Part shown: positions 1 to 64,000 of the stretch, piece by piece
Layout of the letters: each line of letters begins with the position of its first letter
Position numbering within the stretch: the first letter of the stretch is position 1
Source: a virus
Taxonomy: Duplodnaviria > Heunggongvirae > Uroviricota > Caudoviricetes
Reading direction: 5' to 3' (one strand)
Length of the DNA stretch: 64,000 nt
IMG/VR virus record: IMGVR_UViG_3300042544_001887
Translations under genes and position numbers: made by a program
Notes under the pieces: model-generated
Databases searched by the model: none
The model's input: only the letters and a program-made list of their open reading frames with translations
What the model was told of the DNA's origin: nothing

Positions 1-96
1 TGCAGAACGTGTAGCAAATGGTTTCCGGCTGTTTGGTAAGTATTACCAATCGCTTTGGGACTAAAATACACATATAAAAACTTATAGGATTAAAAG

Positions 97-798
97 ATGC
101 AAAACATCGCAGTTAGCTGGGATATAATGTTTAATGAAGATACATCGAAAAATAAGAAAGAAGAAACAAAACTTATTACGTTTCATCACGATCCGTTAGC
201 CTTTACTATAAAAATGGACAGTGACGGGATGAGTTTAGGAGAGATTCACACTGCACTTTTGCTTGCTAATACCACCGAAGTTGAACAGTGTTTTATCGAT
301 GAAGCAAGTAAAATACGTAGCTTTTTCAACCACTCGATCCTTCTAAGACGTCTTAAAAATGAATTTATTAGTTCATTTATGGAAATTGTTGAAGCACTTA
401 ACAACAATGTATACGTTGTAGATGAATCACACCTAAAAGCATTGGTAAAATTACCCGACTTTTTTAAAGAGTCAACCGAAACTAACATGCTGTTTGCAGA
501 ACACGTATCTTTAAGTATTAACCAACCATCTGGCGATTTGTCTGATACATGGAATTTTGTTAAGAAAATAAAAAGATCAAGCAAACACGAAAATCAATAT
601 CGTTATTATTTTACCAATGACAAAAAGCAGTTGCTTAGTTTTTTTGTAAATGTTTCGGACAGATCTTTTCCTGTATGGAATTATATTGCAAGCAGCGGGC
701 CTGTTGGTATAAAAGGATATGCCTATCCTAATAAACAACCAGGGCACGACTTTATTTTTTACAAGATGAGTAACTATGAATTTTATCCCGTCCGTTGA
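97..798 (+). CDS. hypothetical protein
   Basis: 233-aa ORF, AGGA-like RBS upstream, no recognisable motif. Confidence 0.45.
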   Translation: MQNIAVSWDIMFNEDTSKNKKEETKLITFHHDPLAFTIKMDSDGMSLGEIHTALLLANTTEVEQCFIDEASKIRSFFNHSILLRRLKNEFISSFMEIVEALNNNVYVVDESHLKALVKLPDFFKESTETNMLFAEHVSLSINQPSGDLSDTWNFVKKIKRSSKHENQYRYYFTNDKKQLLSFFVNVSDRSFPVWNYIASSGPVGIKGYAYPNKQPGHDFIFYKMSNYEFYPVR

Positions 799-1018
799 AC
801 AACTTATAAGTTTAGCAAAAGAAGCAGAAATAACAGATCCGTTGAACTGGGACTTGATCAAGGTTGACAAAGAAACAGTTTATAGTATTATGGCTTCAAA
901 TGTGCTAGAACAGTTTGCATCTTTAAAAGATGAAGAAAAATTAGTTATAGCAATGGGAACTGTAACCAAGCTTTTGGTTGAAAATTTTTACTTACATATG
1001 AAAGAAAAACTAAAATGA
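776..1018 (+). CDS. hypothetical protein
   Basis: 80-aa ORF overlapping upstream ORF end. Confidence 0.3.
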   Translation: MNFIPSVEQLISLAKEAEITDPLNWDLIKVDKETVYSIMASNVLEQFASLKDEEKLVIAMGTVTKLLVENFYLHMKEKLK

Positions 1019-1422
1019 AAGTAGGATCTAGCCTTAGCCGGTGTGTGCGAGACATTTATGAAGGCACAGTTGACATTTATGATGTGCTAGTGATTGTTGC
1101 CCGTACAGATTTCGATCCCGAAGATGATCGTCATTGGAAATCGATCTGGAAAGGTTACGCTGGAGGCAACAGCACGGGCAGTCTGTATAGCCAGCCAGAA
1201 TGGAGTGTTATTCCTGCAGAAGACGAATCTAAGGTTAGAGACATCTGTGTTCAACTTAAGAAGCTAGGCAAGTTGCATCAGCCTCGACAGTACGGTGCTC
1301 ATCCTACAAGATTGAATCACTATTGGTATGATGTTATACTTACAGATGACGTTGTAAATACAAATCCCGCAGCTAAGAAAGCATGGGATAATTATAAGAC
1401 GATTGCTGGCCTTTCTAAATAA
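1015..1422 (+). CDS. hypothetical protein
   Basis: 135-aa ORF, ATGA start/stop overlap with upstream ORF. Confidence 0.4.
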   Translation: MKVGSSLSRCVRDIYEGTVDIYDVLVIVARTDFDPEDDRHWKSIWKGYAGGNSTGSLYSQPEWSVIPAEDESKVRDICVQLKKLGKLHQPRQYGAHPTRLNHYWYDVILTDDVVNTNPAAKKAWDNYKTIAGLSK

Positions 1423-1450
1423 TTTTTTCAAAAAAGATAAATAAAACTAG

Positions 1451-1479
1451 TTGACAGATAAATAAAGTTGTAGTAAGTT
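1451..1479 (+). promoter_or_regulatory. sigma70-like promoter (TTGACA, weak -10)
   Basis: TTGACA at 1451; -10 ambiguous (taagtt/tactat). Confidence 0.3.
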
Positions 1480-1640
1480 ACTACTATAAGTTTAAAACAA
1501 CATAAGAAAGACACATTGTAATGAAACTCGCATATGAACATAAGTTTATGATTAGAAGCATTGAAAAATGCCGCGAGTATCGCTATGGCGTCTCGGAGGG
1601 TTCAGCTGTATGATGTGATTAACACACATATAGATTTACA

Positions 1641-1674
1641 AACCCTCCAGTAGCAATACTAGGAGGGTTTTTCA
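1641..1674 (+). terminator. intrinsic terminator
   Basis: aaccctcc...ggagggtt stem followed by TTTTT. Confidence 0.6.
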
Positions 1675-1873
1675 TTATGTGCATATAGGAAACGAGGTCC
1701 TACTCAAAGCACTTTAAAAAACAGAGAAACGGGCGGGCTAGTGGATGAAATGACCGGAGATAACGGCAGAGTAAAATACTAGCAGGTAATAGTAAAGCAC
1801 ACTCGTTCTGCCGGGCTGCGAACCCGGAATTGGACTGCATAGCGGAGAGTGTGTTTCACTATTACAAATAATT

Positions 1874-1960
1874 GGTCGGTGGCCCGGATGGTAAGGGGAT
1901 GGACTGCAACTCCATAGCACTGCACGACAGTAATCAGTTCGATTCTGATACCGACCTCCA
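1874..1960 (+). tRNA. tRNA with long variable arm, apparent anticodon GCA (atypical; Cys-like anticodon on type II body)
   Basis: 7-bp acceptor ggtcggt/accgacc, T-arm atcag-ttcgatt-ctgat, encoded CCA, anticodon loop ctGCAac. Confidence 0.45.
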
Positions 1961-1965
1961 CAATT

Positions 1966-2042
1966 GGTGCCGTAACTCAGTTGGTCAGAGTGCATCGCTC
2001 ATAACGATGAAGTCGGTGGTTCAAATCCACCCGGCACCACCA
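1966..2042 (+). tRNA. tRNA-Met (CAT)
   Basis: acceptor ggtgccg/cggcacc, loop ctCATaa, T-loop ttcaaat, CCA. Confidence 0.75.
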
Positions 2043-2047
2043 AAATT

Positions 2048-2124
2048 GGGACATTGGACTTCTTGGCGAAGGTCGCCGCCCTTTCAAGGCGGAGAAACGG
2101 GTTCGAAACCCGTATGTCCTACCA
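2048..2124 (+). tRNA. tRNA-Glu (TTC)
   Basis: acceptor gggacat/atgtcct, anticodon stem ccgcc/ggcgg loop ctTTCaa, CCA. Confidence 0.7.
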
Positions 2125-2165
2125 AAATAGATCAAGCCTAGTCGATCTCGAAAATCACTAGGCCC

Positions 2166-2231
2166 GCTCCTGAGGATCAAGCCATCGGAAGGTTCGAGAC
2201 TTCCTTTGCAGGGTCGTCACCTGCCAGGAGT
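2166..2231 (+). ncRNA. non-canonical tRNA-like RNA (8-nt loop gttcgaga in anticodon position)
   Basis: acceptor-like stem gctcctg/caggagt enclosing two 5-bp hairpins; no CCA, no TTC T-loop. Confidence 0.25.
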
Positions 2232-2240
2232 AACATACAT

Positions 2241-2325
2241 GGGAGAGACGCCTCAAGGTGAGGCAGTGGATTGTAAATCCATCGCGGCAACGCACGGACG
2301 GGTTCGATTCCCTCCTCTCCCACCA
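2241..2325 (+). tRNA. tRNA-Tyr (GTA), type II
   Basis: acceptor gggagag/ctctccc, loop ttGTAaa, long variable arm, T-loop ttcgatt, CCA. Confidence 0.65.
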
Positions 2326-2331
2326 AAATTA

Positions 2332-2407
2332 GGGTCTCTGGTATAGCTGGTGCGTACGGCTGCCTGAAGAGCAGTAGGACACGGTTCGATTCCGTGGGGA
2401 CCCGCCA
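2332..2407 (+). tRNA. tRNA-Phe (GAA)
   Basis: acceptor gggtctc/gggaccc, loop ctGAAga, T-arm cacgg-ttcgatt-ccgtg, CCA. Confidence 0.7.
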
Positions 2408-2616
2408 AGAATTATACTACCATAAACACGAAAGAAAATAAAATGAAACTTGATCCGGAAGAAAGAATCTTCTTGACTGAAGAAGAATTGAAGCGTATAC
2501 ATGATGCTTGTGCTAATCCACCGGAACCAACAGACTATGTAAGACGCTATATTAACGCATATAGGAGAAAAAATGAAACGAAAACGTAACGCAGAAGATT
2601 ATGACAAACGCAACAT

Positions 2617-2692
2617 GGACCGGTAGCTGAGGTGGTTTTAGCACCCGACTTTTAATCGGAGTACGTGGGTTCGAGTCCCACCCGGTCCACCA
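2617..2692 (+). tRNA. tRNA-Lys (TTT)
   Basis: acceptor ggaccgg/ccggtcc, loop ctTTTaa, T-arm gtggg-ttcgagt-cccac, CCA. Confidence 0.7.
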
Positions 2693-2702
2693 TAGTTTTG
2701 AT

Positions 2703-2794
2703 GATACACTGACGCCGCGTGGTTACGGCTATACAACTAGGCTTATCGCAACCTAATAACCATAGAGGGTTGAGTCGAGGTTGAGCAGTGTATC
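2703..2794 (+). ncRNA. structured spacer RNA closed by 9-bp stem (gatacactg/cagtgtatc)
   Basis: perfect long-range inverted repeat with internal hairpins between tRNAs. Confidence 0.35.
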
Positions 2795-2811
2795 TTTTAA
2801 ACTATGAATAT

Positions 2812-2887
2812 TGTTCCATAGCACAACTGGTTAGTGCAGGCGACTGATAATCGTCAGATCTGAGTTCGAGTCTCGGTGGAACAACCA
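2812..2887 (+). tRNA. tRNA-Ile (GAT)
   Basis: acceptor tgttcca/tggaaca, loop ctGATaa, T-loop ttcgagt, CCA. Confidence 0.7.
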
Positions 2888-3100
2888 AAATTAGTAGGAA
2901 GACAGCCAGTGGAAGAACAGGAATATTACGCACCGTGGGAATGGCAGCCGATCGAATTCATGCCTAACGGATGTAATGATGTTGTTGTAAGAGACCGTGA
3001 AGGCAACACTCGAGAATTGTGTTCATGCGATTACTGGTGGTTGTCAGCAGAAGATAAAAAGATTTACACATCTTTTAGATTTGTGTAATTTTAACATAAT

Positions 3101-3175
3101 GCCGTGCTTGGTGTAAGGGTAGCATACCGCACTGTGACTGCGTTGGAATAGGTTCAAATCCTATACACGGTACCA
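3101..3175 (+). tRNA. tRNA-His (GTG)
   Basis: loop ctGTGac, T-arm atagg-ttcaaat-cctat, CCA; acceptor has G1-U72 wobble. Confidence 0.6.
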
Positions 3176-3187
3176 ATACAAATTTAA

Positions 3188-3781
3188 TTATTGTACTTTT
3201 TTACTTAATACTCTGTATATGTCGTTATAGTTATTTTTATATTTCGACTCATTGACAATTTCGTAGTTATATAATTGGTTTAATACCTTTAAACCATGTA
3301 TTCCATCTTTAGTATCTAATTGATTGCATGTACCTATTACATGATCTGACAATGACAAACTATAATCAAATAGTTCTTCCCAAGTATTATTATATGGATA
3401 CAGTTCTATAATTACCATTTGATGTTTTTTAGTGTAATTAAAAAAATCACATTTCATAGCTGTGATGTTTGGGTAGTTGTGCATTGTGTTAAACAGTGCT
3501 AGGGTGTTTTGTTTTTTTAAAAACTTATCCGCACAAGTCATCTTATGAAGATCACGCAACTCTTCGTATGTTTCAATATAGTGAAACGTATCTATTGCAG
3601 TAACATGTGTCTTTGGAAATGAACGACAAATTGCCGCAGCAACTCTGCCGCCAAATGTGCCAGCACACAAAACGTCACGTATATCATTGTTTGATATATG
3701 ATCGCAAATATTAACTATTTCCTCGTATCCAGTCCAATTTGGAAAGTCCATTAGTATATTATATTTGCTTTTATATGACAT
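3188..3781 (-). CDS. hypothetical protein (possible SAM-dependent methyltransferase-like; VLCAGTFGG)
   Basis: 197-aa ORF, only - strand gene nearby; glycine-rich motif I-like stretch. Confidence 0.4.
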   Translation of the reverse strand: MSYKSKYNILMDFPNWTGYEEIVNICDHISNNDIRDVLCAGTFGGRVAAAICRSFPKTHVTAIDTFHYIETYEELRDLHKMTCADKFLKKQNTLALFNTMHNYPNITAMKCDFFNYTKKHQMVIIELYPYNNTWEELFDYSLSLSDHVIGTCNQLDTKDGIHGLKVLNQLYNYEIVNESKYKNNYNDIYRVLSKKVQ

Positions 3782-3837
3782 GTGATATTCCTTGTATAAC
3801 TAAAACGTATTTATAAAACTTAAAATAAGAGAGATAA

Positions 3838-4269
3838 ATGATGAGCAAATATGACACATATAACAGATTAACCGAACCTGTAAAATCATTTGATGAACTA
3901 CGCGGCCGTGCGTTAACTCGTGTTGAAAAAATCGGAAACGACGAATTGCGTTTCTACTTAACAGATGAACATTATGTTCGTATGCATCACAATCAAGATT
4001 GTTGCGAATCAGTAACAATCGAGGATATTGTTGGTGATTTAGACGATTTAGTCGGAACTCCGTTGCTGGTTGTCGAAGAACGTGTTTCTCGTAACGATGG
4101 CGGTACAGATGAACTGTATTGTGATTCATACACTTGGACATACTACAGTTTTCGCACTATCAAAGGTAGTGTAGATATTCGTTGGTATGGAAGTAGCAAT
4201 GGATACTATTCAGAAGGTGTTGACATTGACATTGTAACACCCGATGCAGAAAATCAAGTAGAAATCTAA
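3838..4269 (+). CDS. hypothetical protein
   Basis: 143-aa ORF. Confidence 0.45.
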   Translation: MMSKYDTYNRLTEPVKSFDELRGRALTRVEKIGNDELRFYLTDEHYVRMHHNQDCCESVTIEDIVGDLDDLVGTPLLVVEERVSRNDGGTDELYCDSYTWTYYSFRTIKGSVDIRWYGSSNGYYSEGVDIDIVTPDAENQVEI

Positions 4270-4338
4270 GGCCAAAGGCTTAGATCACATCAAGTTAAAC
4301 TGTATTATTTCTATATACTGTCATTTTATAAATATTTT

Positions 4339-4851
4339 ATGAGGGTATTACTAATAATAACGCTATTATTATCTCTTTCTGCTTGTGCTGATTTTAAGAA
4401 AATTCTTCGACCCGAACCTACACCAGAACCGATAAAAACAGCAATAGAAAAAGTAGGTTGGAACGAGCATCAAGACCGCAGAGAAATAAGAGAATTTACT
4501 GGTGTAGATCCAGTAAGTACACAATGGTGTGCTGCGTTTGTAAACGCAGTTCTTGAAGAAAATGGGTTACCTGGATCGGAGTTCTATAACGAAAATCCAC
4601 TGTTAGCAAGAAGTTTTCTGTCCTGGGGTGTAGAGGTAGAAGAGCCCGAATACGGCGATATTGTAGTATTTGCTCGAGGCAATGAAGCTTGGAAGGGTCA
4701 TGTTGGGTTTTATGTAACTTCGACATATTTAGAAGGTCAAAAACACTACTTAGTTCTTGGCGGAAATCAAAACAACAGTGTCACATACAAAGCATATCCT
4801 ACTCGTAGACTGCTTTCTGTAAGACGACTTACAACAGAAGATACTGAATAA
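4339..4851 (+). CDS. lipoprotein, NlpC/P60-CHAP-like peptidoglycan hydrolase (TIGR02594-like)
   Basis: lipobox LSAC after signal peptide; motif WCAAFV...GHVGFY typical of phage CHAP/TIGR02594 proteins. Confidence 0.55.
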   Translation: MRVLLIITLLLSLSACADFKKILRPEPTPEPIKTAIEKVGWNEHQDRREIREFTGVDPVSTQWCAAFVNAVLEENGLPGSEFYNENPLLARSFLSWGVEVEEPEYGDIVVFARGNEAWKGHVGFYVTSTYLEGQKHYLVLGGNQNNSVTYKAYPTRRLLSVRRLTTEDTE

Positions 4852-4864
4852 AATTTAGTTTAAT

Positions 4865-4941
4865 GCTCTCGTAGCTCAATGGATTAGAGCGTCGGTCTAC
4901 GAAACCGAAGGTTAGAGGTTCGAGTCCTCTCGAGAGTGCCA
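4865..4941 (+). tRNA. tRNA-Arg (ACG)
   Basis: acceptor gctctcg/cgagagt, loop ctACGaa, T-loop ttcgagt, CCA. Confidence 0.7.
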
Positions 4942-4950
4942 AAATACTAG

Positions 4951-4979
4951 TTGACACTGGCATAGACAAGTGTTATTGT
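4951..4979 (+). promoter_or_regulatory. sigma70-like promoter
   Basis: TTGACA-N17-TATTGT with TGt extended -10. Confidence 0.45.
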
Positions 4980-5004
4980 GAGTGCAACAAGAAAGGAAAT
5001 ACAC

Positions 5005-5301
5005 ATGAATAAAATTCTAATTTCTGCACTTTTTGCCTTTGTTTCTACTGCTGCTACTGCAAAAACAGTTTATTACCCCGAAGCTGCATGTAACGAAATT
5101 CTCAGCAGCGAATACAGCACTGGTGGGGGTGATTCCAGCTGGGAGATGTACGAAATTCTTTGCCGTGACGCTAATGGAAAATACACTACCTTTGTTACCA
5201 GCTGGATGAGTGTTGCAGGGTTCTTTGGTATGGGTCGAGTTGCATACGAAGAAACGATTGACCTTGTACCCTACAACGGTACTACATTGAAGGCTGAATA
5301 A
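5005..5301 (+). CDS. small secreted protein (signal peptide)
   Basis: MNKILISALFAFVSTAATA signal; AAGGAAA RBS before internal ATG. Confidence 0.45.
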   Translation: MNKILISALFAFVSTAATAKTVYYPEAACNEILSSEYSTGGGDSSWEMYEILCRDANGKYTTFVTSWMSVAGFFGMGRVAYEETIDLVPYNGTTLKAE

Positions 5302-5302
5302 A

Positions 5303-5746
5303 ATGAAAATCGAATATCGTAAAGGCAACATGTTTGAAACTGACATCCTGCATATTGCACATGGCTGCAATGCACAAGGTGTTATGGGATCTGGCGTTGC
5401 TAAGATTGTAAAAGAAGATTACTTTGATGCATATCGTTTCTACGCAGAACAGTACGACGAGCATGGACTTAAATTAGGAGATGTGCAGTTTGTTCCTGCA
5501 AACGGCAAAGTAATCATCAATGCTGTTACGCAGAATCTGTACGGCAAAGACGGTCGTCGTTTTGTTAATTACGAAGCAGTTGCAGAGTGCATGAGAACTA
5601 TTAATAGTGTACTTAAGCAAAGTGGCGAAACTCATGTTGCTATGCCGCAAATTGGTGCCGGCCTTGGTGGCGGCGATTGGCGTGTGATTGAAGCAATCAT
5701 TGAAAGCGAAATGACAGACATTCAACCTGTGGTGTATGTACTGTGA
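5303..5746 (+). CDS. macro domain protein (ADP-ribose binding/processing)
   Basis: 147 aa; NAAN-like and glycine-rich GVMGSGVA motifs of macro domains. Confidence 0.65.
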   Translation: MKIEYRKGNMFETDILHIAHGCNAQGVMGSGVAKIVKEDYFDAYRFYAEQYDEHGLKLGDVQFVPANGKVIINAVTQNLYGKDGRRFVNYEAVAECMRTINSVLKQSGETHVAMPQIGAGLGGGDWRVIEAIIESEMTDIQPVVYVL

Positions 5747-5919
5747 CAACACCCTTAGCAGATCAGAAGATATTCTCACTCAATGATCTCATTGAAATGG
5801 GTCTTATTACACGTAAACAGTTAGAAGATCACATCCGATACATGGAAGCAAAACAGTTAGTAAAAGAACTGTTTCCAGGAATGTTTTAAAAATAAAGAAT
5901 AGGTAGCCGCGACTACCTT

Positions 5920-6047
5920 GGCTAGGAGACTATTTGCATTGTGCATCGTGGGGCCTTTGTGTAGTAGACTGTTTCGTCTAACGGAGAGGACGCCGGTGGA
6001 GATCCGGAGATACAGGTTCGAGTCCTGTAGCAGTTTTGCTCCTAGCC
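5920..6047 (+). ncRNA. tRNA-like small RNA (128 nt, 9-bp terminal stem, internal T-arm-like hairpin)
   Basis: ggctaggag/ctcctagcc stem; acagg-ttcgagt-cctgt hairpin; does not fit cloverleaf, no CCA. Confidence 0.3.
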
Positions 6048-6058
6048 AAAATAATTTA

Positions 6059-6134
6059 GCCTTCGTAGCTCAACTGGAAGAGCAAGGGATTTCTACTCCC
6101 TAGGTTGTGGGTTCGACTCCTGCCGGGGGCACCA
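6059..6134 (+). tRNA. tRNA-Arg (TCT)
   Basis: acceptor gccttcg/cgggggc (2 GU), loop ttTCTac, T-loop ttcgact, CCA. Confidence 0.65.
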
Positions 6135-6143
6135 AAAAAGCTG

Positions 6144-6172
6144 TTGACACAGACTTGGCACTATGCTACAAC
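6144..6172 (+). promoter_or_regulatory. sigma70-like promoter
   Basis: TTGACA-N17-TGcTACAAC. Confidence 0.4.
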
Positions 6173-6204
6173 AAGTTATTGAATAACACATGAGGAACAC
6201 TGAG

Positions 6205-6594
6205 ATGAAGACTGCTTACAAGAACCGTGACGGCGAATGGGTTGTGGCCGAGCAGATCAAGATGAGCCGGTATGACCTTGAAGGTTCGGTAGATTCGATT
6301 AAGGCTGCACTGGACGAGGTTCGCGACCGTGCTACCGCAATGGGTATGGTGGGTGAAGGCACTGTTGACATCAGCCTGAACCGCGGCTTCTACTCGGACG
6401 ACTACGAAATAGAAGTGGAATACTCCTTCACTCGGTATGAATACCCTGTGGAGATGGAGCGGCGTTTGGAGCGTGAGGCCAAGGATAAGGCTGCGGCTGC
6501 TGCCAAGCGTAAGGAAGCCGCCCAGAAGCGGAAACTCAAGAACGATCCTGAGTATGTGGAGTTTGAACGGCTCCGGGCCAAGTTTGGTGGTTGA
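6205..6594 (+). CDS. hypothetical protein (GC-rich cassette 1)
   Basis: GAGGA RBS; local GC well above window average. Confidence 0.45.
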   Translation: MKTAYKNRDGEWVVAEQIKMSRYDLEGSVDSIKAALDEVRDRATAMGMVGEGTVDISLNRGFYSDDYEIEVEYSFTRYEYPVEMERRLEREAKDKAAAAAKRKEAAQKRKLKNDPEYVEFERLRAKFGG

Positions 6595-6619
6595 CAACAC
6601 TCTCCTGCTGTGCTATAAC
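6591..6619 (+). promoter_or_regulatory. sigma70-like promoter
   Basis: TTGACA-N17-TGcTATAAC. Confidence 0.5.
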
Positions 6620-6650
6620 AACAGCATAGGGCAACACGAGGAGAAATCAA

Positions 6651-6998
6651 ATGCCTTGTAGAGTCAACGACGAAGACTGGAAACCGCGTAAAGAAACCCG
6701 CCACGGGATGGATATCGAATCTTTCGAAGCTACACTTTGCGGCGTCTTCACTGCTGCAGAGGAAGGCGCCTTTGCGCCTACGGTTGTTGGCGGAGTTGAT
6801 GGCTTGCTGGATGTGATCGACTGGAAAGAAGCCGGAGTGAAACGCAAGACCGTTGAAGCATGGTGGAAGCGGCATAAGGCAGAAGATGCTGCCCGCCTTG
6901 CTCGCGAATCTGCTGAACGGCGTAAGGCTGAACTCAAGCGGATTGCGATCGGCAAACTCACTGCAGAAGAACTGGAAGTGTTGGGGATCAAACTCTAA
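6651..6998 (+). CDS. hypothetical protein (GC-rich cassette 2)
   Basis: AGGAGA RBS; 115 aa. Confidence 0.45.
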   Translation: MPCRVNDEDWKPRKETRHGMDIESFEATLCGVFTAAEEGAFAPTVVGGVDGLLDVIDWKEAGVKRKTVEAWWKRHKAEDAARLARESAERRKAELKRIAIGKLTAEELEVLGIKL

Positions 6999-7008
6999 CA
7001 CTTTCTGG

Positions 7009-7037
7009 TTGACATCCTACCTACACCGTGCTATGTA
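7009..7037 (+). promoter_or_regulatory. sigma70-like promoter
   Basis: TTGACA-N17-TGcTATGTA. Confidence 0.45.
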
Positions 7038-7069
7038 TATTGTATAGGGCAACAAGAGGACAACCACAG

Positions 7070-7321
7070 ATGCCGAATCCTGCTACTGCTCCCCGTGACG
7101 AATTGAACGAGTTTACTCGCTCTGTATGGCTGCTTGGTAACAGCAACTGGGGTAATCACGGTGTACGTCTTCGGAACGGGTTGATTGTCAAACCGATCTA
7201 CAAGCCCGCAGAAGACGAGACCAGTGAAGATGCATTCTTCACCGAAGACTATGAATACTGCTGGAACCTGGACGGCACTTCGGTAACCCGCAGGGACTTT
7301 GATATGATGGAGATCGTGTGA
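7070..7321 (+). CDS. hypothetical protein (GC-rich cassette 3)
   Basis: AGAGGA RBS before ATG at 7070. Confidence 0.4.
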   Translation: MPNPATAPRDELNEFTRSVWLLGNSNWGNHGVRLRNGLIVKPIYKPAEDETSEDAFFTEDYEYCWNLDGTSVTRRDFDMMEIV

Positions 7322-7322
7322 T

Positions 7323-7730
7323 ATGATCAGAGACCTATTCGTTCCTGTGGCTGAACTGCTGTTCTGGTTCACCGGCGGAGAACTACTGCTGAATACCTGG
7401 TGGTTCTTTGTGTGGGTTGTTGGTGGTGCGTTCCTTGTAACCTTGCCGCTGTGGTTAGGTATGCGTCTGGCCAGACGTGGTAGTAACCTCAAGTGGATAC
7501 CTGGCACACTCTTCCTAGTCGGCTTCTTCCCTGCCTTACTGCTGATCACCAGCCCAGGCATCATCCAAGCCGACTTGATGGAAGAATGCCTACCCGTCCA
7601 GACCGTAACAGTGGATACCGCACAGGTCAAAGGTATTGAAGTTCGAGTTCGCCAGTGTCGCTTCAAGGCCAACTACTATGACAAAAATTATGGTGAATGG
7701 CAAGCCTGGGCGGTTGACCGGCACCAATAA
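7323..7730 (+). CDS. membrane protein, 3-4 predicted TM helices
   Basis: hydrophobic segments; ATG overlaps upstream stop. Confidence 0.45.
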   Translation: MIRDLFVPVAELLFWFTGGELLLNTWWFFVWVVGGAFLVTLPLWLGMRLARRGSNLKWIPGTLFLVGFFPALLLITSPGIIQADLMEECLPVQTVTVDTAQVKGIEVRVRQCRFKANYYDKNYGEWQAWAVDRHQ

Positions 7731-8015
7731 CTGTATTATAAGCTGCATAAGGAGAGACCGGCAACTTGTGTAGTGCATGTAGTGACGACTTGCGGATAAC
7801 AGGTGGGATCGTGACATGTTGTAAATCTTTATGTAAGGGGTCGACACTTTATATAGAGAGAACGCTGCATACGCTGTGGGACCTCGGCGTATCATTAAGG
7901 TGATCAAATCACGCAGGGGTAAAAGCCCTAATGAGGGGTCCTAGGAATTAAAGGAAATACTGTGAGATATAGAAAGTTTTACGACGACTTCTAGGCTATA
8001 ACCTAGGAGAATCAA

Positions 8016-8222
8016 ATGGCAAAATCACCTGTTTACGGCAGAGGCCGTAATCGTAAACATAGAGGGCACCGCGGCCCTGTTCACGCTGCGGCTGCTAACA
8101 TCAATATGCGTGGCAAAAAAAGCAAACCTGACCACTGCTGGTGCTGTATTTGTATTGACATGCGTGAAGATATCTTGTATCGTATACACAAGAAGGAGAT
8201 GAGAGATGAAAGAGACACGTAA
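8016..8222 (+). CDS. small basic Cys-rich protein
   Basis: 68 aa, GAGAATCAAATG RBS, CWCCICI motif. Confidence 0.35.
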   Translation: MAKSPVYGRGRNRKHRGHRGPVHAAAANINMRGKKSKPDHCWCCICIDMREDILYRIHKKEMRDERDT

Positions 8223-8730
8223 GTATCTAGTATTTTTAGACATTGACGGCGTTTTTACTAGCTCTCGTGTTCACTTTGCACACGCTGCTGCTTATGAAAT
8301 GTGGCACAGATTTGATCCTGTAGCAGTTGATTTTATGAACAAGATTCATGACAGATATCCTGTGGAGTTTGTGATCATGAGTACTTGGAAGGACAACCTT
8401 CGCAGTGACGATAACAACGTAAAACACTGGGTTCATGCTGCGTTTGGCAACAGTGGCTTTCGTGGGCAACTTGCTACACCTTGGAAAACAGATCCTGACA
8501 ACGTCATCTGGCAGCGTAAAGGTGCAAATGATCGTGCCTACGAAGTAAAAGAATATTTAGAACTATACGCAACAGATATAAAAGATTACATTTTGTTTGA
8601 TGATAATCGCTATCAATTCAAAGAAGTGCTAGGCGTTAATCGCCTAGTTCATACAGATCACGAAAATGGTCTGTTATACAAGCATATGCTAAATGCTCAT
8701 AGTTTGATGGGACAGTGGCACGAGCGGTGA
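8206..8730 (+). CDS. HAD-superfamily hydrolase-like protein
   Basis: motif I FLDIDGV, C-terminal FDDN motif; paralog of 14923 and 20422 ORFs. Confidence 0.5.
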   Translation: MKETRKYLVFLDIDGVFTSSRVHFAHAAAYEMWHRFDPVAVDFMNKIHDRYPVEFVIMSTWKDNLRSDDNNVKHWVHAAFGNSGFRGQLATPWKTDPDNVIWQRKGANDRAYEVKEYLELYATDIKDYILFDDNRYQFKEVLGVNRLVHTDHENGLLYKHMLNAHSLMGQWHER

Positions 8731-8762
8731 CATCGCTCGGAATAATAACAAAGGAAACAGAG

Positions 8763-8972
8763 ATGACTAAAGAACAAGTTTTAAAATCGCTACCCACGTT
8801 TAAATTGCTGGCATGGGGAGAAACCGCAGAAACCAGCGGCAATGGAAAATATGTGCATTTTGATGCAAAAGAATCTAGTACACGTATCTTTACTATTGAA
8901 GCAATTCTTGCAGAACTAGATAAGCGTGACGACAATCCTAACCGAGATTCTAGAAAAAAGAAGAAAAAATGA
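8763..8972 (+). CDS. hypothetical protein
   Basis: AAGGAAACAG RBS. Confidence 0.35.
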   Translation: MTKEQVLKSLPTFKLLAWGETAETSGNGKYVHFDAKESSTRIFTIEAILAELDKRDDNPNRDSRKKKKK

Positions 8973-9055
8973 TTAAGTTGCATATTGCTAATTTGGTTAA
9001 TATTTTGTTATCCAAATTGCAAGAGATATTGTATAATAGATTAATAAATTAAAGT

Positions 9056-9628
9056 ATGTGTAAGTTAGTTTTTGTTTATAGTTCTATGAATTCCGGTAAA
9101 AGCCTAGCTGTTCTTACCAAAAATTATATGTTAAAAGAAAAAGGTTTTAAGACTGTGCTCATGAAGCCGGCAGTTGATACTAGGACTGCGGCAACTGTGG
9201 CTACACGCTTAGGCTTAGAAGAGCCCTGTGTTGTACTAGGAACAACTGATTTGCCTAGTCATACTATACTAAAATCAGCACACGACAAGCCTGATTTTAT
9301 TATTGTTGACGAAGCACAGTTTTTAACAAGCGAACAAGTTTGGGACCTAGCTGGCTTAGTCGACAACTGGGGCATAAACGTGTATTGCTATGGTCTACGA
9401 CTTAACTGGCAAGGAGAGTTTTTTACAGGATCGGAAGCACTGATGAAAATTGCTGATGTGCTAGAACCAATCGAAAACTTCTGTCAAATAAATAAAGGAG
9501 CACTAGCATTCTTTCATATTAAAAAAGCAGGTGGCGATAATCCTGTAGAAGTTGGAATGGAAGACATGTATGACACTGCGTCTAGAAAAGCCTGGAAGCA
9601 GTGGTATGACACAAAAAGGCCTCTGTAG
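9056..9628 (+). CDS. tdk: thymidine kinase
   Basis: P-loop VYSSMNSGKS and TK architecture; 190 aa; TAG stop lies inside following tRNA. Confidence 0.85.
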   Translation: MCKLVFVYSSMNSGKSLAVLTKNYMLKEKGFKTVLMKPAVDTRTAATVATRLGLEEPCVVLGTTDLPSHTILKSAHDKPDFIIVDEAQFLTSEQVWDLAGLVDNWGINVYCYGLRLNWQGEFFTGSEALMKIADVLEPIENFCQINKGALAFFHIKKAGGDNPVEVGMEDMYDTASRKAWKQWYDTKRPL

Positions 9629-9694
9629 CTCAATGGATAGAGCAGCAGACTTCGAATCTGTAGGTTGGGCGTTCGAGTCGCTCCAGGGGTACCA
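9619..9694 (+). tRNA. tRNA-Arg (TCG)
   Basis: acceptor gcctctg/caggggt (2 GU), loop ctTCGaa, T-loop ttcgagt, CCA. Confidence 0.6.
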
Positions 9695-9756
9695 AAATAA
9701 CACTTGATCTCTTACTTTGCATAGTGTAAGCTGTAAGTATAGTAAAGGAGAATCAA

Positions 9757-9936
9757 ATGTGGAAACTTTATATTATGGAATCTGAACGCGGTTGGGGTCA
9801 ACGAGTTGACGAAATACTAAAGTTCGACACGTATGAAGAGGCCGATAAATACAAAAAAGAATTTAACAGTAAAAACAATCTTCCTGAAGTGCCTGATTGG
9901 TACATGTATGCAGATGGACCTGTTAAAGTAGATTAA
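9757..9936 (+). CDS. small hypothetical protein (59 aa)
   Basis: strong RBS AAAGGAGAATCAAATG; below ORF-track cutoff. Confidence 0.4.
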   Translation: MWKLYIMESERGWGQRVDEILKFDTYEEADKYKKEFNSKNNLPEVPDWYMYADGPVKVD

Positions 9937-10020
9937 GTCGCTGTGGTGTAATGGTAGCCACGACAGCTTGAGGTGCTGTTGCCGCAAGGCGTGGGAGTTC
10001 GAATCTCCCCAGCGACACCA
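9937..10020 (+). tRNA. tRNA-Leu (GAG), type II
   Basis: acceptor gtcgctg/cagcgac, loop ttGAGgt, long variable arm, T-loop ttcgaat, CCA. Confidence 0.7.
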
Positions 10021-10036
10021 ATTTTAAGGAATAAAA

Positions 10037-10687
10037 ATGGCTCTAACTAGATTAATTGGCGACATTCATGGAATGGTAAATGACTACAAGGCCTATTCTA
10101 TTGGGGATTTTAGTGGTCCTACAATTCAACTTGGCGACTTTGGAGTTGGGTTCGGTCAAAATGATTACTGGTATGAAAGCATTAATTCTTTTCATAAAGC
10201 AGGCAACCATCGGTTTATTCGTGGTAATCATGATAATCCTGCTCTGTGCAAAACTATGGACGGATACATTACAGACGGTAGCATTGAGAATGATGTAATG
10301 TTTATTGGTGGTGCTTGGAGCATCGATAATCCTAATGCACCTCCGGGTTGGTATAAGCGTACAAAGGACTATGACTGGTGGGAGGAAGAAGAACTCAGCA
10401 GTGACGAACTTGAACGTATGATTGATATCTATGCTGTAGTTAAACCACGTGTGATGATTACACATGATTGTCCTAACATTATCAGCAGACAGATGTTTTT
10501 CAACAGTGGATTTCTAAAAGGTCCTGAATACCCCAACCGTACAAGTGCTGCGTTTACTCGTATGTTGGATATTCATCAACCCGACGAATGGTACTTTGGA
10601 CACTGGCATTTTACAATGCAATACAAATACGGACGCACACTATTTCACTGTCTTGGTGAACTAGATTACGTAGACGTAGAACTTTAA
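10037..10687 (+). CDS. calcineurin-like metallophosphoesterase
   Basis: GDIHG, GNHDNP, GHxH motifs. Confidence 0.7.
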   Translation: MALTRLIGDIHGMVNDYKAYSIGDFSGPTIQLGDFGVGFGQNDYWYESINSFHKAGNHRFIRGNHDNPALCKTMDGYITDGSIENDVMFIGGAWSIDNPNAPPGWYKRTKDYDWWEEEELSSDELERMIDIYAVVKPRVMITHDCPNIISRQMFFNSGFLKGPEYPNRTSAAFTRMLDIHQPDEWYFGHWHFTMQYKYGRTLFHCLGELDYVDVEL

Positions 10688-10689
10688 GG

Positions 10690-10718
10690 TTGATGTTCTG
10701 TTGTGTACTTGCTATAAT
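10690..10718 (+). promoter_or_regulatory. sigma70-like promoter
   Basis: TTGATG-N17-TGcTATAAT. Confidence 0.55.
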
Positions 10719-10752
10719 GCAAGTCACAACAGCACATTGAAAGAATCTTAAA

Positions 10753-11076
10753 ATGTCGGAAACTACGTATAAATTTACTATCGGAGATGAAGGCATGGTT
10801 ATTTCGGCTAGCTACGATACTGGTTGGAATGACAGTCTCAATTGTGGCGGCGTTGGCGGCTGGTCCGGAGTTATTAATAGTAACAGCGGAACATACGAAT
10901 TTTACATGAAAAGTATTAAAAGTCTAAACGGCCTTGCTGTAAAAAGTAATGGAAAGGACTTTTGGACCGAGTATTACAATTCTAGCAGAGGTGTAGATGG
11001 ATACACCGTGACTATCGAAGATAACACTATTACTGTTATTGCAAATGAACCTCAATCTTTTCCATGGTGGAAATAA
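10753..11076 (+). CDS. hypothetical protein
   Basis: 107-aa ORF. Confidence 0.45.
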   Translation: MSETTYKFTIGDEGMVISASYDTGWNDSLNCGGVGGWSGVINSNSGTYEFYMKSIKSLNGLAVKSNGKDFWTEYYNSSRGVDGYTVTIEDNTITVIANEPQSFPWWK

Positions 11077-11088
11077 AGGAAAAACAAA

Positions 11089-11325
11089 ATGACTTATATG
11101 GCTACATTGTGGTATGCTGGTGCTGTGGTTATGCAACTAGGTTCGGAAGGACAAAATCTTAATGATTGTGAAATGTTAAAAACTATGATGATCACTGACA
11201 TTGAACAAACATATTCCGATCCTAGTAAAATTGATGAACTTTCTAAATCAATTTTTCCTACAAACCAGTTTGAAGTAACCTGTGAAACACAGTTGCTTGC
11301 AGTTGATGAGAAATACAAAAAATGA
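11089..11325 (+). CDS. hypothetical protein
   Basis: 78-aa ORF. Confidence 0.4.
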   Translation: MTYMATLWYAGAVVMQLGSEGQNLNDCEMLKTMMITDIEQTYSDPSKIDELSKSIFPTNQFEVTCETQLLAVDEKYKK

Positions 11326-11714
11326 CATCTAAACTTTATATTGTTATGCGGCGTGATCTGTGGGATATGAACCCAGGCAAGGCTATGGCACAGGCTGCTC
11401 ATGCTCAAGCAGACTTTGACCTGTATATGTTTGCTGATCCTAAAGCTGCAAAAAGCAAAGAAATTGCAGATGCTGTAATAGCATGGCGTGAAGATAGGCA
11501 TTTTGGCACTACGCTAGTGCTGCACGAACCAGTGGATACATTTGACAAGATTTCAATGAATGTAGCACATTGGGGCTACGTTACTGATCCTACATATCCG
11601 TACCGTAACTATTACGGTGAAGTGTTTCTTCGTAGCGAAGTTACCTGTATGTGGGTATTTGCCTACACTGAAGCAGAACTAAAATATATGAGTCAATTTG
11701 ATCTTCACCGTTGA
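11322..11714 (+). CDS. PTH2-family peptidyl-tRNA hydrolase-like protein
   Basis: YIVMRRDL...GKAMAQAAHA resembles PTH2 signature (VVRxDLxMxxGKxAAQxxHA). Confidence 0.5.
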   Translation: MTSKLYIVMRRDLWDMNPGKAMAQAAHAQADFDLYMFADPKAAKSKEIADAVIAWREDRHFGTTLVLHEPVDTFDKISMNVAHWGYVTDPTYPYRNYYGEVFLRSEVTCMWVFAYTEAELKYMSQFDLHR

Positions 11715-11739
11715 CCTTAGGTCAGCTTGATGCTATGTT
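11711..11739 (+). promoter_or_regulatory. sigma70-like promoter
   Basis: TTGACC-N17-TGcTATGTT. Confidence 0.45.
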
Positions 11740-11771
11740 ACATACACAGAGAAACAACTTAGGCACAAAAC

Positions 11772-13910
11772 ATGATTATTAATTCAACTCCGGACAATAT
11801 TGCAACTCTTGGCAACATTGATCAAGTCAGCGAATTTAAAATTCGCAACAGTGCAAAGGCATTTGGCATTCTTTCGAGTGGGCTTTATGCAAACAAAATT
11901 CGAGCAATCATTCGAGAACTAAGCTGCAATGCTGTTGATAGCCATGTTGCAGCTGGCATTCCTGATATTACTTTTGACGTGCATCTTCCTACTCCGCTTC
12001 GTCCGTACTTTTCTATTCGCGACTACGGAACCGGTTTGAGCCACGATCAAGTCCTCAATATCTACACCACTTACTTCGAAAGCACCAAAACTAACAGCAA
12101 CGACTTTATCGGTGCATTGGGTCTTGGATCAAAAAGTCCTTTTAGCTATACTGACAATTTTACTGTCATTGCAATTAAAGATGGCAAAAAAGGTGTTTAC
12201 AGTGCATTTATCAACGACAACGGTGTTCCTGCTGTTGCTGTGATGGGCCAAGGAGATACCGAAGAACCTGCTGGTGTTGAAGTTAAATTTGCAGTTACTG
12301 ACAGCGACGACTTTCACAAGTTTAAGTACGAAGCAGAACAAGTTTATCGTTATTTTGCACTTAAGCCTAATTTTACTGGTGCAGAAGTTAAACTTACTGC
12401 CGTTGAGTACTCTGTTGAAAACGTTATTAATAATGTTCATCAACGTGCAGATGTTGACTATCGTAGCGGTCGTACAAATCGTGCAATTATGGGCAATATT
12501 GAGTATCCTATCGAGCTTCCACGTAAAAATACAGAACTCGGAGAACTAAGCCACATTGATAACAATAGTCTTGATCTGTTTTTTGAAATCGGTGATTTGG
12601 ATTTCCAAGCAAGCCGCGAAGGGTTGCAGTATACTGAAAAGACTATTGCATCTATTTTGGCAAAATATCGCGAAATTTCAGATGTTCTTGCAGAAAAGTT
12701 TGCCAAGGAAACCGCAGGCATTAAAAATAAATGGGAACTTGCAAGGTTTGTAGTCAATCAATGCAATAGCCAATTGTGGTCTACTGCTGCAAGACAGTAT
12801 GTTAGCAAACATAAAGTTCCGTTTGTTCACTGCTATTCACACGGTCACGCATATCTAACTGCTGCCGATGTATCAATCAAGGTCATCGAAGAACAGTTCA
12901 ATATTTCTGTACGAGCTTTCACAGTCGACGACGGATACAGCGTAGATCGTACTTCTAGTGAAGTTAAGCCTAGCTATAGTCAGACTTTCTCAGTTTGCCC
13001 AAGCCAAAACATGAAATTTGTAAAAAACCCTGAGAATAAAAAAATCTGGGAACAAAGTAAGTATCACTTCAAGACGCAGACTGAGGGTAAACATCTTGTG
13101 TGGGTATTGTATGCCAAGGATCCTGCTAAGCCTGTGCTGTTTGACAAGTTTTTTAAGTTCATTTACGATCCTCCCGAAAACAGTATTTTTGAAGTAGAGA
13201 ATCTTGTTAAGAAAGAAGTTAAACAACGGCAAAAACAAAACAGAAAGATTTCTACTCTGCGTCTTGCTTATCGTCAAAGTAGTTATAAGGACGAGTGTGT
13301 TTGGGAGCCTTATGTTCTCGATCAGACCCAACAACAGACTGAAACCAACTATTATGTTCCGATCAAAGGTTACCAGGCGTTTGACCGTAATAATCAACCT
13401 ATTGACATCAAGCAGTATTATATGCAACTGATGAAAAGTAAGAAAAAGGAATTTCACAAGCTTCGAGTGTTTGGTGTTCGCCAGGACGACATTCCTGTTG
13501 TCGAAAGCCAAAGTAATTGGATTTTGCTGGATGACTTTCTTGCAGTTGAACTTGGACGGGTTACTAAAGAAGATTTCTTTGGAATGATTGTTGCTTCGGT
13601 TGACAAGAATAATTCAAGAATGTATACTTCAGAAAGGATCATGAAAAACTTAGATCCTAGCAGTCCGTTTGTACTGTTTGGTTCTAAGGCAACTACGGCA
13701 GAAAATAACACACTTCATTATCTTGCTGACTTGTGTAAAATTTATGCACCTGCGGTAGACGTAGAAAATCTTAAAAATGAGGCAAAAGCTGAAATGGAAA
13801 AGATTCAAACACGCTATCCTATGTTAAAACTTCTCCGCAACGGTTATTACGACGACCCGGCTGTGGTAGAATATATCCAATTCGTCGATCAACACAAAGG
13901 ATTGAACTAA
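11772..13910 (+). CDS. rIIA: rIIA-like protein (GHKL ATPase N-domain)
   Basis: 712 aa; Bergerat N-box ELSCNAVDSH and G1 box DYGTGLS; size and pairing with downstream ORF as in T4 rIIA/rIIB. Confidence 0.55.
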   Translation: MIINSTPDNIATLGNIDQVSEFKIRNSAKAFGILSSGLYANKIRAIIRELSCNAVDSHVAAGIPDITFDVHLPTPLRPYFSIRDYGTGLSHDQVLNIYTTYFESTKTNSNDFIGALGLGSKSPFSYTDNFTVIAIKDGKKGVYSAFINDNGVPAVAVMGQGDTEEPAGVEVKFAVTDSDDFHKFKYEAEQVYRYFALKPNFTGAEVKLTAVEYSVENVINNVHQRADVDYRSGRTNRAIMGNIEYPIELPRKNTELGELSHIDNNSLDLFFEIGDLDFQASREGLQYTEKTIASILAKYREISDVLAEKFAKETAGIKNKWELARFVVNQCNSQLWSTAARQYVSKHKVPFVHCYSHGHAYLTAADVSIKVIEEQFNISVRAFTVDDGYSVDRTSSEVKPSYSQTFSVCPSQNMKFVKNPENKKIWEQSKYHFKTQTEGKHLVWVLYAKDPAKPVLFDKFFKFIYDPPENSIFEVENLVKKEVKQRQKQNRKISTLRLAYRQSSYKDECVWEPYVLDQTQQQTETNYYVPIKGYQAFDRNNQPIDIKQYYMQLMKSKKKEFHKLRVFGVRQDDIPVVESQSNWILLDDFLAVELGRVTKEDFFGMIVASVDKNNSRMYTSERIMKNLDPSSPFVLFGSKATTAENNTLHYLADLCKIYAPAVDVENLKNEAKAEMEKIQTRYPMLKLLRNGYYDDPAVVEYIQFVDQHKGLN

Positions 13911-14740
13911 TGTTTCCGTATATGATTCAAGGCAATAACATTGTTGTAGTTATCGGTACTCAACCGCATACTATCAACAAAACCCATGTTGCATACGAAA
14001 AGGTCAAAAACGCTATTCGTAATAACGACTGGGATACCGTAAAGAAAATTATCGACCCTGAGAAGGTTGTTCTCGATTATGGCAGCGGTCGTGTTGCTGT
14101 GCAAGGAGACAAGCTGTTCTGGGACGGTGTTGAAATGCACAACGCTCTGTCACGCCGCATGATTCAAATGCTGCAAGAAGACTTCCCGATTGAGCCGCTG
14201 GTTAAGTTTATGGAAAACCTCCACGAAAACCCGAGCTTCCGTGCAGTTAACGAACTGTATGGCTTCCTTGAAAAGAACAGCCTGCCGATTACTCCGGACG
14301 GTCACTTCCTTGCTTACAAGAAGGTGCGTGACGACTTTATGGACGTACACTCGGGCACTGTGTCTAACAAGCCTGCTTATGCGTTTACGGACGAAGAAAA
14401 AGCTGCTATGCCGTTAACTTCGGGTAAGAAAAAAGAAGTTTCTGTTGCACTCGAAAATGGTGTAACTGTTATCTCGATGCCGCGTAACATGGTCAATGAC
14501 GATAAGAATCAGACTTGCAGCGAAGGTTTGCACTTCTGCTCTAAAGAGTACTTGGGTCACTTCGGTGGTGAACGAATCGTGATCCTTAAAATTAACCCGC
14601 GTGATGTTGTTAGTATTCCTTCGGATTACAACAACAGCAAGGGTCGTGCTTGCCGTTACGAGATTGCTGGCGAACTTGGCGTTGATCCTGATACTGCATT
14701 TACTGCTGCTGTACAGGAAAATGCTAACACAGAAGCATAA
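13910..14740 (+). CDS. rIIB: rIIB-like protein
   Basis: 276 aa, start overlaps rIIA-like stop; position/size only. Confidence 0.4.
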   Translation: MFPYMIQGNNIVVVIGTQPHTINKTHVAYEKVKNAIRNNDWDTVKKIIDPEKVVLDYGSGRVAVQGDKLFWDGVEMHNALSRRMIQMLQEDFPIEPLVKFMENLHENPSFRAVNELYGFLEKNSLPITPDGHFLAYKKVRDDFMDVHSGTVSNKPAYAFTDEEKAAMPLTSGKKKEVSVALENGVTVISMPRNMVNDDKNQTCSEGLHFCSKEYLGHFGGERIVILKINPRDVVSIPSDYNNSKGRACRYEIAGELGVDPDTAFTAAVQENANTEA

Positions 14741-14864
14741 TATGAAATTAGCTATTGTAATGATAGTCTCGTACATCCCGTTTTTTTACGGGATGTACAA
14801 AATGTATAAAGAAGAACAAGCCGAAAAAAATAGCCATCGTCCTAAGTCTTCTTCTAAAAATACT

Positions 14865-14893
14865 TGACAAGCTTATTGTAGTTATATAGTGTA
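14865..14893 (+). promoter_or_regulatory. possible sigma70 promoter
   Basis: TTGACA with ambiguous -10 (tatata/tgtataaac). Confidence 0.3.
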
Positions 14894-14922
14894 TAAACAA
14901 CGTAACACATAGAGGATTTAAA

Positions 14923-15366
14923 ATGTTAATCGTATTTGATATTGATGGAACACTGGCTAACATCGAGCATCGTTTGGACTATGTTCGTAGCAAGCCCAAG
15001 AACTGGGCTGCGTTTGATGCTGGCATTCCGAATGATAAAGTAAACGAGCCTGTAGCAGAAGCATTCCGCTCGCTGTCTGCATTTAACACTATCATTCTTG
15101 CGAGTGGGCGGAATGAGCGTAGTCGCTCTGCTACTGAAAAGTGGCTACAGAGCAATGGGTTTTATGAATACGAAAAACTCTACATGCGTAAGGCAGACGA
15201 CTTTCGCGGTGACGACATTGTGAAGCAGGAAATCCTGGATCAAATCGTTGCTGACTACGGTAAGAAGCCGGACATGGTGTTCGACGACAGGCCTCGCGTG
15301 GTTCGCATGTGGCGTGATAACGGTATCTTTGTGTTTAACGTATACCAAGGTGAGGAGGACTTCTAA
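14923..15366 (+). CDS. HAD-family phosphatase (PNK-phosphatase/5'-nucleotidase-like)
   Basis: motif I FDIDGT, SGR, MVFDDRP. Confidence 0.55.
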   Translation: MLIVFDIDGTLANIEHRLDYVRSKPKNWAAFDAGIPNDKVNEPVAEAFRSLSAFNTIILASGRNERSRSATEKWLQSNGFYEYEKLYMRKADDFRGDDIVKQEILDQIVADYGKKPDMVFDDRPRVVRMWRDNGIFVFNVYQGEEDF

Positions 15367-15663
15367 ATGACCGAAAAAACTGTAGATGAACGTATTCGTC
15401 AGCATTACCAAGTAAATAAAGGCGAATGGCTTGTTGAAAAAGGCAAAGTGAAAGAGGCAAAGCTGCTGAAAGAAGCTTGCGAAACAATTGAACGTCTGCG
15501 TAATCAAGCTGCTAATTCTGAGCGTCTTTATTGGGAAATGCTTAGAAAAACAGAGGCAAAACAGTCTGAGCTTTCAAAGCGTGAAAAGGATATTGCAGAG
15601 CGTGAAGAAAAGTTTGAGGCTCGCAAGGCTTCTTTCATTCGAGATTTTGAAAAATGGGTGTAA
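15367..15663 (+). CDS. hypothetical coiled-coil protein
   Basis: 98 aa, charged heptads. Confidence 0.45.
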   Translation: MTEKTVDERIRQHYQVNKGEWLVEKGKVKEAKLLKEACETIERLRNQAANSERLYWEMLRKTEAKQSELSKREKDIAEREEKFEARKASFIRDFEKWV

Positions 15664-15705
15664 GCTAAAGCATATACTATGATTGCATAGCATTAATGCT
15701 ATTTT

Positions 15706-15738
15706 AAAGCCTGGTTAAACTCCAGGCTTTTCTTTTGG
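15706..15738. terminator. intrinsic terminator (possibly bidirectional)
   Basis: aagcctgg/ccaggctt stem then TTCTTTT; lies between convergent genes. Confidence 0.6.
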
Positions 15739-16446
15739 TTCTAGCGTGGTTTGTTGAGGCGGCGGAGCAGGTTGTTGTGCTGCTCGGTCTCTTGAACGAT
15801 TTCTTGCTTGTAGTTCGTTATCAATCCATGCTTGTGCAGTAGGATTCTTAACTGGTGTATTAAGCCATCTGCGTATAGGACGTTCGACTCTATTAAAATT
15901 AGGCTGTTCGCCGTTGTTATCTACTACAAAAAATCTATCGCCGAATAAAGTTTTTAATTGTTCAGCACCTTGCTGTATTCTATCATATGTCGTTTTTATG
16001 AAATTGTGATCTATTTCTCTACCGTAGTCCGGACCAGGCACTTGAGCTCTTCTTTCAGCTCGTTCGATACTGGTTTCTAGTGTAACATCAACAAACACCA
16101 TTATGGTTTCGTAACCTCTAGACTCTAATGTTTCTTTGATTTCCTTAATTACATTTGGATTTTTTGCTGTTCCGTTAACGATTAAGCCCATTCTACCTTT
16201 TTGTGATAATTCGTCTTCTTTTCTATAATGCTGCCAAAATTTTTCGTAATCTTGTGGTTGGCCTTTTTTCTGGTAAAGTGTCCAAAATTTATCTACATTT
16301 AGTTCTTTTAAGCCACTGCCTCTAAATAAACGACTAACTACTGTGCTTTTACCTGCGCCGGGAGCACCGGCCATAAAAACAGCCTTGAAAATGTTAGGAT
16401 CGTACACGCCCTCTTTTGTAATTTGGGTGATTTCGTTAATCTTCAT
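15715..16446 (-). CDS. P-loop kinase (zeta-toxin/PNK-like NTPase)
   Basis: Walker A GAPGAGKST; IVNGT motif; 243 aa; rare minus-strand gene. Confidence 0.5.
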   Translation of the reverse strand: MKINEITQITKEGVYDPNIFKAVFMAGAPGAGKSTVVSRLFRGSGLKELNVDKFWTLYQKKGQPQDYEKFWQHYRKEDELSQKGRMGLIVNGTAKNPNVIKEIKETLESRGYETIMVFVDVTLETSIERAERRAQVPGPDYGREIDHNFIKTTYDRIQQGAEQLKTLFGDRFFVVDNNGEQPNFNRVERPIRRWLNTPVKNPTAQAWIDNELQARNRSRDRAAQQPAPPPQQTTLEPKEKPGV

Positions 16447-16475
16447 ACTATATTTATGTTTGAAATAAATATAAT

Positions 16476-19400
16476 ATGAGATTAAGAAACCTTTTTGAAG
16501 TACAAGTGCAACCAGGTGAACGCAGAGGATTTTCGCTGCGGTTGAAGCGTCTTGAAGATTTGCAAGTAAAAATTGCAGAAATACAAAATACTATAAGCGA
16601 ACTTGGTAATGTTAGCGTTCCAGAAAACTTAAAAAAACAAATGGAAGATCTTATCGATGCTGCTAAAATAGAAAAAGAAAAAATCTATGCAGAAGTATCT
16701 GACGCAGAAGTAAAAAATCCAAGAATTCAAGGAATACCTGGATCTGTCATGAAGTTACTTAGAGGCATAGAAAAAAATGCTTCAACTATAATGAACGCAT
16801 ACAGAAAAACTGGAAAATATCTCTATAGAGGAATCAAATCTTCCGAAGACGCACTTTATGGAAAACCTTTTGACATCAGAAAAGCCAAGGATAGTAATGT
16901 AGATTTAAGTAATGCATTAAATCAATCCTTAGCAGACCAAGGATTTAATGCTAGAAGAGACAACACTACTTTTACTTCTGGTTCTTATAATCAGGCTAGT
17001 AATTACGGTACTGTGTATATAATATTTCCTAGAGATGGGTTCTCATTCCATTACAGTAAAAAGATAAGAGACCTTGTTTTAGATACCGGCAAGATTGATA
17101 TGTTACTGGATCCCGAAATAACAGGTTATATCGAAAGTGCTATACGTTCTAACTGGAGCAATCTCAAAAACTATTTTTCTTATAAATTTAGTGGAGATAA
17201 ATTCTTTACAGGTTATGAATATCAAAAAGATTTAGATGGGTTACAACGTGCAGTAGCAGACGGTGTGCTTCCACAAGAATTTGCAAAATATAAGACTTTT
17301 TATGATCTAGTTGATCCTGCAAAAGTTATAGCTAATTTTCAATACAATCAAACTGATCTCGACAGTGCTATAACTTCCGAACATGAAGTCATGATTACAG
17401 GACCGTATTATGCTGTTAAAACAGAGTCCTTTCAAGATTATATTGACAAATATATTAAAATGACAGCAAATGGTGAATTTGATGTCACTCCAGATAACAA
17501 AAAAGAAAAAACTACTTTAAATCAAAAAATACAATCTATAGTAGGCGGTTCCGCGCCTGAGTTTGCAATAGGAGATTGGGTGCAGCATAAGTACGAAGGA
17601 TTTAAAGGTGAAGTTGTTGACTATTACCATACCAATGACTTTGTTCAAATTAAAGATTATGCCGGAAAACTAAAATTAGTCAATAAGAAAAATATTGATA
17701 AAATTAAAACTCCTGAGATGCCCGACTACCAGCCCGGCGATAAAGTTTATCTAAGAACAAAAGACACAGAATGGGAATATTATAATAATAAAAAATACAA
17801 GGTAGTAGACTCTGATAAGTTTACCGTAACAGTTCAAAAAGGCAGTTACGACACCACAATTACATTACCTAAATTGTTAACCGAACCTGCTCCTAAATTT
17901 GATACCAAAGATCCAAGTGTAGGAGACACAGTTCATGTTACCAAGGGCGATTTTGAAAACATGTACGGAACTATTACATATGTTTCTAGTTACAGTAAAG
18001 ATATTGATGTTGACTTCGGAGACAGCGATTCGCACACTGTTCAAAAAGGATCTTACGAAGTTATTGATCCTGCAACAAAACCTGCAGATGCAAACTCTAT
18101 TGCATCAAAGTTTAAAGAAGGTGATTACGTTAGAATCTCTGACGACGGGTTTGATTACAGTGGTCTTGTAGCGGTAATTAATAAACCTGGTTTATCAAAA
18201 TCAAGAGTATATCCGTTCGGCGAAAAAAGTTATGCTTTAAGTATAAAAAATTCTAGATTAAAAGCTATTGATGAAGATGAATTTAAAAAACAATCGTTTA
18301 GCATAACAGATCAAGTAGTTGTATCTGGCGGCAAGCATGATGGAAAGAGTGGAAAACTTAATTATGTAAGCTTTGATGGAACTATGGAAATAGTTGTCAG
18401 TAGTGGTAACACCATAGAAGTACCCGGAAAATATGTTTTTAATCAAAACGTAAATGGTTCTCCTGAAAATAACGAGAATAAAGAAACAATTAAAAAAGGT
18501 GATTTTGTAAAAATCTCAGACGACTCGGACTTGTTCCCAGGTTCTGTAGCAAAAGTAGTTGTAAAGAATTCCGGCGAAAAATCTACAATATTAGTAAACA
18601 ACGACAACAATCTCGATTATATTATTGATACAAAATATCTAACCAAGATTGATGAAAATGAATTTAACAATAAAAAGCTGTCAACCGGCGACGAAGTCAA
18701 TGTCACAGACGGATATTATAAAGGAAAAACTGGAAAAATAAAATCGTTTGGGACTGATGGTCCTGTAAGAGTTGATATAACTTCGCCGTCCACAGGGGAT
18801 ACATTTACAATTAAGGTACTTCCACAATACTTGGAAAAAATAAATCAAAGCAGTGACGACTTAATTGATTTAATGGATCTTGAGTTTGAACCGATGGACG
18901 AGCCTACTGATTTTAAAAATAATGAAACTAAAAAATTTAAAGTCGGCGACAGCGTAAAAGTAATTAATGGTAAACACAAAGGAAAAACTGGAAAAATAAA
19001 TTACCTATATACGTATACAAAAGAAGCGTATGTTGACTTCGACGGTGAATATCACGACATTGAGTTAAAAGACTTAGAGTTAGACAAAGAAGAATCAAAA
19101 ACTGATAGCAATTTTAACAAAGACGAATTAAAAAAGCTAATCAGTCAAGGAAAAGAAAAAGGTTTTATAACCTATAATCAACTAAACGATGTAGTGCCTT
19201 CGGACAAAGTTACTTCTGAAGAAATTGAAGATATAATGGATATGTTAAATGAATTAGGAATCAATTTAGTTGATGCTGAAAAAGACTCGGCTCCATCAGG
19301 TGAAACTCCACAGGAATTACAAGCAAGAATAAACGATCCAGATACAAAAGCGTTCCTTAAACAAGCATTTGCAGATCCTGATGTAAAAGAACTAGTGAGT

Positions 19401-27351: not shown

Positions 27352-27932
27352 TGAGCGATATTTGGGTTATCTCGGATACCCATTTCAATCATGCTAACAT
27401 CTTAACTTTTAAGGACGGCGCCACGGGTAAACTTGTCCGTGGCGATCGTTTTTCGTCTGTAAAAGAAATGGACGAATTTATGATTGAAAGGTGGAATAGC
27501 GTTGTAAAGCCTGGAGACAAAGTTTACCATCTTGGTGATGTTATGTTTGGTGACAGAGAATACTTCCAAAAACTATGGCCTAAACTGCACGGACAAAAGC
27601 GTCTAATTGTTGGTAATCACGACGACATTAAATATTTGAGCAGCGGCGGCTTTTTTGCTAAAGTTCACATGTGGCGTATGTTTCCTGAATTTGGTTTGGT
27701 GTTTAGCCATGTTCCTTTGCACAAAAGTTCACTAAAACGTCACTGGATTAGAAAAGAAGATCATACATTTCTTGGCTACTGGTGGAACCGATATAAAGTA
27801 AGAAATAAGACTATGTTAAATGTGCATGGGCATATTCATCAGAATCCAAGTCCCTGTGGTCCCTATCGTAATATGAGTGTAGAAGCAATTGACTATACTC
27901 CTGTTAATATTGAAGATTTGAGAATCATCTAG
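27351..27932 (+). CDS. calcineurin-like metallophosphoesterase
   Basis: SDTHFNH, GNHDD, GHIH motifs. Confidence 0.65.
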   Translation: MSDIWVISDTHFNHANILTFKDGATGKLVRGDRFSSVKEMDEFMIERWNSVVKPGDKVYHLGDVMFGDREYFQKLWPKLHGQKRLIVGNHDDIKYLSSGGFFAKVHMWRMFPEFGLVFSHVPLHKSSLKRHWIRKEDHTFLGYWWNRYKVRNKTMLNVHGHIHQNPSPCGPYRNMSVEAIDYTPVNIEDLRII

Positions 27933-27954
27933 TATAGAATCAACAAATAAAATC

Positions 27955-27983
27955 TTGACAGATAAAACGTTTTATAGTATAAA
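27955..27983 (+). promoter_or_regulatory. sigma70-like promoter
   Basis: TTGACA-N17-TATAAA. Confidence 0.5.
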
Positions 27984-28036
27984 TACTGTGTAAGCCAGAG
28001 AGGCTCACACTTAACCGCAAAAGGAGTTTTTGCAAA

Positions 28037-29113
28037 ATGAAATATGACGCTCTAGTCTTTATCGGCCGGTTCCAGCCGTTTCACAATGGACACAAGGCAA
28101 TTGTTGATGCCGCCCTTGAACGAGCAAAAGAAGTAATCATTGTAGTTGGTTCTAGCTTTTCTTCAAGGAATATCCGAAATCCTTTTACATTTGATGAACG
28201 CAGACAGATGATTAAAGCTGTGTTCCCGCAGGAGAACGTTAAAGTCGTTCCTGTTAGCGATTACCCGTATGATGATAATAAATGGGTTCATGCTGTGCAA
28301 AACGTAGTTCGCGGTGCGATGCGTTGGAGTGCTGATCCGATTCGAGTTGGCCTTATCGGCCATGAAAAGGACGGATCTAGCTACTACTTGAAAATCTTCA
28401 AGCCGCTAGGTTGGGGTAACGTTAGCGTAAACAACGTCGACGGCGTTAATGCAACAGACATTCGCAATATGTTGTTTGCATCTGCTCCGGATAGTTCAAC
28501 TATTCTTCCAACTATTGTCCATAAAATTTATGAACAATTTGTTCATAAAACTATGAATAAACAGGCAGTAGAAACTATGCACTCACTGATTATAAAAGAT
28601 GGAGTTGTATCACCATGGTTTGAAACGCTGTTCCAAGAATACCAAATGATCAAGAAGTACAAGGAAGCATGGAAAGCTGCTCCATTCCCTCCTACTTTCA
28701 TGACTGTTGATGCTGTTGTTGTTCAAAGCGGACACATCCTTCTTGTGAAACGTGGCGACATGCCTGGTAAAGGTCTTTGGGCTTTGCCCGGTGGGTTCCT
28801 TAATCAAGGTGAAACAATGCTTGACGGTGCCATTCGTGAACTCAAAGAAGAAACTAAAATCAAAGTTGCTGTGCCTGTACTAAAGGGTTCTATTAAAGCG
28901 TTTAACACTTTTGATGCACCTAACCGCAGCCAGCGTGGACGTACTATTACACAGGCGTTCTACATTGACCTTGGCTTTGCAGAAGAACTTCCTAAAGTAA
29001 AAGGCAGCGACGATGCAGAAAAAGCGTTTTGGGTTCCGTTTCACAAAGTGAAACAAGAACTTATGTTCGAAGATCACTTTCATATTATCGACCATTTTGT
29101 TAACATTGGGTAA
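28037..29113 (+). CDS. nadM: bifunctional NMN adenylyltransferase / Nudix hydrolase (NadM-Nudix type)
   Basis: N-terminal GRFQPFHNGH (HxGH) nucleotidyltransferase motif; C-terminal Nudix box GGFLNQGETMLDGAIRELKEETKI. Confidence 0.85.
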   Translation: MKYDALVFIGRFQPFHNGHKAIVDAALERAKEVIIVVGSSFSSRNIRNPFTFDERRQMIKAVFPQENVKVVPVSDYPYDDNKWVHAVQNVVRGAMRWSADPIRVGLIGHEKDGSSYYLKIFKPLGWGNVSVNNVDGVNATDIRNMLFASAPDSSTILPTIVHKIYEQFVHKTMNKQAVETMHSLIIKDGVVSPWFETLFQEYQMIKKYKEAWKAAPFPPTFMTVDAVVVQSGHILLVKRGDMPGKGLWALPGGFLNQGETMLDGAIRELKEETKIKVAVPVLKGSIKAFNTFDAPNRSQRGRTITQAFYIDLGFAEELPKVKGSDDAEKAFWVPFHKVKQELMFEDHFHIIDHFVNIG

Positions 29114-29117
29114 AACT

Positions 29118-29411
29118 ATGAGAATTATTGAACCTGGTAAAGTCGGCAAAACGTGGACCATTAAACACCGTTGCACCGGTTGGGGGAATAGCGACAATGG
29201 TTGCGAAGCACTTCTTGAACTGGAATTCGACGATCTTAGATTTTACGAAGGTCAAGAATTTCCTTGGCGAGTTAGCGAACCTGCTGTATGTTTTAAGTGT
29301 CCGTGCTGCGGAAAAATTACTGACCTTGGGCTAAATGATTGGCCCACAGGTTACCGAAATCTTGAACGGTGGTCTAGTGAATGGTGTGATGCCAGACCTG
29401 ACGCTGCTTAA
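29118..29411 (+). CDS. Zn-ribbon hypothetical protein
   Basis: HRCTGWGNSDNGC ... CFKCPCCG. Confidence 0.4.
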   Translation: MRIIEPGKVGKTWTIKHRCTGWGNSDNGCEALLELEFDDLRFYEGQEFPWRVSEPAVCFKCPCCGKITDLGLNDWPTGYRNLERWSSEWCDARPDAA

Positions 29412-29463
29412 GAAAAAGTCCAACTCAGAGAGAGTTGGCATTAACGTTTAGAGGAGTTCTAAA

Positions 29464-30918
29464 ATGACAAACGTACTAAATCTACTAACTGCTATTATTC
29501 GCACTGACAGCTATAAGCTGAGCCAGTGGCTACAATATCCAAAGGACACTGTCCGTATTAGTTCATACATCGAAAGTCGTGGTGGCGAAGACGAATCGGT
29601 ATTCTTTGGTCTACAAGCGTTCATTAAACAGTATATGATGACACCGATTACTGTAGCAGATATCAATCGTGCTGAACTTATTGTAAAAGCACACGGACTG
29701 CCTTTCAACAGAGAAGGTTGGGAAATCATCGTCAAAGAATACGGCGGCATTCTGCCGTTGGAAATCGAAGCTGTTCCTGAAGGTACCGTTATGGAGACCC
29801 ATAACGTGCAAGTGCAGATTGTTAATACCGATCCACGCTTGTTCTGGTTGACCTCATATGTTGAAACTGCAATGCTTCGCGGCATTTGGTATCCTTCAAC
29901 TGTTGCTACAAAGAGCCGTAAAATGAAGAAACTCATTGCTGCTGCTCTTGAACTAACTAGCGACGTTCCTGTTAACGATCAAATCATGTTCAAGCTACAC
30001 GACTTTGGTGCTCGTGGTGCAAGTTCTTCTGAAACTGCAATGCTTGGTGGTATGGGTCACCTTGTTAACTTTATGGGTACTGACACTGTGGAAGCACTTG
30101 TTGGTGCAATGGAATATTACAACACAGACTCTGTACCTGGGTTTAGTATTCCTGCTAGTGAACACTCAACAATCACTAGCTGGGGTGGTCCTGCTGGAGA
30201 AGTTGTAGCATTTGAAAACATGATCAATACATTTGCCGGTCCCGGTAAACTGTATGCTTGTGTTAGCGACAGCTACGACATTTACTCTGCCGCACGTGAC
30301 TTGTGGGGCGGCGTTCTAAAAGAAAAAGTCATTGCTGCCGGCGGCACCTTGGTGGTACGTCCGGACTCAGGTGATCCTACTACAGTTCCGATTGAAGTTA
30401 TTGGCATCCTTATGGATCGCTTTGGATACACTGTTAACAGCAAAGGCTACCGAGTACTTCCTCCTTACATCCGTCTAATCCAAGGAGATGGTATCAACGA
30501 AAAAACTTTGCCTAAGATCTTGTCAAACATGGTTGAAGCAGGTTACAGCATTGATAACATTGCATTTGGTATGGGCGGTGGCTTGCTACAAGCGTGGAAC
30601 CGTGATACACTCAAGTATGCTATGAAAGCTAGTGCTAGACAGGATACTGAGGGTGTATGGCACGATGTCTTTAAAGATCCGATCTCAGACCGCGGCAAAG
30701 TGTCTAAAAAAGGTCGTCTTGGATTAGTTTATGAGTGCGGGATTGGAAACTGCGGTTATAGAACTCTTCCAAAGTCGGTTGCTGACAAAAAAGGCAACCT
30801 ACTGAGAACTGTATATCGCAACGGTGAACTCTTAATTGAGGACACTTTTGAAAATATTCGCAATCGTGCAAAACTTAAAGTGGAGGAATACACTCATGAT
30901 GTCGTTGAAAGATATTGA
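29464..30918 (+). CDS. nadV: nicotinamide phosphoribosyltransferase (NAMPT/NadV)
   Basis: N-terminal TDSYK motif, 484 aa, NAPRTase-family signatures. Confidence 0.9.
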   Translation: MTNVLNLLTAIIRTDSYKLSQWLQYPKDTVRISSYIESRGGEDESVFFGLQAFIKQYMMTPITVADINRAELIVKAHGLPFNREGWEIIVKEYGGILPLEIEAVPEGTVMETHNVQVQIVNTDPRLFWLTSYVETAMLRGIWYPSTVATKSRKMKKLIAAALELTSDVPVNDQIMFKLHDFGARGASSSETAMLGGMGHLVNFMGTDTVEALVGAMEYYNTDSVPGFSIPASEHSTITSWGGPAGEVVAFENMINTFAGPGKLYACVSDSYDIYSAARDLWGGVLKEKVIAAGGTLVVRPDSGDPTTVPIEVIGILMDRFGYTVNSKGYRVLPPYIRLIQGDGINEKTLPKILSNMVEAGYSIDNIAFGMGGGLLQAWNRDTLKYAMKASARQDTEGVWHDVFKDPISDRGKVSKKGRLGLVYECGIGNCGYRTLPKSVADKKGNLLRTVYRNGELLIEDTFENIRNRAKLKVEEYTHDVVERY

Positions 30919-31045
30919 AATTGTCCAAATGATGGCAATGGCGTGGAAAATGAACGATGAGCGTAACAAACGCTTAGAAGCAGAAAAACGCCTCAATAAC
31001 ACAGACTATCGTGTTAAAATCATCGACGATGCAGTACAAGAATAA
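30896..31045 (+). CDS. small hypothetical protein (49 aa)
   Basis: GGAGGA RBS; immediately followed by terminator. Confidence 0.35.
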   Translation: MMSLKDIEIVQMMAMAWKMNDERNKRLEAEKRLNNTDYRVKIIDDAVQE

Positions 31046-31069
31046 AAAGGGCCTTCGGGCCCTTTTTTA
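31044..31069 (+). terminator. intrinsic terminator
   Basis: aagggcc-ttcg-ggccctt then TTTTTT. Confidence 0.7.
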
Positions 31070-31073
31070 CTGG

Positions 31074-31102
31074 TTGACTCTGCTCTCAAGAGTCGCTATA
31101 TT
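31074..31102 (+). promoter_or_regulatory. sigma70-like promoter
   Basis: TTGACT-N17-TATATT. Confidence 0.55.
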
Positions 31103-31128
31103 CTAATACATAGAGCAAGGAGATACAA

Positions 31129-31278
31129 ATGCTTGATATTCTAGTTTACTACGTACTTCCTAACGTTGCTATGTTTGGCGGACTTTATCTTATTGCCAAA
31201 TACATTGAAAACTCTGCTTGGTATTTTATTGAAAACTACGAAGAGATTCAACAAAAGCTTAAATCTTATCTTAACTAA
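31129..31278 (+). CDS. small membrane protein (49 aa)
   Basis: AAGGAGATACAAATG RBS; hydrophobic core. Confidence 0.45.
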   Translation: MLDILVYYVLPNVAMFGGLYLIAKYIENSAWYFIENYEEIQQKLKSYLN

Positions 31279-31300
31279 ACCGTAACAAAAGGAGAAATAT

Positions 31301-32719
31301 ATGTTCGGTATTTTTGTAGGAGTTCTACTTCTGCTTGGTGCATCTGCACTAATGTTTGTTCCTCTAGATCCAGCACTTAGTAAATTGAAGATGATTGGTT
31401 CTACAGTGATGATTGTTCTAGCTGGTATTTTTAGCCTCGGTGGTGCCGTTGGTTATAACGATGCTGGCTTCTGCCAACACGTTCGTACTATCTTTGGTAA
31501 TGAAACTGCAACCTGTGAGACCGGTTGGTATTTTGCCGGTTGGGGAACCAGCACTGCATGGCCGCACTATATCACTGTAGCACACACACTTGATGCAACT
31601 GGTGAAAATGCAGGCACTGTGTTCCAGGGATCGATTGCAGAACCTTACCGTGTTCGACTTGCAGACAACTGGACCGGTGATGTAACTCAAACTACTCGCT
31701 TTGGTATTCCGCAAGATACTGCACAGTTTCTTGAAATGGCACGAACTTTCCGCACACCTGAGCGACTGATCAATACTACTCTAAAGCCTGCTGTTACTGC
31801 TAGTCTTGACTCAGTGAGTAACATGTTTACTATGGAAGAATACTACAGTGGCGGTAAGCGTGACCAATTCAAGAGCGAGTTTAAGGATGCTATTGAAAAA
31901 GGTCGTGCCCAAGTTCGCCAAATTAGCCTTAACCAAGCAGGTGGCGTAATTCGAAATCGTGTTGCTGCTAGTGATAGTGATGCTGCACAAGACACCAGTG
32001 AAGTCGGTGACACTGAAGTTCGCAAAGTGCTAATGGAAAAAATTACAGATGCCAGTGGCAATGATGTTCGCACACCGCATGACTTTACTGAAATTGGCGT
32101 TACTGTAGCAAGTGCTATTCTTGAAAACATCGATCCCGATGACGAATACGAACGTCAAATCGGCGAACGTAAAAAAGCCGCAAGCCGTCGAGTTGTAGCA
32201 CGTGAACAGCGACTTGAACAGGAAGAACAGCGTCTACTTGCTATCCAACAAGGTGAAACCGACATTGCCAAGCGTCAAGCAGAAGCAAAGGTTAACCAAA
32301 TTGAACAAACTACCAATGCCGAAACAACCAAGAAACTGGCTCTGATTGAAGCAGAACGTGTAAAGGAAGAAGCTGAAATTGCTCGCCAGACTGCCGCAAT
32401 TAACCTTGAACGAGCTCGTATTGATGCTGAGGCTGTAACTGTTGCTGCTGATGCTGAAGCCTACGCAAAAGAAGCAATTCTTACTGCTGACGGTGCTCTT
32501 GCACAGAAGCTAGAAGCGTGGGTTGCTGCACAACGAGTTTGGGCTGATGCTGCAAGTAAGATCAATGTTCCTGCTACTGTGATTGCAGGCGGTGGTGACG
32601 GTGGTACTGCTGGTAATGCTCTTGGCACTGTAGACCAGTTCATGCAGATGCTGATGATCAAGACTGCAAAAGATCTGCAAGTTGATCCAACTATTGCTGC
32701 TACTCCTGTAAAGCAGTAA
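31301..32719 (+). CDS. SPFH/band-7 (HflK/C-stomatin-like) membrane protein
   Basis: N-terminal TM segments, central SPFH-like region, long Ala/Glu-rich coiled coil; AAGGAGAAATATATG RBS. Confidence 0.5.
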   Translation: MFGIFVGVLLLLGASALMFVPLDPALSKLKMIGSTVMIVLAGIFSLGGAVGYNDAGFCQHVRTIFGNETATCETGWYFAGWGTSTAWPHYITVAHTLDATGENAGTVFQGSIAEPYRVRLADNWTGDVTQTTRFGIPQDTAQFLEMARTFRTPERLINTTLKPAVTASLDSVSNMFTMEEYYSGGKRDQFKSEFKDAIEKGRAQVRQISLNQAGGVIRNRVAASDSDAAQDTSEVGDTEVRKVLMEKITDASGNDVRTPHDFTEIGVTVASAILENIDPDDEYERQIGERKKAASRRVVAREQRLEQEEQRLLAIQQGETDIAKRQAEAKVNQIEQTTNAETTKKLALIEAERVKEEAEIARQTAAINLERARIDAEAVTVAADAEAYAKEAILTADGALAQKLEAWVAAQRVWADAASKINVPATVIAGGGDGGTAGNALGTVDQFMQMLMIKTAKDLQVDPTIAATPVKQ

Positions 32720-32730
32720 AACGAAACATT

Positions 32731-32754
32731 AAAAGGGCCCATTGGGCCCTTTTA
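32731..32754 (+). terminator. intrinsic terminator
   Basis: aagggccc-att-gggccctt then TTTT. Confidence 0.65.
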
Positions 32755-32756
32755 GT

Positions 32757-32785
32757 TTGACTACTCAAGCCAAGTATGCTACAGT
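32757..32785 (+). promoter_or_regulatory. sigma70-like promoter
   Basis: TTGACT-N17-TGcTACAGT. Confidence 0.4.
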
Positions 32786-32803
32786 TAATTATAGGAGGAT
32801 GCT

Positions 32804-33157
32804 ATGGCTAAAAGAAGACTTATTATTAGAGAATCAGACTTTGAAAAGTTTTCAAAGTCTTTAAAAAAAGACTATCAGTCTGTTTCTTTTACTCCATTGA
32901 CTAAACAATATTTTGAAAAAAGAGCAACATACTTTGCACTAAAGTCTAAACAGTATCTTGCAGATCAGTATGCACATTACGAATATCCTGCAAATATGCT
33001 AGGAAGGCTAACTGGATTTAATTTGCATAACAGACAATACCCTTTTTGGCTGGTCAAATACAATGAAGCAGGACACATGGTTATACGTGCAGGACTTAGA
33101 CAGCCAGAATCGAACCTTGGATTTGTTACGCTTGTTGATAAAGAGAAAAGTAAATGA
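32804..33157 (+). CDS. hypothetical protein
   Basis: AGGAGGATG RBS. Confidence 0.45.
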   Translation: MAKRRLIIRESDFEKFSKSLKKDYQSVSFTPLTKQYFEKRATYFALKSKQYLADQYAHYEYPANMLGRLTGFNLHNRQYPFWLVKYNEAGHMVIRAGLRQPESNLGFVTLVDKEKSK

Positions 33158-33378
33158 GAGAATACAGACTTAGGAAATTTCAAGCAACAGATGATGAAAC
33201 GCAATCTCGTATGGTTTTTTCTAAGTTTTATAAAGCAACAGAGATTGCTATGAAAGTAGCACAAGAAGATGCCGGAAACGATACTGTTTTGCAATGGACA
33301 GAAACTTCAAAAGATTTTCTCGAAAGCCAAACAACTTCTACTACATACGATATAAAAACTATTACACTTGAGGAATGA
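33154..33378 (+). CDS. hypothetical protein
   Basis: 74 aa. Confidence 0.4.
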   Translation: MREYRLRKFQATDDETQSRMVFSKFYKATEIAMKVAQEDAGNDTVLQWTETSKDFLESQTTSTTYDIKTITLEE

Positions 33379-33766
33379 CATGAAATTTTCTTCTGAACTA
33401 ATCTACTCTGCTGTTAACTTTGTGCAAATTGCTAACAAGGAACTTGGCAACATTGCAGATGAAAAGATCGAAGCAATGTTTGATGCGTTTGACCCTGCAC
33501 TGCGTAGGCAGATTCTTATGCACATGATCAAAGGAGATATTACAGGTCCTATCAGTATTCGTTTTGATCATTCAGCTAAAATGCCAAACAAGATTCAAGC
33601 AATCAAAGCAGTTCGTTGGATTTCGGGCATGGGACTCAAAGAAGCTAAAGAGTTTGTCGAAGAAGCAGAAGCCGGAAAGGTTGCTACTATTGTTGGTAAC
33701 TTCGATGTTAAACAACGTAGGCAGTTTTCTCTTGAACTTGCTAACACAGGCTACGAGGTAGTATGA
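33368..33766 (+). CDS. hypothetical protein
   Basis: 132 aa. Confidence 0.45.
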   Translation: MRNDMKFSSELIYSAVNFVQIANKELGNIADEKIEAMFDAFDPALRRQILMHMIKGDITGPISIRFDHSAKMPNKIQAIKAVRWISGMGLKEAKEFVEEAEAGKVATIVGNFDVKQRRQFSLELANTGYEVV

Positions 33767-34005
33767 GTATGAAGTGGAAAACCAAGCACGAACCGAGACA
33801 ATGGGAAAAACGCATAGTAACATACTTTGCATTTCTTCCTACTAAACTAGACGACGGTTATACTGTGTGGCTACAATCGTATTGGGCAGTTGAGTCATGG
33901 GATGATGGCACTACCAGCATAGGGTTTGGATACTGGAAAACAAAGCACACTAGTTCAACACACCCTGACCGACCTAACACTGGCTCACCTGTAAGACGAC
34001 CATAA
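33763..34005 (+). CDS. hypothetical Trp-rich protein
   Basis: 80 aa. Confidence 0.4.
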   Translation: MSMKWKTKHEPRQWEKRIVTYFAFLPTKLDDGYTVWLQSYWAVESWDDGTTSIGFGYWKTKHTSSTHPDRPNTGSPVRRP

Positions 34006-34043
34006 AATGATTAAACTACAAATTCAAACAAAGGAAAAAAGAA

Positions 34044-34241
34044 TTGTCTGAACAAACTATGAGCGAATTAGAAGAAATGATCGTGGAAGACATGCGTGAA
34101 TGGGTAACTGTTAAGTTACTAAACGGTGAAGACATGTTTGTACACCTTGACGAAATTAGTATTAACGAAGGCGAAGATGCCTATCAAAAAAAACTAAAAG
34201 AATTTACCGATATTTACTGGCGTGATCATTTGTGGCCATAA
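34044..34241 (+). CDS. small acidic protein
   Basis: 65 aa. Confidence 0.4.
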   Translation: MSEQTMSELEEMIVEDMREWVTVKLLNGEDMFVHLDEISINEGEDAYQKKLKEFTDIYWRDHLWP

Positions 34242-34250
34242 ATATCAGAC

Positions 34251-34340
34251 GGAGAGTTGGTTGAGCGGCCGATAACACTCGTCTACTAAACGAGCAGGGG
34301 GTAATGCCCCTCGTGGGTTCGAATCCCACACTCTCCGCCA
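34251..34340 (+). tRNA. tRNA-Ser, type II, apparent anticodon ACT (A34)
   Basis: acceptor ggagagt/actctcc, anticodon stem ctcgt/acgag with loop ctACTaa, long variable arm, T-loop ttcgaat, CCA. Confidence 0.6.
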
Positions 34341-34357
34341 AAAATATAAATACTTAC

Positions 34358-34729
34358 ATGCTAATAAATGAAATTTTTACCGGGTATACATTAAAAGACT
34401 GGACAACTGTTGAATTGCTGGAAAGTTCTGGTAATTGGATGACCACTCAAACGACTGCATATAAAAAAGGATTAAAATTCTATTCAAAAAATGCAGTCGT
34501 TATGAACAGTTTAAGTGAATTGCTTGGGTTTATACAGCAACATACGTCACCACCGCCAACTGATTCTTATCCTCCAAAATTTAATGTACACATGATTCCA
34601 AAACATAAATATTATTCCAGAGAACTTTGGTCACATCTAAAAGGACAAAATATTGGACTATTGTTTAGTGTTGAACCAGGAGTTATAAATTTAAGATGTA
34701 TAGGAACACATGACGGATGCGGTATTTAA
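34358..34729 (+). CDS. hypothetical protein
   Basis: track ORF start lies inside tRNA; first ATG after tRNA used. Confidence 0.4.
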   Translation: MLINEIFTGYTLKDWTTVELLESSGNWMTTQTTAYKKGLKFYSKNAVVMNSLSELLGFIQQHTSPPPTDSYPPKFNVHMIPKHKYYSRELWSHLKGQNIGLLFSVEPGVINLRCIGTHDGCGI

Positions 34730-34737
34730 AAAATATA

Positions 34738-34766
34738 TTGACACACATCTCTAACTATGTTACTAC
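34738..34766 (+). promoter_or_regulatory. possible sigma70 promoter
   Basis: TTGACA-N17-TACTAC. Confidence 0.3.
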
Positions 34767-34797
34767 AGTAATAACAAAACTAGTAGGAGCAAAGACA

Positions 34798-34917
34798 GTG
34801 TACAACGAAAGTGATATGACTAACATTGAAACTGTTCAATCGCTTGAAAAGCATCTCGAAGAAATTGCAGTTGAAAAACCAAAACCGAGACGCGGCAGAC
34901 CGAAAAAAGATAAATAA
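34798..34917 (+). CDS. small AT-hook-like DNA-binding protein
   Basis: GTG start after TAGGAG RBS; C-terminal PRRGRPKK. Confidence 0.3.
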   Translation: MYNESDMTNIETVQSLEKHLEEIAVEKPKPRRGRPKKDK

Positions 34918-35067
34918 AAGATAAATAAAATAAAGAGGAAAAGACTTTCTATGAACTTAACGAGTGCATCATCGCTAGTATGGACAAACGGATTACAAAA
35001 TCCGGGCAATGATCTATGCTCGGAGGGTTATGGAAACGGTTAACAATGAGTTAACAAAAAATTCCAA

Positions 35068-35103
35068 AAACCCTCCAAGCAAGAAGCTTAGGAGGGTTTT
35101 TTA
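35068..35103 (+). terminator. intrinsic terminator
   Basis: ccctcc...ggaggg stem then TTTTTT. Confidence 0.65.
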
Positions 35104-35105
35104 AT

Positions 35106-35240
35106 ATGAACACGAAAGTTTTAAGAGACTATAAGGCACTACTAAAAGACTACAACGAAGGCAAAATTAGTTACAAAGAATTTGTTGATCAAACACTTCC
35201 GCTGTGGAATAAATTAAACAACTTGTTCGAAAAAGATTAA
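35106..35240 (+). CDS. small hypothetical protein (44 aa)
   Basis: ATG 9 nt after the terminator 3' arm (TAGGAGGG) which doubles as RBS. Confidence 0.35.
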   Translation: MNTKVLRDYKALLKDYNEGKISYKEFVDQTLPLWNKLNNLFEKD

Positions 35241-35248
35241 AAAAGCAG

Positions 35249-35277
35249 TTGACATAGAGTAAAACATACACTATATT
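35249..35277 (+). promoter_or_regulatory. strong sigma70 consensus promoter (tRNA operon)
   Basis: TTGACA-N17-TATATT. Confidence 0.6.
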
Positions 35278-35316
35278 AACTAAACAAACAAAAAATAAAA
35301 CGTAACGCAAGTTACA

Positions 35317-35329
35317 CGCTCTTTGACAA
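35317..35329 (+). promoter_or_regulatory. boxA-like antitermination element
   Basis: CGCTCTTTGACAA vs E. coli rrn boxA TGCTCTTTAACAA. Confidence 0.45.
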
Positions 35330-35414
35330 TTTAGATTTGTTGTTTACATCGTAAGATGTAGTAAACAACGCTCACTTAGACGCAAGTCGATAATAGTGGG
35401 GGTAAGTAGAGAAT

Positions 35415-35466
35415 GACTCTACTTACACGTATTAACTGGTAGCTGGTTCGATTCCGGCGTAGAGTC
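35415..35466 (+). ncRNA. truncated tRNA-like hairpin RNA
   Basis: 7-bp acceptor-like stem gactcta/tagagtc plus ctgg-ttcgatt-ccgg T-arm, no D/anticodon arms. Confidence 0.25.
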
Positions 35467-35823
35467 TAGGTGACTATGAAAGGTTTGATTCCTTTGTACT
35501 ACTGGTGTAGCAAATTGGACGACAGTCCGCCAAGTTAGTACGTGTAAGTAGAGTCGAGCAATTGAATTATTCGATGCTGTGAAGTATTTCTAACAGCATT
35601 TGATGATTGTGCCATGTGGTAAAAAGATTGCTTACAGCTAGAAAAAAGCTGACTACAATAATACACGGTAATAGAAAAGACCAAATCTTTTTTAACATCG
35701 TGTATTTATAGAAAAAACTAGTGCAGGAGGATAACTCTGTAAGTCACAAGAACAACGGTGCCGCATGACTCAATTGCGGTTAAATTACCCGAGTAGTGCC
35801 GGGCAGAGCCAAACACACAATGT

Positions 35824-35899
35824 TCCTCGTTAGCTCAGTTGGTAGAGTATTTGACTGTTAATCAAAGTGTCGCTGGTTCGAGCCCAGCACGAGGAGCCA
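35824..35899 (+). tRNA. tRNA-Asn (GTT)
   Basis: acceptor tcctcgt/acgagga, loop ctGTTaa, CCA. Confidence 0.7.
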
Positions 35900-35966
35900 A
35901 AATTGAGAAGGGGATAAACACGGCAGTCTCATTGCGTAGCAACGGTGCCCTTTCTTTTAGAATAAT

Positions 35967-36043
35967 GCATCGGTATAGCTCAGCTGGTAGAGCAGCGGTC
36001 TCCAAAACCGCGTGTCCTGGGTTCGAATCCTAGTGCCGGTGCC
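35967..36043 (+). tRNA. tRNA-Trp (CCA)
   Basis: acceptor gcatcgg/ccggtgc, loop ctCCAaa, T-loop gttcgaatc; 3' CCA not encoded. Confidence 0.6.
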
Positions 36044-36051
36044 AAAAATAC

Positions 36052-36143
36052 GGATTGATGGGTGAGAGGCTTAAACCAGCAGATTGCTAATCTGTCGTAC
36101 CTTGTAAAGGGTACCGAGGGTTCGAATCCCTCTCGATCCGCCA
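36052..36143 (+). tRNA. tRNA-Ser (GCT), type II
   Basis: acceptor ggattga/tcgatcc, loop ttGCTaa, long variable arm, T-loop ttcgaat, CCA. Confidence 0.65.
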
Positions 36144-36154
36144 GAATAAGATAC

Positions 36155-36229
36155 GGGCTGTTGGTATAGTTGGGAACACAGTAGCTTTGCAAGCTTCAAT
36201 CACCGGTTCGAACCCGGTACGGTCCACCA
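36155..36229 (+). tRNA. tRNA-Ala (TGC)
   Basis: acceptor gggctgt/acggtcc with G3-U70 Ala identity pair, loop ttTGCaa, T-loop ttcgaac, CCA. Confidence 0.65.
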
Positions 36230-36236
36230 AAATAAT

Positions 36237-36280
36237 GCGGGATTAACTCAGTGGTAGATAAATACTTTAAATAGGAGATA
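36237..36280 (+). pseudogene. tRNA 5'-half remnant (duplicate of tRNA-Val 5' end)
   Basis: gcgggattaactcagtggtaga mirrors 5' end of tRNA at 36693; 3' half replaced by HNH gene RBS and ORF. Confidence 0.4.
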
Positions 36281-36288
36281 CTCTACCA

Positions 36289-36702
36289 ATGGCTAAAACG
36301 TTCAACTGTTTAAATTGTAGTAAAGAAAGTAAATGGAGTTATAGCAGCACTAACAAGTATTGCAGCGGCGATTGCTTTCAAGAACACAAATGGAAAACTG
36401 TAAAAAAACTTGAAGTAGAAGCAGGGTTAGTCAATGACGGAAGCCCTGCGTTAAAAAAATACCTTGTTGAAACAAAAGGTGAATGCTGTGAAGAGTGCAA
36501 AGTTGGCACTGTTTACAACGGAAAGCCATTAACACTAACTGTTGATCATATTGATGGTAATAGTGATAATAACTTTCCAGGCAACCTTAGACTTTTATGT
36601 CCTAATTGTCACAGTCAAACTGAAACATACAAAGGACGAAACAAAAAGAATAGTGCTCGTTCTCGATATATGAGAAAGTATAGAGATAATTTGCGGAATT
36701 AG
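36289..36702 (+). CDS. HNH homing endonuclease
   Basis: CxxC...CEECK...HIDGNSDNNFPGNLRLLCPNCH HNH motif; AGGAG RBS; embedded in tRNA cluster. Confidence 0.8.
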   Translation: MAKTFNCLNCSKESKWSYSSTNKYCSGDCFQEHKWKTVKKLEVEAGLVNDGSPALKKYLVETKGECCEECKVGTVYNGKPLTLTVDHIDGNSDNNFPGNLRLLCPNCHSQTETYKGRNKKNSARSRYMRKYRDNLRN

Positions 36703-36767
36703 CTCAGTGGTAGAGCAGGGGTTTTACACACCTCAGGCCGGGAGTTCGACCCTCTCATTCCGCACCA
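36693..36767 (+). tRNA. tRNA-Val (TAC)
   Basis: acceptor gcggaat/attccgc, loop ttTACac, T-loop ttcgacc, CCA; 5' end overlaps HNH stop. Confidence 0.7.
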
Positions 36768-36769
36768 AG

Positions 36770-36871
36770 TTTAGACTGGATATAATCACCCCTTGTGAGG
36801 GTGGCCCAAGGACTCAGTAACGAGATACAGCGAAGGGTTGTTGGTCAAGGCTGCAAACAGCCCAGTCTAAA
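36770..36871 (+). ncRNA. structured spacer RNA closed by 10-bp stem (tttagactgg/ccagtctaaa)
   Basis: perfect long-range stem with internal hairpins (cacccttgtgagggtg, ggctgcaaacagcc). Confidence 0.35.
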
Positions 36872-36878
36872 GCAATAC

Positions 36879-36967
36879 GGACACTTGGCAGAGATGGATT
36901 ATTGCACCGGTCTTGAAAACCGACGAACCGCAAGGTTCCCAGGGTTCGAATCCCTGAGTGTCCGCCA
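36879..36967 (+). tRNA. tRNA-Ser (TGA), type II
   Basis: acceptor ggacact/agtgtcc, loop ctTGAaa, long variable arm, T-loop ttcgaat, CCA. Confidence 0.65.
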
Positions 36968-37043
36968 TAAGCACACTAGCATCAGGCTAGTCCAGACCGT
37001 AAGGTTAACGGTGACAAGCGGGGAGAGACCCGCACAAAAATAC

Positions 37044-37120
37044 GGCCTGTTAGTCGAGTGGTTTAAGATGCCTGCCTGTCACGCAGGAGATGATGGGTTC
37101 AATTCCCATACAGGTCGCCA
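37044..37120 (+). tRNA. tRNA-Asp (GTC)
   Basis: acceptor ggcctgt/acaggtc, stem cctgc/gcagg loop ctGTCac, T-loop ttcaatt, CCA. Confidence 0.7.
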
Positions 37121-37135
37121 AATTGAAAGGAAGGC

Positions 37136-37233
37136 TCATAGTTTACGTTTAGCCCGTTACGACGGTTTGGGCGGAAAATGGTTGAGTCACGGCACGGGCG
37201 GGTCGGGGGCTGCGTGACGGCATTGAACTATGA
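37136..37233 (+). ncRNA. structured spacer RNA closed by 8-bp stem (tcatagtt/aactatga)
   Basis: long-range stem plus GC-rich hairpin gtcacg...cgtgac. Confidence 0.3.
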
Positions 37234-37272
37234 AGCAGTTGTCGGTCTGCGTTAACAAACACCGTCAAAATT

Positions 37273-37346
37273 GCGGGTATGGTGTAGCGGTAACATGCGA
37301 GCCTTCCAAGCTCTTGTCACGAGTTCGAATCTCGTTACCCGCTCCA
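37273..37346 (+). tRNA. tRNA-Gly (TCC)
   Basis: acceptor gcgggta/tacccgc, loop ctTCCaa, T-loop ttcgaat, CCA. Confidence 0.7.
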
Positions 37347-37371
37347 ATTTATCCGTATGTGAGAGGACAAT

Positions 37372-37638
37372 ATGAAAACAGAAGATGAAAAGAGAGAATT
37401 TTACGAGCGTTGCTCCTCTATGTTAGGAATAGCTCACGTTTACAACACGCCAGTTCCACGACGCAATAGATGGAACGCAAGACGACTGGGCAACGGACGT
37501 TATCCAGGATTTGGACTAATACAGTGCTACGGAAACGGAGCAAGAGTAGTTAGTCGACAAGGAACACGTATGTTTTATACATACGAAGCAGTTTATGAAT
37601 ATTTGCAGATTGTGCTTGACGCAACTGCAAAAGCGTAG
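37372..37638 (+). CDS. hypothetical protein inside tRNA cluster
   Basis: 88 aa, GAGAGGACAATATG RBS. Confidence 0.45.
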   Translation: MKTEDEKREFYERCSSMLGIAHVYNTPVPRRNRWNARRLGNGRYPGFGLIQCYGNGARVVSRQGTRMFYTYEAVYEYLQIVLDATAKA

Positions 37639-37653
37639 TATAAAAACTATAAC

Positions 37654-37729
37654 GCCCTTATAGCTCAGCTGGTAGAGCATCTGATTTGTAATCAGAGGGT
37701 CGGCGGTTCAAGTCCGTCTGGGGGCACCA
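37654..37729 (+). tRNA. tRNA-Thr (TGT)
   Basis: acceptor gccctta/tgggggc, stem tctga/tcaga loop ttTGTaa, T-loop ttcaagt, CCA. Confidence 0.7.
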
Positions 37730-37736
37730 AAATTAT

Positions 37737-37812
37737 GTCGCGTTAGCAAAAGGTTAATGCGTGTCCTGTGCAAAGGACAAGGACGGTGGTTAAACTCCCC
37801 GACGCGACTCCA
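37737..37812 (+). ncRNA. atypical tRNA-like gene (perfect acceptor+CCA, 8-nt anticodon-position loop, degenerate T-arm)
   Basis: acceptor gtcgcgt/acgcgac, D-stem gca/tgc, stem tgtcc/ggaca with loop tgtgcaaa, no TTC T-loop. Confidence 0.35.
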
Positions 37813-37818
37813 AATAAT

Positions 37819-37900
37819 GCGGATGTGGTGTAATGGTAGCCACGCTGGTCTTAGAAGCCAGTGCGTAAGCGTGAGAGTTCGAGTCTCTCCATCCGCACCA
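37819..37900 (+). tRNA. tRNA-Leu (TAG), type II
   Basis: acceptor gcggatg/catccgc, loop ctTAGaa, long variable arm, T-loop ttcgagt, CCA. Confidence 0.7.
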
Positions 37901-37944
37901 AAATATTTCTTATCTTAAAAAGTTTTAAATTTAGAAAGATTAAC

Positions 37945-38388
37945 ATGCAATTTTATGAAAAAGTAACTTTTTTACCAAGCATTCCAGAAGGTTTAATAAA
38001 ACCTTTAGATATAATCGAATCGATGCCGAATGTTTTTCCAGATCCGGATTACGCTCATACTTATGCCAGCTATAAGGCAAATGACGATTTACAAGCTTGG
38101 GCACAAAGTTATTTTGACTTTCCTGTACTTGCAAGATATCAGGTGATTAAACAACAATTGCCTATTCATGTTGACGTTGGAATTGTAGGAATAAAATATA
38201 ACTACCTTATTAGCAGGGGTGGTGACGATGTAAAAACAAGATGGTGGGATAGTGTAGAAAATCCTTCAAAAATACTTTTTGAAACTACTTCGCCATTACG
38301 TGTGTGGCACAGCTTAAACATCGAAGTGCCACACGATATAACAGAAATTAGTTATCCTAGAATTAGTGTAACTATAAGAAAAAAATAG
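37945..38388 (+). CDS. hypothetical protein
   Basis: first ATG after tRNA-Leu; track ORF start overlaps the tRNA. Confidence 0.4.
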   Translation: MQFYEKVTFLPSIPEGLIKPLDIIESMPNVFPDPDYAHTYASYKANDDLQAWAQSYFDFPVLARYQVIKQQLPIHVDVGIVGIKYNYLISRGGDDVKTRWWDSVENPSKILFETTSPLRVWHSLNIEVPHDITEISYPRISVTIRKK

Positions 38389-38416
38389 TAATAACTTTTT
38401 TAAAGAAAAATACTGT

Positions 38417-38492
38417 TGGGAAGTAGCTCAATTGGTAGAGTAGCGGACTTTGAATCCGTTGGTTGGTGGTTCGAATCCACCCTTCCCAGCCA
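38417..38492 (+). tRNA. tRNA-Gln (TTG)
   Basis: U1-A72 acceptor tgggaag/cttccca, loop ctTTGaa, T-arm ggtgg-ttcgaat-ccacc, CCA. Confidence 0.7.
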
Positions 38493-38498
38493 AGATAT

Positions 38499-38575
38499 CG
38501 GAGTATAGCACAGCCTGGTAGTGCGATGGTTTTGGGTACCATAGGTCGAGGGTTCGAATCCTTCTACTCCGACCA
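38499..38575 (+). tRNA. tRNA-Pro (TGG)
   Basis: C1-G72 acceptor cggagta/tactccg, stem atggt/accat loop ttTGGgt, T-loop ttcgaat, CCA. Confidence 0.7.
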
Positions 38576-38792
38576 CGATTAAACTGTTGATCTAACCTCG
38601 GACTCGAACAAATAGCCATAGGCTTAGGCAGGTAGTACGGCGGATTAGTGTTAGACAACATTCGGACCAAGTAATCCGTGAGGTCCAGCTATTAGTGATG
38701 GCGGGGACGAACAAGCGGCTGATTTGGTATCAGTCGTGAGGCGGTAAGCTGCACCATAGGTGTCGTAGGCCGGGACTTGTTCAATTTATTAT

Positions 38793-38870
38793 CTGGGTAT
38801 AGCTCAGTCTGTGAAGAGTGCTCGCCTTGGAAGCGAGAGGTCGCTGGTTCAAATCCAGTTACCCAGACCA
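38793..38870 (+). tRNA. tRNA with TGG-type anticodon loop (second Pro-like, identity uncertain)
   Basis: acceptor ctgggta/tacccag, stem ctcgc/gcgag loop ctTGGaa, T-loop ttcaaat, CCA. Confidence 0.5.
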
Positions 38871-38877
38871 AAATAAC

Positions 38878-38952
38878 GCGGTGTTGGACAAGATGGATTG
38901 TCAGAGGATTCTAAACCTTAGTAGGCAGGATCGTTACCTGTACGCCGCACCA
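38878..38952 (+). ncRNA. 75-nt tRNA-like gene with candidate CUA (amber-reading) anticodon and swapped A54/U58 T-loop
   Basis: perfect cloverleaf spacing 7/2/4/8/4/1/5/7/5/4/5/7/5/7+A+CCA; acceptor gcggtgt/acgccgc, D-arm gaca/tgtc, T-stem gcagg/cctgt loop atcgtta; anticodon stem weak (3 of 5 bp), loop ttCTAaa. Confidence 0.3.
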
Positions 38953-39065
38953 ATACACACATATGATGCCGTAGCCCGACGCTGGTATGTGTGAAACCTA
39001 AATATCGGGCATGTAATTTAATAAAGGAAAGAAAAATGTCGTAGATTGAATATGCTTGTAAAGAT

Positions 39066-39602
39066 GTGGTGTTCCACTTTAACAAAAAACACTTGGAAGA
39101 TGAAACTATTCCGATGTGGGTGATTAAGTTTCGAGGCGAAACCTATTATGTAAATCATGTCGAATGTAGTGTTCCGTGGAGTACAAAAGAAACGCCTGAT
39201 AACAATCACACTAAAGGCAGTATCAAAGTCAAGGATTGTTTAGTTATTATTGATGATGAGAACTGTGCTAACATTCGTGTGTTAACTCCAGCAGATCGTT
39301 TGCGTCTTACTAAAGAACAAACTGTAAGAGTTATTACCGAGCAAGGAGCAAAACTGCGTACTGCACTACAGAACATGGCACATGGTCCGATTAAGTTAGC
39401 AGGTGGAGGATGTGGCACTACTTGGTATATCACAGATATTCCCAGTAAGAAACATTTAACAATACTACAACTACAGATTCCTTATATTAGGCAATTGATG
39501 CCCAATGAGGATTATTACAAGAAATATGATCAAACATCTTCAGATACTGAATGGTTAGATGATGATGACGACTACGAGTGGGAAGACCTTTATGAAAATT
39601 GA
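39066..39602 (+). CDS. hypothetical protein
   Basis: 178 aa. Confidence 0.45.
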   Translation: MVFHFNKKHLEDETIPMWVIKFRGETYYVNHVECSVPWSTKETPDNNHTKGSIKVKDCLVIIDDENCANIRVLTPADRLRLTKEQTVRVITEQGAKLRTALQNMAHGPIKLAGGGCGTTWYITDIPSKKHLTILQLQIPYIRQLMPNEDYYKKYDQTSSDTEWLDDDDDYEWEDLYEN

Positions 39603-39771
39603 AGTGCCTCACTCGTTACTAAAAGAAGTCTGTGCTACAATTCGTCAATTCAAATTAAGGCACGGGCCATTCTACAAACTGTTAAATAGCTATAGGATAT
39701 ATTTGTATCCAAGTAGTAAATTAAGTTTGTTTTTGATTAAACATTCTAGCACTGTTACAGTGCTAGAATAA
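39592..39771 (+). CDS. small hypothetical protein (59 aa)
   Basis: ATG overlapping upstream stop. Confidence 0.3.
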   Translation: MKIEVPHSLLKEVCATIRQFKLRHGPFYKLLNSYRIYLYPSSKLSLFLIKHSSTVTVLE

Positions 39772-39772
39772 T

Positions 39773-39847
39773 GCGGGCGTAGCTCAGGGGTAGAGCGTCA
39801 CCTTGCCAAGGTGAATGTCGTGGGTTCGAATCCCATCGCCCGCTCCA
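39773..39847 (+). tRNA. tRNA-Gly (GCC)
   Basis: acceptor gcgggcg/cgcccgc, stem tcacc/ggtga loop ttGCCaa, T-loop ttcgaat, CCA; preceded by 10-bp hairpin 39745-39768. Confidence 0.7.
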
Positions 39848-39865
39848 ATTGTTGAAAGATATTGT

Positions 39866-40447
39866 ATGAGTAAAATAGAGCACTTTTATCATCTTCCGCA
39901 CTTCGAAGAAGAATGGTTTACATATTCGGCTTTATATTCTGATATGGTAGCTAAATTTCCATCCGGAAGTAAGTTTGTTGAAGTCGGTTGTTGGAAGGGA
40001 AGATCTGCTGCTTATATGTGTGTAGAAATTGCTAATTCAAAAAAAGACATTGATTTTTATTGTGTTGACTTTTGGCATGTATCAGCAGAGCATGAAATAG
40101 AAGAACCCCATCTAAAAAATTTGTATGAAATTTTTCTTTCTAATATGAAACCAGTTGAAGCTTTTTATAAGCCAATGAAAATACCGTCGTCTGATGCTGC
40201 AAAAAAATTTAAAGACGAAAGTTTAGATTTTGTTTTTATTGATGCTGGACATCAATACGATGAAGTAAAAGATGATATTCTTGCATGGTATCCAAAAATT
40301 AAAAAAGGTGGCATACTAGCAGGACATGATTTTTATCCAACTGAGCCAACTTGGGGAGATGTTTCTAAAGTAGTAAACGAACTTTTTCCAAATAATTATG
40401 AAGTTTTAATAGAACAAAGTTGCTTTCTAGTAAATAAGCCGGTATAG
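39866..40447 (+). CDS. class I SAM-dependent methyltransferase (CmcI/TylF-like)
   Basis: VEVGCWKGRSAAYM motif I-like, FIDAGHQYDEV, GGILAGHDF; stop overlaps next tRNA. Confidence 0.5.
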   Translation: MSKIEHFYHLPHFEEEWFTYSALYSDMVAKFPSGSKFVEVGCWKGRSAAYMCVEIANSKKDIDFYCVDFWHVSAEHEIEEPHLKNLYEIFLSNMKPVEAFYKPMKIPSSDAAKKFKDESLDFVFIDAGHQYDEVKDDILAWYPKIKKGGILAGHDFYPTEPTWGDVSKVVNELFPNNYEVLIEQSCFLVNKPV

Positions 40448-40511
40448 CTGAGTGGTTTAGCAGCTGATTAGTAATCAGCTGACGGGAGTTCGATTCTCTC
40501 TACCGGCACCA
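40438..40511 (+). tRNA. tRNA-Thr-like, apparent anticodon AGT (A34)
   Basis: acceptor gccggta/taccggc, stem gctga/tcagc loop ttAGTaa (part of 10-bp perfect palindrome), T-loop ttcgatt, CCA. Confidence 0.55.
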
Positions 40512-40546
40512 AATCTAAATTTTTTATTAATTAATAGGTATCCAAG

Positions 40547-41302
40547 TTGAAAATAGTCGACGAAAGAAAAGATCCAAATTTTGGAACAGTAATGAATTTT
40601 GAACATATTAGTTTGCCTCCTCAAGGGTATAACGGTAAACTGTTTTTAGATTTTTCTAAGTATGCTAATTTTGATTTTGAAAAAATGGATACAGAAATAT
40701 GTTTAGCATTATCAAAAATTGATTTAAATAAATATCCTATTGTTTCGGGGGTTATGCCTCCAAAATTAAAATACGGAATATTTGAAAATGAAGTAATGTA
40801 CAACTTTACTGGAGATAGAGAAAATTTAAAAAATCTTTCTCCAATGGAGATGCGTAAATTTTTGTTTTTTAAACACAAAACTCTTTTACCTTGGTTCTTT
40901 GTTGTAGACTTAAAACCGAGTCTCTTTTTTGAAAGATCGGAAGATAAACATCCGTGGAGCGAAGTTAGTAAACTTACTCCATATACAAGACAGTGCATTG
41001 AGAGTCTTCCTTTCAAATCAATAGGCAGAGTAGTTATATATGGATCTTGGCCACAAGCTGAAGTACCATGCCACAGAGATTGGATACCCGACGGTGTTTT
41101 CCATCATCATATAAATCTTAATCCTGGTGGATACAGACCAGTCTACATTTATGATCCTGAAACAGATACAAAGAATTATTTACCGGAAAGCTATAAGTTG
41201 TATGCTTATCAAACAACCGATTACCACGGCGTAGATGCTCTTACGCATTTTAGTTATACAATACGCATAGACGGAATTTATAATGACGACGTAGAATTGT
41301 AA
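40547..41302 (+). CDS. hypothetical protein (possible metal-binding HxD...H fold)
   Basis: 251 aa; PCHRDW and HHHINLN motifs only. Confidence 0.45.
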   Translation: MKIVDERKDPNFGTVMNFEHISLPPQGYNGKLFLDFSKYANFDFEKMDTEICLALSKIDLNKYPIVSGVMPPKLKYGIFENEVMYNFTGDRENLKNLSPMEMRKFLFFKHKTLLPWFFVVDLKPSLFFERSEDKHPWSEVSKLTPYTRQCIESLPFKSIGRVVIYGSWPQAEVPCHRDWIPDGVFHHHINLNPGGYRPVYIYDPETDTKNYLPESYKLYAYQTTDYHGVDALTHFSYTIRIDGIYNDDVEL

Positions 41303-41376
41303 TTTACAAATTTGAAAACGTTAAAAAACGATAATATAAATACTGTAAATTATTAACAAATAGTGAAATATATAAA

Positions 41377-42138
41377 ATGAATTATCACATAAAAAACTTT
41401 ATTATCCCTATACATGTCTTATTTTTAGTATCACTAATTGGTATGTATTTAAATATAATCGATTTTCATATTTGGTTATTTTTAATAGGGTGGACTTTGA
41501 TCTATGGGCTAGGTCTTGTTGTAGGATTTCATAAATTGTTATCCCATAGCTCTTTTAAAACAAACAAATACATATCTTATGTGTTAGCTTACTTAGGATG
41601 CTTAGGAATTAGCGGATCACCTATATGGTGGGCTGCTATACATAGAGGACATCATCATGCTCATACTGAGACTGAAAAAGACCTTCAAAGTCCACGTCGT
41701 GGATGGCTTACATCTTACATAGGTTGGCAGTTTGGTGAAGAAACAAGTAAAATAAGTTTAAAGTATGCATCTGATTTAATAAAAGATCCTTTTTATCTTT
41801 TTTTACACAAGAATTATAGATTAGTTGTTTGGAGTACAGTGATTATTGTTGGTATGTTGTCACCATCTGTTGCAGTTTCATTATTAATATTTCCGATGAT
41901 TGCAGCACACCATGGAGAAAATATTACCAATTCATTTGGTCATAGCAGGTTTGCTGGTTACAGAAATTTTAATACCAACGACGACACTATAAATAACCCA
42001 TTGTTAGCATTTATAACTTGGGGTCAGCTTTTGCATAACAATCATCATGCTAAGCCAAATAACGATAGTTTTGCCATTAAATGGTTTGAATTTGATCCAA
42101 CTTCTCCTTTTGTATGGATTTTAAAAAAACTAAAATAG
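41377..42138 (+). CDS. membrane fatty-acid desaturase (stearoyl-CoA desaturase-like)
   Basis: three His boxes HKLLSH, HRGHHHAH, HNNHHAKP plus TM helices. Confidence 0.75.
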   Translation: MNYHIKNFIIPIHVLFLVSLIGMYLNIIDFHIWLFLIGWTLIYGLGLVVGFHKLLSHSSFKTNKYISYVLAYLGCLGISGSPIWWAAIHRGHHHAHTETEKDLQSPRRGWLTSYIGWQFGEETSKISLKYASDLIKDPFYLFLHKNYRLVVWSTVIIVGMLSPSVAVSLLIFPMIAAHHGENITNSFGHSRFAGYRNFNTNDDTINNPLLAFITWGQLLHNNHHAKPNNDSFAIKWFEFDPTSPFVWILKKLK

Positions 42139-42195
42139 TTACAATATAAACATTTTTCTGTAACAGAAAAAAAATAAAAAAGTTGAAAAAAGTGG

Positions 42196-42224
42196 TTGAC
42201 CTTTGAGGCAACATGCACTATATT
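42196..42224 (+). promoter_or_regulatory. strong sigma70 consensus promoter
   Basis: TTGACC-N17-TATATT. Confidence 0.6.
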
Positions 42225-42255
42225 AACTACATAAGCAGCAAATGTGTTGCTTACA

Positions 42256-42268
42256 CGCTCTTTGAAAA
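42256..42268 (+). promoter_or_regulatory. boxA-like antitermination element
   Basis: CGCTCTTTGAAAA; same 22-nt leader as at 35308-35334. Confidence 0.45.
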
Positions 42269-42269
42269 T

Positions 42270-43370
42270 TTAGTAACTTAACTGCAATAATCAACAGTTT
42301 AGCGAAAGGCTAAAGATTGTGGTTGTGCTGAGTAATTAACAGTTTAAATCAGCAAGTGATGCGTGATTAGGTAAACTGTTGTTTATTGCAGTTTTTAAGA
42401 TGGGCGGCTTAGCGTCCACGTAAGGGTAAGTGCGGTAACGCACCCAAAGGCAGGTTTCCTATAAACTGCCGCCAGCAATGGTCCACCTAAGCAAGCCTGA
42501 ACTAAGGTTGACTCGGTTTAACCCGAAAGCAACCTCCGTCCTTAGGCGGGCGGTAGGCAGTAAGTTAGAGTTGTAGTCCGAAAGGATAGGCACAGAGCCG
42601 GTCGGTGAGTGCTAAGAGGCTGTGGTGGCTGAACTGCAACATACCAAACTAACGAATGCTGAAGGTTAACAGGTAGCTACACTGTCTGAGCCCGCAAGCA
42701 AAGGCATGGTAGCATCACAAGAGTGGAAGGGTTAGGCCCCGGATACTTGAAGTGACGTTGAGTAGCTCGCAAGGCAAAAGACAGTCGGTGTGTTGTATAC
42801 TGTATCTAACAAGGTATGGTGCAACTGGGACAGCACATCGAAGTAGGTTCGCAATATTGCATAACGGTAATGCAATCGTCTTATGAAACGATGGATTGTA
42901 GGTTCAACTCCTACTATTGAAACAAAAGCGAAAGACTGTCCCGGTACGTTGTGAAAGGTGGTTAATGCCACACTCGCAAGAGAATGTGGTCTACGGATGC
43001 TCGCAAGGCTGATGTAGTTGTTCGGAAAGATAGCGTAAGGGTTTAGCGACTCTGAACTGCTCGCAAGGCAGACGAAGGATAGAAGGACGAGTAGCAACGT
43101 GCGACGAGAGAAACGCCACTCTCCAAAAAAGGCACCACTGGGAGATACAGGATGACCGTAAAAGGCTTCTGTGGATAACGAGAGAACGTGGCTCGCAAGG
43201 CTAACGGTAATGCTCAAAGGCTCCTAACGCAAGGCATAATCTCAGCCTATGCAAAAGTTTAAGTTTTAACTAACTTAACTTGTTGAACAGTTTTCGAGTT
43301 CCGACCCACTTGGAAGTAGGCGACTACTCCATTTCCGAGACTGTTCAACTAGTTAAGTTTCTACTTTAAA
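42270..43370 (+). ncRNA. large structured non-coding RNA candidate (about 1.1 kb, ORF-free, GNRA-rich)
   Basis: no credible ORF on either strand; seven cgcaag motifs, four as GCTCGCAAGGC; many local and long-range stems; lies between boxA leader and tRNAs. Confidence 0.4.
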
Positions 43371-43371
43371 C

Positions 43372-43456
43372 AATACACAAGGCGTAGGCCACGCCGATGT
43401 TATGGTAACAGGTTTGCCTTGTGGCAGGCTCGGTGGTTCGATTCCACAGTGTATTG
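43372..43456 (+). ncRNA. tRNA-like RNA (acceptor, D-arm and T-arm present; anticodon arm aberrant)
   Basis: acceptor aatacac/gtgtatt, D-stem ggcg/cgcc, T-loop ttcgatt; no CCA. Confidence 0.3.
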
Positions 43457-43472
43457 TTTAAAATAGAATTAT

Positions 43473-43548
43473 TGCGGGGTAGAGAAGCGGCATCTCGTTT
43501 GGCTCATAACCAAAAGATCGTGGGTTCGAGTCCCACCCATCGCAACCA
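43473..43548 (+). tRNA. tRNA-Met/fMet-like (CAT)
   Basis: D-stem gaga/tctc, stem tttgg/ccaaa loop ctCATaa, T-arm gtggg-ttcgagt-cccac, 3' end cgcaacca like initiator tRNA; acceptor pairing imperfect. Confidence 0.55.
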
Positions 43549-43708
43549 AAATTTAGCTTAAGCTAAAATTTATATTATTTAAAGAAGTGAGATTTAAAAA
43601 CATTCTAGTTCTCACTATAGGCGTAAAAAGAAACACATAGTTGTTTGAAGGCAGCTGGGCCCGTTAAAGTTGTACTAGACAAATGCTGATGCCATCTTTA
43701 AATAATTT

Positions 43709-43792
43709 GCCCTAGTGGTGTAATGGTAGCCACGGAAGACTCAAAATCTTTTGCCGCAAGGCGTGGGGGTTCAAGTCCCTCCTGGGGCACCA
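43709..43792 (+). tRNA. tRNA-Leu (CAA), type II
   Basis: acceptor gccctag/ctggggc, loop ctCAAaa, long variable arm, T-loop ttcaagt, CCA. Confidence 0.7.
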
Positions 43793-43801
43793 ATTCTTTA
43801 T

Positions 43802-43885
43802 GCCCGCTTGGTGAAATTGGTAGCCGCGGCAGACTTAAAATTTGTTTCCTCTGGAGTGCCGGTTCGAGTCCGGCAGCGGGCACCA
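43802..43885 (+). tRNA. tRNA-Leu (TAA), type II
   Basis: acceptor gcccgct/agcgggc, loop ctTAAaa, long variable arm, T-loop ttcgagt, CCA. Confidence 0.7.
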
Positions 43886-43899
43886 ATAAAAAACAATCA

Positions 43900-43924
43900 A
43901 AAGGCACCCTAGGGTGCCTTTTCT
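43900..43924 (+). terminator. intrinsic terminator
   Basis: ggcaccc-ta-gggtgcc stem then TTTTCT. Confidence 0.6.
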
Positions 43925-43925
43925 C

Positions 43926-43955
43926 TTGACTAGGACTTGCAAACTGTTATACTAT
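43926..43955 (+). promoter_or_regulatory. sigma70-like promoter
   Basis: TTGACT-N18-TGtTATACT. Confidence 0.4.
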
Positions 43956-43975
43956 CTGCAATCAGAGGAGATACT

Positions 43976-45301
43976 ATGCGAACACAACCTGACTTTATTA
44001 TTCGTGATCTTGAAAATCACAATAGTCGCCTTGATAAAGAGGCAATTCTTGCTGACGCAGTTAAAGAAGGACTAAACGAGTTTTTTGATGGCGTTCGTAT
44101 GGCCCTCGACTCACTAGTTACATTTGGTGTAAAACAGGTGCCGATTAAAGAGAAGGATGAAGGACAAGGGTTGGCTTGGACGGTGTTTTTGCATCTTGCA
44201 AACGACCTTCAGTATCGTAATCTAACTGGTCATGCAGCACGTGATGCAATCAATCTTGCTATGGAGGTTGCTACACAACGTCAGTGGAACGATTGGTACC
44301 GTCGTATTCTTATTAAGGATCTACGCTGCGGTGTTTCAGAAAAAACTGTTAATAAAGTTTGCAAAAATCATCCGCAATATCAGGTTCCGGTTTTTGAATG
44401 TCAACTTGCACATGATAGTGCAAATCATGAAGACAAAATGAAGGGCAAAAAACAAATCGAAGTCAAGCTCGACGGCGTTCGTGTAATTACTGTGATCAAC
44501 GACATTCACGGCAAAAGCATCGAAATGTTTAGCCGCAACGGCAAACAGTTTCATAACTTTGATCACATCATTGAAGAAATTCGTGCTGTGCTCAAAGACA
44601 ATCCCACTCCATATCCGCTTGTTCTAGATGGCGAAATTATGAGTGCTACGTTTCAAGATCTTATGAAGCAAGTGCAGCGTAAGTCGAACGTAAACGCAAA
44701 AGATGCAGTGCTAAACTTGTTTGATATTATTCCACTTGGTTGTTTCAAGAATAAGAAGTGGGACAAGCCACAGAACTTCCGTAGTGAACTTGTTAATCAT
44801 TGGGTAGAAGACCATGCAGAGACGCTACAGCACGTTACAGCACTAGGTTGGGAAACTGTAGATCTAGACACAGCAGAAGGCTATCGACGCTTTGTAGAGC
44901 TTAATAAGACGGCTGTAGACGGTGGGTATGAGGGCGTTATGATCAAGGACGTGGATGCACCCTATGAATGTAAACGTAGCCATAGTTGGCTTAAAGCAAA
45001 ACCATTTATTGAAGTAACATTGGAGATTGTAGGAGTTGAAGAAGGAACAGGACGAAATGAAGGAAGACTCGGGGCTATGGTATGCTCTGGGCAAGATGAC
45101 GGGAAGGATATTAGGGTCAACGTTGGCAGTGGTTTTACAGATGATCAACGATCCCAATTTTGGAATGCTCGGGATGCTGCTATTGGTAATCTTGTTGAAG
45201 TTCGGGCAGATGCTGTAACACAGAATCAAGACGGCACTTACAGCCTACGATTTCCACGTTTTAAAACGTTCCGTGGTTTTGAGAAGGGTGAAAAACTATG
45301 A
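43976..45301 (+). CDS. ATP-dependent DNA ligase (T4-type)
   Basis: KxDGxR adenylation motif EVKLDGVRVI; AGAGGAGATACTATG RBS. Confidence 0.85.
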   Translation: MRTQPDFIIRDLENHNSRLDKEAILADAVKEGLNEFFDGVRMALDSLVTFGVKQVPIKEKDEGQGLAWTVFLHLANDLQYRNLTGHAARDAINLAMEVATQRQWNDWYRRILIKDLRCGVSEKTVNKVCKNHPQYQVPVFECQLAHDSANHEDKMKGKKQIEVKLDGVRVITVINDIHGKSIEMFSRNGKQFHNFDHIIEEIRAVLKDNPTPYPLVLDGEIMSATFQDLMKQVQRKSNVNAKDAVLNLFDIIPLGCFKNKKWDKPQNFRSELVNHWVEDHAETLQHVTALGWETVDLDTAEGYRRFVELNKTAVDGGYEGVMIKDVDAPYECKRSHSWLKAKPFIEVTLEIVGVEEGTGRNEGRLGAMVCSGQDDGKDIRVNVGSGFTDDQRSQFWNARDAAIGNLVEVRADAVTQNQDGTYSLRFPRFKTFRGFEKGEKL

Positions 45302-45573
45302 AAATTATTGCAACTACAACCAGCGGCTATATTTGCGAAATTTCTCGTAGAGAGGTATCTTTGCTTGGCGGCGGATCAAACATCGGTGATGAAGTTCCAC
45401 TTGACCGTGCGTTTGATACACTAGACAGTTTGCGTAGCATTAGTCGTACAAACTTAAATTACTTAGGTGATCAAATAAACAAACTACAAGCAAAGTACAA
45501 AGACGTAGAAGAAATGTACAACAAAACTATGATATTTGACTCGATTAAAAACAGCAAAAAAAATGATCTATAA
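45298..45573 (+). CDS. hypothetical protein
   Basis: 91 aa. Confidence 0.4.
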   Translation: MKIIATTTSGYICEISRREVSLLGGGSNIGDEVPLDRAFDTLDSLRSISRTNLNYLGDQINKLQAKYKDVEEMYNKTMIFDSIKNSKKNDL

Positions 45574-45832
45574 ACTTGGAAAAGTAATGGGACACCTCGG
45601 ACATGCTCCTCCTGAAGCAGAGCCTTGGGCTATTCTTAAAACGCTGGGGATTGATGTAGCACTAGCAAAACGAGCAGTAAAAAAACTCTATTTCGAACCT
45701 GTGACTGTAGTAGATAAGCTTGGCAGATCTGTGCCAAGCTACGAAACATATCACAATGTGTTTTTTATACCAAACGATACTAAGCACGGTAGTTTATTTG
45801 CTATGAAATACGGAACAAAGATTAATGGATGA
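45536..45832 (+). CDS. hypothetical protein
   Basis: 98 aa. Confidence 0.4.
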   Translation: MTRLKTAKKMIYKLGKVMGHLGHAPPEAEPWAILKTLGIDVALAKRAVKKLYFEPVTVVDKLGRSVPSYETYHNVFFIPNDTKHGSLFAMKYGTKING

Positions 45833-46205
45833 CGAACTAGAAAATTTTAAACAAAAATATCGTGCTCACGTTCAACCTGGACATAGACGCTATGCTGTAC
45901 CTAAACGTATAAGCATGGATCCGTTATCACCTGACAAAGATATGCCTTGGGATCTTAACTTTGAATACGAAAGCAGTGTTCAAATTGATATGAGCAAGCG
46001 TGACTTCGAAACACTAATCGGTATGGAAGCTTATTTTGAGTCTCAGCTAAAAGATCGTGACTGGGAGAATTTTAGTGGATACGCTAAATCGATCGTAGAT
46101 AAGTATGAACGTGAAGTTCGTATTCGAAACAACAATCCCGCGGCAAAACTTGCGTATGAAAAATATCAAACAGTATTACGCATGGTAGACAGTTACTATG
46201 ATTGA
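45825..46205 (+). CDS. hypothetical protein
   Basis: 126 aa. Confidence 0.45.
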   Translation: MDDELENFKQKYRAHVQPGHRRYAVPKRISMDPLSPDKDMPWDLNFEYESSVQIDMSKRDFETLIGMEAYFESQLKDRDWENFSGYAKSIVDKYEREVRIRNNNPAAKLAYEKYQTVLRMVDSYYD

Positions 46206-46431
46206 AGTTCCTTTTCAAATAGACAGGCACGATGCTGAAAGTTCTAACCCTTTGAGCACCTGGATTCAGCGTAACTGGGATATGCCTTGGCTAAACTATT
46301 TGCTAGAACACACTGACGGTATTGAAACAGAACATTTCTATGATCCACCTACTGATATGTACCGTGTGAATTTTAAGTTTAAATTGGACCCAAAAAAAGA
46401 AACATATTATCGGCTTAAATACGGTGCTTGA
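46198..46431 (+). CDS. hypothetical protein
   Basis: 77 aa. Confidence 0.4.
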   Translation: MIEVPFQIDRHDAESSNPLSTWIQRNWDMPWLNYLLEHTDGIETEHFYDPPTDMYRVNFKFKLDPKKETYYRLKYGA

Positions 46432-46456
46432 CAATCACAGTGATATGTCGTATAGT
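46428..46456 (+). promoter_or_regulatory. sigma70-like promoter
   Basis: TTGACA-N17-TATAGT. Confidence 0.5.
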
Positions 46457-46482
46457 TAATTGTAAAAACACAGAGGACCACT

Positions 46483-47673
46483 ATGGCTCGCACCGCAGTA
46501 CTTAAACCTAAAAAAAAAGCAACCGTTCGGGCAACTCGACGTCTTAGCGGATTTTCTCTTGCCCCGACTGATAGCTTTTGGAAAGCAAAACATTTTGTGC
46601 ATTACGAAATTGAAAGCAGAGAATGGGCCAGCAAGATTACAGATTATGTAAAGCGGTTTCTTCCTAAAACTGATGCTGCACACATTAATCGTTTGCCTGA
46701 TTGGAAAATATCTAACTACAGCCATTGGGCTATTACTGCTCATTGGCTACTAAATAACCTCGAACCTCCCGAAGATTATGTAAACGGCTTTAAGCGATAC
46801 CTTGATGGCCTTGTTGAAGAAGGCAAAGAACTTGCTAAAAAAGACAAAGTTGCGGAAAAAATTGCAAAGTCTGCGGCACCGGTTCCTACTATTCAAGAGC
46901 GTATTTCCGAACAAGCCGCAGAAGCAATGGAAGACATTGAAGAATGGCTCGAAGTTTTTGTCAAAGACAAAACTGCGTTTGATCCTAAAGGATTTGACTT
47001 TACAGCTCACTTTGCTAAGTTTAAAATTTCGCAGGCACACGCTCGTAAAATTATGTCTAACTATCAAAGCGAAATCGAAGAAGCACGTTTAATTCAAAAC
47101 TTGCCTACTCCGCAAAGTATTGCTAAGATCAAAGACGAACGTGAAAAAGACATGGCACAACAGCTACGCGAAGGTTATAGCCATCTCTCTAAAAAGGATG
47201 CAGCGGCATACCTTGCAGCACTAGAGACGTTACAAGGTGCTTGTATGCTAGTTATAGATTCAAGTAAAGCTAATCGCAAGCCTCGTGCTAAAAAAGCACC
47301 TAGCAAAGAAAAAATTGTTGCAGGACTGAAATATAAACTTGTTGACGACAAGTATCAAATTGCAAGTATTAATCCTCTTGAATTGTTACAAAGCACTGAA
47401 ATTTGGGTATTTAATACTAAAACTAGAAAACTTGGAAAATACGTAGCGGCTGCCGATGCTTCTATTATGACTGTCAAAGGTAATACACTTATTGGGTATG
47501 ATGAAACAAAGTCGGTACAGAAAACCTTGCGTAAACCCGAAGAAACATTAAAAGAATTCAAGTCTGCAGGAAAAATCAAGTTAAGAAAGTTTTTAGAGGA
47601 AATTAATACCACTGAAACTGTTCTTAGTGGAAGATTTAACACAGATATAGTCATTCTTAAAGCTGCTCATTAA
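46483..47673 (+). CDS. hypothetical protein (396 aa, basic N-terminus, acidic/coiled middle)
   Basis: GAGGACCACTATG RBS. Confidence 0.5.
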
Positions 47674-47675
47674 GA

Positions 47676-47704
47676 TTGACAAAGTAATAATAATAGCATA
47701 TAAT
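47676..47704 (+). promoter_or_regulatory. sigma70 consensus promoter
   Basis: TTGACA-N17-TATAAT. Confidence 0.6.
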
Positions 47705-47728
47705 AAGATTTATAAAGAAGGAAAAAAC

Positions 47729-48316
47729 ATGCCCTTAGTACCTATTGTAATTGAACAGGAATCTCGTGGAGAGAGGTCTTATGATATTTACAGCAGACTT
47801 TTAAAAGACAGGATTGTTATGTTAAATGGTCCTGTTGAAGATAATGGAGCAAACTTAATTGTTGCTCAGATGCTTTTCTTAGAATCTCAAGACTCTGAAA
47901 AACCTATTAAATTTTATATTAATAGTCCTGGTGGCGTTATTACTGCTGGCATGAGTATTTACGATACTATGCAGTTCATTAAACCTGAAGTACACACTAT
48001 TGTAATGGGCCAAGCGTGTAGTATGGGATCTTTCCTTGCACAAGCCGGTGCAAAAGGCAAACGCTATCTGTTGCCTAATGCAAGACACATGATTCACCAG
48101 CCGAGCGGCGGTGCAAGAGGTATGGCTAGCGACATTGAAATTTCTTATCGAGAAATTATGTACTGGAAAAAGCGTTTAACAGAACTGTATGTTCATCATA
48201 ACAGTGCAGAAAAAACGTACGAAGATTTCGAGCGTGACATGGATCGAGACACTTTCTTGAGTGCTAAAGAAGCAGTAGAATATGGTCTTGCTGATTCAAT
48301 AATCACTACTCGTTAA
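47729..48316 (+). CDS. clpP: ATP-dependent Clp protease proteolytic subunit ClpP
   Basis: Ser-His-Asp triad contexts [18 protein letters not shown]; 195 aa. Confidence 0.9.
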
Positions 48317-48356
48317 ATGTGTTTTTTAACGGAATCTACCCCTTTATAAATAATAT

Positions 48357-48647
48357 ATGAAAGAACATATTAATAATATAAAAAAACAAATAACAACATG
48401 GTTAAAATGGATAAATTTTATGCCAATTTTAATCATGTTGTTTGTTTTGACTGTTTATGTATTAGAATCATTAGGGTTAGATAGATTTGTTAACGTTGCA
48501 ATATTTACATGGGTTATTGCTATTTCAGCATGGTGGATTTGGGCATTAAGATGTATTATAAAATTAACTAAATTATTAAGTTTTACTGTAGATGAATTAG
48601 AAGACATTAAAACTGAAGTTGAGAAAATTAGAAAAGACATTATTTAA
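48357..48647 (+). CDS. small membrane protein
   Basis: two TM helices. Confidence 0.4.
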   Translation: MKEHINNIKKQITTWLKWINFMPILIMLFVLTVYVLESLGLDRFVNVAIFTWVIAISAWWIWALRCIIKLTKLLSFTVDELEDIKTEVEKIRKDII

Positions 48648-48729
48648 TTTTGTATAAGTAATGTTATAGAGGACTACAATGGGATCGCCCCTCTTTAAAT
48701 ATTCCGCACCCTCATAAAGCGAGGATGTA

Positions 48730-49203
48730 ATGGTTAAAAAGTATGTTAGCACAAAAGAATACAAAGAATTAGGACCGGTAGCTTATAGACAATGGAGAGC
48801 TGATTCTCATTGCAGACTGATACATGGTTATGCATTGTCATTTAAGTTTGAATTTGAAACAGATCATCTTGATGCAAGAAATTGGGCAATGGATTATGGT
48901 GGCTTAAAGCCGCTTAAAGCATTGCTAGAAGAGTGGTTTGATCATACACTTCTAGTTGCACAGGATGACCCTCAAAGAGATGAGTTGCTAAGACTCGGAG
49001 AACTTAAACTAGCAAAGATTACAGAAGTAGAAAAAACTGGATGCGAAGGTATTGCAGATTTTCTTTATGAATACGTGAATACAGTATTCTTAAAAGACTA
49101 CGGCGAACAAGACCGTCTATGGTGTAGTCGAGTTGAAGTTCGCGAAACCGGAGCAAACATGGCATATCGCCAAGGTCACAGAGAAGACGGTGAATTCTTA
49201 TAA
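48730..49203 (+). CDS. 6-pyruvoyl-tetrahydropterin synthase / QueD-like protein
   Basis: CRLIHGY (CxxxHGH-like) and PTPS fold motifs; 157 aa. Confidence 0.55.
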   Translation: MVKKYVSTKEYKELGPVAYRQWRADSHCRLIHGYALSFKFEFETDHLDARNWAMDYGGLKPLKALLEEWFDHTLLVAQDDPQRDELLRLGELKLAKITEVEKTGCEGIADFLYEYVNTVFLKDYGEQDRLWCSRVEVRETGANMAYRQGHREDGEFL

Positions 49204-50018
49204 TGAAAACATATCTGCCTAACGAAACTAAAGAAGGCAGAAAAGCAAGAAAGGCCCTCGAAAAGCAGGGCCTTTCTTCTGTCATAGTACCTGAAACAAA
49301 TCAAATTCCTAGTAAAGAAAATAAAAATTATGTTGTGTGCCTAAAGTGGGGTACAAAATATGGATCCGAATATGTGAATAAATTAAAATCTATGGTTTCT
49401 CGTAATTTAACTATAGATCATGAATTTATTTGCTTTACAGACAATCGTGCAGGTATAGATCCATCAATACGAGTTGAACCGTTGCCAAATATTCCTGTAT
49501 CGGGGTGGTGGTATAAAGTTTGGTTTTTGAGCAACGAACTTCCTATTCAAGGAACCTTGCTTTTTTTAGATCTTGATCTTATAGTATTTAAAAATATCGA
49601 TAATTTGTTCACCTATAAACCAGAAAAAAACTTTTGTATAATAAGAGATTTTAATAGAAATATTAGGCAAAGTTGGGATAGAATGAACAGCAGTGTTTTT
49701 AGAACAAAAATAGGACACTACAATAAAGAATATCAAATTTTTAAAAACGATCCGCAACAGTTTACAAGAAGATTACACGGCGATCAGGATTGGATGTTTA
49801 AATATGTAAAAGATTTTTCTTTTTGGCCAGACGAGTGGATTCAAAGTTATAAATGGGAAATGCGTAGCAGAAATGATTTAGGAGTTGTTAACGGTAAAAG
49901 AAACTTTAGACATCCTGGAACTCCTAAAATACTAGAACAGACAAGTATTGCAGTATTTCACGGAGAGCCTAACATTCCGGACTGCAATGACAAATGGCCA
50001 ATAGAAAACTGGGGTTGA
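49203..50018 (+). CDS. putative GT-A glycosyltransferase (DxD motif)
   Basis: FLDLDLIVF DxD-like motif; N-terminal 25 codons contain a strong hairpin. Confidence 0.4.
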   Translation: MKTYLPNETKEGRKARKALEKQGLSSVIVPETNQIPSKENKNYVVCLKWGTKYGSEYVNKLKSMVSRNLTIDHEFICFTDNRAGIDPSIRVEPLPNIPVSGWWYKVWFLSNELPIQGTLLFLDLDLIVFKNIDNLFTYKPEKNFCIIRDFNRNIRQSWDRMNSSVFRTKIGHYNKEYQIFKNDPQQFTRRLHGDQDWMFKYVKDFSFWPDEWIQSYKWEMRSRNDLGVVNGKRNFRHPGTPKILEQTSIAVFHGEPNIPDCNDKWPIENWG

Positions 50019-50043
50019 CCTGCTGGTATATTTTATGTATGTT
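50015..50043 (+). promoter_or_regulatory. sigma70-like promoter
   Basis: TTGACC-N17-TATGTT. Confidence 0.4.
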
Positions 50044-50049
50044 GTAAAC

Positions 50050-51084
50050 ATGACAAACAATCTTATCACCCAACGCATCGGCTTTGCCTGCAAATATCTT
50101 TATCGTGATCAGTCGCTGAAAAAGCGTATCCTCGAAGATTACGAGCGTCCTCTTAACACCCGTGCAACAACTGTTGCTTGGCTTAATAGGCAAAAACTTT
50201 CTGAAGCTGAAGATCGGCTTTGGGAGATTATGGTTCACAATATCAAATCTGTCGAAAGGTTAGTTGAATATGTTGGAAGTCTTCCTCCAGAATTACGTAT
50301 GGTACGTATTGGCAGTGATATCTTGCCTGTTTATACTGAGTCTAATTGGAGTTACTATTGGAAGAGACCGGATGTCGTCCAGTACTGCGAACGAGAATTT
50401 GCTCGAGTGGGTGATACTGCACGTAGGCTTGATGTTCGCTTGTCTTTTCACCCTGGCCAGTTTACCGTTTTGGCTTCCGATAGTGACGACATTGTAAGTC
50501 GCAGTATTGAGGAGTTTGAATATCATGTTGATATGGCAAGATGGATGGGCTACGGCAAGACATTCCAGGACTTTAAAATTAATGTCCACATATCGGGTCG
50601 TAGAGGTCCAGCCGGCATCCAAGCAGTTCTCCCAAGACTCTCGCCAGAGGCCCGCAACACCATTACCATCGAAAACGACGAAAACAGCTGGGGACTTGAC
50701 GCAAGTCTCGAACTTGAGAAAGACGTTGCCCTTGTACTCGACATACATCACCACTGGATTCGCACAGGAGAATACATTCAGCCCACAGATGATAGATATC
50801 GTCGTATAATTGACAGCTGGCGCGGTCAACGTCCTGTTATACATTACAGTCTTAGCAGAGAAGATGTGCTAGTCAATTTCAACCCTAATAAACTTCCTGT
50901 AATGGATGATCTTCTAACAGAAGGCTACAAGAAACAAAAACTTAGAGCACACAGTGACTACATGTGGAACCATACTGCAAACGAATGGGCACTGAGCTTT
51001 TTGCCCTATGCCGATATTATGGTAGAAAGCAAGATGAAAAATCTTGCTAGTATTAAGTTGTACGAACATGCTAGACGTGTATAA
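50050..51084 (+). CDS. uvdE: UV-damage endonuclease (UvdE/UvsE family)
   Basis: RLSFHPGQFTVLASD, INVHISG, ITIENDENSW, LVLDIHHHW match UvsE conserved blocks. Confidence 0.8.
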   Translation: MTNNLITQRIGFACKYLYRDQSLKKRILEDYERPLNTRATTVAWLNRQKLSEAEDRLWEIMVHNIKSVERLVEYVGSLPPELRMVRIGSDILPVYTESNWSYYWKRPDVVQYCEREFARVGDTARRLDVRLSFHPGQFTVLASDSDDIVSRSIEEFEYHVDMARWMGYGKTFQDFKINVHISGRRGPAGIQAVLPRLSPEARNTITIENDENSWGLDASLELEKDVALVLDIHHHWIRTGEYIQPTDDRYRRIIDSWRGQRPVIHYSLSREDVLVNFNPNKLPVMDDLLTEGYKKQKLRAHSDYMWNHTANEWALSFLPYADIMVESKMKNLASIKLYEHARRV

Positions 51085-51316
51085 CGAAAGAGAAGATCCT
51101 AGAGTTTACGGGGAAATAGATCTTGAACGTAGGGTAATTTACACTCGAGAAATAACGTGTTTAATTCCGTGGAAACGTTGCTGGGATTCGAAAAAAAGTT
51201 TGTTTTTGAAACAGTGTATACGTGTAACATGCGGATTAAACGGTCCTGGAGATACAATCATTACCAATTACTATTTTGAACCTAAACGATGGACACTAAG
51301 ACTTCTTAGAAAATAA
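51068..51316 (+). CDS. hypothetical protein
   Basis: start chosen after overlap with uvdE. Confidence 0.3.
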   Translation: MLDVYNEREDPRVYGEIDLERRVIYTREITCLIPWKRCWDSKKSLFLKQCIRVTCGLNGPGDTIITNYYFEPKRWTLRLLRK

Positions 51317-51323
51317 ATACTGT

Positions 51324-51605
51324 ATGAGTTATTTAAATCGTATGTATGGCGGTACAAGATCCGCCCCCGAATCAAACAAAAATACAAATCGTGTTCTCGG
51401 TGGTTTAAGAGGCCAAGGTGCAGATCATTATTCAGTACTCGGTGAAGACGGGGTTGAGCGTAATGTACCTACACAAAAGTATGTTCAAAGTCTTGAACAA
51501 AAATTAAGAGAACAGGATACAAGAATATCTGTATTAGAAAAAAAGTTGAGAAGTATGTCTACAGATCAGCGATTAATTTCGCAGGCTGTATCAAAAAAGT
51601 TATAA
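51324..51605 (+). CDS. hypothetical coiled-coil protein
   Basis: 93 aa. Confidence 0.4.
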   Translation: MSYLNRMYGGTRSAPESNKNTNRVLGGLRGQGADHYSVLGEDGVERNVPTQKYVQSLEQKLREQDTRISVLEKKLRSMSTDQRLISQAVSKKL

Positions 51606-51887
51606 CTTTCCTATACCTAAGTTAGAACTAGCACTCAAATTCCATACTTTTTTACGCTCAACGCCCTTGCGTTGGGCGAATTTTTTTGAGTTACAGTAAT
51701 CGCAAACATGAAAATAGTTATTGCTTAATCTTTTTGGATCCATTGATCCTCTTTCTCTATGGAATTCTTTAGAACAATTGTCACACCTAAAATGCACAAG
51801 TGTTTTTTTTCTAGTATAAGTATGCTCGATTCCGAGTTTACTTTTTCTCACGTGTGAAGTCTCTACTATGCTTTGTTTGATAAACAT
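51600..51887 (-). CDS. Zn-ribbon protein (CxxC...CxxC)
   Basis: CDNCSKEF...CDYCNSKKF; minus strand; contains + strand terminator hairpin in its 3' part. Confidence 0.3.
   Translation of the reverse strand: MFIKQSIVETSHVRKSKLGIEHTYTRKKTLVHFRCDNCSKEFHRERGSMDPKRLSNNYFHVCDYCNSKKFAQRKGVERKKVWNLSASSNLGIGKL
51661..51687 (+). terminator. intrinsic terminator
   Basis: cgccc-ttgcgtt-gggcg then AATTTTTTT. Confidence 0.55.
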
Positions 51888-51948
51888 ATATGTATTTAGT
51901 TACATTAAGATTATAAAAAATACCTATAAATATTAGAAAGGGAATATC

Positions 51949-52314
51949 ATGGAAGTTTGCACTCTTACAGAATCTGCTAAAAAACAAATAGATACTCTAT
52001 GTCAAGAAAACAATTGCTATGCAATTACATTAAATCTTCGAGGCGGCGGGTGTGCAGGATTTGAATACGATTGGGGAACAATCTCTCATCCGTCGGAATT
52101 AAATCCGGGAGATATTGTTGTAAAAACTGACAATGCAGGACGTTTTGTTATCGGAGCACATAGTCTTATGTTTTTGATAGGAACAGAAGTAGATTACATT
52201 CGCAGTTTAGTAGGTAGTAATTTTGAAATTCGTAACCCAAATGCAAAAAGCAGTTGTGGATGCGGAGTAAGTGTAAATTTTGATTTTGACGATTTAGCAT
52301 CGTCTCACATATAA
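51949..52314 (+). CDS. IscA/HesB-family Fe-S cluster carrier protein
   Basis: C-terminal SCGCGVSVNF signature and central Cys; AGGGAATATCATG RBS. Confidence 0.7.
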   Translation: MEVCTLTESAKKQIDTLCQENNCYAITLNLRGGGCAGFEYDWGTISHPSELNPGDIVVKTDNAGRFVIGAHSLMFLIGTEVDYIRSLVGSNFEIRNPNAKSSCGCGVSVNFDFDDLASSHI

Positions 52315-52329
52315 CGGAGTTTAAGTATA

Positions 52330-55300
52330 ATGGCACAACAGATAGTTAATATTGGCGTAGAAGGAAATGACGGTACTGGTGATAGTATTCGTGAATCCTT
52401 TCGTAAAGTTAATGAAAATCTCAACGAACTTTACGCAGTATTTGGACTTGGCGGCCAAATTAGCTTTACAACACTAGGCGATGTGCCACAAGAGTATGTT
52501 GTAGGACAAGATGAAAATAAAGTTTTACTTGTTAACAACGATGCATCTGGAATATCTTTCTATTCATTTGTTTCTGACGCTGGCACAAATGATCCACTAG
52601 ATCCTGCTAACACTGTTGCATTTTCTGTTGCTGATGGTAAATTAACAATTAGAACTGTTAACACTAAGTTAAGTCAAGATCCGGCACCTTTTACTATACA
52701 ACCTGTAAAACTAGGTGCAGCAATTGCATACGACAACACAACTCAAGCCAGATTGTTAGATACAGCAAGCATCAACTTGCTTATTAACGACTGGAATACT
52801 GTACACGGTTCAGGAAGTCCAATTTCCGCAGACAACTTACTTGTAAGTAAAGGTTATACTGATGCAAATTACTTACAGCCTTCTGGACCTATACGTGTTA
52901 GAGAAGAACCAACTAGCTTTGCAGAATATACAAAAACTATTGATAGTTTTACTAGCGGAAATGCTGTAATTACAGATCACGGATTTAACAGTGGTATTAA
53001 CGGAGTTGGATTTTTATACAACAGTACCGGTACCAATGCAACACCTTTATTAGAAAATGTTAATGCAGTTAGTTTTGTTTCCGGAAGAACATACGAAATT
53101 GTAACTGTAGGAGATACAAATTGGTCTGCTATAGGAGCATCGACATATGAAGTAGGAGATCGATTTGTTGCAACTGGTGTAGGTTCTGGGACCGGTGTTG
53201 CTGCGGCAGTTTACTTTGTAAGATATGTCAATTCTACTCAACTAAGTTTCCATTATACAATTGCAGATGCTAAATCAGGATCAAACAAGATTTCTCTTAG
53301 CGGCGGATCTGGAACACAAACTATAACCGATACCGGAATAAACAACTTACTAGATGGTTATTGGTTAGAAAACGAAGCAGTTCCAAGAAAAGCAACTGTT
53401 CGTCGTCAAGGGGATACAATGCAAGGTCCACTTTACCTTGCAGACCATCCATACCCTTTTAATGGTGTAGGTACTCCTAACACAGAATTTGACTTACAGG
53501 CTGCAACTAAGTTATATGTTGACTCTTCGTCATTTGCAAGTATTATTAACTTATTTGTAGCTACATCCGGGTCTGACGTTCAACCTAACACACCTCCAGG
53601 TAAAACTGGAAGATCGTTTAGCTATGCATACAGAACAATATCAGCCGCTTGTCAAAAAGCAGAAAGATTGCAATTAGCAAGTGAACCAGAATTAGGACCG
53701 TATGTACAAACTATAACTTTCGGAAGTGGTGCTACAAATGCAACAGTTAATAGTACTCCTGGATATAACACAGATGTTGATCAAGACCTAGTAGTTTCGA
53801 CTATAAATAGTCAAAAATCATCAATCATTGACGCAGCAATTGCAGCAGTTAACGCTGAATATCCTACATTTATTTTTGATGAAAATCAATGGAGAGATGA
53901 CTTAGAGTACATACTCGATGCTATTAACTTAGACATACAAGCAAGTGTATCTAGCGGAACTAAACACAACTATCTATCAAGATATGCAGGATTAAGATAT
54001 TTTAGAAATCCTACTACAGAAATAGCAGTTGATACAAATGGTCAGTATACTCAAACATCCTATGCTATTACACAAGCTCGTGCTGCAACAGTTGCAGAAT
54101 TAGTTTCTGCATCAATACTTGAAAGTACAGAATGGAACGATGCAGTCAAAGACTTGTTCGAGGTAGTACTTGATGTTATTAATCCAAGTGTTAGCGATCC
54201 GGCACTTGTTGAAAGTACAAACTATTATACATTTAGAATCAATAGCGGCCCAAGTAGTTACGTTGACCAAGCTATTTCAACTAATCCCGACATTTTTCCT
54301 GGAAAATTAATAAGAGGAAAAACATCAGGTGCAATAGGAAGAATTGTTACATATACTAGAGGTGAAGACATTGTTGGAACTCCTACTTATGACGAAGTAA
54401 CCATGCAACTTCTTGCACCTATAGAATTCAGTCTAACTGAAGAACTAGAATATGGCAACTTATCTAACATTCAACAAGTTACAATCAATGTTGAAACTGG
54501 TATTTACGAAGAGCATTTGCCAATACGTGTTCCTAACAATACATCTATCATAGGCGACGACTTTAGAAGAACTATTGTGAGACCAGCAGCTGGACCAAGC
54601 CAATCACCTTGGGCTGATATATGGTTTTATAGAGATGCTGACATTGACGGCAATATAACTGCTTCTGGAGGATTAGAAGGAAAGTACGGAAGCGATAGCA
54701 CATTAGTTGGCTATTATGGACATCACTATTTAACTGATCCAAGTAATGCTAATAGTACACCTAAAAACAATAACGAACTAGACATGTTTATGATGAACGA
54801 CGGTACTATTTTACGTAGTTTAACATTTCAGCGACATGGAGGATTCGGTGTTGTACTAGATCCCGAAGGACAAATACTTACACGATCACCATTTATACAA
54901 TCATGTTCGAGTTTTTCTAGAAGTAGAAATGCTAAAGCCTTTACCGGTGGTGCGTACATTGACGGGTATAGTGGAAACATGTCTGTTAGAGTAGTTGGAA
55001 AAAACGGAAACTTCGAAGTTGACGTTGAAACACCAACATATACAGCTCTAGGTATTCGTAGACCAACATTGCCAACTAGCTTTTTTATCGACGGAGTAAG
55101 ATATCAAGTTAATGCAATTAAAGATTATGAACCGTCTGCTGTAAGTGTCGACGGATCAACAACTGTTGCAAAAGCAACACTTATACTCGACGAAACCAGT
55201 AACGAAGGCAACGGGTTAACTGTTTCAGTTGTAACAAATAGCCAGTATTTTGATATCACATTATTAACAGGCGGTAATAAATCCGTTCTTGCAAACGACT

Positions 55301-58300
55301 TTACAAACTTAAATGACTTAGGATATGCCGTTGTAGCAAATAACAATGCTACCACCGAACTCGTTTCGGTATTTACATATTACTGTCATATAGGCTATTA
55401 TGCGTTAAACGGATCTCAAATTAGATCTTTAACAGGAAATAACAGCTACGGAACATTTGGTCTTGTAGCAGAAGGATCAGATCCTGACGAAAAAGCATCA
55501 ACTGTTATACTAACTCAAGACTTGGCTCAACCTGTAAAAATTTATAACGTTGATCAGATTGTTGAATTAACTGGTACTAGCCTTGGAATTTTAGATGGCG
55601 ACACGCTAACACAAGTTCAAGGTGCAATAAGTGTAACCGGTGTTGTTGCATACACAGAAGAAAGCGGCGGAAACACATTTGCATATTTACAAACATTAGT
55701 AAATGGTGCATTTAATGCTATTGACAGTGTAACTACATACGGAGTTCCAGAATCTGTAGACAACTTAGGATATACTGCAAACGAAGAAGACTCATCGTTA
55801 TTTGTTTTCGATCTAACATTTTATCCTATGAACGGTGCCGAGGTTGAAATATTACACTCAACTGGGTTGTATTATCCATATGGTGTTATATCGGCGTCAT
55901 CAACAGACATAGAAGTTCCTGTAGCATATTGCGACTCGACTAATACAGCAATAAGAAGAAAAGTTTGGAGACTAGATTTATCAAGCGGCGTTTCTGCAGG
56001 AGCATCGGGCGTACAAGTTAATACTACATTTGGTACTTTTGGAAATTACAGAGATAAACAGAGCTTCTTGCTTGATGGATTGCCTGCGTCACTGTCAACT
56101 AGACCTAGTACTGCATTGGTTTTTGATGAGCAACCTACACAAACTTACAGAACTATTTCGTTTGATAACACTATTGTTTCTGCCATTCCAACTCCTGCAG
56201 GAGTTAAAAGAATTGGTATTGATGCAAACTACGATGCTATTGATCTGACTGTTAGTAACCTTTATGCAGGAGATGCAAACTTAGATACCGCTATAGGAAC
56301 TATGGGTGCTAATGCCGGCGATACTATGATTGCTATAGAATTGCTTGATGCCGGTGATGTAAATAGAATCAACAACGGCAACATGATATTTACATGGGCA
56401 GGTGTAACTCACAGAATTACAGAATACGAAGTAGATTCAAGTGGAGCATACGGTGTAGTTAAGTTTACTGATTTATATAGTATTAACGATGCCTATACAA
56501 GTGGGCTTGCTTCGCGAGCTGATAATACTATAGGAAGTACAAACACACTTAAAGCTGTTTTAAGAGCAAATGAAACAGCAAATATTACTGTAAATATTTC
56601 TACAACTCGTGCAACCAGCCACGACTTCTTATACATTGGTACAGGCGGCTACAACAGTACAAATTATCCAAACAGAATTTATGGTGCACCGACTAGCGAT
56701 TGGGTATCAGACGAACAAGCAATTGACGAGAATGGTACTAGCAGTAAAGCACAAGTTCAAGAAAGATTAAAAGGACGTTGCTTCTTTTCAAGTACAGACC
56801 AAGATGGTTTCTTCCGTGTAGGACGTTTCTTTACAGTTGACCAAGGTACTGGCTCTGTTACTTTTAACGCTTCTCTTGTATTAACTAATATCGATGGTAT
56901 CGGTTTTAAACGTGGTGTTAGAGTTAACGAATTTAGTCCCGACGACAGTTTTACAGATGCAAAAGGCGATGCAGTACCAACAGAAACAGCAACCGAAGGC
57001 TATATTAACCGTCGCCTTGGCTGGAACCGTAATGGCACTAATCTCGATCCTGGCGATATAATAAGTAGTGGAGCACTTAGACTCGACGGCGGCAACTCCA
57101 TGGCTGGCGAATTAAACATGGGTTCCAACAAAATTACAAACGTTGCAACGCCAACAAACGGAACAGATGCTGTTAACAAAGATTATGTTGATGCAAATAA
57201 CGAATTGAGTGAACTTGTGGACGTTGCTATTGCTACACCAGTAGAAGGCCAAGTGTTAACATATGTAGGCGGAGCAACTAATAAATGGGTTAACGTACCT
57301 TTTGACACTAGTGCAGCTACTACAGACATTACATTTAGCTATACATCAGGTGAACTAAGAGCAGCAATTGCATCTGAAGTAATCATGGATGCAGATGTTA
57401 ATTTAAATGCTGGTATTCAACAACGCAAATTAAGTATGAATGCTGCAACTACTAGAGCAAATGCTACTGGTATTACACAGGCAGATTTAGGGCTTGCAAG
57501 TTTTAATAGCAGCGTGTTTACATCAACAGATGGATGGTTAACAGTTAGTACTAGCGGTATTACAAACGCAATGTTAGCAGGGTCTATTGCAAATAACAAA
57601 CTTTCAAATAGTTCTATAACATTCGGTGACGGTTCTACTACTAGTGCAGTATCGTTAGGTGGAACTTTAACAGTACAAGGTACAGCAAACGAAGTTGAAG
57701 TTGGATACAGTGCCGGCGTATTTACTGTAGGGTTACCATCTACTATAACAGCAACACTAAGTGGAAATGCATCGAGTGCTACAGTTGCAACTACGACAAC
57801 TATTACAGCAAAAAATACTGACGCAGCACCAAACTTTATTACTTTTGTTGCTAGTCAGTCTGGAAACTTGTCAACATTTACCGACAGCGGATTAACTTGG
57901 ACCCCTACTACTAACACTCTTGGATTTACAACTGGTTTAATTACAGGCCTAAATAAAGCTACATTTAGCGGTGCTACAACTGTTAATGAAATTATACTGC
58001 CTACAAATCTTTCAGATGCATTAACTATAAGAGATAACGCAGGTACAGCAGTTGACATTTTAGATATAACAACCACTACTGGTGCTCCGTCATTTAACGT
58101 TAAAACAAACATGACCATCACTGGTAATATACTTCCGGGTGCAAACAGTCCAACTGATAGTGGTCAAATGCTAGGTGGTAGTGGAAATCGATGGAATACT
58201 GTTTATGCAACTACCTTTAACGGTACTGCAACAGAAGCACTATACGCCGACTTAGCTGAAAACTATCTAGGAGATGCAGACTATGAACCAGGAACAGTTC

Positions 58301-58623
58301 TAGTATTTGGCGGAAATTGTGAAGTTACACTAACTAATGTAAAAGGTGATCGCAGAGTTGCCGGTGTTGTAACTACAAATCCTGCACACTTAATGAACAG
58401 TGCGTTAGAAGGTGATTTTGTAACTGGAATAGCACTACAAGGCCGTGTTCCTGTTAAGGTATTGGGTAGAGTACAAAAAGGTGATCTAGTTGTTACAAGT
58501 GCAATACCAGGGTATGGCATAGTTGATAATGACCCACGGGTTGGCACTGTTATAGGTAAAGCAGTTGCTGAAAAATTAGATGACGGTAAGGGCGTTGTCG
58601 AAGTAGTAGTAGGAAGAGTATAA
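52330..58623 (+). CDS. giant tail fibre protein (2097 aa) with C-terminal intramolecular-chaperone-like domain
   Basis: N-terminal NIGxxxNDGTGDxxRxxFxKxNxNxNELY module shared with downstream genes; Gly/Ser/Thr/Asn-rich repeats; C-terminal ALYADLAENY...GDLVV resembles S74 autoproteolytic chaperone. Confidence 0.6.
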   Translation: MAQQIVNIGVEGNDGTGDSIRESFRKVNENLNELYAVFGLGGQISFTTLGDVPQEYVVGQDENKVLLVNNDASGISFYSFVSDAGTNDPLDPANTVAFSVADGKLTIRTVNTKLSQDPAPFTIQPVKLGAAIAYDNTTQARLLDTASINLLINDWNTVHGSGSPISADNLLVSKGYTDANYLQPSGPIRVREEPTSFAEYTKTIDSFTSGNAVITDHGFNSGINGVGFLYNSTGTNATPLLENVNAVSFVSGRTYEIVTVGDTNWSAIGASTYEVGDRFVATGVGSGTGVAAAVYFVRYVNSTQLSFHYTIADAKSGSNKISLSGGSGTQTITDTGINNLLDGYWLENEAVPRKATVRRQGDTMQGPLYLADHPYPFNGVGTPNTEFDLQAATKLYVDSSSFASIINLFVATSGSDVQPNTPPGKTGRSFSYAYRTISAACQKAERLQLASEPELGPYVQTITFGSGATNATVNSTPGYNTDVDQDLVVSTINSQKSSIIDAAIAAVNAEYPTFIFDENQWRDDLEYILDAINLDIQASVSSGTKHNYLSRYAGLRYFRNPTTEIAVDTNGQYTQTSYAITQARAATVAELVSASILESTEWNDAVKDLFEVVLDVINPSVSDPALVESTNYYTFRINSGPSSYVDQAISTNPDIFPGKLIRGKTSGAIGRIVTYTRGEDIVGTPTYDEVTMQLLAPIEFSLTEELEYGNLSNIQQVTINVETGIYEEHLPIRVPNNTSIIGDDFRRTIVRPAAGPSQSPWADIWFYRDADIDGNITASGGLEGKYGSDSTLVGYYGHHYLTDPSNANSTPKNNNELDMFMMNDGTILRSLTFQRHGGFGVVLDPEGQILTRSPFIQSCSSFSRSRNAKAFTGGAYIDGYSGNMSVRVVGKNGNFEVDVETPTYTALGIRRPTLPTSFFIDGVRYQVNAIKDYEPSAVSVDGSTTVAKATLILDETSNEGNGLTVSVVTNSQYFDITLLTGGNKSVLANDFTNLNDLGYAVVANNNATTELVSVFTYYCHIGYYALNGSQIRSLTGNNSYGTFGLVAEGSDPDEKASTVILTQDLAQPVKIYNVDQIVELTGTSLGILDGDTLTQVQGAISVTGVVAYTEESGGNTFAYLQTLVNGAFNAIDSVTTYGVPESVDNLGYTANEEDSSLFVFDLTFYPMNGAEVEILHSTGLYYPYGVISASSTDIEVPVAYCDSTNTAIRRKVWRLDLSSGVSAGASGVQVNTTFGTFGNYRDKQSFLLDGLPASLSTRPSTALVFDEQPTQTYRTISFDNTIVSAIPTPAGVKRIGIDANYDAIDLTVSNLYAGDANLDTAIGTMGANAGDTMIAIELLDAGDVNRINNGNMIFTWAGVTHRITEYEVDSSGAYGVVKFTDLYSINDAYTSGLASRADNTIGSTNTLKAVLRANETANITVNISTTRATSHDFLYIGTGGYNSTNYPNRIYGAPTSDWVSDEQAIDENGTSSKAQVQERLKGRCFFSSTDQDGFFRVGRFFTVDQGTGSVTFNASLVLTNIDGIGFKRGVRVNEFSPDDSFTDAKGDAVPTETATEGYINRRLGWNRNGTNLDPGDIISSGALRLDGGNSMAGELNMGSNKITNVATPTNGTDAVNKDYVDANNELSELVDVAIATPVEGQVLTYVGGATNKWVNVPFDTSAATTDITFSYTSGELRAAIASEVIMDADVNLNAGIQQRKLSMNAATTRANATGITQADLGLASFNSSVFTSTDGWLTVSTSGITNAMLAGSIANNKLSNSSITFGDGSTTSAVSLGGTLTVQGTANEVEVGYSAGVFTVGLPSTITATLSGNASSATVATTTTITAKNTDAAPNFITFVASQSGNLSTFTDSGLTWTPTTNTLGFTTGLITGLNKATFSGATTVNEIILPTNLSDALTIRDNAGTAVDILDITTTTGAPSFNVKTNMTITGNILPGANSPTDSGQMLGGSGNRWNTVYATTFNGTATEALYADLAENYLGDADYEPGTVLVFGGNCEVTLTNVKGDRRVAGVVTTNPAHLMNSALEGDFVTGIALQGRVPVKVLGRVQKGDLVVTSAIPGYGIVDNDPRVGTVIGKAVAEKLDDGKGVVEVVVGRV

Positions 58624-58874
58624 TGACAAAACAAACTATTAACATAGGTAGCAGTCCTAACAAAGGCGACGGCGATCCGTTACGCACCGCTTTTACAAAA
58701 ATAAACAACAATTTTAACGAGTTGTATGTTGGACCACCTACATATTCACAGGAAGAAATAGATTTGTTAACACCAACGTTTGGAATGTTTTTATATAATT
58801 CTACCACTGGAAAATTTCAAGGATACGTTGCAGATTCGGGAGATAGCACACCTGGCTGGGTTGATTTGCACTAA
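58623..58874 (+). CDS. small tail-fibre-module protein
   Basis: same N-terminal INIGSSPNKGDGDPLRTAFTKINNNFNELY module. Confidence 0.45.
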   Translation: MTKQTINIGSSPNKGDGDPLRTAFTKINNNFNELYVGPPTYSQEEIDLLTPTFGMFLYNSTTGKFQGYVADSGDSTPGWVDLH

Positions 58875-58895
58875 ATATATAAAACGGAGAATAAT

Positions 58896-59606
58896 ATGTC
58901 AATTGTATCAATTAACGTAGGTAATGCAGCTAATGACGGCACTGGTGACGATCTTCGAGAAGCATTTATTAAAATAAATCAAAACTTCCAGCTTCTTGAT
59001 GGTATTGCAGAACAAGAAGGAAGTAACCTAGGGTCTTCTGGGGCAGAAGTTTATTCGAACACAGCTAATAATACACTTTATTTTAGAAGACTTGTCGCTG
59101 GCAACAACATGCAATTAACGCAACTAGATAATACAATTGTTGTTGAAAACACAATGCCTGAAAGCAGATTTACTATTGTTACAAATTCAGGTAGCTTAAT
59201 ATCCGGTGCCGGAATTAATTATAATATTTTAGGTGCAGATGCTATTACTGTAACTGCAAATGAAAATACAAAAACTATAACTATTACTGGAAGTTTATTA
59301 CAAGATACAACTCCAGAACTTGGCGGAAACTTAGTAGGCAACAATAGAAATATAACAGGAATTAATAACTTAACAGCTACTTCAATAACTGGAACAACTA
59401 TTAATGCAACAAACTTATTAACAACTAACATAGGCGGGGTTAATTATCAAGAAAGACTTGGTAGATACATTTCTGGGTTCGACTTAGGCGATATAGATCA
59501 ACCAGTGGAAAGTATTCTAGATTGGGTAATATTACAAGTAGGACTGGATTTTGGATCGTTTACTACACCAGCATCCGGGGATGTTGACTTTGGCAGCATC
59601 GTATAA
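58896..59606 (+). CDS. tail fibre protein
   Basis: N-terminal INVGNAANDGTGDDLREAFIKINQNF module; Thr/Asn-rich repeats. Confidence 0.5.
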   Translation: MSIVSINVGNAANDGTGDDLREAFIKINQNFQLLDGIAEQEGSNLGSSGAEVYSNTANNTLYFRRLVAGNNMQLTQLDNTIVVENTMPESRFTIVTNSGSLISGAGINYNILGADAITVTANENTKTITITGSLLQDTTPELGGNLVGNNRNITGINNLTATSITGTTINATNLLTTNIGGVNYQERLGRYISGFDLGDIDQPVESILDWVILQVGLDFGSFTTPASGDVDFGSIV

Positions 59607-59615
59607 GGGGATAAA

Positions 59616-62600
59616 ATGTTACCACAATGGACTGTTCCAACAAATACAACTCTTGCAAGAATTCCAGAAAATGCAATAGTTTACCTACCGTTGCCGTTGG
59701 ATCCTACCGTAGTTGCAACGACTTCTATAATTTCAGGATCTTTGCCACAAGGTCTAACATTAGCAAATAATATAATTACGGGATCACCATTTCCTGTAAA
59801 CGAAGTAACAGTAAATACATTTGTTGTACGAGCGTCGAATTCATCCGGAGTACTAGACAGAACCTTTTCTATATATATAGAAAACTATCCAACTTGGACT
59901 GCTGAAAATAATTATGACTTTGGAATATTTGAAGAAAGAAATACTATCGATATTCCGCTGCCTATATCTAATGTGCAAAGCTTAAGCACATCGGTTATTA
60001 GTGGATCATTGCCTCCGGGATTGAGATTGGTTGAAAATAGAATCAAAGGTACAATTTTAGAAGTTGCTCGAGATACAATATTTACTTTTGTAATTAGAGC
60101 AAACCTTGGTGGTGCAGTGTTAGATAGAACTTTTGTTATGACTGTTCAAGGACCTGATAACCCACAATGGGTTACTCCTGAAGGAAAATTACCAGTTGGT
60201 TCTAATGAAGCGTTATTTATTCTCGACAACAGTTTAATAAATTATCAGCTTGTTGCTACTGATACAGATTTGCCTGCGGGCGATTCTTTGCAGTATTATA
60301 TAGCAGACGGCGAAGGAGAATTGCCTCCTGGTATTAGTTTAACAACAGATGGACGTATAACAGGCATAGTAGATCCTATTTTAGCATTAGACATAAATGC
60401 CGACTCGGGCGGATACGATGTTGGGCAATATGGACTTTACCCATTTGATTTTGGAATTGTTAGTGGCAGTGGTTTAGATACCTATTATTATGACACTAAA
60501 GTTTATGACTATAGTGTTCCGACTAGAGCACCTAAAAAACTAAATAGAACTTATGAATTTATAGTAACTGTAACTGATAACGTTGCATTTGCAAAAAGAA
60601 AGTTTTCAATATATGTAGTTAGCGACGACTTCTTGAGAGCTGACAACACTATAATGAAAGCTGCCGACGGCGTCTTTACAGCAGACAATACATATTCTAG
60701 AGTTCCATTGTGGTTAACTCCTTCCGATCTAGGAATCAAACGTGCAAATAACTTTATTACAATATACTTAGATGTACTAGATACTTACACCCTAGAAGGC
60801 GACATACTCTTTTTTCAAGAGCCGGTTAATCCTGGAGTTTATAAATTAAAATCCACTGGAGAAATTATTGAAAATGGCAGTTATGAAATTGGTGGTGTTC
60901 TTCCATACTTTCCAAAATCTAACTATCAAACAACAAGTATTTTAGATTTTGAGGTTGTGTATCCGGAATCAGAAAGTAAATTTCCACCAGGTGTAACATT
61001 AGATTCAGAAACTGGAGAAATAGCCGGAATTGTTCCTTATCAACCAGCAGTTACAACAGATTATAGATTTACTGTTAGAGCCGATCGTTTTGACATTGGC
61101 GAAGGTTTTGTAAAAGTCTTTGGCACATACAACGCCGAAGTACTAAGTGGAAATACTAGATTTAGAATAGCAAAGCTTCCTAGAGGAACTCAAGACGGCA
61201 TTGACGACTTGCAATCGTTAATTGGAAAAGAAATACCAATTGAGCAACGATATTACACAGTTAAAAACGTGTTTGGCGATAACGAGTTTTGGGACGAGAT
61301 AGAAATTTCTGCTCCGTTGTCTCCTACTCCTGTAGCAACTCCGATCACAGTTAAAAAGTCTGCTACTACTAGTCAAAACTACATCTTTGCAAATACAATG
61401 CTAGAAGCAGACAAAAAGTTTTATATAGGAAAAAGTATAAGATATTCTGATTTAGAATACTATCCTATTACCGCAATATATCCTTATATAGAATACAAAG
61501 TATATCTTGACGATAGCACAGTTGGTATTGAGTTAGTTACAAATATAACTGGTCCGGTTGTTGGAACTATAGAAGAAACACTAGAGTCATTTTTAGGTTC
61601 TGCCGAGTTACCGGCGTATGTATCAAGTGTTTCAAATATTCACGGAATAGTTGAGTTAACATTGGTTATACCTGCTACTTCAACAAATAGAAATACTAAT
61701 TTTATCAAGAGCTTATTCCATACAGCAGATAGTTCTCCAATAATTCTTCAAGAAATAGATAACTATGATAGAATACAATTGTCTACACCGTTGTCAAGAT
61801 CTTATTCTCAAACTATTCAAATAAGTTTTGGAACATACACAGGTGGATCCTTTAATGTTACGTTTCCTAGAGCCGAAGTGGATGTTGCATCGAAGAAAAA
61901 AACATTTACTATTAAACTACTAGGCGAAGTTGATAGTACTATTACTTGGCTTACAGACTCAGACCTAGGAACACTCAATGCTAATAGAATAAGTACGCTT
62001 TTTGTTAAAGCAGAAACTACTGTTCCAAACGCTGTGCTAATTTATAATGTAGTTTCAGGAAAATTACCTTACGGTCTATCTTTAAAGAATGACGGAGAAA
62101 TTATTGGAAAAGTTCCTATAAACGGAACAGAGTCTTCTCCAGGATTAACTTTCTTTGATTCAGGAAACACAACATTTGACGGTGCAACTACTACAATGGA
62201 TAGAGTGTATAACTTTACAGTACTAGCTCGCGATCGCTTTGGGTTTAGTGCAGTTAGCAAAGAATTTACATTAGTTATAAGTGATGCAGACAACTTAACC
62301 TACAGCAACATCTATATGAAACCATTTTTACCAACAATTCAACGAGAATTATTTTTAAATTTAATGGACAATGCGAAGGTTATATCGCCTAAGTTAGTTT
62401 ATAGACCAAACGATCCTAGTTTTGGAATACAAAAAGATCTTAAATGCCTTGTGTTTTCTGGAATTGAAACACAAAACATTGAAAAATTTGTCGGGGCCGC
62501 AGCTAGAAATCATAAAAGAAAGCGTTACTTACTCGGAGATGTTAAAACTGCTATCGCTAAAAAAGAAGGAACAAATGAAGTTATATACGAGATTGTGTAT

Positions 62601-63176
62601 GTTGAACTAAAAGATCCTGCAAAACCAACATCAGGAAAAACTAGAACATTCTTTAATACACTTAATATGACTGGTAAGATAACTGCTGACAGCATTCGCT
62701 ACGAAGCAAACGACGACACGTTTAAAAATGATGATAAAAGTCCTTGGAGATTTAGACCAAACACAAATACTATAACTGCTGATAGCAACGCAGTTAATGT
62801 ATCTCAAAATAGAGATAGTAAAAAATATATTTCAAATATCGATAACATGCGAGATCGTATAAGAGAAATGGAAATTAACGAAGACGACAGTACAAACAGA
62901 CTTGCTAAAACAAGTAGAGACTTTTTACCTTTATGGATGAGAACTGCTCAGGGTAGTAGTTTTTCTGAAATAGATTATGTATTAGCACTACCGTTAGTTT
63001 ACTGTAAACCGGGTCAATCTGAGATCATAAAGGATAATATAATTAATTATATGTCAACTACAGGATTTTCGTTTACACAACTAGATTTTGACATTGATAG
63101 ATACATTATAGATACCACAACTGGCAACAGCCAAGAACAATATATTCTATTCGCAAATTATACATTTAACGTTTAA
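59616..63176 (+). CDS. large structural protein with cadherin-like/putative-Ig repeats
   Basis: repeated SGSLPxGLxLxxNxIxG motifs (at least 6). Confidence 0.5.
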   Translation: MLPQWTVPTNTTLARIPENAIVYLPLPLDPTVVATTSIISGSLPQGLTLANNIITGSPFPVNEVTVNTFVVRASNSSGVLDRTFSIYIENYPTWTAENNYDFGIFEERNTIDIPLPISNVQSLSTSVISGSLPPGLRLVENRIKGTILEVARDTIFTFVIRANLGGAVLDRTFVMTVQGPDNPQWVTPEGKLPVGSNEALFILDNSLINYQLVATDTDLPAGDSLQYYIADGEGELPPGISLTTDGRITGIVDPILALDINADSGGYDVGQYGLYPFDFGIVSGSGLDTYYYDTKVYDYSVPTRAPKKLNRTYEFIVTVTDNVAFAKRKFSIYVVSDDFLRADNTIMKAADGVFTADNTYSRVPLWLTPSDLGIKRANNFITIYLDVLDTYTLEGDILFFQEPVNPGVYKLKSTGEIIENGSYEIGGVLPYFPKSNYQTTSILDFEVVYPESESKFPPGVTLDSETGEIAGIVPYQPAVTTDYRFTVRADRFDIGEGFVKVFGTYNAEVLSGNTRFRIAKLPRGTQDGIDDLQSLIGKEIPIEQRYYTVKNVFGDNEFWDEIEISAPLSPTPVATPITVKKSATTSQNYIFANTMLEADKKFYIGKSIRYSDLEYYPITAIYPYIEYKVYLDDSTVGIELVTNITGPVVGTIEETLESFLGSAELPAYVSSVSNIHGIVELTLVIPATSTNRNTNFIKSLFHTADSSPIILQEIDNYDRIQLSTPLSRSYSQTIQISFGTYTGGSFNVTFPRAEVDVASKKKTFTIKLLGEVDSTITWLTDSDLGTLNANRISTLFVKAETTVPNAVLIYNVVSGKLPYGLSLKNDGEIIGKVPINGTESSPGLTFFDSGNTTFDGATTTMDRVYNFTVLARDRFGFSAVSKEFTLVISDADNLTYSNIYMKPFLPTIQRELFLNLMDNAKVISPKLVYRPNDPSFGIQKDLKCLVFSGIETQNIEKFVGAAARNHKRKRYLLGDVKTAIAKKEGTNEVIYEIVYVELKDPAKPTSGKTRTFFNTLNMTGKITADSIRYEANDDTFKNDDKSPWRFRPNTNTITADSNAVNVSQNRDSKKYISNIDNMRDRIREMEINEDDSTNRLAKTSRDFLPLWMRTAQGSSFSEIDYVLALPLVYCKPGQSEIIKDNIINYMSTTGFSFTQLDFDIDRYIIDTTTGNSQEQYILFANYTFNV

Positions 63177-63209
63177 CGACGATAAATAATACAAATTAAG
63201 GATTAAAAA

Positions 63210-63779
63210 ATGACTAGTGCAATTATTAGTACAACAATTGATGAAAATTTTCCAGTTGCTGGACAAGACAACGATAGCCAAGGGTTTAGAGATAATTTTA
63301 ACATTATTAAAACTGCGTTATCTGTAGCCAAAGAAGAAATAAGCGATCTTCAAGAAGGAGTTGCTAGAATCGATGGCGACAATAATTTTGATTATAATGC
63401 TATTATAAATGCTGAGTTTCGTGGGTGTGTTCAATTAGTCGAAGAAACTAATGCAACAGGAACAAGTGATAACGAAAATCTTGATTACAATCAAGGAAGT
63501 GTGTTTGTTGTAAAAGCAACCGGTAATATTTCTCTTAACTTCCAAAATTGGCCAAATGACGGATACGCACAAAGTAGAATTTTTTTAACAGCTGACGGAA
63601 CTGCACGAACTGTTTCGTTTATCAGTGAAAATAGCGGAACAGTAAAAACTGACGGCAACGTTGCTTGGTCAGGAGACACATTATCTGTTACTTCTGCTAC
63701 AAACGCAACTGTTGTCGAAGCATTTACATACGACAACGGAGTTACTGTATATCTAAGATATTTAGGAATTTTTAGCTAA
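63210..63779 (+). CDS. tail-fibre-module protein
   Basis: N-terminal DNDSQGFRDNFNIIKTAL variant of shared module. Confidence 0.45.
   Translation: MTSAIISTTIDENFPVAGQDNDSQGFRDNFNIIKTALSVAKEEISDLQEGVARIDGDNNFDYNAIINAEFRGCVQLVEETNATGTSDNENLDYNQGSVFVVKATGNISLNFQNWPNDGYAQSRIFLTADGTARTVSFISENSGTVKTDGNVAWSGDTLSVTSATNATVVEAFTYDNGVTVYLRYLGIFS

Positions 63780-64000: not shown

Follow-up and report, generated by a model that had tools for sequence, protein, structure and literature searches.

A free-standing HNH gene and the probable remnant of a displaced tRNA-Val gene in a tRNA cluster of a T4-like phage

Endonucleases of phage tRNA regions and other systems compared

SegB of phage T4 cuts tRNA genes and drives the inheritance of the T4 tRNA region; it acts on the tRNA genes of phages that lack segB and spreads itself together with neighbouring tRNA genes (PMC2330249). 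The stop codon of segB overlaps tRNA-Arg, and it has been suggested that processing lowers segB expression (PMC2330249). SegB recognises a universal T-loop motif and has no isotype preference (PMC13096335). In the T5 group, HNH genes (F-TflI/II/IV) are embedded in the tRNA region (Akulenko et al. 2004, as cited in PMC2330249).

The locus described here occupies positions 36237-36767 of a 64,000-nucleotide stretch of caudoviricete DNA (IMG/VR record IMGVR_UViG_3300042544_001887), referred to below as the window. Judged from its sequence, it is quite probably a free-standing HNH homing-endonuclease gene in the tRNA cluster of a T4-like phage; it would travel with a tRNA-Val, itself probably cleavage-resistant, and have left part of the resident gene behind as a scar. 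T4-like genes are present in the phage of the window. It is a mobile element of a known kind, like T4 SegB and the HNHs of the T5 tRNA region, with an unusually clear footprint.

Like segB, the gene encodes a free-standing endonuclease and lies within a phage tRNA cluster, and its stop overlaps the 5' end of the next tRNA. Unlike SegB, which has a GIY-YIG fold, the window protein is an HNH protein without a GIY-YIG profile match, and within its family separate groups go with particular isoacceptors (Val-UAC, Thr-UGU and others). Stubs of displaced tRNAs are a feature of the HNH loci described here and do not figure in the SegB passages cited above. By analogy, the element would work like SegB and is not regarded as a member of the SegB family. 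It shares with the T5-group HNHs the embedding in a tRNA cluster and an ORF end that abuts or overlaps the next tRNA. T5 hegA (T5.075) is similar in the nuclease core only (48% over 52 aa, E = 3e-13), is longer (227 aa) and has other domains; with hegC a marginal 27% alignment was obtained (E = 0.005) and with hegD none, and both belong to another HNH subgroup.

I-HmuI is a group I intron-encoded nicking enzyme with different DNA-binding modules. Among solved structures, this HNH enzyme of phage SPO1 (PDB 1u3e) came closest in a sequence-profile comparison (E = 1.6e-4), the match being confined to the nuclease core. Unlike I-HmuI, the element here is free-standing.

In T4, the ribosome-binding sites of I-TevI, e and soc are reportedly sequestered by a hairpin that carries a late promoter in its loop, and only late transcripts are said to be translated. 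The leaders of the HNH family are alike in having a hairpin over the ribosome-binding region, a TATAAATA-type motif and covarying arms. In the window, by contrast, a defunct tRNA gene would supply the 5' arm through its D-loop, and the motif, a putative promoter, reads GATAAATA. For the T4 type of control, Gott et al. 1988 is cited in PMC2330249. Integrating elements of the attP type (phages and ICEs at tRNA 3' ends) likewise insert into a tRNA gene, keep it functional by supplying a replacement with the incoming DNA and leave a partial duplicate. They use an integrase and leave an exact 3'-end duplication, whereas here there is no integrase, the stub is a 5' end that stops at different positions in different loci (15-29), and a whole allele serves as the replacement.

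The HNH gene, its tRNA-Val and the upstream remnant

The HNH homing endonuclease gene (36289-36702, + strand; Pfam, PHROG and alignment) starts at the ATG at 36289 and encodes 137 aa. The protein scored 25.2 bits against Pfam PF01844 over residues 67-110 (cut-off, 21.4 bits), and the AGGAG ribosome-binding site followed by an HNH ORF that had been read from the letters was confirmed. In PHROG the best match was phrog_10822 (E = 5e-25), with 24 HNH families among the 25 matches listed, and only HNH and zinc-ribbon profiles matched the protein. Residues C67, C70, D86, H87, N99, C104 and C107 are invariant in 12 homologs and H108 is nearly so; all are present in the window protein, which has every family-invariant residue (CxxC...DHIDGNSDNNFP...CPNCH), so that the DH...N...H catalytic residues and the two zinc-binding CxxC pairs are intact. 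The gene lies between tRNA-Ala and tRNA-Val, outside any intron or intein, and is in this sense free-standing. No further HNH gene was found among the 10 ORFs tested in the tRNA clusters of the window.

The downstream tRNA-Val(UAC) at 36693-36767 (+), the HNH-linked allele, was identified by ARAGORN, Rfam and allele comparison and is complete (66.9 bits, all 71 Rfam model positions matched). As originally predicted, the HNH stop codon falls within its 5' end: the TAG at 36700-36702 (+) is formed by U8-A9-G10, that is, tRNA positions 8-10. The stop lies inside the downstream tRNA in 20 of the 42 family members that abut a same-strand tRNA.

Upstream of the HNH gene, tRNA-Ala(tgc) (36155-36229, +; ARAGORN and Rfam) is followed, 7 nt after its CCA end, by an orphan 5' remnant of tRNA-Val(UAC) at 36237-36258 (+), the stub; the spacing is normal for the next tRNA gene of the cluster. 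The stub, GCGGGATTAACTCAGTGGTAGA, corresponds to tRNA positions 1-22 (acceptor 5' strand, D-stem 5' strand and D-loop) and is identical at 20 of 22 positions to the 5' end of the adjacent tRNA-Val(tac), GCGGAATTAGCTCAGTGGTAGA (36693-36714), the mismatches being at tRNA positions 5 and 10. The repeat that had been reported at 36237-36280 is therefore real, but its extent was too generous, since likeness to the tRNA ends at 36258; beyond position 22 a 30-nt leader (36259-36288) begins. When the 64-kb window was searched with the 22-mer at up to 3 mismatches, only two sites were recovered, the stub and tRNA-Val (0 expected from 100 shuffles). Among the 33 tRNAs of the window the best match to the stub was tRNA-Val (20/23), and because Gly-gcc followed at 18/23, the likeness to the adjacent tRNA-Val is only moderately specific. 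Neither ARAGORN nor Rfam called a tRNA at 36237, so the stub is not a functional tRNA; a functional one would have spoken against the original prediction.

The decisive match was to a different allele. The stub is identical at 22 of 22 positions to the 5' end of another intact tRNA-Val(tac), an HNH-free allele (GCGGGATTAACTCAGTGGTAGAGTAGCGCCTTTACACGGCGAATGTCGGGAGTTCGACCCTCTCATCCCGCACCA) found on 17 viral contigs, and at 21 of 22 to the first 22 nt of the intact tRNA-Val of an HNH-less relative (L101). The idea of a target-site duplication of the adjacent tRNA was accordingly abandoned, the neighbour matching at only 20 of 22. Some tRNA-Gly genes open with the 22-mer as well (20 of the 63 intact genes that match it), so the assignment to Val rests on context: the 3' stubs of two related loci (L099 and L110) end in ACCA, as Val genes do. 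Intact Val genes beginning GCGGGATTA were collected from 37 distinct contexts; none had an HNH homolog within 300 nt, and 35 had none anywhere in the locus. Conversely, none of 29 HNH-adjacent Val genes had the GCGGGATTA 5' end. On the best reading of these sequences, the stub would be the remnant of a displaced resident tRNA-Val gene and not a staggered-cut duplication.

Compared with the HNH-free allele, the tRNA-Val of the window differs at 13 positions, mostly in the anticodon stem and in compensatory pairs, and its T-arm is identical. No 3' tRNA stub is present in the window, and its tRNA-Val may descend entirely from the donor or be a hybrid. An exact search of viral contigs with the core of this tRNA-Val gave no match, nor did one with the tRNA-Ala end plus spacer plus stub (a syntenic empty or filled site). 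Megablast of 35700-37400 against phage genomes returned scattered tRNA matches only and no close cultured relative.

The leader is predicted to fold into a hairpin whose 5' arm, UGGUAGA (36252-36258, +), is the D-loop end of the remnant and whose 3' arm, UCUACCA (36282-36288, +), abuts the start codon. The arms flank the Shine-Dalgarno sequence AGGAG (36273-36277, +), which is placed in the loop 11 nt before the ATG. Between the arms there is also a TATAAATA-like motif, giving the T4-type layout of a late promoter in a hairpin: GATAAATA (36257-36264, +), in the hairpin loop, agrees with the T4 consensus at 7 of 8 positions and is a putative late promoter. TATAAATA also occurs upstream of several other ORFs in the window, and exact ATAAATA is found 12-40 nt upstream of the ATG in 33 of 87 distinct leaders of the HNH family, a strong enrichment. 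Since the window hairpin alone is weak and statistically unremarkable (-11.4 kcal/mol, z -1.0), support for it comes from family-wide covariation of the arms. In HNH-family leaders the longest pairing run averaged 7.7 bp for cognate arms and 5.3 bp for non-cognate arms, and runs of at least 6 bp were formed by 91% and 38%, respectively.

Part of the stub is conserved together with this leader. Between the window and L099, CAGTGGTAGA is unchanged (10/10) and the remaining stub is conserved at 8 of 12 positions; CAGTGGTAGA plus leader is conserved at 40 of 40, the HNH proteins being 80.6% identical. The same GGTAGATAAATAC leader was seen in L039 without a tRNA stub, and in other family members a GGTAGAG(C)...(G)CTCTACC hairpin is present with no tRNA sequence beyond it. 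GGTAGA, the last 6 nt of the stub, thus also belongs to the cassette's own leader hairpin (as seen in L039), and because it is common to both, the junction between remnant and cassette is one of microhomology.

Related loci and competing readings

The HNH family lives almost only in phage tRNA clusters: 71 of 92 distinct loci have a tRNA no more than 100 nt away, and members vary in orientation and may precede or follow the tRNA. Metagenomic loci of the family number at least 576. The closest homologs (at least 47% identity) lie within 300 nt of tRNA-Val(tac) in 17 of 22 cases, although this tRNA makes up only 17 of the 177 tRNAs in the loci of those 22; more distant members adjoin Thr(tgt), Asn and Gly. 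One full-length homolog is gp177 of Tequintavirus HdH2 (40% identity over 93% of the query), which abuts tRNA-Thr. HdH2 and T5 show a presence/absence polymorphism, T5 having no gp177-type HNH between flanks that are otherwise 95-99% identical to those of HdH2. Among T5-like records about 306 had the empty junction and 8 the HNH junction; in 243 records the match to the HdH2 junction, of 80-90% identity, was confined to its tRNA portion. The tRNA-Thr genes of HdH2 and T5 show 13 differences, with the anticodon stem at their centre, while the T-arms or flanks are nearly identical, the same pattern as between the window tRNA-Val and the HNH-free allele. Unlike in the window, no TATAAATA hairpin leader was seen in HdH2. 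When all HNH-linked Val anticodon arms were compared with all HNH-free ones, no consistent sequence difference was found across the family, and the arms of HNH-linked L024 and HNH-free L098 are nearly the same; only the pairwise comparison of related alleles is informative.

Within the lineage of the window, the HNH gene is present in L099 and absent from L098 and L101, whose tRNA-Val genes are not at the same position and stand in other contexts. In the comparison with HNH-less relatives that had been proposed, neither L098 nor L101 showed such an orphan stub in the 8 kb covered, L101 carrying the intact tRNA-Val mentioned above. The relative with the same stub (L099/L100) also has the HNH, so this check did not refute the original interpretation. 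A syntenic empty-site relative (Ala-Val-Ser(tga) without HNH) was not found.

In L001-L017 no copy of the locus's own tRNA-Val was found on the far side of the HNH gene, which indicated that a stub does not as a rule duplicate the tRNA beside it; a tRNA library was therefore searched instead. This search was noisy, tRNA-like fragments and tRNAs missed by ARAGORN being common throughout these clusters, so only stubs abutting an HNH leader or ORF end were counted. In L099, a stub (2872-2893) is followed by the leader, the HNH gene, tRNA-Val (3325-3399) and a 3' stub (3411-3442) ending ATTCCGCACCA. Its leader is identical to that of the window at 30 of 30 positions, and exact leader searches matched only the L099/L100 contigs; the L099 stub has mutations that would break acceptor pairing. 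The order 5' stub (positions 1-29), HNH, tRNA-Val and 3' stub recurs in L110/L144, where the last 30 nt of the 3' stub equal the 3' end of the window tRNA-Val. In L020/21 (Val) and L041 (Gly-gcc), the acceptor strand of the 5' stub pairs 7/7 with that of the 3' stub, and neither pairs in this way with the intact tRNA that they enclose. What is lost is in every case the anticodon arm, with 5' stubs reaching to positions 15-29 and 3' stubs setting in at about 42-49.

These arrangements bear on the unlikely alternative of tandem duplication and decay, in which two tandem tRNA-Val genes would once have been present and the HNH landed between them, or an unrelated deletion took away most of the upstream copy, so that the stub would be silent on cleavage. 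Degenerate and paralogous tRNAs do occur in phage tRNA clusters, as do many tRNA-like fragments at a distance from HNH genes, and L098 has two adjacent tRNA-Ala genes. In L148 a stub of this sort is joined to an intact Val and no HNH is present, which indicates that stubs can arise or persist without a resident HNH. However, the mutually complementary 5' and 3' stubs of L099, L110/L144, L020/21 and L041 bracket the HNH together with an intact tRNA, which argues for insertion into one gene and not for decay of a tandem copy; in several independent loci the stub junction coincides exactly with the beginning of the conserved HNH leader, and the allele type of the stub is never intact beside this HNH. 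Still less probable is that the stub owes its retention or its origin to a function in the leader, as the 5' arm of a regulatory hairpin, its tRNA likeness being secondary. The pairing of UGGUAGA with UCUACCA beside the AUG, the greater conservation of CAGTGGTAGA plus leader than of the other stub positions, the stub-free hairpins of other members and the covariation of the arms all agree with such a role. It would account for retention of the 3' end of the stub but not for its origin, since positions 1-15 lie outside the core stem and yet match a real tRNA-Val allele at 15 of 15, at tRNA-gene spacing after tRNA-Ala; it complements the explanation by displacement.

Group I introns of phages often contain HNH ORFs, and such introns can also reside in bacterial tRNA genes. 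The stub could on this basis be the 5' exon of a split tRNA, interrupted in the D-loop by a group I intron or other intervening sequence with an ORF and spliced to the downstream body; a new intron insertion site in tRNA genes of Patescibacteria is reported in a 2025 preprint. The downstream tRNA-Val is complete by itself, however, and no Rfam intron family was detected in 36140-36800 at E values up to 10, which ruled this reading out and with it the suggestion that the HNH sits inside the tRNA as an intron would; the varied orientation and side of family members and the pairing-breaking mutations of the L099 stub add to an almost negligible probability. A chance or generic likeness, D-arms being alike in all tRNAs, is just as improbable. 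It could appeal to the Gly-gcc match in the window and to a tRNA-Trp D-arm that does as well in local alignment, and it was refuted by the shuffles and by the full-length allele match, which takes in the allele-specific acceptor strand GCGGGAT and A10; a related phage, moreover, has the same stub at the same junction.

Proposed history of the locus and its meaning

Displacement of a resident gene thus remains the preferred explanation, and the original interpretation of the locus as the footprint of a homing event in a tRNA-Val gene was upheld in part: the stub is read as the footprint of arrival, and in phage tRNA clusters the members of the family behave like free-standing homing endonucleases. 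An ancestor would have had a resident tRNA-Val allele (5' GCGGGAT..., 3' ...ATTCCGCACCA) 7 nt after tRNA-Ala. We infer that an HNH of the family cut this gene, the likeliest place being the anticodon arm or its vicinity, and that the break was repaired from a donor carrying leader, HNH and tRNA-Val as one cassette. On the right side, repair would have proceeded through tRNA homology. On the left, where there is no homology upstream of the HNH, joining is proposed at the 6-nt GGTAGA of the tRNA D-loop and the cassette leader hairpin, which would have stranded tRNA positions 1-22 as the stub. The present functional tRNA-Val would be the HNH-linked allele, with a recoded anticodon stem and presumed resistance to cleavage.

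Expression of the gene may be limited in two ways. The hairpin would hold the Shine-Dalgarno sequence in its loop and pair next to and into the AUG, with the D-loop of the stub as its 5' arm; late transcripts starting at GATAAATA in the loop would lack that arm and are therefore proposed to be translatable. At the other end, RNase P processing of tRNA-Val would remove the last three sense codons and the stop of the HNH, so limiting its expression.

A wider reading, held with slightly less than even confidence, is that the HNH family consists of isoacceptor-specific 'cut-and-replace' drives. Each lineage would recognise the anticodon-arm region of one tRNA type, travel with a recoded, uncut allele bearing compensatory anticodon-stem changes, enter phages without flanking homology by one-sided homologous repair plus microhomology, destroy the resident gene and leave half-tRNA scars. 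In the window, the scar may additionally have been recruited as an arm of the element's own translational switch. The comparative set (four other stub loci, the isoacceptor groups and the T5/HdH2 pair) predicts a cut site in or near the anticodon arm and resistance by compensatory recoding of the anticodon stem. If the wider reading is true, the stubs would be a base-level map of the cut site of each nuclease.

For annotation, short tRNA-like stubs beside HNH genes are to be taken as scars and not as genes, and for the HNH ORFs of such loci an end within the next tRNA is legitimate. What had been an anonymous ORF with an odd 22-nt repeat becomes a dated event, the invasion of a tRNA gene by a homing endonuclease with its own replacement tRNA. 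This suggests a route by which tRNA repertoires reshuffle between unrelated phages, and, should the 'cut-and-replace' reading hold, such elements would be a main engine by which phage tRNA clusters turn over, are shuffled and diversify in their alleles.

The HNH gene and its tRNA neighbours

ARAGORN called 33 tRNAs in the window, forming two clusters. In the second of these, the last base of tRNA-Ala(tgc) is 36229, and a 22-nt orphan tRNA 5' end (the stub, GCGGGATTAACTCAGTGGTAGA, 36237-36258) starts seven bases after it. Directly behind the stub come a 30-nt leader (36259-36288) with AGGAG at 36273-36277 and a 137-codon ORF (36289-36702). This ORF runs into a complete tRNA-Val(tac) (36693-36767), its TAG stop occupying nucleotides 8-10 of the tRNA. 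The ORF is a predicted HNH endonuclease gene, with a PF01844 match exceeding the Pfam threshold, a match to phrog_10822 (E 5e-25), and all residues invariant across 12 homologs retained. The original prediction that the stub resembles the start of the adjoining tRNA-Val was borne out (20/22 identity); that start is the sole other site in the window at ≤3 mismatches to the 22-mer (0 expected). The repeat had been placed as far as 36280, but tRNA similarity stops at 36258, and the stub alone is not a tRNA.

Back-translated searches located homologs of the HNH protein at 17 viral loci and 80 metagenomic ones; the candidates number more than 576. Among 92 distinct HNH copies, a tRNA lay within 100 nt in 71 and somewhere in the locus in 88. 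tRNA-Val(tac) was found within 300 nt in 17 of the 22 closest homologs (at least 47% identity), although it accounts for only 17 of the 177 tRNAs across their loci. More distant members mostly adjoin tRNA-Thr(tgt) (19), Asn(gtt) (7), and Gly(gcc) (5). Members of the family reside in tRNA clusters, tied to particular isoacceptors. The layout in the window, with HNH upstream of Val on the same strand, was the commonest (16 of 29 HNH-adjacent Val genes); divergent, convergent, and downstream layouts also occur. The ORF end lay inside the tRNA in 20 of 42 copies abutting a same-strand tRNA. The related phage L099 has two more paralogs within the same tRNA cluster, at 1531-1944 and 5266-5457, which are 33% and 48% identical to the HNH protein of the window.

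Origin of the stub and stubs in related loci

An exact search for the stub 22-mer (position 10 being A or G) identified 67 viral contigs. An intact tRNA starts with the 22-mer in 63 of them, being Val(tac) in 43 contigs and Gly in the other 20. The A10 version present in the window matches 22/22 an allele in 17 contigs, where A10 pairs with U25. Intact Val genes with this 5' end occurred in 37 distinct contexts; an HNH homolog was found within 300 nt in none of the 37, and locus-wide none was found in 35. Conversely, the stub-type 5' end was present in 0 of the 29 HNH-adjacent Val genes. In the relative L101, which shares a neighbouring ORF with the window phage at 72% identity, the first 22 nt of an intact Val match the stub at 21/22, and no HNH was detected across the 8 kb examined. 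The stub had been interpreted as a duplication of the adjoining tRNA-Val; because it matches the HNH-free allele at 22/22 and its neighbour at 20/22, and no HNH-adjacent Val gene examined has that 5' end, sequence comparison instead identifies it as a leftover of a different, resident HNH-free allele. Although 22 nt by itself cannot distinguish Val from Gly, the stub was assigned to Val since related 3' stubs carry the ACCA ending of Val genes.

Such 3' stubs were observed in several relatives. In L099/L100 (neighbouring ORF 75% identical to that of the window), a 5' stub (GCAGGATTGGCGCAGTGGTAGA, 2872-2893; 18/22 to the window stub) precedes a leader identical to that of the window (30/30), an HNH protein of 80.6% identity, a tRNA-Val (3325-3399) that shares core positions 8-45 with the window tRNA and differs in the acceptor stem, and, 11 nt further on, a 3' stub ending in CATTCCGCACCA (3411-3442). 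The acceptor strand of this 3' stub is that of the window tRNA-Val and pairs with the window 5' stub. In L110/L144, a 5' stub from the allele family of the window stub (positions 1-29) is followed by a leader containing TATAAATA, a 175-aa HNH, and a distinct, intact tRNA-Val; the 3' stub that comes next is identical over its final 30 nt to the 3' end of the window tRNA-Val. The same layout was present in L020/21 (Val) and L041 (Gly-gcc), where the stub acceptor strands pair 7/7 with each other and not with the intervening intact tRNA. Additional 5' stubs lie immediately upstream of HNH leaders in L024, L045, L048, L054, L056, L057, and L060, antisense stubs adjoin HNH at its 3' end (L013, L029, and L079), and 3' stubs occur downstream of HNH in L039, L066, and L075. 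The 5' stubs extend to positions 15-29, the 3' stubs begin around 42-49, and the anticodon arm is the part missing from every stub set. tRNA-like debris is frequent across these clusters; L148 (- strand, ~9930 in reverse-complement coordinates) has a 26-nt 5' fragment of a tRNA-Val from the same allele family, directly fused to a different intact tRNA-Val, and no HNH was found in this locus, making this a scar without an endonuclease.

Leader hairpin and other features of the window

The HNH leader forms a predicted hairpin family-wide, the arms of which vary yet remain complementary: the longest pairing run averaged 7.7 bp for cognate and 5.3 bp for non-cognate arms, and a run of at least 6 bp was reached by 91% and 38%, respectively. 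Of 87 distinct leaders, 33 carry exact ATAAATA in the hairpin loop, with the ATG following 12-40 nt later. The leaders of the window (36230-36300) and L001-L099 have a T4 late-promoter-like (T)ATAAATA in the loop, with the SD/AUG located at the 3' arm. The arms of many leaders, GGTAGAGC/GCTCTACC, match a tRNA D-loop together with the 3' strand of the D-stem, and the complement of that sequence. The late-promoter/early-hairpin control of T4 has the same anatomy; PMC2330249 cites Gott et al. 1988 for this type of control. TATAAATA occurs 10 times in the window (5.3 expected), and several of these copies lie immediately upstream of ORFs. The window hairpin is weak on its own (z -1.0), and its 5' arm is the stub D-loop (UGGUAGA/UCUACCA); the conservation of CAGTGGTAGA plus leader at 40/40 between the window and L099, against 80.6% for the HNH proteins, fits a stub D-loop serving as the hairpin 5' arm. 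As the stop codon is within the tRNA, RNase P processing of tRNA-Val would remove it, an argument also made for segB and tRNA-Arg (PMC2330249).

A GOLLD RNA (RF02032; 191.8 bits, gathering score 150) is located at 42785-43248 (+) inside the second tRNA cluster, and the ARAGORN call 'tRNA-??? (tatg)' at 42850-42923 (Rfam tRNA, 44.8 bits) falls within it. An extra tRNA at 2241-2322 (+) (Rfam 35 bits) was absent from the ARAGORN calls and looks Tyr-like when compared by blast with the tRNA library. The tRNA at 37737-37812 (+) has an unassignable anticodon loop ('gc') and occupies the position of tRNA-Cys(gca) in the relatives L098, L099, and L101. Unusual combinations with A or G at position 34 occur in the tRNAs at 34251-34340, 40438-40511, 4865-4941, 5966-6037, and 9937-10020, comprising Ser(act), Thr(agt), Arg(acg), and two Leu(gag). 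The spacers 36771-36872 and 36996-37035 contain structured-looking elements: a long-range inverted repeat (TTTAGACTGG...CCAGTCTAAA) between tRNA-Val and tRNA-Ser(tga), and a motif, gacaagcggggagagacc, that is also present in the relative L098 (~3510-3535). The predicted start of a methyltransferase-domain ORF (PF13578, 39815-40447 (+)) is inside tRNA-Gly(gcc) (39773-39847); its true start is probably further downstream. T4-type genes (rIIA, RnlA-type RNA ligase, nicotinamide phosphoribosyltransferase (NAMPT), and ATP-dependent DNA ligase) and a fatty-acid desaturase gene are encoded at 11772-13910, 21523-22680, 29464-30918, 41377-42138, and 43937-45301; no close cultured relative was found at the DNA level. 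Two very large ORFs, 52330-58623 and 59616-63176 (+), encode 2097 and 1186 aa, the latter with no PHROG match at E 1e-10.

Proposed homing and known endonucleases

Tequintavirus HdH2 gp177 is a homolog of the window HNH (40% identity) whose stop overlaps position 1 of tRNA-Thr. Phage T5 has the same flanking genes (~95-99% identical) without the HNH, so that the two cultured phages form a presence/absence pair. The two tRNA-Thr genes differ at 13 positions (5, 16, 20, 27-29, 31, 39, 41-44, and 63), which amounts to recoding of the anticodon stem together with one or two changes elsewhere. The window tRNA-Val follows the same pattern, differing from the HNH-free allele at 5/67, 10/24, 27-30/38-42, 44, and 46, with an identical T-arm; anticodon-arm differences are not uniform over the whole HNH family. 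In the phage collection, the empty T5-type junction was present in 306 records and the HNH junction in 8, and 243 records match the HdH2 junction in the tRNA part only (80-90% identity).

We propose that the nuclease would cut within or close to the anticodon arm of the HNH-free allele, and that repair would then copy leader, HNH, and linked tRNA from the donor. Collinear phages would give clean homing, as in T5 versus HdH2, while in phages sharing the tRNA alone one or both ends would be joined illegitimately, leaving stubs. In the window the left junction lies inside GGTAGA, a hexamer that spans tRNA positions 17-22 and also opens the cassette leader, and L039 has a leader (GGTAGATAAATAC...TCTACCAATG) without a preceding stub; because the motif is common to tRNA and leader, and given L039, the left junction suggests joining by microhomology. 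The right side may reflect either recombination inside the tRNA or a donor allele with the same acceptor stem. An exact search of viral contigs did not find the exact empty site for the window phage.

Endonuclease genes inside phage tRNA clusters are already known; T4 SegB (GIY-YIG) is one, cutting tRNA genes at the T-loop motif and driving inheritance of the tRNA region (PMC2330249). SegB is widely tRNA-associated without isotype preference (PMC13096335). In the T5 tRNA region, the HNH genes hegA, hegC, and hegD overlap tRNA 5' ends. In T5 (L172; 5345-5979 and 6943-7607), hegD overlaps tRNA-Gln2(CUG), a pseudogene per the record, by 23 nt and hegC overlaps tRNA-Ser2(GGA) by 14 nt, the same ORF-into-tRNA layout as in the window. 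The window HNH has its nuclease core in common with hegA (48% over 52 aa), and no convincing similarity to hegC or hegD was found; its nearest solved structure is I-HmuI. No description of isoacceptor grouping, recoded-tRNA coupling, or half-tRNA scars was found in the incomplete set of papers searched. The window element belongs to an already known kind, the endonuclease gene in a phage tRNA cluster, and its isoacceptor-specific grouping, its physical linkage with a recoded tRNA allele, and the half-tRNA scars seem to be the less familiar aspects.

Follow-up and report, generated by a model that had tools for sequence, protein, structure and literature searches.

A noncanonical phage tRNA as a candidate amber suppressor for a neighboring gene with an early in-frame TAG

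RESULTS

A tRNA-like gene precedes a gene with an early in-frame TAG

The window, i.e., the whole 64-kb stretch of phage DNA analyzed here, carries a noncanonical tRNA-like gene (the element) within a same-strand tandem tRNA array, 7 nt after tRNA-Pro, and upstream of a conserved phage gene that we call X. The features of the locus are as follows.

38793 to 38870, plus strand: tRNA-Pro(UGG), ending 7 nt upstream of the element (context)
38878 to 38952, plus strand: putative amber suppressor tRNA(CUA), noncanonical tRNA-like gene of 75 nt with encoded CCA (the element)
38904 to 38919, plus strand: predicted anticodon arm; 4-bp stem of 38904-38907 with 38916-38919 and 8-nt loop AUUCUAAA at 38908-38915
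38930 to 38936, plus strand: T-loop AUCGUUA; U55 and C56 kept, 54/58 pair swapped to A-U
38953 to 39035, plus strand: 83-nt spacer from the tRNA-like gene to X; Shine-Dalgarno-like AAGGAAAG at 39024-39031
39036 to 39044, plus strand: putative amber gate ATG TCG TAG; TAG at 39042-39044 in frame with the ORF and followed by A
39036 to 39602, plus strand: gene X, 188 codons with the in-frame TAG counted, stop codon TGA; conserved phage protein

Read directly from 38878 to 38952, the element is GCGGTGT TG GACA AGATGGAT TGTC A GAGGA TTCTAAA CCTTA GTAG GCAGG ATCGTTA CCTGT ACGCCGC A CCA, and the 75-nt cloverleaf described in an earlier note on this DNA is present, as are the discriminator A and the encoded CCA. 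The acceptor stem has the 7 bp claimed for it but is not strictly "perfect," because one of the pairs is a U5.G wobble beside six Watson-Crick pairs. Two bases (UG) separate the acceptor and D stems, the 8-nt D-loop carries G18 and G19, and the variable region is 4 to 5 nt long. Of the nucleotides of the tertiary interactions, U8, A14, G18G19, U55, and C56 are in place, whereas position 54/58 is A-U in place of U-A, and G15 and G48 do not form the canonical Levitt pair.

The Rfam tRNA model (RF00005) aligned with the element over its full length (model positions 1 to 71) at 27.8 bits (E = 0.0014 for the 701-nt stretch searched), which is below the gathering score of 29 bits, and the element is absent from the gathering-threshold listing. 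ARAGORN, whose relaxed mode had been proposed as a check, did call the element, although at -ps90 only, as tRNA-?(Arg|Pyl)(ct) with a 6-nt loop; it was missed at default settings. The minimum free energy (MFE) fold of the isolated RNA was the cloverleaf (-24.5 kcal/mol, z = -2.07). Judged by itself, the element is a borderline tRNA. No close paralogue was found among the 34 other tRNAs of the window, and a scan for promoters and terminators around the locus gave nothing exceeding the shuffled expectation.

The cloverleaf and its enlarged anticodon loop are conserved

In 11 distinct relatives of the window's subtype, the acceptor, D, anticodon (4-bp), and T stems were paired in 100% of the cells, and seven stem pairs were changed on both sides. 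Slid registers, used as controls, paired approximately 40% of the cells, and none of 500 shuffles reached the observed pairing or covariation score. Because it is conserved and covaries in its relatives, the element is more than a chance resemblance, and these comparisons show selection on a predicted RNA cloverleaf. The pseudogene option raised in the earlier note was therefore rejected, since all helices are paired in the 11 relatives, with compensatory changes.

The anticodon arm departs from the canonical form. In the canonical register, the loop reads UUCUAAA and the stem has G27xA43 and A31xC39 mismatches, just as had been noticed before, and only three pairs of the 5-bp stem form, so that the usual combination of a 7-nt loop and a 5-bp stem is not found. 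The stem had been called weak for this reason; a conserved stem of 4 bp closing a loop of 8 nt is the better reading. Covariation favors this predicted arrangement, with pairs across the relatives that are G.U or A-U, A-U or G-C, G-C, and G-C (100% of cells paired), and the MFE structure contains the identical 4-bp stem. The loop A-U-U-C-U-A-A-A places CUA at 38911 to 38913, with a U on its 5′ side and AA on its 3′ side, giving the CUA with U33 and a 3′ purine expected of an amber suppressor. None of the 11 subtype sequences departs from UUCUAA, and UCUAA is common to the canonical CUA relatives too.

Mismatches of this kind are widespread. A fully paired 5-bp anticodon stem was present in 4 of 33 distinct CUA-type tRNAs, the 31x39 mismatch was present in 27 of the 33, and both genes annotated as tRNA-Sup in phage XacN1 follow this pattern in the anticodon stem, being mismatched at 27x43 as well as at 31x39. 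Across the aligned genes, the two mismatches are the norm for this predicted CUA-type tRNA family and no sign of decay. A G27-A43 mismatch has been reported to raise UAG read-through of a tRNA-Thr-derived CUA suppressor (PMC13092985), and natural triplet-reading tRNAs with 8-nt anticodon loops exist in yeast mitochondria (PMC3113583).

The T-loop was also read correctly in the earlier note (A54, U55, C56, and U58), and its interpretation as a compensatory swap at 54/58 is borne out by the relatives, which have UUCGAUA (U54-A58), CUCGAUA (C54.A58), or AUCGUUA (A54-U58).

The element occupies the slot of CUA tRNAs adjoining gene X

A UCUAA-loop tRNA adjoins X in 24 IMG/VR loci found via gene X, and ARAGORN at default settings calls it tRNA(cta) in most of them. 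In a comparison of 212 tRNAs, drawn from the window and these loci, these CUA tRNAs were the closest relatives of the element outside its own subtype. Sequence comparison shows the putative suppressor to occupy the slot of the canonical tRNA(CUA) genes of related large phages and to resemble those genes most. The earlier suggestion of a nonsense suppressor is supported by this placement and kinship and by the next gene, which has TAG at codon 3.

Other searches added little. Searching the phage collection at the DNA level with the locus, and also with 20 kb around it, gave generic tRNA matches only and no close relative, and a 25-mer from the T-arm and acceptor had no exact match in IMG/VR. 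A degenerate pattern recovered only known loci in IMG/VR; in the metagenome collection, it matched 13 stretches, 2 of which (L041 and L045) were chance matches.

The closest relatives (L005-7, L025, and L026) are tRNA-Arg(tct) according to ARAGORN, in a register that presents UCU (Arg) and not CUA. The element could accordingly be read as a divergent tRNA-Arg(UCU), in which the UCU overlapping in UUCUAA is the presented anticodon and the TAG downstream is coincidental. In a manual alignment, the phage's own tRNA-Arg(UCU) has an anticodon arm that, minus one U, resembles the arm of the 77-nt subtype, and A20, which contributes to arginine identity in E. coli, is present in the element. However, the UCU register forms three of five pairs in the window's variant and is not kept across subtypes, with covariation backing the 4-bp stem and 8-nt loop instead. 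A canonical tRNA-Arg(UCU) is already present in the window (6059 to 6134) and in L006 and L007, and outside the subtype the nearest relatives are CUA rather than Arg tRNAs. Moreover, the slot holds unambiguous CUA tRNAs in other lineages, and X keeps its TAG wherever only this subtype is present. We regard the arginine reading as very unlikely.

The early TAG of gene X is conserved

X starts with SD-ATG-TCG-TAG-ATT-GAA-TAT-GCT-TGT, and its native leader as RNA is AAGGAAAGAAAA-AUG-UCG-UAG-AUU-GAA. The spacer upstream is 78 to 86% identical in related loci, and an AAAGGAG-type Shine-Dalgarno sequence precedes the ATG in nearly all X homologues shown. We found an in-frame TAG one to four codons after the ATG in 32 of 40 non-identical X loci, and TAA or TGA in none. 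The base after the early TAG is A in 31 of the 32, and every TAG-bearing locus has a CUA-type tRNA within the fetched span (32/32), including that of the cultured Rhizobium phage RHph_I1_18, in which a canonical CUA tRNA adjoins the short form of X.

The peptide preceding the TAG is not conserved. The residues that follow it (I-E-x-x-C-[KR]-[DE]) are conserved, with the Cys present in every TAG-carrying homologue, and they belong to β-strand 1 of the predicted X model (pLDDT of approximately 90), which has a β-rich N-domain, a ferredoxin-like C-domain, and an acidic tail. These results show that the TAG of X is conserved, specifically as TAG, upstream of conserved and structurally required residues. 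The X family comprises at least 1479 protein clusters. It had no match in Pfam, PHROGs, or NCBIfam and none in PDB by sequence or profile, and its matches in BFVD were uncharacterized phage proteins only. A scan of bacterial and archaeal genomes located X on five MAG contigs only, which gave no host clue and are probably mis-binned phage. A hairpin predicted over the X leader was not significant (z = -1.66).

If the element were a decaying tRNA pseudogene after all, X would have to be made without it, via a downstream start or a suppressor elsewhere in the genome. The detection scores below threshold (Rfam and ARAGORN), the several noncanonical features of the element, a GTG GTG at 39066 that could act as the X start, and the fact that the genome is visible in part only would all fit. 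Against this, every stem is fully paired, and compensatory changes occur, in a set of loci with X proteins that are 15 to 40% different; U8, A14, G18G19, U55, and C56 are retained and the T-loop 54/58 pair covaries; and the 35 tRNA genes of the window hold no other CUA tRNA. As for a downstream start, several X homologues, L004-L007 among them, have no ATG, GTG, or TTG from the TAG to an F-H-F-N-K motif that is conserved, and any alternative start would fall downstream of the conserved Cys. Production of X independently of a decayed element is thus, in our judgment, highly improbable.

Another possibility is that ATG-NNN-TAG is a regulatory mini-ORF of two to four codons that is not read through, X being made by re-initiation and the tRNA(CUA) having its role elsewhere. 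Very short ORFs with a strong Shine-Dalgarno sequence are known regulators, an example being the lambda bar minigenes. The lack of conservation before the TAG is compatible with such an ORF, and the association with PTH2-like genes described below fits peptidyl-tRNA drop-off biology. However, a mini-ORF alone would not need its stop to be TAG in 32 of 32 loci and never TAA or TGA, and a CUA tRNA co-occurs in all of them; in phage Atu_ph07, the early stop is TGA and the suppressor is UCA. The next codon past the TAG is mostly ATT or ATA, both poor starts, at approximately 15 nt or more from the Shine-Dalgarno sequence, and the conserved residues of predicted β-strand 1 come directly after the TAG. 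We therefore consider the mini-ORF unlikely.

The 8-nt anticodon loop and the A after TAG in 31 of 32 loci could further suggest a +1 frameshift (quadruplet) suppressor reading UAGA. This is extremely unlikely, as conserved X is encoded in the zero frame set by the ATG, and the +1 frame after TAGA runs for only about 27 codons to a stop. The TAG-A context is the same in lineages with ordinary 7-nt CUA loops, and an A following UAG has also been reported as favorable for ordinary amber suppression in E. coli.

The window otherwise uses the standard code

As stated in the earlier note, the thymidine kinase gene (9056 to 9628) and the HNH gene (36289 to 36702) end in TAG, and TAG is rare; it terminates 9 of the 77 plus-strand ORFs of at least 80 aa, compared to 45 for TAA and 23 for TGA, and is the rarest stop. 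With code 11, plus-strand ORFs of this size cover 79% of the window and include ORFs of 2097, 1186, and 1019 aa. The TAG at 39042 is the only credible in-frame TAG within the 64 kb, and the pattern SD-ATG-(1-6 codons)-TAG-long-ORF has a single occurrence in the window, at X. In approximately 430 kb of related sequence, TAG was not overrepresented at the junctions of ORFs lying in the same frame, and the scan for the early-stop pattern gave 27 hits from gene X versus 10 background hits for any stop codon. These data show that the window otherwise uses the standard code. Genome-wide recoding of TAG (code 15) was rejected given the ORF cover, the long intact ORFs, and the single in-frame TAG.

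Of 23 genuine TAG stops, 17 have C or T as the next base, and TAA and TGA stops differ from this only weakly. An active suppressor would come at a cost, lengthening the approximately seven TAG-terminated proteins of the window by 0 to 35 residues. The 64 kb is the visible part of the genome, and a further CUA tRNA or TAG-bearing genes may lie elsewhere.

PTH2-like genes carry early stops in some phages

Early stops were also found in genes for PTH2-type peptidyl-tRNA hydrolases. In L050 and L053, the PTH2-like genes adjoining X begin with AAGGAG..ATG-TCx/CAA-TAG-ATT-GA, and the PTH2 gene of phage Phosso begins with ATG AAG TAT TAG. In the PTH2 gene of Atu_ph07, the early stop is TGA, and the sole suppressor tRNA of this phage is UCA (PMC6102473). 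The expectation that a locus without the TAG would have no CUA tRNA held for L019, Atu_ph07, and Phosso but failed for L050, L052, L053, L058, and L024, five X loci that have no early TAG and still have a tRNA(CUA) nearby. Gating alone was therefore dropped as the explanation of the linkage between X and the tRNA. In two of the X lineages lacking the TAG, the neighboring PTH2-like hydrolase has the gate instead. Since the linkage of X with tRNA(CUA) outlasts the loss of the TAG, and given this second gate, we think that X is in a translation- or termination-related module working with the suppressor.

The initial 50 kb of XacN1 yielded neither gene X nor an early-TAG leader, and the neighbors of its suppressor genes show no relationship to X. 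A tRNA BLAST search aimed at the Atu_ph07 suppressor led to tRNA-Arg and tRNA-Asp instead.

DISCUSSION

X lies 84 bases downstream of the element and has a conserved in-frame UAG as its third codon, and the tRNA therefore looks like the key to a locked gene. Based on the comparative data, the element is likely to be a dedicated, structurally remodelled phage amber suppressor with the anticodon CUA that unlocks the amber-gated gene X. It would be cotranscribed with the tRNA array around it, processed back to the CCA that it encodes, and charged by a host synthetase, and the charged tRNA would compete with release factor 1 at the UAG in codon 3 of X (39042 to 39044). Full-length X would then depend on suppressor activity both for being produced at all and for its amount, an arrangement that may amount to a natural lock-and-key or feed-forward gate. 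In this scheme, we infer the expression of the element, its aminoacylation, and the read-through, as well as the purpose of the gate.

The chances seem to us evenly balanced that the locus represents a widespread and previously unnoticed lock-and-key module in large standard-code phages, consisting of a noncanonical suppressor and stop-gated translation genes, with the stop matching the anticodon. The key would be a noncanonical suppressor tRNA that tRNA finders often miss or misname, and the lock would be X and the PTH2-type peptidyl-tRNA hydrolases, with a stop codon 2 to 7 codons past the start. TAG would be matched by CUA here and in RHph_I1_18, and TGA would be matched by UCA in Atu_ph07.

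A phage-borne CUA tRNA together with in-frame TAG codons in phage genes is also a feature of recoded gut phages (code 15, TAG as Gln; Lak, crAss-like, and others), which encode suppressor tRNAs (bioRxiv 10.1101/2021.08.26.457843). Borges et al. proposed suppression as a timing or regulatory device and anticipated noncanonical suppressor tRNAs that standard tools miss (bioRxiv 10.1101/2021.08.26.457843). Unlike in those phages, there is no genome-wide or block-wise recoding here; one gene in 64 kb is concerned, with its TAG at codon 3 adjoining the tRNA, and TAG is still a real stop in the window.

XacN1, with two tRNA-Sup(CUA) genes, and Atu_ph07, with one tRNA-Sup(UCA) gene, are phages of the same kind, i.e., large, myovirus-like, and with dozens of tRNA genes. 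For standard-code jumbo phages, the targets of suppressor tRNAs have so far been left explicitly open, and the authors of the XacN1 study found no target by reading through annotated TAG stops (PMC5852040). The candidate target proposed here is, in contrast, an unannotated stop two codons past the start of the neighboring gene, which is invisible to such an analysis. If the module exists, the "orphan" suppressor tRNAs found in jumbo phages would acquire a purpose.

Enlarged 8-nt anticodon loops are also found in yeast mitochondrial tRNA-Thr1 and Ashbya mitochondrial tRNA-Ala, which read triplets in reassigned codes (PMC3113583, PMC3874161). Like the element in its putative role, these tRNAs combine such a loop with a codon that is given a new meaning; however, they are mitochondrial and reassign sense codons (CUN), whereas the phage element is putatively directed at a stop codon. 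A suppressor whose anticodon loop has 8 nt and whose T-loop pair is swapped would bear on suppressor tuning and tRNA engineering.

The pyrrolysine system resembles the locus in the genetic linkage of a CUA tRNA (pylT) to genes in which an in-frame UAG is conserved, and "tRNA-Pyl" is the label that ARAGORN and GenBank give to such cta tRNAs. The hallmarks of pylT are a 6-bp anticodon stem, a 3-nt variable loop, a small D-loop without G18G19, and a single base between the acceptor and D stems. An identity as tRNA-Pyl was rejected on structure, as the element has the UG linker, an 8-nt D-loop with GG, a 4- to 5-nt variable region, and a 4-bp anticodon stem. Pfam scans of 20 ORFs of the window identified no pyl genes, and the UAG is at a non-conserved N-terminal position here and not in an active site.

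Engineered gating and biocontainment by amber suppression follow the same logic, in which a gene is silent without its orthogonal suppressor tRNA, but the arrangement here is natural and widespread, and no dedicated synthetase was seen. The locus would be a natural amber-gated gene circuit; the lock-and-key module, if true, would further imply a feedback that ties the output of X and the PTH2-type hydrolases to the prevailing balance of suppression and release-factor activity. The cultured phages RHph_I1_18, Phosso, and Atu_ph07 make the gate idea directly testable.

The locus also matters for annotation. tRNA finders miss the tRNA of the element or name it Arg or Pyl, and gene callers truncate X or set whole short contigs to code 15 with a spurious Gln. 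The X gene of RHph_I1_18 is unannotated in GenBank, and the "Q" that database proteins show at the TAG position is an artefact of the gene callers.

A tRNA-like gene related to canonical CUA tRNAs

The two adjacent features under study are:

38878-38952 (+), the candidate, a 75-nt tRNA-like gene and putative amber suppressor tRNA(CUA)
39036-39602 (+), gene X, its downstream neighbor, with an in-frame TAG at 39042-39044 as codon 3

Direct reading of the sequence bore out the cloverleaf that the earlier note had drawn at 38878-38952. The candidate starts 7 nt past a tRNA-Pro, within a tRNA array; it has a 7-bp acceptor stem including one U.G wobble, discriminator A, an encoded CCA, and G18G19 in the D-loop. 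As had also been described, the T-loop is AUCGUUA with A54 and U58, and the anticodon arm, in the canonical register, has the loop UUCUAAA and the mismatches G27xA43 and A31xC39. The MFE fold is the cloverleaf (z = -2.07). The Rfam tRNA score, 27.8 bits, falls below the cut-off of 29, and the proposed relaxed ARAGORN search did return a call, at -ps90 only, labeled tRNA-?(Arg|Pyl). Judged by its own sequence alone, the candidate is borderline.

Copies of this remodeled form, the candidate's subtype, were collected from IMG/VR loci and, by a pattern search, from metagenomes; the copy in the related locus L038 is identical to that of the window. A decaying pseudogene, one of the options raised earlier, is contradicted and was rejected because the four helices are paired in 100% of cells across 11 distinct sequences, against about 40% in slid-register controls, and seven stem pairs are altered on both sides. 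The candidate is almost certainly a functional, selected tRNA-like RNA. Covariation backs a 4-bp anticodon stem (one pair changing from A-U to G-C) that closes an 8-nt loop, AUUCUAA[A/C]; a 5-bp register, paired at only 3/5 positions, is not supported. Quadruplet decoding, another main rival, is contradicted. Eight-nt-loop tRNAs that read triplets are known from yeast mitochondria (PMC3113583). Since different members show U-A, C.A or A-U at 54/58, the T-loop swap pointed out previously is a real evolutionary series.

Among the 212 tRNAs of the window and the related loci, the nearest kin of the remodeled form are canonical CUA tRNAs, and neither Arg nor any other isoacceptor is closest, which contradicts the rival reading of the candidate as Arg(UCU). 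The mismatches taken earlier for a weak anticodon stem are real, and they follow a family-wide rule: among 33 distinct CUA-type sequences, all five stem positions are paired in only 4, and 27 carry the 31x39 mismatch. The two annotated tRNA-Sup genes of the jumbo phage XacN1 show the same weak pattern, and a G27-A43 mismatch reportedly made a CUA suppressor read through UAG more often (PMC13092985). Locus L024 has, between 6250 and 6779 and upstream of a canonical tRNA(CUA), a second tRNA-like sequence, this one truncated, whose loop is UUCUAAC and which lacks a normal D-arm (GCGCCCGAAAGGCC...GGGCTTCTAACCCCC...CGGGCGCACCA).

A conserved early TAG in the neighboring gene

We found 24 IMG/VR relatives of X, the ORF just 3' of the candidate; their contigs reach 382 kb, and in almost all of them X adjoins a tRNA whose anticodon loop contains UCUAA. 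This tRNA is ordinary in most lineages, being called (cta) by ARAGORN at default settings, and is the remodeled form in the window lineage.

The ORF lister starts X at GTG 39066; 30 bases further upstream, in the same frame, the DNA reads AAGGAAAG-N4-ATG TCG TAG ATT GAA TAT GCT TGT AAA GAT. The layout is common to 22 of the 24 loci, with a good Shine-Dalgarno sequence, ATG, 1-3 variable codons, TAG, and the conserved residues I-E-[YL]-A-C-[KR]-[DE]-x-V-F-H-F-N-K. An early TAG, a few codons after the ATG, is present in 32 of 40 non-identical X loci, as codon 3 in 25 of the 32 and followed by A in 31. A scan for the early-stop pattern gave 27 hits for X versus 10 background hits over all stop types. 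The stretch from the TAG to the first possible alternative start has an invariant Cys and supplies part of beta-strand 1 in confident AlphaFold models; in several homologues it contains neither ATG, GTG nor TTG. From the conserved post-TAG residues and the missing alternative starts, we infer that X must be translated from the upstream ATG, through the TAG. One of the main rivals, a mini-ORF ending at the TAG without read-through, is contradicted by the same residues and by the stop being always TAG, never TAA or TGA, in the 32 loci.

A CUA-type tRNA lies within the fetched span in 32/32 early-TAG loci, usually 130-440 nt upstream of X and sometimes just downstream. Of the 8 loci lacking the early TAG, 5 keep a CUA tRNA within 0.5-1.9 kb, and the span of the other 3 (L019 and the phages Atu_ph07 and Phosso) contains none; Atu_ph07 and Phosso have the X domain in fusion with a longer protein. 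A nonsense suppressor, offered as one option in the earlier note, is the best-supported reading, given the CUA kin, the same slot, and the conserved early TAG, and on these comparisons the candidate probably decodes the UAG in X. A short form of X, left out of the annotation, occurs in the cultured Rhizobium phage RHph_I1_18; it reads M-S-E-F-M-TAG-N-E-S-C-R-E-V-I-F-H-F-N-K, and an annotated 'tRNA-Pyl(cta)' lies 32 nt (locus 3205-3236) downstream of it.

At least 1479 protein clusters make up the X family, and those listed include no annotated one; the X protein had no match in Pfam, PHROG, NCBIfam or PDB sequences. Its model has a beta-rich N-domain, a ferredoxin-like C-domain, and an acidic tail, with weak fold matches; in the short forms, the N-domain suffices.

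Standard code in the window and annotation artefacts

Genome-wide recoding was rejected for the window, which has dense standard-code ORF cover and a single credible in-frame TAG, at 39042. C or T follows every one of its ~7 genuine TAG stops, where read-through would add 0-35 codons, and TAG-joined ORFs are not in excess in the related loci. Five of the ~7 credible TAG-terminated genes (an HNH gene, two unknowns, a methyltransferase, and a fatty-acid-desaturase-like gene) cluster at 36289-42138, inside the tRNA region.

Database proteins starting 'MSQIEYACKD' owe their Q to a code switch by the gene caller, the underlying DNA being TAG; among the best 120 X protein clusters, 58 carry this artefact and 33 are shortened. 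Protein entries P0002, P0060 and others come from short metagenomic contigs with X in which alternative-code calling wrote the single TAG as Gln (MSQIEY...). Such calling is a systematic artefact and lends standard-code phage fragments a recoded appearance.

Early stops in PTH2 genes and translation-related neighbors

In L050/51 and L053, where X lacks the TAG and the CUA tRNA is kept, the gene directly upstream of X starts AAGGAG..ATG-TCx/CAA-TAG-ATT-GA... and resembles peptidyl-tRNA hydrolase (PTH2), PF01981 being its sole Pfam match (16-21 bits, below cut-off):

L050 5606-5989, PTH2-like gene, starts M-S-TAG-I-E behind AAGGAG
L053 4903-5277, PTH2-like gene, starts M-Q-TAG-I-D behind AAGGAG

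The tRNA(CUA) of L050 and L053 lies 0.9-1.4 kb upstream of this gene and 1.4-1.9 kb upstream of X. A clear PTH2 gene (72.9 bits) in Phosso (L029, PV764938; 1887-2381) has ATG AAG TAT TAG, and its orthologue in Atu_ph07 (L027, MF403008; about 1930-2381) has ATG ATT GGC GAA CAC TTT TGA. Both genes appear to begin ahead of the annotated Met, with an early in-frame stop and conserved coding sequence in the part that the annotation leaves out. The single suppressor tRNA reported for Atu_ph07 has anticodon UCA (PMC6102473).

At about 5414-5825 in L011, L014 and L015, a phage tmRNA (tag ANDSSFALAA) immediately precedes X, and the tRNA(CUA) immediately follows it. In L050 (7094-7486) and L051 (2118-2510), the second gene downstream of X is 130 aa long and has a ribosomal L7/L12 domain (PF00542). 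From the PTH2-like, tmRNA and L7/L12-like neighbors, together with the TAG-less loci that have a CUA tRNA, X and the suppressor look like parts of a module concerned with translation or its termination, in which the early stop would act as a portable gate.

Phage suppressor tRNAs are a kind already known. The remodeled architecture, with its 8-nt loop and swapped 54/58 pair, is new, and the foremost novelty, so far as full-text searches show, is the dedicated, conserved pairing with an amber-gated neighbor gene. This pairing bears on the function of suppressor tRNAs in standard-code jumbo phages, a stated open question (PMC5852040).

Other tRNAs and RNAs of the window

The window (G+C, 39.7%) holds almost all genes on the plus strand and encodes thymidine kinase, DNA ligase, NAMPT, an NMNAT-Nudix protein, and HNH endonucleases, along with ORFs of 1019-2097 aa, a content that fits a large tRNA-rich phage; a DNA search of the phage collection found no close relative. 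ARAGORN found 33 tRNA genes in two clusters, and Rfam alone added one more (2241-2322 (+), 35 bits), for which the loop UUGUAAA and a long variable arm indicate tRNA-Tyr(GUA). With this gene counted, the tRNA set covers all 20 amino acids.

A 217-nt stretch without an ORF (38576-38792 (+)), between two tRNA-Pro(UGG) genes, shares 84-88% identity with L002 and L039 and 100% with L038; it has no Rfam match, and its fold z-score is only -0.6. An odd tRNA at 37737-37812 (+), with a 6-nt anticodon loop and a 3-bp D-stem (ARAGORN '(gc)' Ala|Cys; Rfam, 43.2 bits), is conserved in L001 at 3658-3733. A GOLLD RNA (RF02032) at 42785-43248 (+), scoring 191.8 bits versus a gathering score of 150, contains another odd tRNA (42850-42923) with an 8-nt anticodon loop, read by ARAGORN as 'tatg', which also occurs in L001 at 11422-11495.

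Follow-up and report, generated by a model that had tools for sequence, protein, structure and literature searches.

GOLLD RNA, reportedly described by Weinberg et al. in 2009, is among the largest non-coding RNAs of bacteria and phages, and its structure has been solved. It is a large molecule whose 3' domain is conserved and whose 5' domain is less so, and it forms a 14-mer nanocage (PMC12286853). Nested tRNAs are a known feature of the family (PMC12286853, PMC6582537). Control by boxA and Nus factors has been described for rRNA (rrn) operons, a few mRNAs and CRISPR arrays. The gammaproteobacterial boxA consensus is GYTCTTTAANA (PMC5725501), and crystal structures of NusB-NusE contain a sequence-independent double-stranded RNA site next to the boxA 5' end (PMC3177189). 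CRISPR-array boxA elements occur in Proteobacteria, Bacteroidetes and Cyanobacteria, and the reason given for them is that untranslated RNA is shielded from Rho (PMC7665894). Here, we compare with these systems two leader modules in a 64-kb stretch of DNA from a tailed phage, which in its full length of 64,000 nucleotides is called the window. Our analysis suggests that the GOLLD and tRNA transcripts of such phages are made by hijacking the host rRNA transcription machinery.

Two promoter and leader modules in the window

All features are on the + strand unless stated otherwise. Module 2 begins with an A-rich tract (aaaaaaaataaaaaagttgaaaaaagtgg, 42160..42195) that resembles an UP element and may act as one; in viral contigs, similar A-tracts are found 5' of the majority of sigma-70-type modules. 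It is followed by a predicted sigma-70-type promoter, TTGACC-17-TATATT (42196..42224), which agrees with the consensus at 10 of 12 positions and would start transcription near 42231. A near-identical promoter precedes GOLLD in two related contigs (L041 and L043). The predicted transcript folds into a boxB-like hairpin of 9 bp with an AAUG loop (42232..42253), ending 3 nt 5' of a boxA-like core, GCTCTTTGAAAA (42257..42268). The core is embedded in a conserved 23-mer (TTACACGCTCTTTGAAAATTTAG, 42251-42273), and boxA is found on the sense strand at about +26 to +34 from the putative start.

In module 1, the predicted promoter TTGACA-17-TATATT (35249..35277; 11 of 12 consensus positions) precedes a hairpin, GUAAC-GCAA-GUUAC (35302..35315), which ends 2 nt 5' of the boxA-like core GCTCTTTGACAA (35318..35329). 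Its 23-mer, TTACACGCTCTTTGACAATTTAG (35312-35334), differs from that of module 2 by one mismatch. An earlier note on this DNA had claimed such a second copy of promoter and leader with one mismatch. Alignment of both leaders and a search of the rest of the sequence, covering both strands of the 64-kb window with up to 3 mismatches, confirmed the claim and returned the block at 35312-35334 as the single further copy. Two of the boundaries given there are corrected here: module 2 had been ended at 42270, which cuts off the last 3 nt (the true end is 42273), and the first copy, placed at 35308-35334 with a length of 22 nt, is a shared block of 23 nt at 35312-35334. The 23-mer was found in none of 100 shuffled sequences, and no copy is expected by chance. 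Common to both modules are an A-rich tract 5' of the -35 element, the motif GTTGAC and 14 identical bases over the -10 element (CACTATATTAACTA), and the distance from the -10 element to the boxA start is 32 and 40 nt in the two modules. The shorter 9-mer G[CT]TCTTT[AG]A occurs three times in the window, both strands counted, and two of these occurrences are the modules. The four intergenic sigma-70 promoters of protein genes in the window are followed by short Shine-Dalgarno leaders that lack boxA.

The leader of module 1 continues into a predicted structured RNA (35335..35823, fold z -7.8), for which a permissive Rfam search of 35200-35900 (E<=1) reported no family besides tRNA. It is followed by a tRNA array called by ARAGORN (35824-40511), and the window as a whole contains 33 tRNAs. 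The earlier note had described two long non-coding transcription units; unit 1 (35284 onward) is not purely non-coding, since genes for an HNH endonuclease and a methyltransferase lie between its tRNAs.

The structured RNA downstream of module 2 is GOLLD

The region downstream of module 2 had been described as an ORF-free structured RNA of 1.1 kb ahead of a tRNA-Met/Leu/Leu cluster. There is indeed no + strand ORF longer than 46 amino acids from 42230 to the tRNAs, and the RNA is structured; what had been missed is its identity, which is GOLLD (RF02032), a known family. The Rfam 3' domain model RF02032 matches 42785-43248 with 191.8 bits (gathering score 150, E 1.7e-52) and over its full length, positions 1-416 of 416. 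A conserved core of ~850 nt (42398..43250) was delimited by alignment to four relatives (L041, L040, L013 and L035), and its size, exceeding 800 nt, is that of a family member. The setting is also as expected of GOLLD, with phage genes around, tRNA genes adjoining and a tRNA-like gene nested in the linker (42850..42923, found by ARAGORN and Rfam). This gene has an 8-nt anticodon loop and was reported by ARAGORN as tRNA-??? with anticodon 'tatg'; its Rfam tRNA score is 44.8 bits.

Between boxA and GOLLD, a variable long leader hairpin is predicted by folding (42280..42393; inverted repeat I1, 27 nt, 89% complementary). It is weakly conserved in relatives and absent in L086 and L097, where the GOLLD 5' edge follows the promoter. 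On the 3' side, the region 43249-43472 folds with z -7.0 and comprises a long hairpin (43272..43359; inverted repeat I2, 20 nt, 95% complementary) and a cloverleaf-like element (43359..43468; inverted repeat I3) with a predicted closing stem of ~14 bp and the T-loop GGUUCGAUUCC. The cloverleaf-like element yielded no ARAGORN call and no Rfam match, and a permissive Rfam search of 42150-43950 returned only tRNA and GOLLD. The tRNA cluster is present as claimed, with tRNA-Met(CAT) at 43473-43548, tRNA-Leu(CAA) at 43709-43792 and tRNA-Leu(TAA) at 43802-43885 (ARAGORN/Rfam). Between 42300 and 43899, we found no internal promoter or terminator match on the + strand. The unit would end at an intrinsic-terminator-like element (43899..43925), a G+C-rich hairpin, AAAAGGCACCCTAGGGTGCCTTTT, followed by CTCTT; our scan scored it on the - strand, and a T-run accompanies the palindrome on the + strand as well. 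The promoter of a DNA ligase gene, TTGACT-16-TATACT, lies directly 3' of it at 43926, and the order GOLLD, Met, Leu, Leu, DNA ligase is also seen in L041 and L043. The exact ligase protein is present on 8 metagenome contigs. One ORF of 161 amino acids with a TTG start runs antisense to the RNA of the GOLLD unit.

The boxA-like core resembles those of real rrn leaders

The module 2 boxA agrees with GYTCTTTAANA, a gammaproteobacterial consensus, at 10 of the 11 positions. We compared the core with the leaders of rrn operons located on plasmids, in which boxA lies 145-250 nt before the 16S gene. The Sulfitobacter rrn boxA, GCTCTTTGAAAT, differs from the module 2 12-mer at the last position alone, and 11 of 12 positions are shared with the rrn boxA of Sulfitobacter, Cereibacter and Sphingobium as read from the records. 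Cereibacter, Thioclava and Sphingobium have GCTCTTTGACAT, Azospirillum GTTCTTTGACAA, Vibrio GCTCTTTAACAA and Ralstonia GTTCTTTAACAA, and the Bacteroidota Fulvitalea and Prevotella have GTTCTTTGAAT. Position 8 of the phage boxA is a G, where the E. coli consensus has an A; G at this position is also found in alphaproteobacterial and Bacteroidota rrn leaders.

Two variants of the core occur with two kinds of promoter. GCTCTTTGA accompanies sigma-70 promoters and corresponds to the rrn leaders of Alphaproteobacteria, and GTTCTTTGA accompanies Bacteroidota-type promoters (TAnnTTTG) and corresponds to those of Bacteroidota. Counted by their first seven bases, sigma-70-type promoters are followed by GCTCTTT in 33 cases and by GTTCTTT in 5; for Bacteroidota-type promoters, the numbers are 2 and 21. 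Judged by the leaders from plasmid operons, the pairing of boxA variant and promoter thus agrees with the rrn types of the host clades. We also searched 185,579 genomes with the exact 18-mer, in an attempt to identify the host by its rrn leader, and rejected this approach: no bacterial rrn leader was hit, and the 16 loci comprised 14 chance matches and one and the same phage module on two contigs (L065 and L078) in Phycisphaerales and Emticicia genome bins.

Some phage leaders resemble rrn leaders beyond boxA. A second element, located 80-86 nt 3' of boxA in three Rhodobacterales rrn leaders, recurs in many phage leaders; it is present in module 1 and absent from module 2. A boxC-like motif, (A)TGTGGGC or ATGCGGGCGG, follows boxA after ~20-30 nt in the rrn leaders read. 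In the window, a doubtful boxC candidate, GATGGGCGGCTTAG, is found at 42398, 130 nt 3' of boxA where the GOLLD core begins, and in one lineage only. The shared second element could mean that rrn leaders were captured wholesale, with boxA kept by descent and the leader working without Nus factors as a signal for processing or stability (where RNase E, III or P would enter) or as the site of a phage protein. Both tRNA arrays and GOLLD need processing from a precursor, and many leaders similar to module 1 carry the second motif, which fits wholesale capture. We nevertheless consider a Nus-free function unlikely: across phages in which promoters, hairpins and flanks have all diverged, conservation is highest in the boxA core, and the variant of this core tracks the rrn boxA of the host clade, as continued use by a host reader predicts. 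An RNase III-type stem formed by leader and trailer around GOLLD was evaluated as a candidate at 22 loci and rejected, as the duplex energies did not exceed those of shuffled sequences (mean z -0.6), which leaves an RNase III processing stem without the pairing it would call for. In the window itself, the leader-trailer complementarity amounts to 13 nt (42271-42283 with 43351-43363; z -1.6).

A hairpin next to boxA

In both modules of the window, a boxB-like helix immediately precedes boxA. Among 112 unique instances, 50 have a hairpin with 5 or more base pairs that ends 1-3 nt 5' of boxA, compared with 9% at random positions. The stems represent ~40 different sequences, such that the position is kept and the stem varies across phages. 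The alphaproteobacterial rrn leaders that we read are without the closely adjacent hairpin found in the phages.

A hairpin beside a phage-borne boxA recalls the nut sites of phage lambda. If it were a boxB for a phage N-like antiterminator, intrinsic terminators would be read through as well. Many of the loops are GNRA-like (GCAA, GAAA, GAAG), as in lambda boxB, and in a second class of contigs, among them L002, L009 and L011, this boxA lies in the 5' leader of an operon that encodes proteins. We regard a lambda-type site as distinctly improbable, however, given that the hairpin precedes boxA with a gap of 1-3 nt, which is the rrn order, whereas lambda has boxA, a spacer and then boxB. The diverse stems and loops also fit a sequence-independent helix site better than a peptide site, and profile searches of 27 ORFs revealed no N-like gene, a search that small arginine-rich proteins would escape.

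The module recurs before GOLLD RNAs and tRNA arrays

Scanning IMG/VR with the 18-mer revealed ~30 promoter, hairpin and boxA modules in viral contigs. Nearly all of those with enough 3' sequence have a tRNA array downstream on the same strand, the first tRNA lying usually 40-800 nt and at most ~2 kb 3' of the module, and GOLLD is found downstream in 7 of 14 loci tested. A boxA-independent test started from 76 loci retrieved via the GOLLD 3' motif alone. In 200-nt bins starting at -1200, -1000 and -800, the 9-mer was counted 6, 15 and 15 times in sense orientation, and every other bin contained 0-4; antisense matches numbered ~10 over 6 kb. At the GOLLD 5' edge (-1150 to -700), it is present in 26 of 44 loci, where 0.033 per locus are expected. 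When GOLLD RNAs are clustered at 85% identity, 10 of 24 clusters have the 9-mer at the 5' edge and the other 14 have no recognisable boxA there. The hosts of these latter clusters may use a divergent boxA, or the clusters may lack one; a relaxed search of 17 GOLLD loci without a match returned weak, scattered candidates only. In L086 and L097, which belong to the window's own 85% GOLLD cluster, a sigma-70 promoter lies ~35 nt before the core with neither hairpin nor boxA, and thus a boxA directly in front of GOLLD is dispensable.

Both modules persist in related contigs with diverged flanks (L021 with L043, L041, L024, L059 and L065). This bears on whether they could be remnants of a duplication, that is, paralogous promoter regions with a functionless boxA-like string that arose by chance. 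The modules are clearly paralogous, down to the identical 14-nt -10 region, but we give this explanation scarcely any credence, as chance predicts no copies, the modules have outlasted the divergence of their flanks, and the GOLLD-anchored enrichment is specific for position and strand.

Three cultured roseophages (DSS3_MAL1, MD18 and DSS3P8) each contain exactly one hairpin-AC(T)-GCTCTTTGACAATTTGG element, which sits at the head of the tRNA/GOLLD unit. Within 2.5 kb of a partial GOLLD match in Sinorhizobium phage Phosso, no boxA was found. The E. coli-type pattern GCTCTTTAACAATTT has 116 unique matches in IMG/VR, mostly background; 7 of them precede tRNA arrays, with a clear promoter-boxA-tRNA arrangement in L206, L217 and L243, and these anecdotal cases amount to no enrichment. 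Against cultured phages, 20 kb of the window gave no megablast match, and the 45-nt leader gave chance blastn matches only, including LR756500.1. The largest ORF tested has no more than distant similarity to proteins of two jumbo phages of Rhizobiaceae, Atu_ph07 and Phosso. Judged by the boxA type and by the closest GOLLD RNAs of cultured phages, the host is probably alphaproteobacterial.

Proposed mechanism

The interpretation of the leader as a boxA element, put forward in the earlier note, has strong comparative support: the match to rrn leaders, the sense strand, the 5' hairpin and the recurrence in many independent phages. Its anatomy, its occurrence before GOLLD RNAs and tRNA arrays and its agreement with the rrn leaders of the host clades are direct observations. 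We think that the module is probably an rRNA-operon-style leader in a phage, which would provide a host Nus-modified polymerase for GOLLD and tRNA units. By comparison with the known systems, we infer that Nus factors bind the leader, that elongation, termination or folding is affected, and that the transcript is continuous.

Host sigma-70 RNA polymerase would start near 42231, at a strong promoter preceded by an A-rich tract, and, within ~40 nt, would transcribe the hairpin (42232-42253) and then boxA (GCUCUUUGAAAA, 42257-42268). Judging from rrn leaders and from CRISPR arrays headed by boxA, this element would bind host NusB-NusE(S10) in the nascent RNA, and the adjacent helix could occupy the double-stranded RNA site beside the boxA 5' end. 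NusA, NusG and SuhB would join to give a fast, pause-resistant and Rho-resistant complex tethered to the RNA 5' end. This modified complex may then cross the untranslated 1.7-kb unit, comprising the leader hairpin, GOLLD with its nested tRNA, two structured elements and three tRNAs, and transcription would end at the terminator at 43899-43925. Module 1 (35249-35334) may have the same role for the long tRNA array.

What the phage would gain is less clear-cut. GOLLD is G-rich (GC skew +0.07 to +0.25) and highly structured, and it should thus be a poor Rho substrate, so that the phage may profit from faster elongation or from folding during transcription, and not from antitermination. A passage of PMC5725501 that cites earlier work holds that rRNA itself is Rho-resistant and that Nus factors mainly aid folding. 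Taken together with the poor Rho substrate that GOLLD presents, 'antitermination' may therefore be the wrong name for the benefit. It is conceivable, and we advance it tentatively, that the main benefit is co-transcriptional RNA chaperoning and not terminator read-through: a tethered 5' end and faster elongation would be needed for folding and assembly of the 850-nt GOLLD, with the boxA variant as a marker of the host clade.

Abundant leader RNA could also be a decoy that sequesters host NusB-NusE and thereby lowers rRNA synthesis and ribosome assembly. The strong promoters with A-rich upstream tracts, the presence of at least two copies per genome and the rise of GOLLD expression during phage lysis (PMC12286853) would fit such a role. 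Yet a decoy would have no need of the fixed position that the element holds at the head of long non-coding units, and there are 2 copies only in 64 kb, which makes it very improbable in our eyes.

If the leader provides a Nus-modified polymerase, boxA/Nus control would reach beyond rRNA, CRISPR arrays and a few mRNAs to the non-coding operons of phages, offering a testable account of how GOLLD is transcribed and a possible phage route to rRNA-like tRNA output. Together, boxA variant and promoter type provide a simple host clue for uncultured phages. A literature search for GOLLD with boxA, or for boxA with phage tRNA arrays, found neither combination, and an earlier mention is possible. This is a known mechanism in a context that we did not find described. 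It is testable in Ruegeria and Phaeobacter phages; cultured representatives carry the same element, and experiments are feasible now.

Comparison with known systems

The closest counterpart of the module is the rrn leader, in which a strong sigma-70 promoter is likewise followed by a hairpin and, 1-3 nt further on and ~30-40 nt past the -10 element, by boxA. In E. coli rrnB (NC_000913.3), P2 (TTGACT-17-TATTAT) precedes a boxB hairpin and cACT-GCTCTTTAACAATTTAtcag, with 37 nt from -10 to boxA; in the window, the hairpin is followed by CAC-GCTCTTTGA(A/C)AATTTAG, with 32 and 40 nt. The phage core GCTCTTTGA(A/C)AA compares with GCTCTTTAACAA in E. coli rrn and with GCTCTTTGA(A/C)AT in Rhodobacterales and Sphingobium rrn, and module 1 shares the second downstream motif with Rhodobacterales leaders. 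As in rrn operons, the RNA downstream of the leader is long, structured and untranslated, and tRNAs are part of it. Unlike them, the module is phage-borne, its cargo is tRNA arrays and GOLLD instead of rRNA, and no convincing leader-trailer helix is present. The discriminator is AT-rich (TATATTaacta), whereas that of rrn P1 is GC-rich, and stringent control is thus unlikely.

CRISPR-array boxA elements also lie between a promoter and a long, repetitive, untranslated array (PMC7665894). They differ in cargo (crRNA repeats versus tRNAs and GOLLD) and in belonging to host and not phage loci, and their function was established by experiment (Stringer et al. 2020, PMC7665894), whereas that of the phage leader is deduced from comparison. 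Lambda nutL and nutR resemble the module in being phage-borne, in combining boxA with a hairpin and in using host Nus factors, as presumably happens here. In lambda, however, boxA (CGCUCUUA) comes first, followed by a spacer and boxB, the N protein is needed, and mRNA operons are controlled; in our phages, the hairpin comes first, the core is of the full rrn type (GCUCUUUGA) and the cargo is mainly non-coding. The GOLLD RNA of the window agrees with known GOLLD RNAs in its full 3' domain match, its linker tRNA, its location in a phage tRNA island and the HNH endonuclease nearby (PMC6582537). There is nothing unusual about this RNA itself; the addition is the conserved transcription leader upstream of it.

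Results

The earlier note had described a second copy of a promoter and boxA leader in the window, and this description was borne out. Module 2 (promoter, hairpin and boxA-like leader, 42196-42273, + strand) consists of a TTGACC-17-TATATT promoter (42196-42224) and the leader 23-mer TTACACGCTCTTTGAAAATTTAG (42251-42273); in module 1 (35249-35334, + strand), a TTGACA-17-TATATT promoter (35249-35277) is followed by a 23-mer (35312-35334) that differs at one position (A to C). Alignment of the modules revealed a common A-rich tract upstream of the -35 element and showed that both read CACTATATTAACTA over the -10 region; their small hairpins are unlike each other. With up to three mismatches allowed, 35312-35334 was the sole second match to the 23-mer in the window, and none was found in 100 shuffles. 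The boxA core pattern G[CT]TCTTT[AG]A (the 9-mer) occurs three times in 128 kb (both strands of the window), two of these occurrences being the modules. Four other intergenic sigma-70 promoters (31074, 43926, 46428, 47676) head protein-coding genes with short Shine-Dalgarno leaders, from which boxA is absent. Among the intergenic sigma-70 promoters checked, the boxA leader is confined to the two that head non-coding units.

The module 2 promoter lies 58 nt behind a fatty acid desaturase gene (41377-42138). Downstream, we found both the ORF-free structured RNA and the tRNA-Met/Leu/Leu cluster previously noted. The RNA belongs to a known family, GOLLD: its Rfam match (RF02032, 42785-43248) covers the entire model and, at 191.8 bits, exceeds the gathering score of 150, and alignment with four related viral contigs places the conserved core at ~42398 to 43250. 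GOLLD is G-rich and highly structured. A long, poorly conserved hairpin (42280-42393) separates boxA from the core, and GOLLD contains a nested tRNA-like gene (42850-42923; ARAGORN anticodon 'tatg') whose anticodon loop has 8 nt, nested tRNAs being a known trait of GOLLD RNAs (PMC12286853, PMC6582537). GOLLD is followed by a 20-bp hairpin (43272-43359) and, before tRNA-Met, by a cloverleaf-like element (43359-43468) with a ~14 bp closing stem, four internal hairpins and a canonical GGUUCGAUUCC T-loop, for which neither ARAGORN nor Rfam returned a call. Next come tRNA-Met, tRNA-Leu and tRNA-Leu, in this order, and a G+C-rich hairpin with a T-run (43899-43925) directly preceding the DNA ligase promoter. 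Nowhere in 42300-43899 does a + strand ORF exceed 46 aa, and the interval lacks + strand promoter and terminator matches; the region is most simply read as a single unit of about 1.7 kb. Unit 1, the long tRNA array behind module 1, is only partly non-coding, with HNH endonuclease (36289-36702) and methyltransferase (39815-40447) genes between its tRNAs.

The window is a large phage with 33 tRNAs, NAMPT, an NMNAT-Nudix protein, a T4 Rnl1-type RNA ligase (upstream, 21523-22680), UvdE and a fatty acid desaturase; no cultured close relative was found. The 490 nt from module 1 to the first tRNA (35335-35823) fold far better than shuffles (z -7.8), with a ~22 bp stem (roughly 35415-35553) around several hairpins, one carrying a tRNA-like T-arm (GCUGGUUCGAUUCCGGC). 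No Rfam family matched this segment, which may represent an undescribed structured RNA. The tRNA-like gene nested in GOLLD and one in the array (37737-37812; 2-base 'anticodon' call) have odd anticodon loops and may be pseudo-tRNAs or frameshift-type tRNAs. A 1019-aa protein (16476-19535, + strand) combines several KOW-like repeats with a domain (aa 882-943) that resembles sigma-70 region 1.1, at E 2e-20 in Pfam and about 4e-10 against PDB RpoD chains. In its N-terminal part, the protein matches a PHROG of unknown function. Host RNA polymerase is a possible target, and no tie to the boxA leaders was found.

We compared the modules to rrn leaders. In E. coli rrnB (NC_000913.3), the P2 promoter TTGACT-17-TATTAT is followed by the boxB hairpin and cACT-GCTCTTTAACAATTTAtcag, and thus the order of promoter, hairpin and boxA is common to both; the distance from the -10 element to boxA is also similar, 37 nt in rrnB versus 32 and 40 nt in the phage modules. 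The window boxA departs from the gammaproteobacterial consensus GYTCTTTAANA (PMC5725501) only at position 8 (G for A), giving 10 matches in 11. We then read 800 nt upstream of the 16S gene in rrn operons from plasmids and chromids, where boxA is GCTCTTTGAAAT in Sulfitobacter, GCTCTTTGACAT in Cereibacter, Thioclava and Sphingobium, GTTCTTTGACAA in Azospirillum, GTTCTTTGACAT in Thalassospira, GCTCTTTAACAA in Vibrio, GTTCTTTAACAA in Ralstonia and GTTCTTTGAAT in the Bacteroidota Fulvitalea and Prevotella. Judged by this comparison, the window boxA, GCTCTTTGA(A/C)AA, is of the alphaproteobacterial type. No support was found for an rrn-like leader-trailer helix.

Of 112 unique boxA instances, 50 have a hairpin (5 bp or more) whose end lies 1-3 nt ahead of the boxA G, compared with 9% at random positions. 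The 112 include some chance matches inside genes, and as related sequences among them are not independent, the p-value serves only as a guide. About 40 different stems occur, such as GUAAC/GUUAC, UAAGCAGCA/UGUUGCUUA, AUCGGA/UCCGAU, GGAAU/AUUCC and GUAGCAAG/CUUGCUAC. A helix abutting the boxA 5' end fits the sequence-independent double-stranded-RNA site seen in NusB-NusE crystal structures (PMC3177189), and in the sampled rrn leaders of E. coli, Vibrio and Ralstonia, boxB likewise precedes boxA.

Another leader motif, made up of [CT]TAG, a short hairpin with covarying stems and then CGAT(G/A)AT(A/G), lies 24-63 nt after boxA in ~18 phage leaders (among them L012, L015, L023-L025, L028, L033, L057, L059, L061, L065 and L115) and 80-86 nt after boxA in the Sulfitobacter, Cereibacter and Thioclava rrn leaders (L156, L157, L167). 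Its 39 unique matches in 2.77 Mb include 21 downstream of a boxA. The window copy is TTAGACGCAAGTCGATAATA (35376-35395); in module 2, the nearest counterpart is a loosely similar TTTAGCGAAAGGCTAAAGATTGTGG (42303-42327).

Scanning IMG/VR with CACGCTCTTTGANAATTT yielded 61 loci, ~30 of which have the full architecture of A-rich tract, sigma-70 promoter, hairpin and boxA. Almost all modules with enough downstream sequence are followed by a same-strand tRNA array, which in most cases is no more than a few hundred bases away and never beyond ~2 kb, and GOLLD lies downstream in 7 of 14 loci tested, with the window's boxA-to-GOLLD spacing in L013, L040 and L041. Related contigs keep both module types together (L021 with L043, L041, L024, L059, L065). 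A second class of contigs (L002, L009, L011, L014, L017, L020, L032, L034, L042, L045, L049, L051, L052, L058) has a promoter, two hairpins, CACGCTCTTTGACAATTTAATC, GGAGG ~10-12 nt on and ATG; in this class, the same boxA belongs to the leader at the 5' end of a protein-coding operon. A boxA of the E. coli/beta-gamma type, GCTCTTTAACAATTT, a 15-mer whose 116 matches are mostly background, lies behind a sigma-70 promoter and ahead of a tRNA array in L206, L217, L243, L186, L177 and L232; in L217, TTGACT-17-TATAAT and boxA precede tRNA-Gln, 27 nt downstream. The phage module with tRNAs also appears on short contigs binned as bacterial (L065, Phycisphaerales; L078, Emticicia), probably phage fragments mis-binned into metagenome-assembled genomes.

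Since this set had been selected by the motif, we collected a second one through the GOLLD 3' end alone (GTGGATAA-N35-65-TAATCTCAGCC; 76 loci). The sense-strand 9-mer peaks 700-1200 nt upstream of the anchor, at the GOLLD 5' edge, with 6, 15 and 15 occurrences per 200-nt bin against 0-4 in other bins and ~10 antisense over 6 kb. Among the 44 non-identical loci whose upstream sequence is long enough, 26 have it within the peak interval (expected, 0.033 per locus), corresponding to 10 of 24 GOLLD clusters at 85% identity; in the other 14, no recognisable boxA was seen at the 5' edge. L086 and L097, close relatives in the window's own GOLLD cluster, lack a hairpin or boxA at their GOLLD promoter, a sigma-70 TTGACA-17-TATAGT inside a tRNA array, ~35 nt before the core and roughly 760 to 730 nt ahead of the GOLLD 3' motif. 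These two contigs and the 14 clusters are evidence against the boxA reading. The core start in the window (42398-42412) and in both contigs, GATGGGCGG(C/T)TTAG, resembles the boxC-region ATG(T/C)GGGCGGTTTGG that rrn leaders of Rhodobacterales have 20-30 nt downstream of boxA, a likeness seen in one GOLLD lineage only that may be coincidence.

Many GOLLD-anchored loci have a promoter of the Bacteroidota type (TTG, ~19 nt, TAnnTTTG); downstream of it come a hairpin, for example AUCGGA-AACG-UCCGAU, and GTTCTTTGAAAA. In a set of 61 unique modules, boxA variant and promoter type are associated: GCTCTTT and GTTCTTT occur 33 and 5 times with sigma-70 type promoters but 2 and 21 times with the Bacteroidota type, in agreement with the rrn boxA types of the sampled leaders. 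The promoter changes with the host and the phage boxA tracks the host's rrn boxA, as would be expected if host Nus factors read the site.

Among cultured phages, the nearest GOLLDs are without exception those of alphaproteobacterial phages (Ruegeria, Phaeobacter, Sinorhizobium); this finding and the boxA type suggest that the host of the window phage is likewise an alphaproteobacterium. In each of the roseophages DSS3_MAL1, MD18 and DSS3P8, a tRNA array and GOLLD are headed by a sense-strand hairpin-AC(T)-GCTCTTTGACAATTTGG that is the only one in 5-6 kb. In DSS3_MAL1 (L152, MN602268.1, record 7967-8375), the boxA-led unit comprises four tRNAs, GOLLD with a nested tRNA-Arg and an annotated tmRNA gene. 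As these cultured phages carry the leader, the hypothesis is testable in tractable hosts.

Discussion

The leader is best read, from its sequence and context, as an rrn-type boxA leader. It is conserved among GOLLD phages and tRNA phages whose hosts span at least two phyla. A mechanism involving boxA and Nus factors is the best-supported account, and we consider it reasonably probable. It would be a known mechanism in a context of which no description was found in the literature searched, the original GOLLD paper lying outside that search. The benefit could be Rho resistance, speed or co-transcriptional folding. rRNA itself is now held to be Rho-resistant, with Nus factors mainly helping folding (PMC5725501), and GOLLD assembles into a 14-mer cage (PMC12286853); a chaperone role of the Nus-modified polymerase for the 850-nt GOLLD is an attractive hypothesis. 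In the proposed mechanism, nascent boxA and the adjacent helix would recruit host NusB-NusE, and NusA, NusG and SuhB would then join to form an rrn-type modified polymerase for long untranslated units. Such recruitment would parallel that in rrn operons and boxA-led CRISPR arrays (PMC7665894, PMC4807359, PMC5725501).

Follow-up and report, generated by a model that had tools for sequence, protein, structure and literature searches.

A probable full-length GOLLD RNA in the tRNA island of an uncultivated large or jumbo phage

The 64,000-nt stretch of phage DNA analyzed here (hereafter the window) very probably encodes a full-length GOLLD RNA of ~860 nt on its plus strand, from position 42398 to about 43256, in the tRNA island of an uncultivated large or jumbo phage. 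Our high confidence applies to the best explanation as a whole, i.e., to GOLLD identity, operon, and cage placed together. The locus is an additional example of an already known family that is among the largest non-coding RNAs of bacteria and phages and for which RNA-only nanocages have been shown recently. It stands out as a clean full-length GOLLD in a jumbo-phage tRNA island, with added interest in the covariation of its 5' domain, its rrn-like candidate leader, the fast-changing anticodon loop of its pseudo-tRNA, and a strongly conserved 3' hairpin, while leader and linker leave the kind of element unchanged: it is still GOLLD. The RNA consists of the following 2 domains:

42398-42784, plus strand: GOLLD 5' domain (homology onset at 42396-42398 in relatives; covarying helices)
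42785-43250, plus strand: GOLLD 3' domain (match to Rfam RF02032 and covariation)

The covariance model RF02032 (GOLLD) of Rfam matched positions 42785-43248 of the plus strand with 191.8 bits at a gathering score of 150 (E 1.7e-52), and the match spans the model completely (positions 1-416 of 416). This model represents only the 3' domain of GOLLD, which is the conserved part of the family, whereas the 5' domain is variable (PMC12286853, PMC12990946). Models of ROOL, HEARO, group I and group II introns, and tmRNA gave no match at E<=1 across 41900-43700. An earlier note on this DNA had guessed at an RNA of the GOLLD or ROOL class and had suggested a search with Rfam models of GOLLD, ROOL, HEARO, and the introns; the GOLLD half of that guess is borne out by a full-model match above the gathering score and by covariation over ~860 nt, while ROOL, HEARO, and the introns drop out.

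Relatives were collected with a degenerate 3'-domain pattern that found 35 viral-metagenome loci and with the neighboring ligase as a query, which retrieved 80 loci of related phages on contigs of up to 382 kb (IMG/VR). The alignment used below (A1) comprises 22 sequences, namely the window and 21 relatives from viral metagenome contigs with 69-89% identity to it. Comparison of the window with these 21 relatives by blastn placed the limits of homology at 42396-42398 and 43256-43267, and these limits define an RNA of ~860 nt with 2 domains. The block 42398-43256 thereby shows the giant size (about 700-850+ nt) and the less conserved 5' domain that go with GOLLD membership, and the G+C content, which is ~30% in the flanking genes, reaches 45-53% between 42400 and 43300. 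The 1.1-kb span from 42270 to 43370 that had originally been proposed as a single RNA is non-coding and structured as described, but the conserved RNA within it covers only 42398 to ~43256.

An RNAalifold consensus of the 22-sequence alignment contains 203 pairs, and 138 of these carry compensatory double changes. Across the consensus pairs, 97.2% of the alignment cells are paired compared to 33-40% after a shift of the 3' partners by 1-3 columns, pairs with double changes drop to 30-44 upon the same shift, and none of 500 shuffles reached the observed values of paired fraction and double changes. Both domains share in this support, and compensatory changes are found in nearly all of the helices 1-24 that build the 5' domain in the consensus structure. 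The GOLLD locus is thus a non-coding RNA with 2 covariation-supported domains, and the ornate fold for which a covariation check on related phages had been suggested is upheld over ~860 nt by 21 relatives. Since the published GOLLD alignment from the cryo-EM study covers the 3' end only, our alignment adds covariation in the 5' domain. Covarying antiparallel runs were also searched outside the nested structure, with pairs then counted on the alignment, and this revealed 3 extra pseudoknot or tertiary helices with 98.2% paired cells compared to 33-55% when slid. The helices that matter here are as follows:

42407-42412 with 42487-42492, plus strand: loop-to-strand helix of the first-hairpin loop (covaries)
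42785-42791 with 42835-42841, plus strand: base helix of the RF02032 model
42826-42834 with 42934-42943, plus strand: linker-closing helix (covaries)
42957-42962 with 43134-43139, plus strand: extra helix (covaries)

The base helix crosses the linker-closing helix and forms a pseudoknot with it. The RNA has at least 3 pseudoknot or tertiary helices, for which pairing within one molecule and between molecules looks the same at the level of sequence.

All 7 CGCAAG motifs that had been pointed out before were found, each on the plus strand (42693, 42768, 42975, 43002, 43062, 43194, and 43228), so that 7 copies lie in 540 nt compared to 27 across the window with both strands counted. The longer repeat reported in 4 places exists in all of them, displaced by 1-2 nt from where it had been put (GCTCGCAAGGC at 42765, 42999, 43059, and 43191; chance expectation 0.01), and corresponds to a recurrent hairpin:

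42765-42775, 42999-43009, 43059-43069, and 43191-43201, plus strand: GCUCGCAAGGC hairpin in 4 copies (3-bp stem, CGCAA loop, U.G closing)

Rfam renders these hairpins as <<<<_____>>>>, i.e., as CGCAA pentaloops closed by U.G, and the previous description of the CGCAAG motifs as GNRA tetraloops therefore does not hold; true GNRA tetraloops are present as well. The CGCAA loops of all 4 hairpins are invariant in 21-22 of the 22 sequences. Besides several GNRA tetraloops, the other hairpin loops include an invariant UAGC (43044-43047) and an invariant RUAAUCUCA. Both inner hairpins of a P21-type junction are present (43038-43053 and 43057-43071) with invariant UAGC and CGCAA loops, respectively, though their assignment to P21a and P21b is approximate. 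A fifth copy of GCTCGCAAGGC at 15619 lies in apparently ordinary coding sequence (a lysine/glutamate-rich frame) and was treated as a chance occurrence.

On either side, the conserved RNA is bordered by a strong hairpin:

42277-42396, plus strand: 5' leader hairpin module (arms 42280-42306 and 42367-42393, 27 nt, 89% complementary)
43272-43359, plus strand: 3' hairpin module (20-bp closing stem; adjoins GOLLD, outside GOLLD homology)

The stem gttgaacagt/actgttcaac that had been noticed in this region is real and forms the inner part of the 20-bp stem that pairs 43272-43291 with 43340-43359. Both modules lie directly against GOLLD and are much more stably folded than shuffled sequences (-39 kcal/mol and z -4.4 for the 5' hairpin; -34.7 kcal/mol and z -5.4 for the 3' hairpin), their 5' arms share AACTTAACT..AACAGTTT, which is found only twice in the window, and 42271-42283 is complementary to 43351-43363 so that the flanks could bracket GOLLD. 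The 3' hairpin is also more conserved than GOLLD itself: In relatives, its identity is 96.6-97.7% where that of GOLLD reaches only 81-88%, its 60-nt core does not vary, and its outer stem is compensated in relative L009. One could therefore imagine that the whole of 42270-43370 is a single mature RNA, a GOLLD variant to which the flanking hairpins belong as integral peripheral domains, but we consider this unlikely. No homologue of the 5' hairpin was found in any relative; at its site, relatives carry another stem-closed insert (L041) or none, and in L017 and L019, where the insert is absent, the boxA described below lies 23-27 nt from the start of GOLLD. Between GOLLD and the 3' hairpin, L041 and L007 have a 66-nt insert and L009 has a gap of ~165 nt, and the constructs of solved GOLLD structures begin and end at the limits of homology. 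The segments 42270-42397 and 43260-43370, previously counted as part of the large RNA, are instead separate hairpin modules outside the conserved GOLLD and possibly serve as double-strand-specific processing sites. Distribution of the 3' hairpin is limited to the closest clade: It occurs on 9 viral contigs, of which all 8 that were checked carry GOLLD and the ninth (L120) is a 1.2-kb stretch.

The conserved RNA includes a variable linker that in the window holds a tRNA-like element:

42845-42933, plus strand: GOLLD variable linker (content differs among relatives)
42850-42923, plus strand: tRNA-like cloverleaf in the linker (Rfam tRNA 44.8 bits versus a threshold of 29; also found by ARAGORN)

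ARAGORN draws a cloverleaf with D-, anticodon-, and T-arms and reports the element as "tRNA-???" with the anticodon tatg. The hairpin attgcat/atgcaat and the T-arm-like gtagg/cctac of the earlier note are real and turn out to be the D-arm (42856-42876) and T-arm (42898-42914) of this element; like the other hairpins named there, they exist within 1-3 nt of the positions given for them. The anticodon loop CUUAUGAA has 8 nt instead of the canonical 7 nt, the acceptor stem is mismatched at the top (C/A and G.A), which leaves 5 pairs instead of the canonical 7 bp, and CCA is not encoded. Among the relatives, conservation is seen in the D- and T-arms and covariation in the anticodon stem, but the anticodon loop differs between close relatives even on otherwise identical cloverleaf bodies (one and the same stem, attcc/ggaat, carries attgaac, cttctaa, atgctaa, attgataa, or attttga). 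Lys- and Arg-type anticodons recur and loops of 6 nt and 8 nt also occur, the truncated acceptor is common to most relatives including the element of Roseobacter phage DSS3_MAL1 annotated as tRNA-Arg, and 5 relatives have no cloverleaf in the linker at all. The 8-nt loop, the mismatched acceptor, the variable anticodons, and the cloverleaf-free relatives together argue against a decoding tRNA and in favor of a tRNA-like domain.

tRNAs inside the GOLLD linker are already known, and the idea of storage has been raised (PMC12990946). In such a scenario, GOLLD would mainly be the precursor or store of a real tRNA, with RNase P/Z excising the cloverleaf and the cage delaying its maturation ("inhibited storage"). 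The score of the cloverleaf above the tRNA threshold speaks for this view, as do U33 and a purine at position 37 that are kept in most relatives' cloverleafs and a canonical-looking cloverleaf in relative L036, in which all 7 bp of the acceptor stem are formed and CCCA comes next. We still find it improbable, given the irregular loop, top acceptor pairs, and 3' end of the window element, the acceptor truncation that even the annotated tRNA-Arg of DSS3_MAL1 shares, the lack of any cloverleaf in some relatives, and anticodons that change between near-identical bodies, which would scramble the amino-acid identity of a stored tRNA.

The same fast-changing anticodon loop could be viewed differently if the caged tRNA-like domain were the working part of GOLLD in this clade. 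The 12-14 copies displayed inside each cage could then divert anticodon nucleases of the host, or other defense or modification enzymes directed at tRNAs, in the manner of a decoy or sponge, and the anticodon loop would be evolving in an arms race. A conserved D/T-arm body with U33 and a purine at position 37, combined with a loop that changes faster than its surroundings (5 variants on one stem), is the context for this idea, and this phage also encodes a T4 Rnl1-like tRNA-repair ligase. We consider the idea very doubtful and keep to a tRNA-like domain within GOLLD as the preferred reading.

The surroundings of the locus are those of a phage. The window holds 33 tRNA calls, all on the plus strand, together with phage-type genes for an ATP-dependent DNA ligase, a T4 Rnl1-like RNA ligase, NAMPT, and NMNAT-Nudix. 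GOLLD lies between a gene of the fatty-acid-desaturase family (41377-42138) and the ATP-dependent DNA ligase gene (43976-45301), and this ligase is at most 39% identical to that of any isolate. The location beside a tRNA array in a phage or prophage that is typical of GOLLD is thus found here, including relatives in IMG/VR, and agrees with the previous description of a phage-borne RNA next to a tRNA cluster. This location and the tRNA-like pieces inside the RNA might also bring to mind another large RNA (ROOL, HEARO, a group I/II intron, tmRNA, or an rRNA fragment) or a decayed, functionless spacer of tRNA pseudogenes, but the probability of this is negligible, as Rfam models at E<=1 gave only GOLLD, tRNA, and one chance miRNA match across 41900-43700, a scan of the entire window at E<=0.05 added no families besides GOLLD, tRNA, and chance matches, and the extensive compensatory change rules out a decaying spacer. 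The matches to miRNA and plastid-UTR models in these E-value-level scans overlap tRNAs and were rejected as chance.

Hardly any credence can be given to a protein-coding minus strand, which would have to rely on the sole long ORF of the region (42732-43217, minus strand, 161 aa): It has a TTG start and no match in Pfam, the corresponding open frame in relatives varies from 78 to 260 codons, is interrupted, and is broken even in 88%-identical relatives, and substitutions track the base-pair covariation of the RNA. The plus strand of the region is purine-rich (GC and AT skew are positive), so that stop codons are depleted on the opposite strand. The ORF is thus an artefact of composition, and we rejected it as a gene. 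The ~1.8 kb between the desaturase-family and ligase genes contains no credible ORF, in agreement with the earlier note, and the conserved coding frame that this note had named as one possible refutation was sought in the homologous regions of relatives and not found.

Upstream and downstream of GOLLD, the following features suggest a dedicated transcription unit:

42196-42224, plus strand: sigma-70-type promoter-like site TTGACC-17 nt-TATATT (10 of 12 consensus matches)
42233-42240 with 42245-42252, plus strand: leader hairpin of 8 bp (boxB-like position)
42253-42272, plus strand: putative CAC-boxA-spacer-like element ACACGCUCUUUGAAAAUUUA (read from the sequence)
43359-43468, plus strand: stem-closed tRNA-like module (20-bp stem around 4 hairpins, including the T-arm-like GGUGGUUCGAUUCCAC)
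43473-43548, plus strand: tRNA-Met(CAU) (Rfam, ARAGORN)
43574-43585 with 43695-43706: closing inverted repeat of a stem-closed spacer between tRNA-Met and tRNA-Leu(CAA)
43709-43792, plus strand: tRNA-Leu(CAA) (Rfam, ARAGORN)
43802-43885, plus strand: tRNA-Leu(UAA) (Rfam, ARAGORN)
43899-43930, plus strand: terminator-like palindrome AAAAGGCACCCU/AGGGUGCCUUUU (12-nt arms, 100% complementary, U-rich tail)

The promoter-like site is conserved in relatives (TTGACC..TATATT in L041, with ~83% identity over 42167-42276) and has a paralogous copy at 35250-35278 of the window. Behind promoter and hairpin, the leader appears to be of the rrn type, for which the boxA is UGCUCUUUA and the spacer ACAAUUUA; GCTCTTTGAAAA has only one exact copy in the window. 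With E. coli rrnG (PMC2724277) as the reference, ACACGCUCUUUGAAAAUUUA agrees with boxA and spacer at 14 of 16 positions and a boxA copy at 35316 at 15 of 16. The module of hairpin and boxA recurs at 35303-35333, where the whole unit of promoter, hairpin, and boxA (35250-35333) heads a large tRNA cluster. The boxA leader that had been proposed ahead of the RNA is supported by the resemblance to rrnG and by its recurrence in relatives, although a strict boxA-like sequence precedes GOLLD in only 8 of 23 distinct loci; in these, its distance from the promoter stays at 57-61 nt.

As in rrn leaders (boxB-boxA-spacer; NusB/NusE/NusA), the phage leader has a hairpin followed by CAC-GCUCUUUG-AAAAUUUA. 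This arrangement lies some 25-40 nt behind a strong promoter and precedes a long untranslated transcript. Unlike in rrn leaders, the phage copy heads a tRNA/GOLLD operon instead of an rRNA operon, and position 8 of its boxA is G instead of A. Downstream of GOLLD, the tRNA-like and tRNA genes described before are present as one tRNA-like module and 3 tRNAs. The module (-44.8 kcal/mol, z -5.4) was called neither by ARAGORN nor by Rfam at E<=1, and in relative L039, it is found directly upstream of GOLLD. The terminator-like palindrome, whose prediction is listed on the minus strand and whose plus-strand tail UUUUCUCUU was read off directly, likely marks the end of the non-coding operon.

From these features, GOLLD would be the first part of an untranslated operon of ~1.7 kb that runs from the promoter at 42196-42224 to the terminator near 43899 in the order promoter, hairpin and rrn-like boxA, GOLLD, hairpin, tRNA-like module, tRNA-Met, 2 tRNA-Leu, and terminator. 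The boxA would recruit Nus factors of the host and thereby make RNA polymerase resistant to Rho as in rRNA operons. An antitermination leader of the rrn type makes sense here because Rho would otherwise have access to an untranslated transcript of 1.7 kb. The cuts that release GOLLD (RNase III type and RNase P/Z) may then be provided by the stem-closed modules on its flanks and by the tRNAs. Together with the pseudo-tRNA in the linker, this defined candidate transcription unit provides handles for studying the processing, assembly, and cage contents of GOLLD.

Two GOLLD RNAs have been solved as cages. The env-38 GOLLD from a marine metagenome (833 nt; PDB 9MEE) is a D7 nanocage of 14 copies in which the loops L21a and L21b form kissing contacts that bridge the 2 half-shells (Kretsch et al. 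2025, PMC12286853). The Streptococcus agalactiae GOLLD is a 12-mer (PDB 9L0R) whose 3' domain alone gives a 10-mer (9LMF), so that the oligomer number depends on peripheral helices (Wang et al. 2025, as summarized in PMC12990946). In the solved cages, rings are built from the 3' domains and caps from the 5' domains, with the linker on the inside (PMC12286853, PMC12990946). Cage formation by the window RNA is expected from family membership and conserved loops rather than from a residue-level mapping. Its copies would build a closed dihedral nanocage by themselves, with no protein needed, as in the homologues of 12-14 copies, probably with the 3' domains in rings and the 5' domains in caps, and the linker with its tRNA-like domain would face the cavity to place 12-14 tRNA-like domains inside. 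No function has been established for GOLLD in the literature searched up to 2026. GOLLD expression in a Lactobacillus prophage is cited in PMC12286853 as rising in phage lytic growth. As our best guess, the cage may sequester or display the tRNA-like domains, possibly together with ribosomal or tRNA-binding factors, in lytic growth as part of the phage takeover of the host's tRNA and translation economy.

The window RNA resembles env-38 in belonging to the same Rfam family, in its 2 domains of ~400 nt each, in a linker after the first hairpin of the 3' domain, in having both inner P21-type hairpins (a resemblance by approximate mapping), in its richness in GNRA- and CGCAA-type loops, and in its place beside tRNA genes. 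Its primary sequence, however, is almost unrecognizable: With profiles of our clade, nhmmer recognized only 41 nt of env-38, located in the 3' domain, and nothing of the 5' domain; the env-38 copy used came from a supplementary PDF and has 815 nt instead of 833 nt (~18 nt missing). The linker also differs, being a tRNA-like cloverleaf in the window and a disordered loop of ~40 nt in env-38. With the S. agalactiae GOLLD, a cage-forming homo-oligomer, the window RNA as read from sequence alone shares the conserved 3' domain; it is longer (about 860 nt compared to 700 nt) and has the approximate P21b equivalent at 43057-43071, whereas the S. agalactiae RNA is without P21b and several 5' helices.

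Parallels for the linker exist in the GOLLD of Mycobacterium/Mycolicibacterium tRNA arrays (Morgado et al. 2020, cited in PMC12990946) and in that of Roseobacter phage DSS3_MAL1 (MN602268), of which only a "tRNA-Arg" is annotated. Both share with the window a tRNA-shaped linker element and the tRNA-array location. Unlike these examples, the window element is non-canonical (8-nt loop, mismatched acceptor) and has a variable anticodon loop. ROOL, an octameric cage of phages and prophages, shares with GOLLD the niche beside tRNA islands and the kind of RNA-only cage, but GOLLD is unrelated to it in sequence and fold.

Beyond the close relatives in A1, a profile of the 5' domain detected distant GOLLD loci in Roseobacter phage DSS3_MAL1, in 3 further loci (L005, L032, and L002), and in one MAG contig; this type of 5' domain is thus widespread among environmental phage GOLLDs. 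The only matches to phages in GenBank were distant ones that cover GOLLD in part at 68-78% (in Roseobacter, Phaeobacter, and Sinorhizobium phages). A scan of genome collections yielded 3 MAG contigs, only one of them with this GOLLD type and binned as Gammaproteobacteria, a binning that says nothing reliable about the phage host. Among the 55 loci of related phages with enough upstream sequence, GOLLD adjoins the ligase gene in only 5, which points to an accessory or mobile element within this lineage.

In this phage's tRNA arrays, the usual spacer seems to be a module closed by a stem. The modules, together with a second leader and two unusual tRNAs, lie at the following window positions:

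2241-2322, long-armed tRNA (tRNA 35 bits; tRNA-Sec 37.3 bits, below threshold)
35250-35822, second promoter-hairpin-boxA leader and non-coding stretch (TTGACA-17-TATATT, GTAACGCAAGTTAC, CGCTCTTTGACAATTTA)
37737-37812, odd tRNA call (2-nt "anticodon" by ARAGORN; Rfam tRNA 43.2 bits)
43359-43468, stem-closed tRNA-like module (four hairpins, one of them a T-arm, within a 20-bp stem)
43574-43706, spacer module between tRNA-Met and tRNA-Leu, with a perfect 12-bp inverted repeat as its closing stem

The tRNA-like module was called by neither ARAGORN nor Rfam. Because it is 88% identical in L015 and its counterpart in L039 (both compared phage or viral-metagenome loci) lies upstream of GOLLD, this module moves relative to the large RNA. 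The 88-nt hairpin preceding it (43272-43359) shares 96.6-97.7% identity with its copies in relatives whose adjoining GOLLD sequences reach only 81-88%; its 60-nt core is invariant, and the outer stem shows compensation in a further compared locus, L009. The spacer module is conserved at about 90% in the compared locus L041.

Between the second leader and tRNA-Asn lie approximately 490 nt of non-coding sequence. This stretch folds far above shuffled controls (z -7.9), with a stem of approximately 24 bp around hairpins that carry the T-loop-like GGTTCGATTCC and GGTTTGATTCC, and parts of it are conserved at about 78% in L041 and another compared locus, L034. It matched no Rfam family. The long-armed tRNA was missed by ARAGORN.

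The repeat GCTCGCAAGGC, found four times inside GOLLD in hairpins with a CGCAA loop, has a fifth exact copy at 15619-15629 within apparently ordinary, lysine/glutamate-rich coding sequence; the copy looks like a chance match rather than a GOLLD-related element.

In Roseobacter phage DSS3_MAL1 (MN602268), GOLLD at 2730-3503 is without annotation in the GenBank record except for its linker element, which is listed as "tRNA-Arg", and a tmRNA gene (3586-3994) directly follows the RNA.

Elsewhere in the window, protein genes were found as follows:

16476-19535, 1019-aa protein with KOW motifs (Spt5/NusG-like) and a sigma-70 region 1.1 domain
21523-22680, T4 Rnl1-like RNA ligase (tRNA repair)
28037-29113, NMNAT-Nudix fusion
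29464-30918, NAMPT (NAD salvage)
41377-42138, membrane fatty-acid-desaturase-family gene, directly upstream of the GOLLD operon

The ligase, the NMNAT-Nudix fusion and NAMPT look like a counter-defence set directed against host systems that cleave tRNAs and deplete NAD. Genes of the fatty-acid-desaturase family are uncommon in phage genomes. The combination of KOW motifs and sigma-70 region 1.1 in a single protein is a transcription-factor-like architecture that is unusual for a phage.
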